Source: Promethearchaeota archaeon (GTDB taxonomy: Archaea; Asgardarchaeota; Lokiarchaeia; Sigyniarchaeales; SOKP01). Taken from it: 24,397 nt of DNA. The translations under genes were made by a program, and so were the position numbers. The DNA is taken from assembly GCA_048938895.1 (NCBI GenBank), contig JBHLLU010000045.1, positions 1 through 24,397 on the forward strand, in the 5' to 3' direction. How positions within the stretch are numbered: the first letter of the stretch is position 1; every line of letters starts with the position of its first letter. The notes under the pieces were generated by a model, which searched no databases, was not told the origin of the DNA, and saw only the letters and a list, made by a program, of their open reading frames with translations. Below are positions 1 to 24,397 of this stretch, piece after piece.

Positions 1-2
1 TC

Positions 3-725
3 ATCCTTTTGTCTCTAGGTTTAATATTGCCTCTTGGGATGATGTATCTAGCTGGAAATAAAGATCATGAAAAAGCAGAATCTGATAAAAAATGGTTAAA
101 ATTAGCAATAATATTATTTTTGATCGCCAACGGAATACCTATAATATTTTATGTTGTTCTTGGGATTTCACCGGGATTTTTTCTATATATTCAATTGATT
201 TTATTTGGATTAATTCCTGCTTTCTTCATTCAACCTAAAAAGATGAGACATCGGGTTTTTGTCTTAGTGATATTCTATGCAGTTGTAATAGTTCCTATTG
301 GCATTCTCGTGAATATTACAATAGATGATATTTGGGCTAAAGAGATGACAATTGGTACTGCAGATAAGACTTTGTACTATTTATCTTTCTGGGGATTGTT
401 GATGACATTTTTTTATCTTCTTGTTGCTATTGGCTGGAAGTTAGGTGGAGGAAGTAAACGACAGAGTTGGAATATCTTTATTGCTGGAACGCTTTTGCAA
501 TATAGCACTCTTGAAGACTTTTTTTATTTTATATTAAATGGACAAAATCTCCCAGGGGAATGGGAATGGATGAGTAATTTTGTAATAAATTTGACAGCTC
601 TTTTTGGTCATATACCAACTGATATGGATATTCTCATTTTTTTTGTGATCATTTGTCTAATTGCAATTTTTATCCTATTCGATGGTCATGGTTATATATG
701 GAAAAAAATTAAGGATAGATCTTAA
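3..725 (+). CDS. Polytopic membrane protein, hypothetical; probably 5'-truncated by the window edge
   Basis: Frame is open from position 3 (atc ctt ttg...) to TAA at 723-725. About 6-7 hydrophobic segments; no recognised catalytic motif. Confidence 0.75.
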   Translation: MLLSLGLILPLGMMYLAGNKDHEKAESDKKWLKLAIILFLIANGIPIIFYVVLGISPGFFLYIQLILFGLIPAFFIQPKKMRHRVFVLVIFYAVVIVPIGILVNITIDDIWAKEMTIGTADKTLYYLSFWGLLMTFFYLLVAIGWKLGGGSKRQSWNIFIAGTLLQYSTLEDFFYFILNGQNLPGEWEWMSNFVINLTALFGHIPTDMDILIFFVIICLIAIFILFDGHGYIWKKIKDRS

Positions 726-756
726 AACCTTATTATTTAATTTTATCTAATTTAAA

Positions 757-1269
757 TTAAATAAAACTTATAGCAATTATAATTAGAATTGTATTAATAA
801 TAAAGCCTAAAATGCCCAAAATGTTGCCTGCCTTCAGAATTGAGCTTTCTGCTTCTAGTTTTTTGGCATTTATATAACTTATTCTATTAAAGATTGCAAA
901 AATTATACCTATTGCATGTGCAATAGTTAAACCCATGAATATTCTGCTAGAAGGGGTATAATAATATGAGCTGTCTAAAACAATACTTGATCCAATATTA
1001 AATGATATTATACCAATTACTAGACAGACTATACCAAATCCTAAGCATCGTTTTGAATAAGGATTATAATTCTCTTTTTTAATTTGAGTATGACTTATAC
1101 TTTGATATTGTGGTGGAGTTGTAGATAATGGTTTATAAGGATCTCTTATAGGACTTAATTGAGAGCTATAAGAAATGCTTCTAATTTCTCTTCCACAATT
1201 CTGACAAAATCTCTGATTATCTATCTCAAGTTCTGACCCACAATTTTTACAATACATAATAGTTTTCAA
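757..1269 (-). CDS. Zinc-ribbon membrane protein (N-terminal double CxxC, three C-terminal TM helices)
   Basis: YCKNCG...FCQNCG zinc ribbon, an S/P/Q-rich linker, then three hydrophobic helices. ATG at 1257 (MYCKNCG) is an alternative start to TTG at 1269. Confidence 0.8.
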   Translation of the reverse strand: MKTIMYCKNCGSELEIDNQRFCQNCGREIRSISYSSQLSPIRDPYKPLSTTPPQYQSISHTQIKKENYNPYSKRCLGFGIVCLVIGIISFNIGSSIVLDSSYYYTPSSRIFMGLTIAHAIGIIFAIFNRISYINAKKLEAESSILKAGNILGILGFIINTILIIIAISFI

Positions 1270-1395
1270 TAAAAATTAATTTGGAATAAACAAATAATAT
1301 TAACTTCTTTAAATTAACAATTATTTATATAATTCTATGCAATAAATCTTGATTTATCTAACAATAAGCTTAGATTCAAAATTCTGGTTATCATT

Positions 1396-2871
1396 TTGAA
1401 AAATTATGATGTATTATTCATTCATCCCCCTCGTGTTTTAAATCCAGATCAAAATAAAAGAGGAAAATCTGTAAGAAGTTCATATTTATTTATTCCAATG
1501 GGAGTATTTGCTATAGCTGATTTCCTTGAAAGAGATGGATATGGGGTAAATATTGTAAATTATCCTCTCGAAAAATGCATAAATCCTAGCTGGTCTATAA
1601 GAGAATACCTTAAGTCTATTGATTTTAAAATTTGTGCGATAGACTTACACTGGATACATAATGCTCACGGAGCAATTGTAATTGCTCAAATCGCAAAGGA
1701 ATTAAATCCTCATGCTAAAGTAATACTCGGAGGATTTAGTGCATCATATTTTCATACTCAAATTTTGAAATATTATCGATCAATTGATGGAATAATAAGA
1801 GGAGAAGGAGAGGTACCACTTTTAAAATATGTTCAATGTTTTAACAAGAACCACTCTCTTGATTCTGTTCCAAATTTAACATATCGGAGTGCTTTAAACC
1901 ACATAAAAACTAATCCTCTTTCATATACAGCAAAAACTTTAGATGATTTAAATTTTACAAATTTTTCACTCTTAAAAAATGCTAAACACTACATCGAAGA
2001 TAGTAATAAAATTATGGGAATCTCTGTCAATATTCAAATAGGAAGGGGTTGTCCTTTTAACTGTCCTTTTTGTGGAGGAGGTCAGAGAGCTTTAGAGCAT
2101 TTAGCAGGTCGAAATAAGGTCATTTTGAGGAATCCTGAAAAAGTAGTAAGCGATATTAAATATATTAAAGATAATTATAATGCTAAAAATTTATTTTTTG
2201 GACATGGGGCTTATCCTGCTAATTTAGAATATTGGAGAACCTTATTTAGTTTAATTCAAAAAGAAAATATTGACATAGGGGGAGATCTAGAAATTTGGAG
2301 ATTACCTTTCCCAAAAGAAATGTGGAAAATATTTTCTAAAACCTTTTCTCGTAATTTTTCATCCATATCTATTTCTCCGAGAACATTATCATCTAAAGTT
2401 CATCAAAAAATAGCTAAAATTTGTGATCCAACTTTTAATTTTTCAGAGAATCAAATTAATGACTTAATAAAAAATGCAAATTATTTTCTAAGAACATTAA
2501 GAATTTGGCTTACCGTAGGATATCCTTTCCAAACTAAGAGGGATGTTCAAAAAGATTTTAATTTTGCACTCAAATGCACATTAAAATATGGAAAGTCAAA
2601 TTCAAAACCGATCGCTATTATGAATGAACCTTACCATATTTTCCCCGGTTCTCCTGCATTTGAATCCCCCGAATCTTTTGATATTAAATTGAAGCTAAAC
2701 TCCTTTCCACAACTTGAAAGATTTTTTGAACAGACTAAAATGTCATTTTTCTTTAATGCTTTAAATTATTATACAAAAAATTTTTCTGGGGCATCTATTC
2801 GCACCTTGAATATGCTTTTATTTTTAAATTCAGCACTCACCTTATTTACTACAGGCTCTAAATATTCTTGA
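1396..2871 (+). CDS. Cobalamin(B12)-binding domain radical SAM protein
   Basis: N-terminal B12-binding-like region (PMGVFAIADFL, IDLHW, ILGGFSAS, IIRGEGE) and GRGCPFNCPFC (CxxxCxxC). TTG start. Confidence 0.9.
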   Translation: MKNYDVLFIHPPRVLNPDQNKRGKSVRSSYLFIPMGVFAIADFLERDGYGVNIVNYPLEKCINPSWSIREYLKSIDFKICAIDLHWIHNAHGAIVIAQIAKELNPHAKVILGGFSASYFHTQILKYYRSIDGIIRGEGEVPLLKYVQCFNKNHSLDSVPNLTYRSALNHIKTNPLSYTAKTLDDLNFTNFSLLKNAKHYIEDSNKIMGISVNIQIGRGCPFNCPFCGGGQRALEHLAGRNKVILRNPEKVVSDIKYIKDNYNAKNLFFGHGAYPANLEYWRTLFSLIQKENIDIGGDLEIWRLPFPKEMWKIFSKTFSRNFSSISISPRTLSSKVHQKIAKICDPTFNFSENQINDLIKNANYFLRTLRIWLTVGYPFQTKRDVQKDFNFALKCTLKYGKSNSKPIAIMNEPYHIFPGSPAFESPESFDIKLKLNSFPQLERFFEQTKMSFFFNALNYYTKNFSGASIRTLNMLLFLNSALTLFTTGSKYS

Positions 2872-2957
2872 GTAAAAGAAATCAGAGTTAATAATCTAAG
2901 TTAATTCGAAATTTTTAAATAGAATTTAATTTTATAATTAAGAATACAAGATTTTGA

Positions 2958-3686
2958 TTGAAAGATACACTATTTAGCAAAATAAAAAGACCTAAATATA
3001 TGAAATCTAGCCAAAAGAATAAAATATTAAAAGATCTATTAATAATCATTATTTTTATTGCGACTATTCCAATTACCTTAGTTTATATGTTTATAAAGGA
3101 TTTTTCAACATTCAATTCTTTTATATATGATTACTTGACTTCCGGTAACTCGTTTTTCTTTCCATTTATTAAATCCGATAATATAATATTCCAATTCTCT
3201 TCGGGTCACTTGATTGACATCATTATTTTTATTAATATCACGGGAATTGTTGAAAGACTCAGTTATCAATATTACATGGCTATTATATTAAAAAATAATT
3301 TTTATGATTTTAGTACAGATTTATATCCTCTTGAATTTAAAGGATCAGAAGAAGAATTATTTCCTCTTTCAGATTTAACAATAAACTTGGAAGAGTGTTC
3401 AAGTATTGCTATGAATTCTAATACTCAAGCTAATTGTTTATTTAAAAAATATCGGTTTCGCTCCATTCAATTATCTGGTAAGAGTAGATATCATTTTAGT
3501 ATTAATCAGATGAAATATCATAGAAGTTGTTTACATAATTATAAATGTGATCAATCCAAAAATAGTTATTCTACATTTAAAGAACTGATAACTAATTTTT
3601 TATTAAATATTTACCTTCCTTCTAAAAATAATAGCATTTCCTCTTCTTTTAATGAAAACAACATACAGAAGGGGGGAATTAAATAA
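2958..3686 (+). CDS. Hypothetical protein with an N-terminal TM helix
   Basis: 242-codon ORF with hydrophobic LLIIIIFIATIPITLVYMF. No motif recognised and composition is low-complexity. ATG at 3000 is an alternative start. Confidence 0.5.
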   Translation: MKDTLFSKIKRPKYMKSSQKNKILKDLLIIIIFIATIPITLVYMFIKDFSTFNSFIYDYLTSGNSFFFPFIKSDNIIFQFSSGHLIDIIIFINITGIVERLSYQYYMAIILKNNFYDFSTDLYPLEFKGSEEELFPLSDLTINLEECSSIAMNSNTQANCLFKKYRFRSIQLSGKSRYHFSINQMKYHRSCLHNYKCDQSKNSYSTFKELITNFLLNIYLPSKNNSISSSFNENNIQKGGIK

Positions 3687-3766
3687 TGAAATATTACTTT
3701 TCTACAAATTTTATTATAACACAAAAATCTAAACTTTTTTCTAATGGAACTTATAAAAAAAGATGA
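3686..3766 (+). CDS. Candidate 26-aa small ORF MKYYFSTNFIITQKSKLFSNGTYKKR
   Basis: Its ATG overlaps the upstream stop (TAATG) and follows GGGGGGAATT at 3671-3680. Its TGA overlaps the ATG at 3763 (ATGA). Too short for the ORF track; no homology support. Confidence 0.3.
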   Translation: MKYYFSTNFIITQKSKLFSNGTYKKR

Positions 3767-5139
3767 ATAAGATGGAATGGAATAAAGAAATTGAAGATTT
3801 GTTTCAAAAAATAACTGATTTAACCCCTGACGCATTTCGACCTTCGGTTAAACCAATGCTGCGTGAAGCTTCTGAAAAGACAGCTCGGTTACGAAATTCT
3901 GGTTTTATTAGTAAAGATGATTTATTATCTGCTTTATTTGAGATAACCCCAGAAGCGTTTCAACCGACTGTTGTGGAAGATTTGAAAACAATCGGAATTG
4001 ATTCAACACGATATATTCAATTATCATCAATTAGGAAAGAATATGCAAGAACTTGGGATGAGATTGGAGCTGCATTTCTTCCTGGTGTTTATCATTTTAC
4101 TATTTATCTAACAGATAGATGCAATCAAAAATGCCAACATTGTGCTGCGGGAATCATGGATCATCGCCCAGAGTTATCAACAGAACAATGGATAAAGATT
4201 ATTGAGAATGTTGAACAAACTCTGCGAAAAATTGGGCGGCGTGGGTGTTATATTTGGTTTGGAGGTGAACCTACTCTCCGAAAAGATCTGAAAGATCTAA
4301 TAAAATACTGCGGAGAGAAGGGTTATTATCAAGCTATATCTACAAATGGTATGCTGTATGATGAGGAACTGGCAAAACTATGTGCAGAAGTTAAAATGAG
4401 TCATACTTTTATTAGCTATGACAGTGTTTATCCAGAGAGGGCTGCAAAAATTCGAGGTGTACCAAACGCATATGAAGCTGCTGAGAAAGCAATTAAACTA
4501 GCGTTGAAATACGGACATTTTGTTATTTGTACAGAGACAGTTCAAAAAGATAATTTTGATGAGATTGATAAAATAAAAGAAAAATTAGAATCCATGGGAA
4601 TAATTCCTTATTTCCGAGCAATTATAAAACAAAGAACAGCAGATATTAATTGGGATGAAATTGGATTATCTCATGATGAATATGTCCAATTTTATAATTT
4701 TAAGTATAAGAATGTCGTAGATGCAATCAGAAAAGGTGAGGGTTCTTCTCTTAACAAATTTTATACTTATGACATGGTTCCATTTATGGAATGTCCTGTA
4801 AATGATAAAGAACGAACTGCTCTCGAATGGGGTGTAGGATGTCAAGCGTGTCGCTCAGTTTCGGGTATTGATGTTAATGGGGATTTTTTTCCTTGTGATT
4901 ATCCTTCAAATTTAACATTGGGTAATGTTCTAGAACAACCATTTGAAGTAATTATGGAATCTGAAATGTTTAAAGCCATAAGAGATCGTAAAATAAAAGG
5001 TAGATGCTCAACTTGCCATCACCTTGAATTATGCGGTGGTGGTTGTCGCGTGCACGCCGAGAATATAACTGGAGATTTTCTTGAATCTCTTCCTTTTTGT
5101 TGGCATGATGATGACCATCAACATGACATAAATGCATAA
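3763..5139 (+). CDS. Radical SAM/SPASM protein (NirJ/AhbC/D/PqqE-like) with N-terminal DUF2621/PCP_red-like module
   Basis: TDRCNQKCQHC (CxxxCxxC), FGGEPTLR, ISTNG; SPASM cysteines GCQAC...GDFFPC...CSTCHHLELCGGGCR...PFCW. The start may be ATG 3772 (MEW), by analogy with the neighbouring genes. Confidence 0.93.
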   Translation: MNKMEWNKEIEDLFQKITDLTPDAFRPSVKPMLREASEKTARLRNSGFISKDDLLSALFEITPEAFQPTVVEDLKTIGIDSTRYIQLSSIRKEYARTWDEIGAAFLPGVYHFTIYLTDRCNQKCQHCAAGIMDHRPELSTEQWIKIIENVEQTLRKIGRRGCYIWFGGEPTLRKDLKDLIKYCGEKGYYQAISTNGMLYDEELAKLCAEVKMSHTFISYDSVYPERAAKIRGVPNAYEAAEKAIKLALKYGHFVICTETVQKDNFDEIDKIKEKLESMGIIPYFRAIIKQRTADINWDEIGLSHDEYVQFYNFKYKNVVDAIRKGEGSSLNKFYTYDMVPFMECPVNDKERTALEWGVGCQACRSVSGIDVNGDFFPCDYPSNLTLGNVLEQPFEVIMESEMFKAIRDRKIKGRCSTCHHLELCGGGCRVHAENITGDFLESLPFCWHDDDHQHDINA

Positions 5140-5140
5140 C

Positions 5141-5148
5141 GGGGAATT
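5141..5148 (+). promoter_or_regulatory. Putative Shine-Dalgarno-like site (GGGGAATT) before the second radical SAM
   Basis: GGGGA at 5141-5145, 5 nt before ATG 5151. Confidence 0.45.
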
Positions 5149-5150
5149 TT

Positions 5151-6551
5151 ATGGAATGGGAAGAAGAAACTAAAGGATTGTTTAAGAGAATAGTAGAGCA
5201 AATGCCACAGGGATTTCGACCATCTGTTGAACCTATGATTGTTAAAGCTGCTGAGAAGAGATGTCTTGAAAGAAATGGTGCCTATATTAATGATGCTGAT
5301 GTGGTTACAGGAATTTTTGACATTATTCCAGAGGTATTTAAACCTATTATGATAGAAGATTTAAAATCACTAAATATTGATGTAGAACGATATATTGAGC
5401 TAAAAGAACTAAAGGATAGACTTAAAGTTTCATGGGAAAAACTTGAAAGAGGCTTTCATCCTGGAAACATTCATTTTGCTCTATATGTAACAGATAGATG
5501 TAATCAAAAATGTCTTCACTGCGCTGCTGATGATCACATACCGAGGCCAGAATTATCAACAAAACAATGGTGTCAAATCATAGAAAACTTAGAAACTGGT
5601 TTACGAAAACAAGGAAGACATGGATGTTACGTTTGGTTTGGAGGGGAGCCAACATTACGCAGTGATATCGGTGAAATCATGAAATTTTGTAATGATAAAG
5701 ACTACATCCACGCTCTAATCACAAACGGTGTAAACTTTAATGATAAATTCGCTAAAATGTGCAAGGAAAATAATATCAGTCATATATTTATCAGTTTTGA
5801 TAGTGCTGATCCTAAGAAAAATGATAAAATTCGCGGATTTCCTAATTCTTTAGATTATGCACATAAAGCAATTAATCTATGCTTAAAATATGGGATCTTT
5901 GTTTGTTCTTCAATTACTGTAATGAAACAAAATATTAATGAGTTAGAAGAGCTAAAATCCCTATCAGAAAAATGGGGTTCACAACCATATTTTAGATGTG
6001 TAGTAAAACAAAATCGAGCTGCTGAATATTGGGATGAAATTGGGCTTAGTACAGAAGAATATAAGAAAATGTATGATTTCAAATATAAACATGCAGTTGA
6101 GACAATAAGAATAGGCAACGCTGGTACTCTACCTGCTTATGAAATTTACGATATGGTACCCTTTATGGAACAACCTAAAAATGACAAAGAATTGACTGCT
6201 ATTGAATGGGGTGTGGGATGTTTAGCTTGTAGAACGATGATGGGTATCGGTATAGACGGTACAATATACCCTGCAGGATATCCTACAACTTTAACACTTG
6301 GTAATGCTTTAAAAGATAATTTTGAGGATGTTCTTAATTCTCAGCTCTATAAAGACATTCGTGATAGAAAAAAGATAACAGGAAAATGTGCTTCTTGTCA
6401 CCATCTAAAATACTGCGGTGGAGGATGTCGAGTGACAGCAGAATATATTACAGGCGACTTTTTTGGGTCGTTTCCATTTTGTTGGCATGAAATGGATCAT
6501 GTTCATGAAGTTGAACTTGTTGAAAAAGAAGAAATTGGTTTAATCGAATAA
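5151..6551 (+). CDS. Radical SAM/SPASM protein, tandem paralogue of 3763..5139, with N-terminal DUF2621/PCP_red-like module
   Basis: TDRCNQKCLHC, FGGEPTLR, ITNG, GCLAC, CASCHHLKYCGGGCR, PFCW. Collinear with the upstream paralogue over its full length. Confidence 0.93.
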   Translation: MEWEEETKGLFKRIVEQMPQGFRPSVEPMIVKAAEKRCLERNGAYINDADVVTGIFDIIPEVFKPIMIEDLKSLNIDVERYIELKELKDRLKVSWEKLERGFHPGNIHFALYVTDRCNQKCLHCAADDHIPRPELSTKQWCQIIENLETGLRKQGRHGCYVWFGGEPTLRSDIGEIMKFCNDKDYIHALITNGVNFNDKFAKMCKENNISHIFISFDSADPKKNDKIRGFPNSLDYAHKAINLCLKYGIFVCSSITVMKQNINELEELKSLSEKWGSQPYFRCVVKQNRAAEYWDEIGLSTEEYKKMYDFKYKHAVETIRIGNAGTLPAYEIYDMVPFMEQPKNDKELTAIEWGVGCLACRTMMGIGIDGTIYPAGYPTTLTLGNALKDNFEDVLNSQLYKDIRDRKKITGKCASCHHLKYCGGGCRVTAEYITGDFFGSFPFCWHEMDHVHEVELVEKEEIGLIE

Positions 6552-6610
6552 AGGATTTGCTGAATTGAGTCAAAAGGAAATATCAAAATTAAAAAGAGTT
6601 TAATAAGAAA

Positions 6611-7777
6611 ATGGAATGGCAATCAAAAATTAAACAATTGTATGAAGATATGGTCTCGAAGATTCCAGAGATGGTAAGACCTGTTATAAAACCTATGCTT
6701 CTTGAAAAATCAGAAAAAAAATGCATTGAACGAAATGGAAAAAGCATTACTGAAATGGATTTGGTAGTGGCATTATTTGAGGTTACACCTCCAGCATTTC
6801 AACCAACCATGATTAAAGATTTGAAAGCACTGGGGGTTGATCTTGATTTATATCTACCGAAAGTGAATTCTGATTTTAAACTTAAAAATGATCTGAATCA
6901 AATGGTTAAAGATATTCATACTCTATGCAACCTTACTGGTGTAAATTTTAATGAAGAAGCTATTTGGAGAGGTCTCAATGCTTATAAAAAATTTTATTCC
7001 GGTTCCTCTCTATCCATTAGAACCACAACCAAACCAGTTGAAAAAAGAGATATTTCTGTAAGATATGTAGAAATGATGATCCCTCATAACCCTGATCCTT
7101 ATACAATCGCTCTCAGGGAAGGATTGATTAAAAAAAATGGTCATCCAATTCATAAAATGATATTAGAAGCATTCGATACGTTTGATATGATGGGTTATGG
7201 TGTGGATATTGATGCTAGAAAAGGACTCTCGAAAATATGGCCTTTTATTATACCGGGATCAATTGAACCCCTCTTTTCAATGAAATTCATACCTGAAACT
7301 ATCAAAAAATATGAGAGTTATTTCAAAAACCATAAATTGACAACATTAGCACTCTTCGCTTTTGATTTTTTACACAATACCACAAATATCTACTTCATGT
7401 TAAAGGATCCCTCAACGACAACTAATGATAAATGCAGAAGGCTTATAGAAGATTTAGGTTTCAGAGTTCCATCAGAAGAATTATTGAATTATTGTAGGAA
7501 TGCAGTGCATCTTAATTATACCTTTAGTTGGGATTCTGAAAAAATCGAACGACTATGCTTCGGTGTAGCATGTCATAATGCTAGGGAAGTTCCTATTCAT
7601 CTTCATCCTTTAATGCAAAAATTTATTAAGGGATCTCCTTTCCAAAGTGAAGTCCATAAGTTTATTTACGGTATTACTTTCACACCAGATGGTCTTTATT
7701 ACAAGATCGAAAATGATTATAATGGAACTATGGTAGATTTCTTGCTAATGGGCGCAAAAGCAGGATTAGCATTTTAA
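6611..7777 (+). CDS. ABBA-family soluble aromatic prenyltransferase (NphB/CloQ/Orf2-like PT-barrel) with N-terminal DUF2621/PCP_red-like module
   Basis: Segments match PTase_Orf2 family patterns in the expected order: SIRTTT..RDISVRY, NPDPY, GYGVDIDARKGLSKIWPF, AFDFLHNTTNIYF, YTFSWDSEKIERLCF, FIYGITFTPDGLYYKIENDY (compare NphB GGFKKTYAF, MDYKKRQVNLYF, TLNWETGKIDRLCF, YGLTLS...YYKL, recalled from memory). Confidence 0.85.
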   Translation: MEWQSKIKQLYEDMVSKIPEMVRPVIKPMLLEKSEKKCIERNGKSITEMDLVVALFEVTPPAFQPTMIKDLKALGVDLDLYLPKVNSDFKLKNDLNQMVKDIHTLCNLTGVNFNEEAIWRGLNAYKKFYSGSSLSIRTTTKPVEKRDISVRYVEMMIPHNPDPYTIALREGLIKKNGHPIHKMILEAFDTFDMMGYGVDIDARKGLSKIWPFIIPGSIEPLFSMKFIPETIKKYESYFKNHKLTTLALFAFDFLHNTTNIYFMLKDPSTTTNDKCRRLIEDLGFRVPSEELLNYCRNAVHLNYTFSWDSEKIERLCFGVACHNAREVPIHLHPLMQKFIKGSPFQSEVHKFIYGITFTPDGLYYKIENDYNGTMVDFLLMGAKAGLAF

Positions 7778-7832
7778 AAATTATTTTTTAATGATTATAA
7801 AAAAAAAATACAAAAATAAAATATTTAAAAAA

Positions 7833-7839
7833 AGGAGGT
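7833..7839 (+). promoter_or_regulatory. Shine-Dalgarno site AGGAGGT for the SCP2 gene
   Basis: Near-perfect SD 10 nt upstream of ATG 7850. Confidence 0.65.
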
Positions 7840-7849
7840 AAAAAATAAA

Positions 7850-8239
7850 ATGGATACAAGAGAAGAATGGGAAGCATATCTTGATAACTTCATGAGAGCA
7901 TACAATGAATTACCCGAATTATCAGCGCTATTAAAGCCAATAGCGCCATTAGTTTTCCAATACAAAATTAATGATCGTCCCGAGATGGACTATTGGCAAT
8001 ATATCGAAGAAGATAAAATGAACTGGGGAATGGGTGAATATACTGGTCCCGATGTACCAAAAGTTATTCATAAAACGAGTTTTGAAGTTATTAAGAAAGT
8101 GAATTCGGGAGAGACGAATCCTATTGAAGCAACAATGGCTGGGACTTATGATGTTGATGGAGACCCTTCTAAACTCATGGCATGTGCACCATTATTACCA
8201 CTTAATGCAAAAGCTCATGAAAAAGCTATTCAAAAGTAA
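7850..8239 (+). CDS. SCP2 (sterol carrier protein 2-like) lipid-binding domain protein
   Basis: 129 aa; C-terminal signature SGETNPIEATMAGTYDVDGDPSKLM matches the SCP2 pattern G.l.p..Afm.Gk.kv.GD..k.m. Strong SD. Confidence 0.8.
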   Translation: MDTREEWEAYLDNFMRAYNELPELSALLKPIAPLVFQYKINDRPEMDYWQYIEEDKMNWGMGEYTGPDVPKVIHKTSFEVIKKVNSGETNPIEATMAGTYDVDGDPSKLMACAPLLPLNAKAHEKAIQK

Positions 8240-8255
8240 AAATAAGGTGAGATAG

Positions 8256-9662
8256 ATTAATTTACACGTAGCTACAAACTGGGATTTAGTCCTTATAGAT
8301 GAAATTGCCCAATATCCCGTCAGTGATTTATATGGTGTAGCAGATCATACAATTATAGGAGGGGGTCGTCCCTCGTTCTTACTACAGAAAGTAACTGACG
8401 AATTTATTGCAGAATATATAAAAAAATTGGATCAAAAAGATATTGGTTTTTCATATCTATTAAATGCTCCATGTATGAATAATATGGAATATGATTCACA
8501 CTATCATAAAGAAATCCTTAAATATCTGGAGTGGATTAGCAATATTGGAGCAAATAGTGTTACGGTGACGATTCCATTTCTTATACAGCTTATTAAAGAA
8601 CAATTTCCTAAATTAAAAATAAGAGTTTCTACAATCGCTCATGTTAATAGTGTTAATCGTGCAAAATTCTATGAAATGCTGGGAGCAGATGAAATTACTC
8701 TCGATGTAATGATTAATCGCGATTTTAAAACATTAGAACATATTCAAAAAGCAGTAAAGTGTAAAATTATAGTCCTCTTAACTGATGGATGCTTATACCA
8801 ATGTCCATTTCGATATTATCATTATAATACGCTGGGGCATGCTTCACAAACATATCAACAGTTTGAACGCAATTATATTGATACATGTATCTTAAACTGT
8901 AGCACTATTAAATTCTCAGATCCAACAGAGGTCATTAAGGCAAGATGGATTCGACCAGAAGATTTATCGCATTATGAAGCAATTGGAATTGATAATTTTA
9001 AAATAGCTGGGCGTCGCATGTCAACGGAATGGATTGCTAGGTCTGTAAAAGCTTTCTCTTCCCGAAGATATGATGGAAATCTTATCGATATAATTCAAGG
9101 ATTCTCTATGTCTTTTGGGGGATTAGAACAAAAAGATCCAAATATGAAATTAACAGAAACAGTAAAGAAAGAGTCAAAAGCAAAATTAATAATTGATAAT
9201 ACGAAATTGGATGGTTTTATTGACTTTTTTAAAACACAGAATTGCTTAGCAATGTGTAATGAATGTAATTATTGTGATGAGTGGGCAAAAAAAGCAATAG
9301 AAGTTAATGAAGAAGAATCTCAACGATATGTAGAATCGATAAAACAGTATATGAATGATATTTTAACTAGCCGTGAATTTGGTGTTGAGTCAGTTAAGTC
9401 AAAAGAAATAGAAAAAACGGGTTTAGATTGGGATAGTGAAACAAAAAGATTATTTAATGAACTTATTAAGTTATCACCACCTCAATTTCAGCAGATGGCA
9501 AGAATGGCTATTTCTTCACTTGCAGAAGAAAAAGCACATAAGAGAGATTCATATATTGTTGAAAATCAGGATATAATAAACGCGTTTATAGAAGGAACTC
9601 CAGGACCATTTCAAGCTGATATGAGAGACGGACTTAAAAAATATGGTTTATTGGACAAATAA
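8256..9662 (+). CDS. U32 'peptidase' family Fe-S protein (superfamily of UbiU/UbiV/TrhP/RlhA) with C-terminal DUF2621/PCP_red-like module; probable ATT start
   Basis: In-frame extension upstream of the ORF-track start gives INLHVATNWD...LYG...GGGRPS...FSYLLNAPC, a typical N-terminus for this U32 subgroup. Also GCLYQCP, CILNC, WIRPEDL, FKIAGR, CLAMCNECNYC. SD GGTGAG at 8246-8251. Confidence 0.85.
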   Translation: MNLHVATNWDLVLIDEIAQYPVSDLYGVADHTIIGGGRPSFLLQKVTDEFIAEYIKKLDQKDIGFSYLLNAPCMNNMEYDSHYHKEILKYLEWISNIGANSVTVTIPFLIQLIKEQFPKLKIRVSTIAHVNSVNRAKFYEMLGADEITLDVMINRDFKTLEHIQKAVKCKIIVLLTDGCLYQCPFRYYHYNTLGHASQTYQQFERNYIDTCILNCSTIKFSDPTEVIKARWIRPEDLSHYEAIGIDNFKIAGRRMSTEWIARSVKAFSSRRYDGNLIDIIQGFSMSFGGLEQKDPNMKLTETVKKESKAKLIIDNTKLDGFIDFFKTQNCLAMCNECNYCDEWAKKAIEVNEEESQRYVESIKQYMNDILTSREFGVESVKSKEIEKTGLDWDSETKRLFNELIKLSPPQFQQMARMAISSLAEEKAHKRDSYIVENQDIINAFIEGTPGPFQADMRDGLKKYGLLDK

Positions 9663-9703
9663 TTTTTATTTTACTTTTTTAACCTAAATTTCTAAAAAAA
9701 AAC
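9660..9703. terminator. Putative bidirectional oligo-T terminator between convergent genes
   Basis: T-tracts on + (tttttattttactttttt) right after the U32 stop. An A-tract (T-tract on the minus strand) lies right after the LuxE-like stop. Confidence 0.45.
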
Positions 9704-11005
9704 TTAATAAACCCAGTTAATTAAAGAAGAACAACTTTTTCCTTGAGCATTTTTCAATCTCCCTATAATACGAAAGGTAGCTCCTGCATAACCACATTCC
9801 GGGCATTTAGTTTTCGAGACTAAATCAATTATATCGTCAACTAATACCGCTTGATTTATTGTACCATTAACACCATAAGGAGTAAGTACTTCCAAGAGTC
9901 CTTCTTCTCCTTTAGTAACTGGCTCCAAGTTTTCAAGGTCTCTAACAATTATTCTAGAAGTATCGGGACAATGGAGTAGGAAATCTTGATATTTTTCAGA
10001 CCAATGACCCCCAAATAGAGTTGGTCCTTCTGTAAAAGCATAAATATCCGCAAAATCTTTAGGTTTAATATTAAAGACTTTTTCATAATTTTCAAGAAAC
10101 TTCACTTTACTCACTTTGCCCATCTTCGCTTCACCTTTAACTCCATCCCATCCACCACCACCACAATTGACAGTAGCTTTTCCATCAAGATCAAAAAAAA
10201 TATTTTCTTTTAATAATCTTCTCTCAAACATATTATTCATTAAAAGAGGACTTCCACCAAAGATTATTTTACTTACTTCTACGTCTTTCCAGTGACCTTT
10301 TTTTAAGATGATCTCAATCATCTTTAGCATTTTACTAACATCTAGTACAAATCCTCCTCGTATTGAAAAAGTCGAAATTATAGCCCATATTGTTTTTAAA
10401 ATTTTGAATTTTACCATATATTCTTCATGTCCATAATATTCCCATGGTTTATTCATGCATGCTGTGAAATAACGAGTTTTATTGACAAATTCAAATCCCT
10501 TTGCATTCCGTTTAGCCATTAATGACATAAATAAGCGATCTGGTGCAAAATTAAAAACTAAACATTGCTTAGAGTCTTGTTTTAAATCCCTCCAACCAAA
10601 AAATTCTGTAAAAACTTTGATTGAGTTATACTGTATTTGATCAAAATCTTTTAAAGTTCGAGGAACTATTGATGGATCTCCTGTAGTAGAGGATGAGCAT
10701 GAAAAAAGAACAATTTCATTAAGAGGAACCTTGAGTAATTGAAGATTATTGTTTGCGGATTTTTTATAGGCTTCTGTTGGAATAAATGGGATTTGATTTA
10801 AATTATCAATAGTTAACTCTTCTGGAACTGTAAACTTAAAATTTTTACAGAGTTTATCCTTATAATAATTACAATTCTTATAAGATAGTATAACTTGTTC
10901 TAGGAGATCCTTACAAAATATATCATCTGAGTAATCTCGTGGAGCAAAATCAAAATATTTTGTTCTTAACTCATCAGGTAAATGATCGTGGAATTTTAAC
11001 AACAT
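9704..11005 (-). CDS. LuxE-like acyl-protein synthetase (ANL/PaaK-related)
   Basis: IPFIPTEAYK, SSSTTGDPS (adenylation P-loop), GGGWDG, DIYAFTE, EEGLLEVLTPY, DDII, CPECG..FRIIGRLKNAQGKSCS (C-terminal acylation-site Cys typical of LuxE). Confidence 0.82.
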   Translation of the reverse strand: MLLKFHDHLPDELRTKYFDFAPRDYSDDIFCKDLLEQVILSYKNCNYYKDKLCKNFKFTVPEELTIDNLNQIPFIPTEAYKKSANNNLQLLKVPLNEIVLFSCSSSTTGDPSIVPRTLKDFDQIQYNSIKVFTEFFGWRDLKQDSKQCLVFNFAPDRLFMSLMAKRNAKGFEFVNKTRYFTACMNKPWEYYGHEEYMVKFKILKTIWAIISTFSIRGGFVLDVSKMLKMIEIILKKGHWKDVEVSKIIFGGSPLLMNNMFERRLLKENIFFDLDGKATVNCGGGGWDGVKGEAKMGKVSKVKFLENYEKVFNIKPKDFADIYAFTEGPTLFGGHWSEKYQDFLLHCPDTSRIIVRDLENLEPVTKGEEGLLEVLTPYGVNGTINQAVLVDDIIDLVSKTKCPECGYAGATFRIIGRLKNAQGKSCSSLINWVY

Positions 11006-11072
11006 AAGAAAGTTGTCTTCAAAAAATACTGCTAGAATTAAAAAATATAGAAGGAATAAAATAATTTAAAGA

Positions 11073-12425
11073 TTATTTTACTGATAAAGCTTTAATTTCT
11101 TCTTCTTGTTTTTCCAAAATCATAGGTGTTTTTTCCCAGCTAATCTCTTTTGGAAGTTTGAATTGTCGTAAAAACATATAAAGATGGATAAACCCGCTTA
11201 TGAGAAAATACAGTAAAATACTATAATGACCATCACCATATTTCCGTACAGCATTAAATAAAAATCCAAATTGAAAGATTAAACAGGAAAGTGTCCAAGT
11301 TAACAAATACCATTCTCTAGTTAGAATTTGTAATATTGCAAATAATATTACAATCGGGATCCATGTGTCTAGGTTACCTATGAACGTCATTGTCATATTC
11401 CTCGAAATTATTATTGATTTTCCACTTTTTTCTTCACTATCCATAGACATTAACTTTGGCATATCAAAAATATAACCTGCAAGCCAACGAGTTCGCTGTT
11501 TTACCAGAATTTCCCATTTTGTAGGGACATATTCAGAGACCCTTGCTTTTGGTGAAAAAAATATGTTTATCCCGTCTAAATTTAGTAATACAGAAAGGTA
11601 AAGATCCTCTGTCATTGAATCCTCATTAAAACCCCCATATTTTTGGAGTTGTTCAGTACTAATAGCAAAATTTCTCCCAAATGCATAAGCCGAGGATCCT
11701 AATCTATTTTTTGTTTCAAATAAGATGCCTCCACCAGAAATTGTGGCATAATCAAGGTAAATACCTTTAGTTAATTTGTTAATTTTCCAATTTTCTACTA
11801 AAACAGGGCCTATAACAGCCTTTATCCTATCATCTTGAAAAGGAGCAATTAAATTTCTTAGTGTATTTGATTCTAAAATGCATCCTGAATCATAGAGTAC
11901 GACAATATCATTCTTTACATGTTTTAATCCATAATTCAAGGCAGGAGGTTTTCCTTTTTTAGGAAGATTATCAGATAGTACCTCTATGTCCATCATACCA
12001 TTTTCATTAGCAAATTTTTTTGAAAATTCAGTTGTATCGTCTGTTGATCCGCTTGTAATTATTATAATCTGGATGTTTTCCTTAGGATAATTTGATTTAA
12101 GAATAGAATTTAGTGTTCTCTCTAATAATATCTTTTCATTTTTAGAAGCAATTAATATACTAAGTTTTGCATTATATTCTCTCTTAACTCTATATCCCCT
12201 ACCAAAAGATGCCAAGAAATGTATTCCATAATATACTACAAATCCTATTAACATTATTAAACCGATTAGGGGGAAAATAAAGACCCAATTGGTTAGTGGA
12301 TCAAGAATAAAACGATTCAGGGCTCTCTTTACTCCTGATGAAAAAATTGGTGGGAGGTACATATGTAAAAGAACAAAAAATGCGACGCATACAGATCCAT
12401 ATAATAATAGTCTTGACAATTTCAT
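11073..12425 (-). CDS. Membrane-integrated glycosyltransferase family 2 (QxxRW type)
   Basis: SILIASKNE, SGSTDDT, GKPPALN, TEDL and QRTRW motifs, with N- and C-terminal TM helices. Confidence 0.9.
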   Translation of the reverse strand: MKLSRLLLYGSVCVAFFVLLHMYLPPIFSSGVKRALNRFILDPLTNWVFIFPLIGLIMLIGFVVYYGIHFLASFGRGYRVKREYNAKLSILIASKNEKILLERTLNSILKSNYPKENIQIIIITSGSTDDTTEFSKKFANENGMMDIEVLSDNLPKKGKPPALNYGLKHVKNDIVVLYDSGCILESNTLRNLIAPFQDDRIKAVIGPVLVENWKINKLTKGIYLDYATISGGGILFETKNRLGSSAYAFGRNFAISTEQLQKYGGFNEDSMTEDLYLSVLLNLDGINIFFSPKARVSEYVPTKWEILVKQRTRWLAGYIFDMPKLMSMDSEEKSGKSIIISRNMTMTFIGNLDTWIPIVILFAILQILTREWYLLTWTLSCLIFQFGFLFNAVRKYGDGHYSILLYFLISGFIHLYMFLRQFKLPKEISWEKTPMILEKQEEEIKALSVK

Positions 12426-12442
12426 TCTTGATAATCTCTTCT

Positions 12443-13375
12443 CTACTTTTCATTATCCATTTTCTTTAGATTTTTCCATATATATTTTCCAAATCCTATC
12501 ACAGAATATATCATAATAGCTAGTAAAGTGATCTGAAAAATAAACATACACCATGTAGTTATTCCAGTATGCGAGGATTCCCAGATTGCAGCGGCATCGG
12601 GATTTATTAGACTTGTAAGAAGTACTGTTAGGCTTGAAACACCGTAAATCGCAAAAAAAGTAGCAATTATCAATATTCGCGTAATTCTTTCCCCGATAAA
12701 GGGTTTTGTTTCATGCAAACCTAAACCTTCATGTCTAGCCCTCATATATTCATAGAGGAATATTATAAAAATATTCGTCCATATCATCCATTTGAAATCA
12801 TATTTGCTACCAGATAGAATTGAAAACCCTGTAGGAATTAAACATACCAACATTAATGTATCGCTGACTCTATCAATAATATTATCGAACCATGCTCCAC
12901 TTTTTGACTTTTTATCTAGTAACCTTGCGATAGCACCATCTATCCCATCGATCAATCCTGTAAATAAAACCAATAAAGCGAATATTACAAACCAGAACCC
13001 AAAAATAGGCTGTTCAGTAAGAATATCCAATGTATGCCCGAGTCCTGCTACTAACACCCCATAAAATATAAAAAGTGAAAAGATCAAATTCATTATAGAC
13101 ACTTTATTTGGGCTCAATCCCCATTTTATAAAGACTTTTGCACCCTTATAGGTTAATGGCATATATATTAAACCTGCTGGATCCTTTTTCATTTGGGCAA
13201 ATTGTTCTTCTACTTTATGAGCTTGTCCATGATCTCTAAGCCAATCCTTTATAAAGTCATCACAACTCATAAAATCCTGTTCTGCCCTTCTATTAGGTCT
13301 TCCGCTTATTAGAATTACTATAAGAAAAATCAATAAGATTATTGGAAATCCAATTATAAATATTAACTCTAGCAT
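12443..13375 (-). CDS. CDP-alcohol phosphatidyltransferase family protein
   Basis: SPNKVS and the signature DGIDGAIAR-x7-SGAWFDNIIDR; multiple TM helices. Confidence 0.92.
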   Translation of the reverse strand: MLELIFIIGFPIILLIFLIVILISGRPNRRAEQDFMSCDDFIKDWLRDHGQAHKVEEQFAQMKKDPAGLIYMPLTYKGAKVFIKWGLSPNKVSIMNLIFSLFIFYGVLVAGLGHTLDILTEQPIFGFWFVIFALLVLFTGLIDGIDGAIARLLDKKSKSGAWFDNIIDRVSDTLMLVCLIPTGFSILSGSKYDFKWMIWTNIFIIFLYEYMRARHEGLGLHETKPFIGERITRILIIATFFAIYGVSSLTVLLTSLINPDAAAIWESSHTGITTWCMFIFQITLLAIMIYSVIGFGKYIWKNLKKMDNEK

Positions 13376-13547
13376 TTAGACTCACAGATGGTTGTTTTTA
13401 AAATTACAAAGTTTAATATATTTGAAAATAGATTACAAGAAATATTTAAATTTAATCTTATTTAGGATTAAAATCTTCATTAGATAAATAATCAATCCTT
13501 AAAATATATTCGTTTAGAATTTTCTTTTTTGTAGATGGAGGTAAAGT

Positions 13548-14687
13548 TTAAAATACTTGATAGGCTTCTTTAATAGCTGAACACCCACCACAACGAACGC
13601 ATCCCGCTTTACTTTTTAATGGATTTACTCCATACTCTCTCATTAATTCACCGCTTCTCTCGTATATTTCCAACAAGTCATAATAGTTAGTTAAAGGTAA
13701 ATCACGCTTTCCAGGGATTGCTCTCACTGGTGTTATGTAAGGAATGACTCCTAATGAAATAAGATTTTCTATATCCTTAAGAAAATTTTCTTTATCCTCC
13801 CCAAATCCAGTTAAAACATAACTACTTACTTGATTTTCTCCAAATATATTTATCGCATGTTTCCAATTTTCTTCAAAAAGTTGATAAGAAAGGTGAAATT
13901 TACCAGGAGTAATATCTCTTCTTAAATCTTCATTGAGGATTTCAATATGGATGCCTATTGTATCTGCTCCTGCTTCTTTTAACTTATCAAAATAATCTAA
14001 ATCTTCTAATGCTTCAATTTGTATATGCAATGGGAGATTAGGATGATCTTCCTTAATCCCCTTTAATAATTCAATATACCGCTTTGCTCCTTTATCAATA
14101 GATTGGTCTGTACCACTTGTTAAAGTCATATGAGCACATCTTCCTTCCTTTTTAGCAGTAGTAATGACTTCAGACATCTGCTTTGCATTCTTTTCTTCGA
14201 TGGTTGAGTCATTTTGTAAACTTACTTCAATACCACAAAAAGAACATGCTTCCCCGCACGCCCAGTATACACATTTTTGATATATTGTACTGGCCAAGCA
14301 ATCTATACCATGAACCAAAGCAATTTTTTTCATAGGGATACCATCTGAAGTTTTATATTCTGGGCTATAATAAAGAGGATTTTGAATCAACTTTAGTTTT
14401 CCAAACAAAGCGTTACTCTTTTTGTTAAAAACTTCGAAAAATCCATCCTTATTTTCTTTTAGGAACAGATCTGTTTTTTCTGGGCTATTCCATAATGCAA
14501 TATTAACAAGAGTAGAATTATCCTCTAATAGAAAATATCTACCTCCAGACGGTCCAGCACCTCCTTTTCGACCATAGTCAATAAAAATCCCTTGATTCTT
14601 ATAATGATCGATTAATTCCTCATCAAGATATAGTCCACTGCAGAGTAATTTGGTCTTTTGCCTTAGAGCGGTTTCTTTACTTATCAT
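13548..14687 (-). CDS. Radical SAM protein, MSMEG_0568/NitD-like family
   Basis: GRKGGAGPSG near the N-terminus, HGIDCLASTIYQKCVYWACGEACSFC, LTSGT, GIHIE, and C-terminal KAGCVRCGGCS. Confidence 0.8.
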   Translation of the reverse strand: MISKETALRQKTKLLCSGLYLDEELIDHYKNQGIFIDYGRKGGAGPSGGRYFLLEDNSTLVNIALWNSPEKTDLFLKENKDGFFEVFNKKSNALFGKLKLIQNPLYYSPEYKTSDGIPMKKIALVHGIDCLASTIYQKCVYWACGEACSFCGIEVSLQNDSTIEEKNAKQMSEVITTAKKEGRCAHMTLTSGTDQSIDKGAKRYIELLKGIKEDHPNLPLHIQIEALEDLDYFDKLKEAGADTIGIHIEILNEDLRRDITPGKFHLSYQLFEENWKHAINIFGENQVSSYVLTGFGEDKENFLKDIENLISLGVIPYITPVRAIPGKRDLPLTNYYDLLEIYERSGELMREYGVNPLKSKAGCVRCGGCSAIKEAYQVF

Positions 14688-14919
14688 TTTATGCTTCTAT
14701 GCTGTGATTCCAAATCTATACTTTCAAAATCCTAGTATCCAGCAAGATTTTTATATGATCTGCTAATCTTCTATAAGTCTATATGAAAATTTATTTTGAA
14801 ATTATATGGTCTAATATTTATTTAGTATCTATAAGATTCAAAAACCTTATTAGATTTAAATTATTCTTGATTAATAACAAATAATTCTGAATTTATTTGA
14901 AGTGGAACTTTAACTAGTT

Positions 14920-14926
14920 AGGTGAT
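14920..14926 (+). promoter_or_regulatory. Shine-Dalgarno site AGGTGAT for rpl10e
   Basis: Archaeal-type SD 3 nt before ATG 14930. Confidence 0.55.
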
Positions 14927-14929
14927 AAG

Positions 14930-15562
14930 ATGGCAAATAAACGACCATGGCATTGCTATAGCAAATGGACAAGGAGACCTTACCAACATAAAAGATCTCC
15001 AAATCATCGGCGAGAATATGCTCGTGGTGGATCTCAATCTAAGATAGTTCGCTATTGGGGTGGTAATAAAGAAATACCTTGGGAAGAGTGGGACCTAGTT
15101 GTTGGCCTTAAAGTTAATAGACAGATTCAAATCTCCTCTAATACTCTTGAAGCAATTAGAATCACAATCAATGGGGCTCTTCAACGTAAATTAGGAAGAC
15201 AAAATTATCGTCTAAGGATACGACCGAAACCATTTCAAAAAATACGCGAAAACCGCATGCTTGCATTTGCAGGTGCTGATAGAGTACAATCTGGAATGAG
15301 AAATTCATTTGGACGATCAATGGGGGTAGCTGCTAGGATCAGAGCAGGACAAATTATTTTAGATGTTGGTACGCATTTAAGAAATCTTTCATTAGTAAGA
15401 GATCGTCTACGTGTTTCTTCTATGAAAGTTGCAAGTCCTTGTCAGATCGTAGTTTTAAATTATAAAACTCCCGAAATTTTAAAACGATCTGGTTTACCTC
15501 TCTATGATGCCAAAAAACGAAAAGAAATTCCCATTTACGAATTAGAATTCGCGAAAACTTAA
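14930..15562 (+). CDS. rpl10e: 50S ribosomal protein uL16 (L10e, archaeal/eukaryotic type)
   Basis: MANKRPWHCY, QISSNTLEAIRI, RIRPKPFQKIRENRMLAFAGADRVQSGMRNSFGR, AARIRAGQ: diagnostic L10e motifs. Confidence 0.96.
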   Translation: MANKRPWHCYSKWTRRPYQHKRSPNHRREYARGGSQSKIVRYWGGNKEIPWEEWDLVVGLKVNRQIQISSNTLEAIRITINGALQRKLGRQNYRLRIRPKPFQKIRENRMLAFAGADRVQSGMRNSFGRSMGVAARIRAGQIILDVGTHLRNLSLVRDRLRVSSMKVASPCQIVVLNYKTPEILKRSGLPLYDAKKRKEIPIYELEFAKT

Positions 15563-15882
15563 CTTCTTCTGTTATCTTTCAATAATCCATATTTATCTCT
15601 ATAAAAAATTGGTTAATATATAGTTCTATGAATCTTATTTAATCTATTTCGATGTTGTTTATATTAGCTAATGCACAAATAAAATGAGTAAATTAGAATA
15701 TTGGTATCCTTAATCATTTCAAATTTTTCCCATTCATAATGATTATGCATTATTTAACCTTAAAACTGTTCTAACTAGCAATATTATTATATTGAATATT
15801 CTATTTTGTGTAAGTGTAAAATATAATAATTTGTGTATATTCTTAAAATTAATAGATATTAAAACGGTTTGAATCCTAGACC

Positions 15883-17232
15883 TTGAAAAATCTTGAACCA
15901 TTTTTTAATCCCAAAAGCATTCTAATTGTTGGTGCTTCAAGAAAAGCTTACACTTTTAGTTATACTATTCTAAAAAACCTTTTAGAAATATTTTATAGAG
16001 GTATAGTATTCATCTTAAATCCAAATGCAGATGAAATTTTAGGGATAAAGTCATATCATTCACTTGAAGAATTGCCAGAGATCCCTGAATTGGGTGTTAT
16101 TGTACTTGGAAAAGATGTATCTCACACTTTTTTGAAATTAGCAAAATTTGGGATTAAAAATATTGCAATTGAAACGGAATTAAGGATTGATATTAATGAT
16201 CAAGATTTAATCGAGGAGTTAACAAAAATTAGTAAGGAATATGGTATCTCATATATGGGACCTTCAATGCTTGGAATTATTAATTTTATTAATAATTTTA
16301 CTACCTCCATAATCCCAGTAAGACAATATCTTATGCAGAAACATAGAAGAATAAAAGAAGGGATCTCTTTTATTGCTCAATCAGGGGGATTAGCCGGTGC
16401 AATGGGTTGGTGGAACCCTCCACAAGACTTACCAATCTCTAAGGTGATTCATTTAGGTTATGGATTTGATATTGATGATGCAAATGTGATAGACTACCTC
16501 AAAGAAGATGATACAACCAAGGTCATATCTCTTTTTCTTAGAGAAATTACTGAGGGTATAATTGAATCTGTAAAAGAATTATCATCTCTTAAACCGGTAT
16601 TATTTTTCTACGTTGGTAAAGAAGAAGAAAAGGAAAAAGATTTGATCAAAGCTGGAGGTATTGCTGTTGCTAACTATATTGAATTATTTGAATTTGCTAA
16701 AATATTCCTTTGGTGTCCAGAGCCTAAAAATCCAGATTTAGGGATTATCGGTCCAAGTTCGGGAGCGATATACCTTATCATTAAAGAAATGCGAAAACAA
16801 GGATTATCCTTAGCAAAATTAACTAATGACCATAAAAATATTATTCTTGAGAAAGTAGGAGGATCTACATGTGAATTAGGGAATCCTGTAGATTATTGGC
16901 CTCCTGAAAGATTCGTTGGTACAAAAATTTGCGAAATTTATAATACATCTTCAAAAACTTTATTAAATGACGTCGCAGTAGGAGGTTTGATTTTAGCTTT
17001 AGAATTTTTTACTGAAATCGAGTTTGATTTTAACATTTTTAGTAAAATTAAAAATTCTAATCCAGAGAAACCAATTATCACGATTTTAATCCAGGCTGAA
17101 CGTGAAGGAGCAAAAAGAGTTGTTAAAGCTGCTTCTGAATTAAAAATACCTGTGTTTGAAAATGAGGTTGAACGGGCAGTTAGGGGTTTTAAACTACTTT
17201 ATGAGTGGCATTCAAAAATAAAAAGAAAATAA
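15883..17232 (+). CDS. NDP-forming acyl-CoA synthetase alpha-subunit-like CoA-binding protein, lacking the phospho-His loop
   Basis: FFNPKSILIVGAS, LNPN, YHSLEELPE, GPSMLG, IAQSGG, GNPVD, IPVF. The expected KAGRS...ASHTG segment is absent. Confidence 0.82.
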   Translation: MKNLEPFFNPKSILIVGASRKAYTFSYTILKNLLEIFYRGIVFILNPNADEILGIKSYHSLEELPEIPELGVIVLGKDVSHTFLKLAKFGIKNIAIETELRIDINDQDLIEELTKISKEYGISYMGPSMLGIINFINNFTTSIIPVRQYLMQKHRRIKEGISFIAQSGGLAGAMGWWNPPQDLPISKVIHLGYGFDIDDANVIDYLKEDDTTKVISLFLREITEGIIESVKELSSLKPVLFFYVGKEEEKEKDLIKAGGIAVANYIELFEFAKIFLWCPEPKNPDLGIIGPSSGAIYLIIKEMRKQGLSLAKLTNDHKNIILEKVGGSTCELGNPVDYWPPERFVGTKICEIYNTSSKTLLNDVAVGGLILALEFFTEIEFDFNIFSKIKNSNPEKPIITILIQAEREGAKRVVKAASELKIPVFENEVERAVRGFKLLYEWHSKIKRK

Positions 17233-17241
17233 AAAGGGATC

Positions 17242-18489
17242 TTAAAAAATATCCTTGAATTCTTCTGGTATTTCTGTAGAGTCGTCCATTAATGAAAGTG
17301 CATATACTGATTCATTACATTTACACTCTTGTGCTTCAAATAAATAAAACTCGAACTGCTTTTTCCAATTACAGATTTGCACGCTTTCAATTTCGGCAAT
17401 TTCGCCACATACACAATAAATTGCAAGTGTATCTGAATAATTGGGTATTATCGTCTTAAAATCATTTAGAGCTTTAGTAAACTCACATTCATTCAGTAAC
17501 TTATTAATTTTATCTGCTTGCATATCTTTTAATGTGGGAACAAAATATTCAATTGTTCCATTACTTCCTTTCATTTCTGTAAGTACTATGAAATTCTTTT
17601 CAGGTTTTTCCTTTGTTCTCTCTGAAATGACTGGTTCTTGGTATCGTTTTAAATTTTCAGGTATTGGCATTGGTTCCATTCCTGGAGGATAATCGAACGT
17701 AAAGAAGTACTGCATGAACCCCCTTATACTTCTCTGATTTAGTAAATTTAAATTTTCATAATCTCTACTGAACAGGGTAAATTTAATTAATTGAAGTGGT
17801 ACTTCTAATTCTAATAGACGAGATCTAATATTGTTTAAAAGTTCCCCTGCAAAACTCTTTAGTATCATAATATCCTCTCTATTTTCAGTATAAACCTCGT
17901 TTTTATTTTGTTCCTTAAATTGAAACCACTTCTTTACAACAGTCCCTCTTATTAATTGGGGGGCTAAACATATAACACATAAGATTGGAAAAAAGAGAAA
18001 ATACAAATTAGCAAAAATTGGAAAAAACGTTAATAATAGAAACACTAAAGCAATTGGAAGTGTAAAATATAATGTTAGCCTTCTTAGACGCTTATTTACA
18101 TCAGTCTTAACTCCTTTACTTTCGGCATAAGCTTCTGCTTTGTTTTTTACATTTTCAATTATTTTGACAATATTTTTCGATTCAAATGATTGTTTTAACA
18201 ATTTTTCTTCTTCTCTTTCAATCTGAAGTCCATTCATATAAGTCGTTAATCGTTCAATATTTTGTCCCATTATCCGCTCCTTGAAAATAAATTCTAAAGT
18301 ATCTTCAGAAAAGAAATCAAGAAAACGAACAATAAAGAGTTTTTTTTCAACTTCTTGGATATCTGTTGGATTTAAACCCAAAGCTTCTTGAATAACTTGA
18401 CCTTGAGTTTTTTTAACTGGTCTGCCTCTTTTTCTAGTCCTCTTCAGATCTTCTTGTTTATAACTTTCTTCGTTTTCTTCTTCACTCAT
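17242..18489 (-). CDS. Hypothetical membrane-anchored protein (two TM helices, N-terminal KRGRP motif, C-terminal Cys cluster)
   Basis: 415-aa ORF with ATG start; TM hairpin around aa 140-180; YCVCGE...ECKC near the C-terminus. Confidence 0.75.
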   Translation of the reverse strand: MSEEENEESYKQEDLKRTRKRGRPVKKTQGQVIQEALGLNPTDIQEVEKKLFIVRFLDFFSEDTLEFIFKERIMGQNIERLTTYMNGLQIEREEEKLLKQSFESKNIVKIIENVKNKAEAYAESKGVKTDVNKRLRRLTLYFTLPIALVFLLLTFFPIFANLYFLFFPILCVICLAPQLIRGTVVKKWFQFKEQNKNEVYTENREDIMILKSFAGELLNNIRSRLLELEVPLQLIKFTLFSRDYENLNLLNQRSIRGFMQYFFTFDYPPGMEPMPIPENLKRYQEPVISERTKEKPEKNFIVLTEMKGSNGTIEYFVPTLKDMQADKINKLLNECEFTKALNDFKTIIPNYSDTLAIYCVCGEIAEIESVQICNWKKQFEFYLFEAQECKCNESVYALSLMDDSTEIPEEFKDIF

Positions 18490-18751
18490 AATTTTTATAT
18501 AACTTCAATTTTTAAATATAAGAAAAGAAATTAAAGGCAAATAATTAACTTTTTTAAAAATTGCTAAAATCAATTATTCTTATTCAAAAAATTCAATTTC
18601 TATCCATACTTAGATATTAAAACCTTTTCGATTATTTCTACTATGTAGTAAAAATATTTTGAGCAAAAGTTAATAAAATATAAAAACAACTCTTTAAAAG
18701 TTAGTTATTCTTTTTTATTATAAGGAATATAGTAAACCAAGTGAAAAGACC

Positions 18752-18982
18752 ATGGATGCAGAAAAAGTGAAAGTAATCATTGATAAGATTCGACCTCAAC
18801 TTCAAATGGATGGAGGAGATGTTGAACTTATTAGTGTTGAAGATGATGGAACTGTAAAAGTTCGACTAATGGGACACTGTGCTGGATGCCCAATGAGTCA
18901 ACAGACAGTGAAATTTGGAATCGAACGAGCTCTAAAAACTCACATTCCAGAAGTAAAGGAAGTAGTAAGTGTTCCCTTTTAA
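18752..18982 (+). CDS. NifU-C/Nfu domain Fe-S cluster carrier protein
   Basis: IRPQLQMDGGDVEL and GHCAGCPMS (Nfu CxxC). Confidence 0.93.
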   Translation: MDAEKVKVIIDKIRPQLQMDGGDVELISVEDDGTVKVRLMGHCAGCPMSQQTVKFGIERALKTHIPEVKEVVSVPF

Positions 18983-19081
18983 ATCCCACTAAAATCCATA
19001 TTTTTTATTTCCACATTTTTTAAACTCAACTTTAACTATTGAATTATTTTATTAAAAAAAGAGATCTTACTTGAATATAAT

Positions 19082-19465
19082 ATGGAACCAAAAGAATTTC
19101 TTGAAGAACTGAATAATGCAAGAGAATTGATGACCAAAGAATTATATCCTGAAGCTTTAAAAATATTAGAAAAACTAAAAAAAAAAGAAAAAGAAACCAA
19201 TCAGGATTATAATTATAATTTAGTTCATCAACTTTATCAACTTGATTCAAACTGTAAATCGGCATTTAATCAACATATAATACATAAATATCTCGATAAT
19301 GTTTTAAATCAGAATAAATCAATCACATTTAGAGATCTCAACCATCAACTAAGAGAAAAAGGAATTTTAACCATTAATGAAGATATATTAAAAAAAGAAA
19401 TTGAACTTTTAATCTTAAGAGATAAATTGCACTGCAAGGTTAATAAAGAAACCATTACACTGTAA
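19082..19465 (+). CDS. Hypothetical protein: helical N-terminus plus possible winged-helix (PCI-like) C-terminus
   Basis: 127 aa; TPR-like helices (ELYPEALKILEKL), then ITFRDL...EIELLILRDKLHCKVN..TITL. Confidence 0.65.
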   Translation: MEPKEFLEELNNARELMTKELYPEALKILEKLKKKEKETNQDYNYNLVHQLYQLDSNCKSAFNQHIIHKYLDNVLNQNKSITFRDLNHQLREKGILTINEDILKKEIELLILRDKLHCKVNKETITL

Positions 19466-19541
19466 TTTTTATTTGAAAAATTGTTGATTTTTTAAATCTA
19501 TTTTTAAAATAACATTTAAAATAAGTGTTAGTTGTTTTTAT

Positions 19542-20135
19542 TTGATTATAGATCCTGTTGAGAAAACAATTAGTATTAAAGTAGTGTATTTTGGGCCTGC
19601 ATTATCTGGAAAAACAACGTCGATTAAAACATTATTTGCCCATTTTGGAAAGGAGAAAAAGATACTTAGCATCGAGAGTACCTTAAATCGTACTCTGTTT
19701 TTCGATTATGGAACGATTTCATTTCAGAATCAAGATTGGATCCTAAAAATTAGTGTTTATACTACAACAGGTCAGAATTTCTATTTAATAACAAGACCAA
19801 TAACACTAAAAGCTGTAGATGGTATAATTTTTGTTCTTGACTCTCAAAAAGAAGTATATGAACGAAATTTGATTTCATGGAGAGAATTGGTTTCTTATTT
19901 TGGAGAATCTCTCAAATATCTTCCAGTATTAGTTGCTTTCAATAAACAGGATTTACCTAATAAATTTGCATCAACAAATTTCTTAAAACAGATTGAATAT
20001 CACCAATATAATAATATTGATTCGAGATATACTATAGCCATAAGCGGAGAAGGTGTTTTAGAGTGTTTTGAAGATATTCTAAGGTTGATTCTGAAAAAAT
20101 ATTATAAGAATAAATTAATCTCGGCAATAAATTAG
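19542..20135 (+). CDS. Small GTPase, MglA-like
   Basis: IKVVYFGPALSGKTT (G1), RTLFFDY (MglA-type switch I with Arg), YTTTGQ (G3, compare MglA TVPGQ), NKQD (G4), AISGEGV (G5). TTG start. Confidence 0.88.
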   Translation: MIIDPVEKTISIKVVYFGPALSGKTTSIKTLFAHFGKEKKILSIESTLNRTLFFDYGTISFQNQDWILKISVYTTTGQNFYLITRPITLKAVDGIIFVLDSQKEVYERNLISWRELVSYFGESLKYLPVLVAFNKQDLPNKFASTNFLKQIEYHQYNNIDSRYTIAISGEGVLECFEDILRLILKKYYKNKLISAIN

Positions 20136-20153
20136 TTATTTCTAAAGATTCAA

Positions 20154-21368
20154 TTAGAAAAAGCTTGTATTTGATACAGGTGATTGAATTCTAATACTCT
20201 GTTGAGTATTATCCTCTAAAATTGAAATAAGCGCTGATACATCTTGTTTAATCTCATATACAATTTCTTTTTCTTCATTCTTTTTCCATAGGTTAAAACC
20301 TGTTAAACTTGGTGAAGTCTCAAATAAACCTTCTTGCAAACCTAAAACTTTAATTGTAACTCCTCGAAGGTCCACCTTTGATATATTTTTAATCTTTAAT
20401 CTATATTTATCAATATCAGAGTCAATCGAAATCACCTTATAGGTCTTTTGAAATTTCGAAGAAACTCCATCAAATAAAGAAGATGCCCCTGCAGTTCCTC
20501 CCGCAAATAGATCTACCCCAACCTTCTCTTCAACTAAAGGTGTTGCTACGATAGATATAGGGACCTCAAACCTAATCGGTTCTATACTAAATTCAGGTTT
20601 TTTCTTACCAATGAATAATAAACTCCACTGGGTATACGCACCATATCTAAAACCAAATTGTTCTTTTTCAGAAGGAGAATAAATGAATTTATACGATGGT
20701 TCAGCAATTTCAGGTACTTTTAATAAAAGAAAATCTTTTTCTAAATTTGTTGTTCGAACATCCCCCGCTATTGCTGGGGGTAATTCGTCAACTTTACTAC
20801 AAGATTGCCCATACGCTTCACAATGACAAACTACATTTGCATCTTGTAATAATCTTACCTCTAATTCTCGAAGTTCTTCTGAAGAAAAGTTAATTTTAAT
20901 AGTTTCTCCTGGCTTATATACATCTTTACTTATCACAACATTTAATCCTGATAATGAAAATGATATTGGTTTAGGAACTTTTGTTTGGAATCCTGAATCC
21001 TTTGCTTTTATCTCAATATCATGTGTTTTATTAATAACTAAATCATCCTCGGGATTTAGAGGATTTGGTTGTCTTAAGATTAATTTTACATGATAATTTA
21101 AGTTTCTATTTTTAATTGTGGGCACAACATTGGTTTTTATGAGAATAGCTTTCTCTCTAATATATTCTCCTGCTTCAAAGTGACCTTTTGAAAAAATTTC
21201 TTCTCTTGAGACTTGTACTTCTTTAAGACAAGGGGGATTAGTTATTAGTCTAATGCCACTCCACAAAATATCAGTTTCTTCATCAAATTTGAATTGAGTT
21301 CTTATATTTAATTTGTCTCCAATGAAGACAGAACCATTATTTAAATCAGTTAACTGTAAATTTACCAA
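20154..21368 (-). CDS. Arrestin-fold protein (arrestin N and C domains) with an extra C-terminal beta domain
   Basis: N domain pattern VFIGD...FEAGEY...VVPT...LNYHVKLIL. C domain pattern ISKDVYKPGETIKI...LEVRLLQ...LKVPE..EPS...FEVPISI. Beta-rich. Confidence 0.65.
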   Translation of the reverse strand: MVNLQLTDLNNGSVFIGDKLNIRTQFKFDEETDILWSGIRLITNPPCLKEVQVSREEIFSKGHFEAGEYIREKAILIKTNVVPTIKNRNLNYHVKLILRQPNPLNPEDDLVINKTHDIEIKAKDSGFQTKVPKPISFSLSGLNVVISKDVYKPGETIKINFSSEELRELEVRLLQDANVVCHCEAYGQSCSKVDELPPAIAGDVRTTNLEKDFLLLKVPEIAEPSYKFIYSPSEKEQFGFRYGAYTQWSLLFIGKKKPEFSIEPIRFEVPISIVATPLVEEKVGVDLFAGGTAGASSLFDGVSSKFQKTYKVISIDSDIDKYRLKIKNISKVDLRGVTIKVLGLQEGLFETSPSLTGFNLWKKNEEKEIVYEIKQDVSALISILEDNTQQSIRIQSPVSNTSFF

Positions 21369-21631
21369 GTCTAAACAGAATAATTTTTTCTATTAATTGT
21401 ATAAAAAGATAGATTTTTATAAAAACTTTTTATTATGAATTGATAAGATTTGACGATATAGGAAAGTCCTCTTTTTATTTAAGATTTTTTTATCAAATTT
21501 GTTAACATTTTTATCCCCTTTCGCTCATTACATATTTCTATGACATGAATGTTTATAATTGCGAAAAAGTAAATAGGTTGAATTATTTTCTATAATTAGA
21601 TTAATATAAGGTTATAAAGTGTTTTTGTAGA

Positions 21632-22357
21632 TTGAATGAATATTTAGATAGAACTATCAAGGCTATACTTTTTGACTTAGATGGCACTCTACTTGATATT
21701 AAATTAGATAAATTTGTATCTCAATATATAAATCTTTTGGCTCAGAGTGTTGCTCATATTATACCTCCAAATAAGTTTATTCCTAAAATTTTAAAAGCAT
21801 CAAGAGCAGTAGAAAAGAATGATGGTAGGGCTTCAAATGAAGATATATATGAAAATGTATTTTTCCCTTTGGAAGGGCATTCTCGAGAAGAGATTCAACC
21901 ATATTTTGATGATTTTTATCAAAATGATTTTTCAAAACTGCGTCAGTACGCTCGTAAAAAGCCGGAAGCACGGAAAGTGGTTCAAACAGCGTTTGATAAA
22001 GGATTTGTTGTCGTAATAGCCACTACACCACTTCTTCCGGCAACTGCAATAAAGCAACGATTAGAATGGGCCGGTGTCGCTGATTTTCCTTATCAATTAA
22101 TAACAACTATAGAAAATAGTTATGCTACTAAATCAGTATTGCACTTACTCTATTATGAAAATATTCTCGATAGAATAGGATTCCCAGCAAAAGCTTGTTT
22201 AATGGTGGGGGATGAAAATAAAGATTTAATTTCAGCACGTCTAGGGATTCAAACTTTTTTGGTAGAAAGTCCTTATACTAAATATGATATAAACATACCT
22301 GAACCAAATTATCGTGGAACATTAGATGATCTGAATTCATTAATCTTAAACAAGTAG
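21632..22357 (+). CDS. HAD-superfamily hydrolase
   Basis: Motif I FDLDGTL, motif II IATTP, motif IV MVGDENKD. Confidence 0.92.
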   Translation: MNEYLDRTIKAILFDLDGTLLDIKLDKFVSQYINLLAQSVAHIIPPNKFIPKILKASRAVEKNDGRASNEDIYENVFFPLEGHSREEIQPYFDDFYQNDFSKLRQYARKKPEARKVVQTAFDKGFVVVIATTPLLPATAIKQRLEWAGVADFPYQLITTIENSYATKSVLHLLYYENILDRIGFPAKACLMVGDENKDLISARLGIQTFLVESPYTKYDINIPEPNYRGTLDDLNSLILNK

Positions 22358-22390
22358 GCTTAAAAATATATAAAAAAACATATTAAAATA

Positions 22391-22576
22391 CTAATCCTTT
22401 GTTATAATTTCAGATTTTTTCCAAGTATACTGAAGTTTACTCATACTATAAATTGGATAAGGATTTTCTATTAAGAGTTTTCCCAAACATTTAGCACAGT
22501 AATAAATTTCCTTAGTTCTATCTGTTAGGAAACACAAAAACAAATTTTCTTGCTTTAAACAGCCCTCACATCTCAT
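22391..22576 (-). CDS. Small putative zinc-finger protein
   Basis: MRCEGC...YYCAKC, two CxxC pairs in 61 aa; ATG start; fills an otherwise empty gap. Confidence 0.55.
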   Translation of the reverse strand: MRCEGCLKQENLFLCFLTDRTKEIYYCAKCLGKLLIENPYPIYSMSKLQYTWKKSEIITKD

Positions 22577-22720
22577 TTTTTCATTTTACAATCAACTAAA
22601 AATAAATAAAAACTTTCTTATTAAATTCGCAATAATTATTCCCGTTTTACCATATAAGTAAATGTTAAATATAGATTCTAATATCTAATTATAAAAAAAG
22701 AGAATTCTTTCTGATAATTA

Positions 22721-23563
22721 ATGCATGAACTTATATTTTTTAGTATGTTTTTATTGGTCTTAATAAGATTAATTGGAGTGATTGTCTCTGTTAATTTTTA
22801 TTATGAATCAAAATCTAATACATACATTTTTTTTCTAATTGCCTGGGCTTTTTGGGTTTTAGCAGGGATTATTGCACTGGTTTCTGCAATTTTTACTGAT
22901 CAGCCACTTGAAGATTTGTTTTTATTAATTAACTATATTTCTGGACCTTTTGCAATCTTTTTTATTGGAACTGGACTATCATCTTATTATATTAATATTT
23001 CAGTAAAAAAGATTAAATTTATATCGGTTTTCCTCATAATTTTCCCACTCATTATTTATTTTATATTTAGCTTAGTTCCTGTCGCGTTATACGCACGTAT
23101 CTCTCAGTTTTTTGGAATAATAATTGTTTTTTTATTACCTTTTTCAATGTATAATTCTTTTAAAGAAAAAATTGAGAAAAGCATTAGATGGTATTATCTT
23201 ACTTGCTTTTCAATATTAATTTATATACCTCTAGCACTAATAAGTATGCTTTCTTCTATAGGTTCATTCCAGAGTGAGAATGTCTTAATAATAATTGCAG
23301 TTTATTCTTCAGTAATTTTGATGACAATTTTACTTATTGCCTTCATAATACATGTAGAATATACAATATCTTATAAACAACAGAATCAATTGAAAGATAT
23401 ATATTCTCATAACTTAGGAAATATCATGCAAGTTATCAATAGTTCTTCAGATTTAATAAATATGAGTACAAACTTAACTGAACTAGATAAGAAAAATTTG
23501 GAATTAATCCAATCAAAATGTAAGGAGTCATCAAAACTAATAAAAGAAATTAGAGATCTTTAA
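22721..23563 (+). CDS. Seven-TM membrane protein ending in a HisKA/DHp-like helix pair, with no HATPase domain
   Basis: Seven hydrophobic segments, then H-box-like DIYSHNLGNIMQVI (His codon 23408-23410) and a second helix LELIQSKCKESSKLIKEI before the stop. Confidence 0.75.
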   Translation: MHELIFFSMFLLVLIRLIGVIVSVNFYYESKSNTYIFFLIAWAFWVLAGIIALVSAIFTDQPLEDLFLLINYISGPFAIFFIGTGLSSYYINISVKKIKFISVFLIIFPLIIYFIFSLVPVALYARISQFFGIIIVFLLPFSMYNSFKEKIEKSIRWYYLTCFSILIYIPLALISMLSSIGSFQSENVLIIIAVYSSVILMTILLIAFIIHVEYTISYKQQNQLKDIYSHNLGNIMQVINSSSDLINMSTNLTELDKKNLELIQSKCKESSKLIKEIRDL

Positions 23564-23832
23564 TTTTAGATTAAATATTTTATTCTATTAATAGACCTTG
23601 ACAAACTTGTCATAAACAGGAATAAAGAATAAATACAAATCAATTTATGAATTGTATTAGAAGTAAAAGACCTTCCCACAATATTCCCATTATTAGTGGT
23701 ATCATTTAAAATTTACATACAATCAAAATAAAAAATAAATATTGGTATTATCACTATATCTTAAATTAGGTACATGAAACTTCAAAATTAAATAAAAACA
23801 TATGTTCACTTAAACCTAGTGGTGAGTTTAGC

Positions 23833-24210
23833 ATAGCAAGCATCTTTATAATCGATGATGATGTAGATGTTGTTTTACTTTTTGAGCAATTTTTAGTTAT
23901 TAAAGGGCATATTGTTACGGCAAAAGCATATGATGGAGAAGAAGCGATCAATATCTTTAAAAATTTATCAAATAAACCAGATATTATTTTAATGGATCAT
24001 CGCATGCCTTTAAAAAATGGATTAGAGACTACAAAGGAATTATTAGAAATAGATCCCGAGAGCAAGATAATTTTCGTGAGTGCGGATTATACGGTTAGAA
24101 ATCAAGCATATGAAATAGGTGCTGTTGATTTTTTAGAAAAACCCATTGAGCTTGATACTTTAGTGTCAATGATTAAAAAATATTCACCTATTCAAAGTGA
24201 ATTTACTTAA
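23833..24210 (+). CDS. Single-domain response regulator (receiver/CheY-like); probable ATA start
   Basis: In-frame extension of ORF 23992 gives IASIFIIDDD...AYDGEEA...PDIILMDHRMP..NG...IIFVSA...GAVDFLEKP. SD GGTGAG at 23821-23826; no in-frame ATG/GTG/TTG between the TAG at 23767 and the ATG at 23992. Confidence 0.88.
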   Translation: MASIFIIDDDVDVVLLFEQFLVIKGHIVTAKAYDGEEAINIFKNLSNKPDIILMDHRMPLKNGLETTKELLEIDPESKIIFVSADYTVRNQAYEIGAVDFLEKPIELDTLVSMIKKYSPIQSEFT

Positions 24211-24397
24211 TATTAGTATTCTCATTTATAATTTGATTAATTTCCTCATATCTAAAACAATTAGTAGTGTGGTCATTTGTCATACCTACAGCTTGCATAA
24301 AACTATAAATAATTGTTGGGCCGACGAATTTAAAACCCCTCTTTTTAAGAGCTTTACTAATCTCTTCTGACTTCTCTGTCTTTGAAGGTAATTCATC
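24203..24397 (-). CDS. tag: DNA-3-methyladenine glycosylase I, C-terminal part (continues beyond the window)
   Basis: Minus-strand translation DELPSKTEKSEEISKALKKRGFKFVGPTIIYSFMQAVGMTNDHTTNCFRY...NIK*, matching the Tag signature LKKRGFKFVG...YSFMQA.G..NDH...CF. Not in the ORF track; overlaps the receiver gene stop by 8 bp. Confidence 0.92.
   Translation of the reverse strand, partial: DELPSKTEKSEEISKALKKRGFKFVGPTIIYSFMQAVGMTNDHTTNCFRYEEINQIINENTNIK

What the first reader, a model, noticed from the sequence alone, without database searches (positions are those of the whole stretch)
3772..9659. One ~77-aa module is fused to four enzymes of the same cluster: a candidate docking tag for an enzyme complex
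Seen in sequence: an ungapped 77-aa alignment links the N-termini of rSAM1 (3772-4002), rSAM2 (5151-5381) and the prenyltransferase (6611-6841) with the C-terminus of the U32 protein (9423-9659). W3, L10, P19, E35, R41, D50, P60, F63, L71 and K72 are invariant in all four. The host enzymes belong to three unrelated families, and the module switches termini, so it is a mobile unit and not part of any catalytic fold. Knowledge: it resembles DUF2621 and the PCP_red C-terminal domain of DPOR BchB, small helical domains without a well-defined general role. Inference: it is a homo/heterotypic assembly tag or a shared substrate/carrier-recognition element (functionally like an RRE or PKS docking domain) that gathers the pathway enzymes, perhaps around the untagged SCP2 carrier. 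I know of no described system with this arrangement.
Basis: partly seen in the sequence, partly recalled or inferred. Interest (0 to 1): 0.92.

Follow-up and report, generated by a model that had tools for sequence, protein, structure and literature searches.

The report
Shared helical domain on four enzymes
Four different proteins of one conserved Asgard-archaeal gene cluster each carry their own ancient copy of the same small helical domain of unknown function, which probably links the enzymes to a shared partner or substrate, although what it binds has not been shown.

Summary
Four ungapped copies of a ~77-80 aa module sit at the N-termini of two radical-SAM/SPASM paralogs and an ABBA aromatic prenyltransferase, and at the C-terminus of a U32 protein. 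The ten invariant residues are as stated.

The module is a confidently predicted four-helix domain of the DUF2621/PCP_red superfamily. It has no conserved Cys or His and lies outside every catalytic fold.

It is not a quirk of this genome. In 26 Asgard loci, 22/22 prenyltransferases, 21/21 rSAM1, 20/22 rSAM2-labelled ORFs and 24/30 U32 ORFs carry it. Copies group by host enzyme and diverge about as slowly as the catalytic domains.

Other genomes show SCP2-module-prenyltransferase, U32-module-SCP2, a C-terminal module on the prenyltransferase, and fusions to a methyltransferase, a ferredoxin and flavoenzymes.

"Mobile, non-catalytic, pathway-shared module" is therefore well supported. "Docking tag" is plausible but unshown. 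Three related genomes keep the U32-borne module with no other module and no orthologous SCP2. Bacterial stand-alone homologs have no conserved neighbours. The full-length prenyltransferase model suggests the module is mounted on its host.

My literature searches found no description of this arrangement. I rate it a new variant of a known kind, of moderately high interest.

The parts
3772..4002 (+). Module copy 1 (rSAM1 type), at the N-terminus of radical SAM/SPASM enzyme 1
   Evidence: Alignment A1. Profile hit E 1.6e-38. DUF2621 14.3 bits when scanned alone.
3763..5139 (+). rSAM1: module + Radical_SAM + SPASM. Its closest curated families are AhbD/AhbC/NirJ-like, far below their cut-offs.
   Evidence: Pfam. 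NCBIfam. The CX3CX2C motif is visible in the translation.
5151..5381 (+). Module copy 2 (rSAM2 type)
   Evidence: A1. DUF2621 26.1 bits. AlphaFold2 model pLDDT 94.6, four helices.
5151..6551 (+). rSAM2: paralog of rSAM1 (about 50-51 % identity between the two types, seen against orthologs), module + Radical_SAM + SPASM
6611..6841 (+). Module copy 3 (prenyltransferase type)
   Evidence: A1. DUF2621 25.5 bits.
6611..7777 (+). ABBA (Orf2-type) aromatic prenyltransferase with an N-terminal module
   Evidence: PTase_Orf2 E 1.5e-52, residues 94-378. The model matches AmbP3/FamD1/AmbP1 (E about 1e-29, 29-32 % id), EpzP, NphB/Orf2 and CloQ. The peptide prenyltransferases PagF/PatF score only E about 2e-5.
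7850..8239 (+). SCP2-fold lipid-binding protein, untagged here. Highly conserved: 78 % mean column identity in 14 orthologs.
   Evidence: Pfam SCP2. A3.
8256..9662 (+). U32-family protein (468 aa) with CX3CX27CX3C and CX3CX2CX2C cysteine motifs and a C-terminal module. Probable ATT start 5 nt after AGGTGA.
9423..9659 (+). Module copy 4 (U32 type), the most divergent copy
   Evidence: A1. DUF2621 30.8 bits, above the 27.7 cut-off, when scanned alone.
1396..2871 (+). B12-binding radical SAM enzyme, first gene of the conserved operon. Never tagged.
   Evidence: Pfam. TIGR04190-like. 0 of 37 ORFs tagged in related loci.
2958..3686 (+). Membrane protein with a conserved N-terminal hydrophobic region and a fast-evolving C-terminal tail. 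Conserved position in the operon.
9704..14687 (-). Convergent neighbours that also accompany U32-module in distant relatives: LuxE-like adenylating enzyme (9704-11005), GT2 glycosyltransferase (11073-12425), CDP-alcohol phosphatidyltransferase (12443-13375), MSMEG_0568-family radical SAM (13548-14687)
   Evidence: Pfam. NCBIfam. Synteny.

Best explanation
SHOWN. The four stretches are anciently diverged paralogs of an ~80-aa, four-helix, non-catalytic domain of the DUF2621/PCP_red superfamily. Each has been fused for a long time to a different protein of one conserved Asgard operon: B12-rSAM, membrane protein, rSAM1, rSAM2, ABBA aromatic prenyltransferase, SCP2, U32. The domain is under as much constraint as the catalytic domains.

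INFERRED. It is an adaptor surface mounted on each soluble tailoring enzyme. Through it the enzyme engages a partner common to the pathway. In the full clusters that partner is most likely the SCP2 protein holding the hydrophobic, prenylated aromatic intermediate. The intermediate would then be handed from enzyme to enzyme without release. This is the logic proposed for the SCP2 proteins UbiJ and UbiT with the ubiquinone enzymes, including the U32 hydroxylases UbiU/UbiV.

The product of the pathway is unknown. The prenyltransferase looks like small-molecule (indole, phenazine, naphthalene) enzymes.
For: - Real and specific.
- Fold: pLDDT 94.6, helices 5-16, 20-40, 48-58 and 61-73. The residues conserved at >=90 % across the 95 Asgard modules are W3, P19, E35, R41, D50, P60, F63 and L71, with no Cys or His among them.
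- Retained in relatives: PT 22/22, rSAM1 21/21, rSAM2-labelled 20/22, U32 24/30 ORFs in 26 Asgard loci.
- The 95 distinct modules group by host type: 4 label changes against a minimum of 3, shuffled mean 52.
- Median identity to the window's orthologs, module vs catalytic part: 67/63.5, 78.5/79, 80/84.5, 70/72.5 %.
- The module sits between SCP2 and an enzyme in natural fusions: SCP2-module-PT (L040); U32-module-SCP2 (L041, L043); U32-module-SCP2x3-module (P0034); SCP2...module (P0104, P0038).
- In 4 of the 5 loci with an untagged U32 followed by a long tagged U32, no separate SCP2 was detected; L043 has separate SCP2 genes. In L041 and L043 the long U32 is U32-module-SCP2. In L025, L035 and L037 the long frame is cut at the locus end.
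- It is fused to non-enzymes and to other tailoring enzymes: a Trx-like 2Fe-2S ferredoxin with two modules, a SAM methyltransferase, a PNPOx-like protein, HpaB_C, and LuxC-module-rSAM.
- It occurs at either terminus of the prenyltransferase.
- The link between SCP2 and U32 hydroxylases, including a ubiT-ubiU gene fusion, is published for ubiquinone synthesis (PMC6747719, passages read).
Against: - No binding has been shown by any method here.
- G026, G027 and G029 (66-88 % complete) carry U32-module as their only module. They have no orthologous SCP2, only weak SCP2-like hits at E about 5e-4 on other contigs in two of them. The U32-type module therefore works without either proposed partner there.
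- One rSAM-SPASM-SCP2 fusion type has no module (L028, confirmed by Pfam; the two further ORFs L040 504 aa and L043 514 aa rest on local phmmer only).
- B12-rSAM (0/37), LuxE-like, GT2 and CDP-alcohol transferase ORFs are never tagged.
- Bacterial stand-alone homologs (19 metagenome loci; 10 neighbouring ORFs from 6 of them annotated) lie beside unrelated genes: SDR, methyltransferase, VIT1, TMEM14, PKD, RecQ, Bro-N, PFK, UvrD. The family as a whole is therefore not tied to SCP2.
- The full-length prenyltransferase model (pTM 0.88; linker block pLDDT 82) fits a domain packed on its own enzyme. That is compatible with an adaptor but equally with a cis-acting lid.
Confidence: 0.38

Rival explanations
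1. Cis-acting lid or gate. Each module packs on its own catalytic domain and closes or shapes the entrance for the same hydrophobic aromatic substrate. It would be a substrate-handling part of each enzyme, not a protein-protein tag.
For: - The full-length prenyltransferase model has pTM 0.88 with no low-confidence linker. My rough estimate for a free 82-aa domain would be about 0.79 (the estimate is my own inference).
- Modules co-diverge with their hosts by type and rate.
- U32-module persists alone in G026, G027 and G029.
- Most hosts act on hydrophobic aromatic substrates: PT, U32, HpaB_C, methyltransferase.
- Recalled, not from a call: PCP_red is a fixed C-terminal part of the DPOR subunit BchB/ChlB.
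Against: - The module is also fused to SCP2 and to a ferredoxin, which have no active site to cap.
- Tandem double modules occur (L036, P0117).
- Many stand-alone forms exist.
- It sits at either terminus of the prenyltransferase.
- No contacts or aligned-error map could be read from the model.
Confidence: 0.28
2. Module-module assembly. The modules bind each other, homo- or heterotypically, and so build a multi-enzyme complex.
For: - Several differently tagged proteins occur per cluster, with 2 to 10 matches per genome.
- Tandem modules occur in U32-module-module and module-module-ferredoxin.
- Host-type-specific clades could encode pairing specificity.
Against: - Genomes with a single module-bearing protein exist.
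- Net charges are acidic in all four types, with no complementarity.
- The solved relatives 2kru and 2l09 are listed as single-chain solution NMR structures. That they are monomers is my inference.
- Nothing here tested self-association.
Confidence: 0.14
3. Docking site for an electron donor or acceptor (ferredoxin or flavodoxin) needed by the Fe-S and flavin enzymes that carry it.
For: Many hosts are redox enzymes: rSAM-SPASM, U32 with Cys motifs, PNPOx-like, HpaB_C. One fusion is module-module-[2Fe-2S] ferredoxin.
Against: The prenyltransferase, the SAM methyltransferase and SCP2 need no electrons yet carry it. B12-rSAM enzymes of the same operon need reduction but are never tagged.
Confidence: 0.05
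4. RRE-like recognition of a protein or peptide substrate. A candidate is the operon's membrane protein with its fast-evolving tail. Each tailoring enzyme would use the module to hold the same substrate polypeptide.
For: - A small domain that is stand-alone or fused to several enzyme classes, including the N-terminus of rSAM-SPASM enzymes, is the RRE pattern (recalled knowledge).
- The membrane protein at 2958-3686 keeps its place in the operon while its tail is only 29-41 % identical where neighbouring genes are 63-88 % identical.
Against: - The prenyltransferase is close to small-molecule ABBA enzymes (E 1e-29 to 1e-20) and far from the peptide prenyltransferases PagF/PatF (E about 2e-5).
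- The best rSAM matches are tetrapyrrole-modifying AhbD/AhbC/NirJ, not peptide maturases.
- An SCP2 lipid-binding protein is part of the operon.
- The module model is almost all helical and does not resemble a winged helix.
- The intergenic gaps are too short for a small precursor ORF.
Confidence: 0.05

Closest known systems
DUF2621 (PF11084) and the PCP_red domain (PF08369) of the DPOR subunit BchB/ChlB; solved relatives 2kru and 2l09
   Same: Same size and helical make-up, with the shared sequence pattern W...P..(F)R...AE..A..R....V...D..A...TP..F. Of the 60 members of alignment A2, 46 hit DUF2621 and 20 hit PCP_red at E <= 0.01. The model aligns to 2l09 at Z 6.5 and to 2kru at Z 5.5. Atlas look-alikes are 85-89 aa bacterial DUF2621 proteins. 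The function of these families is not established.
   Different: The window's copies are below or at the DUF2621 cut-off and cover only profile positions ~48/57-137 of 139. They do not hit the PCP_red model at all. The hosts are rSAM, prenyltransferase and U32 enzymes rather than a nitrogenase-like subunit. Several paralogous copies lie in one operon.
RiPP recognition elements (PqqD-like RRE)
   Same: Works like it in layout: a domain of about 80-90 aa found alone or fused to different enzyme classes of one cluster, including the N-terminus of rSAM-SPASM enzymes (recalled knowledge).
   Different: Different fold: the model is helical, whereas the RRE is a winged helix (the RRE fold is recalled). 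No precursor peptide is evident. The enzymes here look like small-molecule enzymes.
UbiT/UbiU/UbiV and the UbiJ-centred Ubi complex of ubiquinone synthesis
   Same: An SCP2 lipid-binding protein lies next to U32-family Fe-S enzymes and prenyl-aromatic chemistry. UbiT-UbiU gene fusions are known. SCP2 is proposed to hold intermediates and to organise enzymes (PMC6747719, passages read). Some related Asgard loci have two adjacent U32 genes, recalling the UbiU/UbiV pair.
   Different: The window's genome has one U32. The Cys spacing is CX3CX27CX3C plus an extra CX3CX2CX2C, not CX6CX15CX3/4C. The prenyltransferase is a soluble ABBA type, not UbiA. The passages I read of PMC6747719 mention no PCP_red-like domain on the Ubi proteins; I did not test the Ubi proteins themselves.
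Docking domains of PKS/NRPS and dockerin-cohesin systems
   Same: Short non-catalytic modules at protein termini that would bring pathway proteins together (recalled knowledge).
   Different: No cognate partner module is known here. No binding has been shown. The module looks mounted on its host rather than tethered.
AAA+ lid (small helical) subdomain
   Same: These are the best structural matches: 2dzn_B Z 8.5, rmsd 1.7 A over 57 residues; MCM, ORC and BchI at Z about 8.
   Different: No ATPase domain is adjacent. The Z values are within the range the tool reports for unrelated helical bundles. Foldseek gave nothing at E <= 0.001.

Membership tests
DUF2621 (PF11084) | Score at or above the curated cut-off (27.7 bits) | tested here: inconclusive
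   Scanned alone, the four copies score 14.3, 26.1, 25.5 and 30.8 bits, so 1 of 4 passes. 46 of 60 members of alignment A2 match at E <= 0.01.
DUF2621 (PF11084) | Match over the whole 139-position profile | tested here: not met
   Matches cover only profile positions 48/57 to 115/137. The first ~50 positions have no counterpart.
PCP_red (PF08369) | Match to the Pfam model | tested here: not met
   No hit for the four copies at E <= 10. No hit anywhere in the genome at E <= 1. 20 of 60 relatives in A2 do hit at E <= 0.01, all sub-threshold (best 7.1e-07).
PCP_red (PF08369) | Fold like the solved PCP_red domain (2kru) | tested here: inconclusive
   VIA-align gives Z 5.5 with 60 residues aligned, rank 46 of 48,161 chains. 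The related 2l09 gives Z 6.5. Both are within the range of chance for helical bundles.
PCP_red (PF08369) | C-terminal domain of a nitrogenase-like DPOR B subunit | tested here: not met
   The hosts are rSAM-SPASM, ABBA prenyltransferase and U32 proteins.
RiPP recognition element (PqqD-like) | Winged-helix fold with a beta-sheet that pairs with a leader peptide (recalled definition) | tested here: not met
   The model has four helices and only two 2-residue bridges. No Pfam hit to PqqD.
UbiT/U/V-type O2-independent hydroxylase system | SCP2 protein encoded beside a U32 protein | tested here: met
   SCP2 at 7850-8239 lies next to U32 at 8256-9662. Fused forms occur in relatives.
UbiT/U/V-type O2-independent hydroxylase system | Two U32 paralogs forming a heterodimer | tested here: not met
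   There is a single U32 in the window's genome. Two adjacent U32 genes occur in 5 of 26 related loci. Dimer formation is not testable here.
UbiT/U/V-type O2-independent hydroxylase system | Four conserved Cys with CX6CX15-16CX3/4(38)C spacing | tested here: not met
   Four Cys are present but spaced CX3CX27CX3C in the window; the pattern CX3C-X(20-35)-CX3C is found in 19 of 32 U32 ORFs. An extra CX3CX2CX2C is found in 22 of 32.
ABBA aromatic prenyltransferase (PTase_Orf2) | Pfam match above cut-off and ABBA barrel fold | tested here: met
   179 bits against a cut-off of 22. Foldseek to AmbP3: E 9.5e-30, TM 0.91 normalised to the target.
Radical SAM / SPASM | CX3CX2C motif, Radical_SAM and SPASM domains | tested here: met
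   CNQKCQHC and CNQKCLHC are visible in the translations. Both Pfam domains score above their cut-offs.
AAA+ lid subdomain | Follows a P-loop ATPase core | tested here: not met
   No ATPase domain is present in any host. The structural likeness only reaches Z <= 8.5.

The most novel reading that the evidence does not exclude
A family of Asgard archaea builds a previously unknown prenylated aromatic lipid, possibly a quinone-, phenazine- or indole-like membrane cofactor made without O2. It does so on a soluble multi-enzyme assembly whose members are addressed to an SCP2 carrier by a common PCP_red-like 'address' domain. This would give a first function to DUF2621/PCP_red, including the unexplained C-terminal domain of the chlorophyll enzyme DPOR. 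It would also be a new way of organising small-molecule pathways, analogous to RRE domains for peptides.
Probability: 0.2. Interest if true: 0.85.

Novelty: new variant of a known kind. Interest (0 to 1): 0.62.

Why it matters
- The domain family (DUF2621/PCP_red) has no assigned function although it sits on a chlorophyll-biosynthesis enzyme and on many small bacterial proteins. This operon carries four host-specific, strongly constrained paralogs beside an SCP2 carrier and has natural fusion variants. That makes it an unusually clear case for testing what the domain binds.
- If it is an adaptor to a lipid carrier, it would be a small-molecule counterpart of RRE or docking domains. It would also extend the SCP2-centred 'metabolon' idea from ubiquinone synthesis to archaea.
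- The operon combines a small-molecule ABBA prenyltransferase, a U32 Fe-S enzyme, SPASM and B12 radical SAM enzymes. It points to an uncharacterised prenylated aromatic product in the closest archaeal relatives of eukaryotes.

Tried and rejected
1. Complex prediction of SCP2 (A3) with the U32-type module (A4): scores 0.01 and 0.00 against a mark of 0.32. The verdict was 'no answer', so it is evidence for nothing.

2. Sequence search of solved structures with profile A2: nothing below E 0.17. Purine nucleoside phosphorylase, histone-fold and Lon stretches were the chance-level matches.

3. Foldseek against the PDB with the module model: nothing at E <= 0.001. The best hits were histone H2B chains at E 0.23 with rmsd 7-8 A.

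4. The 'tandem array' proteins among the representatives. 19 of the 150 listed are >= 650 aa, with up to 10 matched stretches. I looked at three of them. P0022 and P0045 (sequences) and P0058 (Pfam TPR_10/TPR_12) are TPR repeat proteins with a recurrent 'PDAFRP' turn. I treat the class as false positives; 16 were not examined.

5. Precursor-peptide idea. The intergenic gaps in the operon are 11-90 nt. The Zn-ribbon proteins that flank many clusters are multi-pass membrane proteins. I therefore rejected them as RiPP precursors.

6. Electrostatic complementarity between module types or with SCP2: all are acidic.

7. Type-specific surface positions: the differences are mostly at core-like positions, so this was not informative.

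8. Literature on the role of the PCP_red domain in DPOR. Passages of three papers were read. None discusses that domain. What I say about it is recalled.

10. Supplementary files were not consulted. The Ubi paper's supplementary alignments, which I did not see, may bear on the Cys-motif comparison.

Full report
OBSERVATION. The window holds a tightly packed plus-strand operon. The alignment is ungapped. W3, L10, P19, E35, R41, D50, P60, F63, L71 and K72 are invariant. Identity to the rSAM1 copy is 45, 46 and 27 %. The similarity is far beyond chance. Pairwise BLASTP E-values run from 4e-30 to 1e-10. Ungapped identities are 34, 37 and 21 of 77, against a mean of 5 and a maximum of 16-17 in 10,000 shuffles. 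A profile of the four copies finds only these four in the 4.65-Mb assembly, plus a weak C-terminal match in a sulfatase-like ORF elsewhere.

THE HOSTS. Pfam gives Radical_SAM + SPASM for the two paralogs. It gives PTase_Orf2 (E 1.5e-52, residues 94-378) for the third protein, SCP2 for the small untagged protein, and Peptidase_U32 for the last. In each case the module lies outside the catalytic domains.

- NCBIfam places both SPASM enzymes nearest to AhbD/AhbC/NirJ (E 1e-38 to 1e-41), far below the cut-offs.
- A full-length AlphaFold2 model of the prenyltransferase (29-sequence alignment; pLDDT 92.7, pTM 0.88) matches small-molecule ABBA enzymes. AmbP3, FamD1 and AmbP1 match at E about 1e-29 and 29-32 % identity. 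EpzP, NphB/Orf2 and CloQ follow. The peptide prenyltransferases PagF/PatF match only at E about 2e-5. All these solved enzymes align over about 280-300 columns, so they lack the module.
- The U32 reading frame is conserved from the first codon after a stop. In 16 of 19 orthologs an ATT or ATA codon lies 5-8 nt after AGGTGA, which points to a non-AUG start at 8256.
- The U32 protein has CX3CX27CX3C and an extra CX3CX2CX2C motif.
- Neighbours are a B12-rSAM, a membrane protein with a fast-evolving tail and, on the other strand, a LuxE-like adenylating enzyme, GT2, a CDP-alcohol phosphatidyltransferase and an MSMEG_0568-family rSAM.

WHAT THE MODULE IS.

- Scanned alone, the four copies give DUF2621 at 14.3, 26.1, 25.5 and 30.8 bits (cut-off 27.7) and no PCP_red hit. 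The PCP_red model finds nothing in the genome even at E <= 1.
- An exhaustive profile search of 1.84 billion representatives found 235 clusters at E <= 1e-3. With 56 short homologs I built A2, in which W3, P19, D50 and P60 are nearly invariant.
- 46 of its 60 members hit DUF2621 and 20 hit PCP_red at E <= 0.01. The module therefore belongs to that superfamily by transitive, mostly sub-threshold links.
- The AlphaFold2 model is confident (pLDDT 94.6) and has four helices.
- Neither a sequence search of the PDB nor Foldseek gave significant matches.
- VIA-align puts AAA+ lid subdomains on top (Z up to 8.5). It lists the stand-alone protein 2l09 (Z 6.5) and the PCP_red NMR structure 2kru (Z 5.5). 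All of these are within the range the tool warns may be a common helical arrangement.
- The ESM Atlas look-alikes are 85-89 aa bacterial DUF2621 proteins from Omnitrophota and Bacillota.
- No Cys or His is conserved, so a catalytic or metal-binding role is unlikely.

COMPARATIVE GENOMICS.

- The genome-contig scan returned 26 loci. 24 carry titles of Asgard MAGs (Promethearchaeota, Thor-, Hel-, Hermodarchaeota) and 2 are titled 'uncultured archaeon'.
- The gene order B12-rSAM, membrane protein, rSAM1, rSAM2, (B12-rSAM), PT, SCP2, U32 recurs.
- Counting ORFs in those loci (three loci duplicate L013-L015): PT 22/22 tagged; rSAM1 21/21; rSAM2-labelled 20/22; U32 24/30. The two untagged rSAM2-labelled ORFs are weakly similar ORFs on the other strand. 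Five of the untagged U32 ORFs are the first gene of a U32 pair, and one is cut at the locus end.
- B12-rSAM (0/37), the membrane protein (0/17), LuxE-like (0/3), GT2 (0/5) and CDP-alcohol transferase (0/3) are never tagged.
- A maximum-likelihood tree of 95 distinct modules groups them by host type: 4 label changes where 3 is the minimum, shuffled mean 52.2, 0 of 200 shuffles as low. The U32 type forms a deep branch. The fusions are therefore old and there is no homogenisation within genomes.
- Median identity to the window's orthologs is about the same for module and catalytic part: PT 67/63.5, rSAM1 78.5/79, rSAM2 80/84.5, U32 70/72.5 % (duplicates included).
- Distribution is patchy. 3 of 24 same-genus genomes have it. 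27 of 301 genomes of the phylum sample have it, of which 22 of 68 are in the window's own family.

ARCHITECTURES ELSEWHERE. Among the 150 best representatives I count:

- rSAM with an N-terminal module: 9, plus one LuxC-module-rSAM (P0054);
- PT with an N-terminal module: 15, and with a C-terminal module: 2 (P0017, P0020);
- U32 with a C-terminal or internal module: 23;
- SCP2 with the module: 2;
- short proteins (<= 120 aa) with no partner: 69;
- other proteins: 10;
- long proteins: 19, which I take for TPR false positives (three examined).

Pfam on the 'others' shows module + SAM methyltransferase, module-module-thioredoxin-like [2Fe-2S] ferredoxin, module + PNPOx-like and HpaB_C + module. 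In the Asgard loci there are SCP2-module-PT (L040), U32-module-SCP2 (L041, L043), U32-module-module (L036) and, without a module, rSAM-SPASM-SCP2 (L028). P0034 is U32-module-SCP2x3-module. The Helarchaeota locus L033 has the module at the C-terminus of the prenyltransferase. Public annotations of such proteins read only 'radical SAM protein', 'U32 family peptidase' or 'hypothetical'.

EVIDENCE THAT CUTS THE OTHER WAY.

- Three genomes of other families in the same order (G026, G027, G029; 66-88 % complete) have U32-module as their only module. It lies beside LuxE-like, GT2 and CDP-alcohol transferase genes. There is no orthologous SCP2 in those assemblies.
- Bacterial stand-alone homologs are real small genes. 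The 10 neighbouring ORFs I annotated, in 6 of the 19 metagenome loci, are unrelated to each other and to this operon.
- The prenyltransferase model's pTM of 0.88 with no weak linker suggests a mounted rather than a dangling domain. I could not inspect contacts.

MECHANISM. The following are shown: a mobile, non-catalytic, strongly constrained domain, shared by several enzymes of one pathway, recurrently joined to an SCP2 domain.

The following are inferred. I think it most likely (about 0.38) that the module is an adaptor surface through which each enzyme meets a common partner. In the full clusters that partner would be the SCP2 carrier loaded with a prenylated aromatic intermediate. This follows the logic proposed for UbiJ/UbiT with the Ubi enzymes (PMC6747719, passages read).

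The main rival (about 0.28) is a cis-acting lid on each active site. Module-module assembly (0.14), redox-partner docking (0.05) and RRE-like recognition of a polypeptide (0.05) follow. The small-molecule character of the prenyltransferase and of the nearest SPASM relatives argues against the last.

LITERATURE. Full-text searches for DUF2621 (0 papers), PCP_red (53 papers held the string; all 20 listed were unrelated) and PF08369 (3 unrelated papers) found nothing relevant. Searches for U32 + SCP2 + prenyltransferase + radical SAM + archaea (1 review on CoQ) and for Asgard with aromatic prenyltransferase, SCP2 and ABBA (30 held the terms, 15 were listed, none on this cluster; one checked by passages) found no description of this arrangement. 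Subscription-only papers are not covered.

VERDICT. The reading 'mobile, shared, non-catalytic module of the DUF2621/PCP_red kind' is supported. 'Docking tag around SCP2' is plausible but unproven and faces some counter-evidence. I class it as a new variant of a known kind, namely accessory recognition or docking domains shared among the enzymes of one gene cluster. Interest is moderately high because the system offers a direct route to the function of an orphan domain family and to an unknown Asgard metabolite.

Noticed in passing
window 8247-8258 (and orthologs in L013-L044): The U32 gene has no ATG, GTG or TTG at its conserved N-terminus. In 16 of 19 orthologs an ATT or ATA codon lies 5-8 nt downstream of AGGTGA. 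Only L014 has ATG there, L031 has GTT, and L018 differs. This suggests a conserved non-AUG start, perhaps for translational control. ORF callers truncate the gene to TTG 8427.
   Followed up: partly
window 8790-8900 and 9243-9275: The U32 protein has four Cys spaced CX3CX27CX3C, which is not the published CX6CX15CX3/4C. It has a second motif, CX3CX2CX2C, between the U32 core and the module. The motifs are found in 19 and 22 of 32 U32 ORFs examined. Both are absent from the paired-U32 type.
   Followed up: partly
window 2958-3686: This membrane protein holds a fixed place in the operon. Its hydrophobic N-terminal part is conserved. Overall it is 29-41 % identical between genomes whose neighbouring genes are 63-88 % identical, and its C-terminal tail aligns poorly. 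It has no family match in Pfam or NCBIfam.
   Followed up: partly
window 757-1269 (-); L026 14104-16040; L042 2746-3995: Zn-ribbon plus multi-pass membrane proteins flank many of these clusters. There are up to three tandem paralogs after the U32 gene in L026. Their function is unknown.
   Followed up: partly
L025, L035, L037, L041, L043: This is a second cluster layout: an untagged U32 (381-400 aa) directly followed by a long tagged U32. In L041 and L043 that second gene is U32-module-SCP2 (668-687 aa); in the other three the frame is cut at the locus end. The pair recalls UbiU/UbiV with UbiT fused on. No separate SCP2 gene was detected in four of the five loci; L043 has some.
   Followed up: partly
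L028 12258-13844 and 13876-15384; L040 6553-8064; L043 557-2098: These are further radical SAM/SPASM enzymes fused directly to a C-terminal SCP2 domain, without the module. Only L028 12258-13844 was confirmed by Pfam; the others rest on local phmmer.
   Followed up: partly
genome contig C101 23925-25601 (-): A sulfatase-like ORF (559 aa open frame) has a C-terminal ~70-aa stretch that weakly matches the module profile (E 0.019-0.08). It may be a fifth, very diverged copy or it may be chance.
   Followed up: no
representatives P0022, P0045, P0058 and 16 other long proteins: Profiles of the module cross-match TPR_10/TPR_12 repeat proteins through a recurrent 'PDAFRP'-like helix-turn. This is a trap for automated censuses of the domain.
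   Followed up: partly
G069, G218: Some genomes of the window's family hold 8-10 module matches on two or more contigs, so the cluster itself has been duplicated.
   Followed up: no

Follow-up and report, generated by a model that had tools for sequence, protein, structure and literature searches.

What does an aromatic prenyltransferase of the ABBA type do in an Asgard archaeon, and with which other enzymes does it act? The known ABBA prenyltransferases come from aerobic actinomycete, cyanobacterial and fungal secondary metabolism. The question is raised by an open reading frame in a window of 24,397 nucleotides (the whole stretch of Promethearchaeota contig JBHLLU010000045.1 that was analysed), which an earlier note had read as an archaeal, domain-fused NphB/CloQ-type enzyme. 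What the gene encodes is no new finding, as public annotation already says "aromatic prenyltransferase". The main point, which that first reading overlooked, is that the prenyltransferase (PT) lies in a conserved operon whose enzymes have its extra domain in common and probably carry out tailoring without O2. Nothing relevant was found in the literature on an Asgard aromatic prenyltransferase, on DUF2621, on PTase_Orf2, on U32 proteins of Asgard archaea, or on the combination of U32, SCP2, radical-SAM and PT proteins.

Identity and fold of the prenyltransferase

The ORF at 6611..7777 (+) encodes 388 aa and holds all four of the strings GYGVDIDARKGLSKIW, FAFDFLHNTTNIYF, YTFSWDSEKIERLCF and IYGITFTPDGLYYKIEN, which had been taken for ordered PT-barrel motifs. 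It consists of two parts:

6611..6886, +, N-terminal DUF2621-like helical domain of the PT (aa 1-92); PF11084 25 bits, below the cut-off of 27.7; own profile E 1.6e-37
6887..7777, +, ABBA / PT-barrel aromatic prenyltransferase domain (aa 93-388); PF11468, PDB sequence matches, AlphaFold2 model and Foldseek

Window position 6887 is codon 93 of the ORF, where the match to PTase_Orf2 (PF11468) starts. This Pfam match covers aa 94-378 and model positions 2-283 of 287 with an E-value of 1.5e-52 and 179 bits, against a cut-off of 22. In a phmmer search of the PDB, the PT was matched by AmbP1, FamD1 and AmbP3 at about 1e-42, by EpzP at 8e-38, by NphB at 6e-22 and by CloQ at 4e-9. The AlphaFold2 model (pLDDT 92.5, pTM 0.89) has 10 strands in five pairs with helices on the flanks, and aa 1-92 form a separate, all-helical domain of five helices (pLDDT 86-90), so the proposed domain fusion was confirmed. 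The top Foldseek match of the PT model was AmbP3 (5y7c; E 2e-30, TM 0.92 of the target, rmsd 2.2 over 291 columns), followed by EpzP, NphB and CloQ with TM values of 0.88, 0.81 and 0.80, respectively. According to the review PMC7839719, a PT-barrel is built from five alpha-beta-beta-alpha repeats, whose 10 strands form an antiparallel barrel, and the model has this arrangement of 10 strands in five pairs between helices. The PT thus belongs to the CloQ/NphB superfamily of ABBA prenyltransferases, as the earlier note had proposed from the letters of the DNA.

The profile alignment places K208, N259, Y261, R314 and K365 of the window's PT on K119, N173, Y175, R228 and K284 of NphB, which we take, together with Y216, to be the prenyl-diphosphate-binding residues of the NphB barrel. 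Across 28 family members, four of these five residues never vary, and the fifth, K208, is conserved to at least 90%. The position of NphB Y216 is N302 in the window's PT and Y in other family members, so the residue is the same at five of the six diphosphate-site positions. R151 lies two residues past the position aligned with NphB Asp62, and EpzP likewise has Arg there. CloQ-type enzymes are described as active without Mg2+ in PMC7839719.

The closest solved relatives of the PT are AmbP1, AmbP3 and FamD1 (E about 1e-42, 28-32% identity, TM 0.89-0.92), which have in common with it the PT-barrel and the end motif K-[IV]-[DE]-x-D-Y. However, these are unfused enzymes of about 300 aa in the aerobic hapalindole-ambiguine metabolism of cyanobacteria; their substrates are indole isonitriles, and they have neither the DUF2621-like domain nor rSAM, U32 or SCP2 partners. 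EpzP/PpzP, NphB (Orf2) and CloQ share the Pfam family and the fold, and the barrel-lining basic and Asn/Tyr positions align, but their identity to the window's PT is 20-28%, and they are unfused actinobacterial enzymes of O2-dependent pathways. CloR, the partner of CloQ, is an oxygenase.

Archaeal origin of the contig

The contig is archaeal, of Lokiarchaeia type, and the archaeal context given in the earlier note therefore stands. The window carries genes for ribosomal protein L10e, an archaetidylinositol-phosphate-synthase-like protein and an Arf/Ras-like small GTPase. The submitters' names of the 118 named close homologues are Promethearchaeota, Lokiarchaeota, Odin-, Hod-, Hermod- or Thorarchaeota. 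The contig shows synteny with named Promethearchaeota MAGs; in one of them, twelve genes of the window (757-17232) have counterparts at 42-90% identity on the contig L019, and GC is even along the window (0.25-0.34); owing to this synteny and even GC, there is no sign of a chimera. The host genome is 4.65 Mb in size and 98.7% complete.

The operon and its genes

The PT gene is part of an operon (1396-9662) of seven + strand genes with gaps of 11-86 nt. The other six genes are as follows:

1396..2871, +, B12-binding radical-SAM enzyme, putative C-methylase, operon gene 1; Pfam B12-binding and Radical_SAM
2958..3686, +, hypothetical protein with a hydrophobic N-terminal stretch; translation, no family match
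3763..5139, +, radical-SAM/SPASM enzyme 1 with N-terminal DUF2621-like domain (3772-4050); Radical_SAM, SPASM
5151..6551, +, radical-SAM/SPASM enzyme 2 with N-terminal DUF2621-like domain (5151-5429); Radical_SAM, SPASM, weak DUF2621
7850..8239, +, SCP2-type small protein, 129 aa, putative carrier of a hydrophobic intermediate; PF02036 21.8 bits, cut-off 21.3
8256..9662, +, U32-like protein of 468 aa, putatively an O2-independent hydroxylase, that ends in a DUF2621-like domain (9423-9656); Peptidase_U32 E 2e-13

The best NCBIfam model for the product of the first gene is TIGR04190 (252 bits against a cut-off of 500), and this B12-radical-SAM gene is kept upstream of the radical-SAM pair in many Asgard loci at 56-78% identity. 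The second gene, whose product has no Pfam or NCBIfam match, is weakly conserved (31-44%) and has the same position in eight loci. The nearest NCBIfam models of rSAM/SPASM enzyme 1 are NirJ1, AhbD and AhbC at about 130 bits, far under their cut-offs, and enzyme 2 comes nearest to AhbD, with 140 bits where the cut-off is 500. Both enzymes thus have the radical-SAM core and the SPASM domain of AhbD, AhbC, NirJ and MftC, whose models score best among those compared; the scores of 130-140 bits nevertheless stand against cut-offs of 500-650, and the N-terminal domain is absent from these models. The U32-like gene starts with ATT, 5 nt past GGTGA, in a frame that is open from 8256, and its counterpart in L019 has the same layout with ATA as start. 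The Pfam match of its product to U32 spans only model positions 2-67 of 233, and its sole NCBIfam match is TrhP, with 26 bits against a cut-off of 534. Five cysteines (C73, C179, C183, C215 and C340) are invariant among 11 cluster-linked U32-like proteins. Since the scores lie far under every NCBIfam equivalog cut-off, the chemistry assigned to the rSAM/SPASM, U32-like and B12-radical-SAM enzymes is drawn from distant relatives.

The DUF2621-like domain

The domain of about 90 residues at the N-terminus of the PT recurs on three of its neighbours. With our own profile, the 4.65-Mb genome contains four matches, all inside the operon, on the two radical-SAM/SPASM enzymes (4.6e-34 and 4.4e-36), the PT (1.6e-37) and the U32-like protein (1.3e-25). 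The PF11084 (DUF2621) scores of these copies range from 15.7 to 30.9 bits, and only the U32 copy exceeds the cut-off of 27.7; because most copies score under the gathering score, we call the domain DUF2621-like. Among the best 120 of 172 carriers database-wide, 64 are U32 proteins, 42 PTs, three rSAM/SPASM enzymes and one an aldehyde:ferredoxin oxidoreductase, and 10 have no other domain. The domain of the module is thus almost confined to these enzyme families. In structural comparisons, Foldseek gave no match to the fold in the PDB at E ≤ 1e-3. In a wide VIA-align search, the lid of BchI (Z 8.6) came ahead of other AAA+ lids and of cyclin folds (Z 6-7.5); values of this size lie within the background that the tool states for helical bundles, and no function was drawn from them. 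Assignment to PCP_red (protochlorophyllide-reductase C-terminal) was rejected: it had no support in Pfam, and the structural echo was weak (Z 5.7 to 2l09, which we take to be a structure of the PCP_red family).

Conservation of the gene module

Of 45 related loci, 29 encode, besides the PT, one or more homologues of the rSAM/SPASM enzymes as well as one or more of SCP2 or U32. Nine further loci, mostly on short contigs, have the PT with one of the two kinds, and six have no module genes nearby; on account of these six, the PT clade is not tied to the module everywhere. The module hosts are Asgard archaea, a Thermoplasmata archaeon, anaerobic Bacillota, Deferrimicrobium, Aminicenantes and Thermoanaerobaculia. 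One of the loci, L037, is that of Pseudobacteroides.

The enzymes of the module are also joined to each other in various fusions. Orthologues of the SCP2 protein were found in 29 places at 60-90% identity; 12 of these orthologues are attached to the C-terminal end of a U32-like protein of about 680 aa, giving a U32, DUF2621-like and SCP2 fusion. An rSAM/SPASM enzyme is fused to SCP2 in two loci (L023 and L031), SCP2 is fused to the PT in one sequence (P0127), and the DUF2621-like domain stands at the C-terminus of the PT in L031 and P0119. Furthermore, among 301 sampled genomes of the phylum, all 19 that hold the PT also hold an SCP2 orthologue, which has 23 holders in total. The bacterial loci contain other enzymes. 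A type-1 IPP isomerase gene is directly 3' of the PT in two Bacillota loci (L042 and L043) and in the same cluster in L037 (157-169 bits in the three loci, cut-off 127). DAHP synthase adjoins the cluster in L037, two P450s take the place in L041 that U32 proteins hold elsewhere, and a class-I methyltransferase and a B12-radical-SAM enzyme are near the PT in L040. These variants point the same way as the aromatic-tailoring reading set out below.

Proposed O2-independent pathway

We think it rather probable that the ORF 6611-7777 is a functional soluble ABBA prenyltransferase that carries out one step of a seven-gene, O2-independent aromatic-tailoring operon (1396-9662). We infer which substrate is used, in what order the steps follow, which reaction each partner enzyme performs and that the shared domain serves in docking. 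The PT would prenylate a shikimate-derived aromatic acceptor, possibly with dimethylallyl. The two AhbD/NirJ-like rSAM/SPASM enzymes may then oxidatively decarboxylate a carboxyalkyl side chain, which would be the anaerobic counterpart of the step from CloQ to CloR. The U32-like protein, a putative Fe-S protein, could hydroxylate the ring in the manner of UbiU/UbiV and TrhP, and the B12-radical-SAM enzyme would C-methylate the aromatic. The SCP2 protein may be the holder of the hydrophobic intermediate, and the DUF2621-like domain on four enzymes could be a pathway-specific docking module to a common partner, either SCP2 or one another.

UbiT, UbiU and UbiV serve O2-independent hydroxylation in the ubiquinone route of Proteobacteria. 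As described in Pelosi 2019 (PMC6747719), they comprise an SCP2 protein and U32 proteins whose Fe-S sites have four cysteines, and ubiT and ubiU also occur as a fusion. Compared with this description, the operon likewise has an SCP2 gene next to a U32-family gene with conserved cysteines, each system has SCP2-U32 fusions, and both are found in anaerobes with a prenylated aromatic substrate, which is putative here. On the other hand, the window's U32 protein matches no UbiU/UbiV model but TrhP alone, at the low score given above. Its cysteine spacing (C-Xn-C-X3-C-X31-C) differs from CX6CX15CX3/4C and from the UbiV motif as given in PMC6747719, and the U32-like proteins here carry the DUF2621-like domain, unlike UbiU/UbiV. 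Moreover, prenylation would be carried out by a soluble ABBA enzyme here and by the membrane enzyme UbiA in the ubiquinone route, no ubi genes were found in the window with Pfam and NCBIfam, and the hosts are without the quinone users looked for, unlike those of the Ubi system.

A wider reading is possible, although we consider it doubtful: the operon would be an undescribed O2-independent route to a prenylated, hydroxylated and methylated aromatic cofactor or shuttle in Lokiarchaeia-type Asgard archaea, some Thermoplasmata and sediment anaerobes, with every enzyme docked on SCP2 via the DUF2621-like domain, two AhbD-like rSAM enzymes replacing CloR, and U32 proteins replacing P450/flavin hydroxylases. 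What is observed is an ABBA PT in a conserved module of anaerobes, whose radical-SAM/SPASM, U32 and B12-radical-SAM members would be O2-free stand-ins for oxygenases. If the tailoring pathway proposed above is right, it would offer a new oxygen-free route to prenylated aromatics, assign a function to DUF2621-like domains and to a large orphan branch of U32 proteins, and add a new lipophilic metabolite in the archaeal lineage nearest to eukaryotes. If the docking also holds, the domain would provide a small-molecule analogue of leader-peptide or carrier-protein guidance.

Alternative explanations

One domain on every pathway enzyme is also a hallmark of leader-peptide recognition, so the cluster could be RiPP-like, with the rSAM/SPASM, B12-radical-SAM and PT enzymes modifying a ribosomal peptide or small protein, the DUF2621-like domain binding the leader and the U32-like protein acting as leader peptidase. 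Several paralogous rSAM/SPASM enzymes together with a B12-radical-SAM enzyme are typical of RiPP clusters, many RiPP maturase models match the rSAM enzymes at 1e-15 to 1e-27 (NCBIfam), and the shared domain is placed like the recognition elements on rSAM maturases. RiPP recognition elements have a winged-helix fold that includes a beta-sheet, whereas the DUF2621-like domain is modelled as all-helical, and no PqqD/RRE Pfam match was found on the domain or the maturases. The short gaps leave no room for a precursor gene within the operon, and none was found in these gaps or among the recurrent small neighbours of the clusters. The latter are zinc-ribbon multi-pass membrane proteins and not leader/core peptides, and were rejected as precursors for that reason. 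Peptide-prenylating ABBA-fold enzymes exist and LimF is among the Foldseek matches, but only at TM 0.5; the PT is nearest to small-molecule enzymes (AmbP, FamD and EpzP, TM 0.88-0.92). A small lipophilic substrate also agrees with the fusions to SCP2, with the genes for IPP isomerase and DAHP synthase nearby and with the replacement of U32 proteins by P450s, and we regard a peptide product as unlikely. It is highly unlikely that the PT is a stand-alone secondary-metabolite enzyme gained by transfer among unrelated neighbours. The six loci without the module agree with this, but the domain and the fusions that link the enzymes speak against it, as do their co-occurrence and a gene order conserved across archaea and bacteria, and the confinement of the domain to the operon and to its carrier families brings it close to refuted for this window.

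A small lipophilic product could also be a membrane electron carrier, either an O2-independent respiratory quinone or the methanophenazine-like prenylated phenazine that the earlier note had suggested. The pair of SCP2 and U32 proteins is the signature of the O2-independent ubiquinone route in PMC6747719, and the close structural relatives of the PT include the phenazine prenyltransferase EpzP. However, none of NuoH, NrfD, cytochrome bd, MqnA/D and McrA was found in the 98.7% complete host genome, nor was a NuoH/FpoH-type subunit found in five other PT-holding genomes, and PTase_Orf2 was not found in 14 control genomes, the methanophenazine producer Methanosarcina acetivorans among them. The phenazine proposal is therefore not upheld, and as the host is without any quinone-using complex looked for, no physiological role is evident. 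Furthermore, the IPP isomerase near bacterial PTs hints at a C5 donor and not a long polyprenyl tail, and the patchy spread, with the PT in only one of 22 other genomes of the genus, is unfit for a core respiratory cofactor; an electron carrier is very unlikely. The AhbD/AhbC/NirJ-like enzymes could instead act on siroheme-derived tetrapyrroles or modify another cofactor, with the helical domain binding the macrocycle. NirJ1, AhbD and AhbC are indeed the best NCBIfam matches of the two rSAM/SPASM enzymes, and structurally the small domain comes closest to the lid of the Mg-chelatase BchI. Nevertheless, the rSAM scores are four- to fivefold under the equivalog cut-offs, the Z-score is within background for a helical bundle, and the window has no other tetrapyrrole gene. 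We know of no ABBA enzyme that acts on a tetrapyrrole, and such a role is highly unlikely.

Distribution and phylogeny

The PT was found in 19 of 301 sampled genomes of the phylum. This patchy occurrence, and its sharing with a Thermoplasmata archaeon and anaerobic bacteria, make the horizontal transfer considered in the earlier note plausible, but no direction is shown. In the FastTree phylogeny, a clade of 54 rows (support 96) contains all module-linked PTs except L041. A quick IQ-TREE run, in which 45 linked rows were retained, placed 43 of them in a clade of 53 rows (support 96), together with 10 unfused representatives, and the module-link label needs six changes on this tree. The module-linked PTs are thus not a single clean clade on this tree. 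The sole clade that we claim is that of the Asgard PTs (21 rows, support 99), and we claim it without a direction of transfer. The unfused, Streptomyces SCO7190-like sequence P0175 lies outside the 53-row clade that contains the window's PT.

Conserved Operon Around the Prenyltransferase

In this work, the main interest lies in a conserved anaerobic operon and a pathway-specific domain, on neither of which a literature search found anything in print. The operon (1396-9662, forward strand) encodes, in order, a B12-radical-SAM (B12-rSAM) enzyme, a hypothetical protein, rSAM/SPASM proteins 1 and 2, a prenyltransferase, an SCP2 protein and a U32-like protein, and its intergenic gaps are 11-86 nt.

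Prenyltransferase in the window
6611-7777, +: prenyltransferase ORF, 388 aa, with all four motif strings quoted in the earlier note

The frame of the U32-like gene is open from 8256, immediately beyond a TAG, and no ATG, GTG or TTG was found close to the conserved N-terminus in the window (8240-8262) or in the syntenic Promethearchaeota MAG contig L019 (11625-11650). The start in the window is most likely ATT. In L019 the codon at that place is ATA, and GGTGA plus 5 nt stands ahead of the codon in both sequences, so the use of a non-canonical start appears to be conserved between the two. The default ORF call (8427, TTG) drops 57 conserved residues.

Identity and Catalytic Positions of the Prenyltransferase

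The interval 6887-7777 corresponds to codons 93-388 and is the catalytic domain. The Pfam family PTase_Orf2 matches residues 94-378 (E 1.5e-52, 179 bits, cut-off 22). The top PDB sequence matches are AmbP1, FamD1 and AmbP3, all about 1e-42, followed by EpzP (8e-38), NphB (6e-22) and CloQ (4e-9). An AlphaFold2 model (28 homologues as input; pLDDT 92.5, pTM 0.89) has five strand pairs, or ten strands, between helices, and Foldseek gave TM values of 0.92 for AmbP3, 0.88 for EpzP, 0.81 for NphB and 0.80 for CloQ. The family match, the PDB matches and the fold comparison thus confirm the earlier assignment to the NphB/CloQ-type ABBA prenyltransferases, and the PT-barrel on which it depended is present in the model. 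The proposed domain fusion also holds, with a separate helical domain at residues 1-92.

By profile alignment with NphB, K208, N259, Y261, R314 and K365 correspond to K119, N173, Y175, R228 and K284, which we take to be the diphosphate-binding residues. Across 28 family members, conservation is complete at N259, Y261, R314 and K365 and at least 90% at K208. The position of NphB Y216 is N302 here and Y in other family members, and that of Asp62 is S149. Two residues beyond S149 on the same strand stands the invariant R151, which is common to EpzP and the AmbP/FamD enzymes. ABBA enzymes of the CloQ kind are described as Mg2+-independent in the review PMC7839719, and R151 would fit catalysis of that kind.

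A Domain Shared by Four Operon Proteins

Residues 1-92 of the prenyltransferase are modelled as a five-helix domain that scores slightly below the DUF2621 cut-off. The same domain occurs at the N-terminus of both upstream rSAM/SPASM proteins and at the C-terminus of the downstream U32-like protein, and a genome-wide search with its profile matched these four places in the operon and no others. Fold searches with the domain model gave no diagnostic match. It is N-terminal on Asgard prenyltransferases and C-terminal on the Thermoplasmata enzyme (L031) and on database protein P0119, and 17 of 115 prenyltransferase representatives (at least 260 aa, 50%-identity library) carry it. In a collection of 5.8 billion proteins, the best 120 of 172 carriers were typed.

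Proteins carrying the DUF2621-like domain (best 120 of 172 carriers)
U32 proteins: 64
PTase_Orf2 proteins: 42
rSAM/SPASM proteins: 3
Aldehyde:ferredoxin oxidoreductase: 1
No other Pfam domain: 10

The oxidoreductase (P0343, 711 aa, PF02730 and PF01314) is the sole carrier among these best 120 of 172 that has another Pfam domain and lies outside the prenyltransferase, U32 and rSAM families.

The Module in Related Loci

The window proteins were compared by tblastn (E <= 1e-8, at least 50% query coverage) with 45 loci, drawn from the prenyltransferase alignment in species-representative genomes.

Gene content of the 45 loci
Prenyltransferase with one or more rSAM/SPASM homologues and one or more homologues of SCP2 or U32: 29
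Prenyltransferase with partners of a single kind, either rSAM/SPASM or SCP2/U32 (on short contigs for the most part): 9
Prenyltransferase alone: 6
Small domain only: 1

L031, from a Thermoplasmata chromosome, and L037, from a Pseudobacteroides MAG, belong to the 29, and partial modules lie on Deferrimicrobium, Aminicenantes and Thermoanaerobaculia contigs. Larger versions add two further U32-like genes and a second B12-rSAM gene, whose nearest models, "lipid biosynthesis B12/rSAM" and the benzimidazole C-methylase BzaD, both score below cut-off. Fusions of rSAM/SPASM with SCP2 and of SCP2 with the prenyltransferase were found, as was a U32, DUF2621-like and SCP2 fusion in 12 of 29 SCP2 orthologues. 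In two loci from Bacillota the gene immediately after the prenyltransferase encodes a type-1 IPP isomerase, a third locus has this enzyme within the cluster, and a DAHP synthase ends the L037 cluster. On the Thermoanaerobaculia contig L041 (783-6530), the prenyltransferase is followed by one rSAM/SPASM protein with the shared domain and by two cytochrome P450s, which occupy the place of the U32 genes in other loci; this cluster would seem to be a counterpart of the pathway that uses oxygen. The fused prenyltransferase is present two or three times in some genomes (loci L002, L003 and L028; genomes G030 and G186), in tandem in L002 and L003, and L023 has a second rSAM/SPASM-SCP2 pair downstream.

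Proposed Function

The partner enzymes all score below the NCBIfam equivalog cut-offs, and the functional model is therefore built on what distant relatives do. The ABBA family adds prenyl groups to aromatic rings; AhbD, AhbC, NirJ and MftC cleave carboxyalkyl side chains of aromatic systems or decarboxylate them; and B12-rSAM enzymes carry out C-methylation. TrhP (NCBIfam name), also a studied U32 protein, hydroxylates a ring carbon without O2. According to PMC6747719, the U32 proteins UbiU/UbiV hydroxylate ring carbons independently of O2 in the ubiquinone pathway, where they have an SCP2 partner. We hypothesize that the prenyltransferase places a prenyl group on an aromatic ring, that the rSAM/SPASM pair cuts or decarboxylates a carboxyalkyl group, that the U32-like protein hydroxylates the ring without O2 together with SCP2, and that the B12-rSAM enzyme adds a C-methyl group, each by analogy with these relatives. 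The bacterial variants (IPP isomerase, DAHP synthase, P450s for U32) are in line with such tailoring. In the CloQ/CloR route, 4-hydroxyphenylpyruvate is prenylated and two carbons are then removed by an oxygenase. The most specific guess is that the two paralogous rSAM/SPASM enzymes could mirror this two-carbon removal without O2.

A role of the prenyltransferase in methanophenazine or core respiratory-quinone synthesis is unlikely, because McrA, NuoH, NrfD, cytochrome bd and MqnA/D were not found in its own genome (98.7% complete), nor NuoH in five other genomes holding the enzyme, and the family was not found in 14 control genomes, Methanosarcina acetivorans included. The phenazine link suggested earlier is not supported. 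A peptide-modifying (RiPP) cluster would fit the pattern of one domain common to every enzyme; however, a precursor gene was not found in the operon and the closest relatives of the prenyltransferase act on small molecules, which makes this reading improbable beside small-molecule tailoring.

Distribution and Host

In an even sample of 301 phylum genomes, 19 hold the prenyltransferase. Leaving genome G000 aside, it occurs in 17 of 68 members of the family to which the window belongs and in the single genome of a second family. Only one of 22 other genomes of the window's genus has it. All 19 holders have the SCP2 orthologue and four further genomes have SCP2 without a prenyltransferase match; no statistic is attached to this co-occurrence because related genomes are not independent. 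The superfamily as a whole is of modest size, with 253 clusters found in 1.84 billion representatives (E <= 1e-3). In both the FastTree and IQ-TREE trees the window enzyme falls within an Asgard clade (support 98-100). Of the named sequences, those of Helarchaeota, Thermoplasmata, Deferrimicrobium, Aminicenantes, Clostridia and Omnitrophota are its nearest neighbours, and the Streptomyces SCO7190-type representative lies outside. The patchy occurrence across Asgard archaea, Thermoplasmata and bacteria makes a mobile history plausible, as the earlier note had suggested, but no donor is named because the trees are unrooted.

The window is part of contig C72 in a 4.65-Mb assembly (completeness 98.7%, contamination 7.5%). 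Its products include L10e of the ribosome, an archaetidylinositol-phosphate-synthase-like protein and an Arf/Ras-like GTPase; 12 of its genes are syntenic with L019 (42-90% identity), and GC is even along its whole length. The 118 close homologues of the prenyltransferase are nearly all of about 390 aa (55-89% identity), and those bearing names were all put in Asgard lineages by their submitters. Gene content, homologues and synteny agree with the archaeal host first proposed, and the gene content, L019 synteny and even GC speak against a bacterial or chimeric contig.

Genes Adjoining the Operon

Several Asgard loci have one to three paralogous proteins of about 170-190 aa beside the cluster, each with a zinc ribbon at the N-terminus and with several hydrophobic helices.

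Neighbouring features
757-1269, -: zinc-ribbon neighbour in the window (others in L021, 2596-3102 and 16054-17235, and in L004, L009 and L024)
9704-13375, -: LuxE/PaaK-like adenylate-forming enzyme, GT2 glycosyltransferase and CDP-alcohol phosphatidyltransferase
13548-14687, -: MSMEG_0568-family radical-SAM protein
19542-20135, +: small Arf/Ras/Roc/RagA-like GTPase, of a kind typical of Asgard genomes

The trio at 9704-13375, whose phosphatidyltransferase is archaetidylinositol-phosphate-synthase-like, adjoins the operon in about ten Asgard loci in either orientation; its enzymes might act on the product, decorating or anchoring it, or the arrangement may be conserved synteny and no more. The MSMEG_0568-family protein scores 261.7 bits, just below the cut-off of 303.7, and is also retained in L019 and L024.
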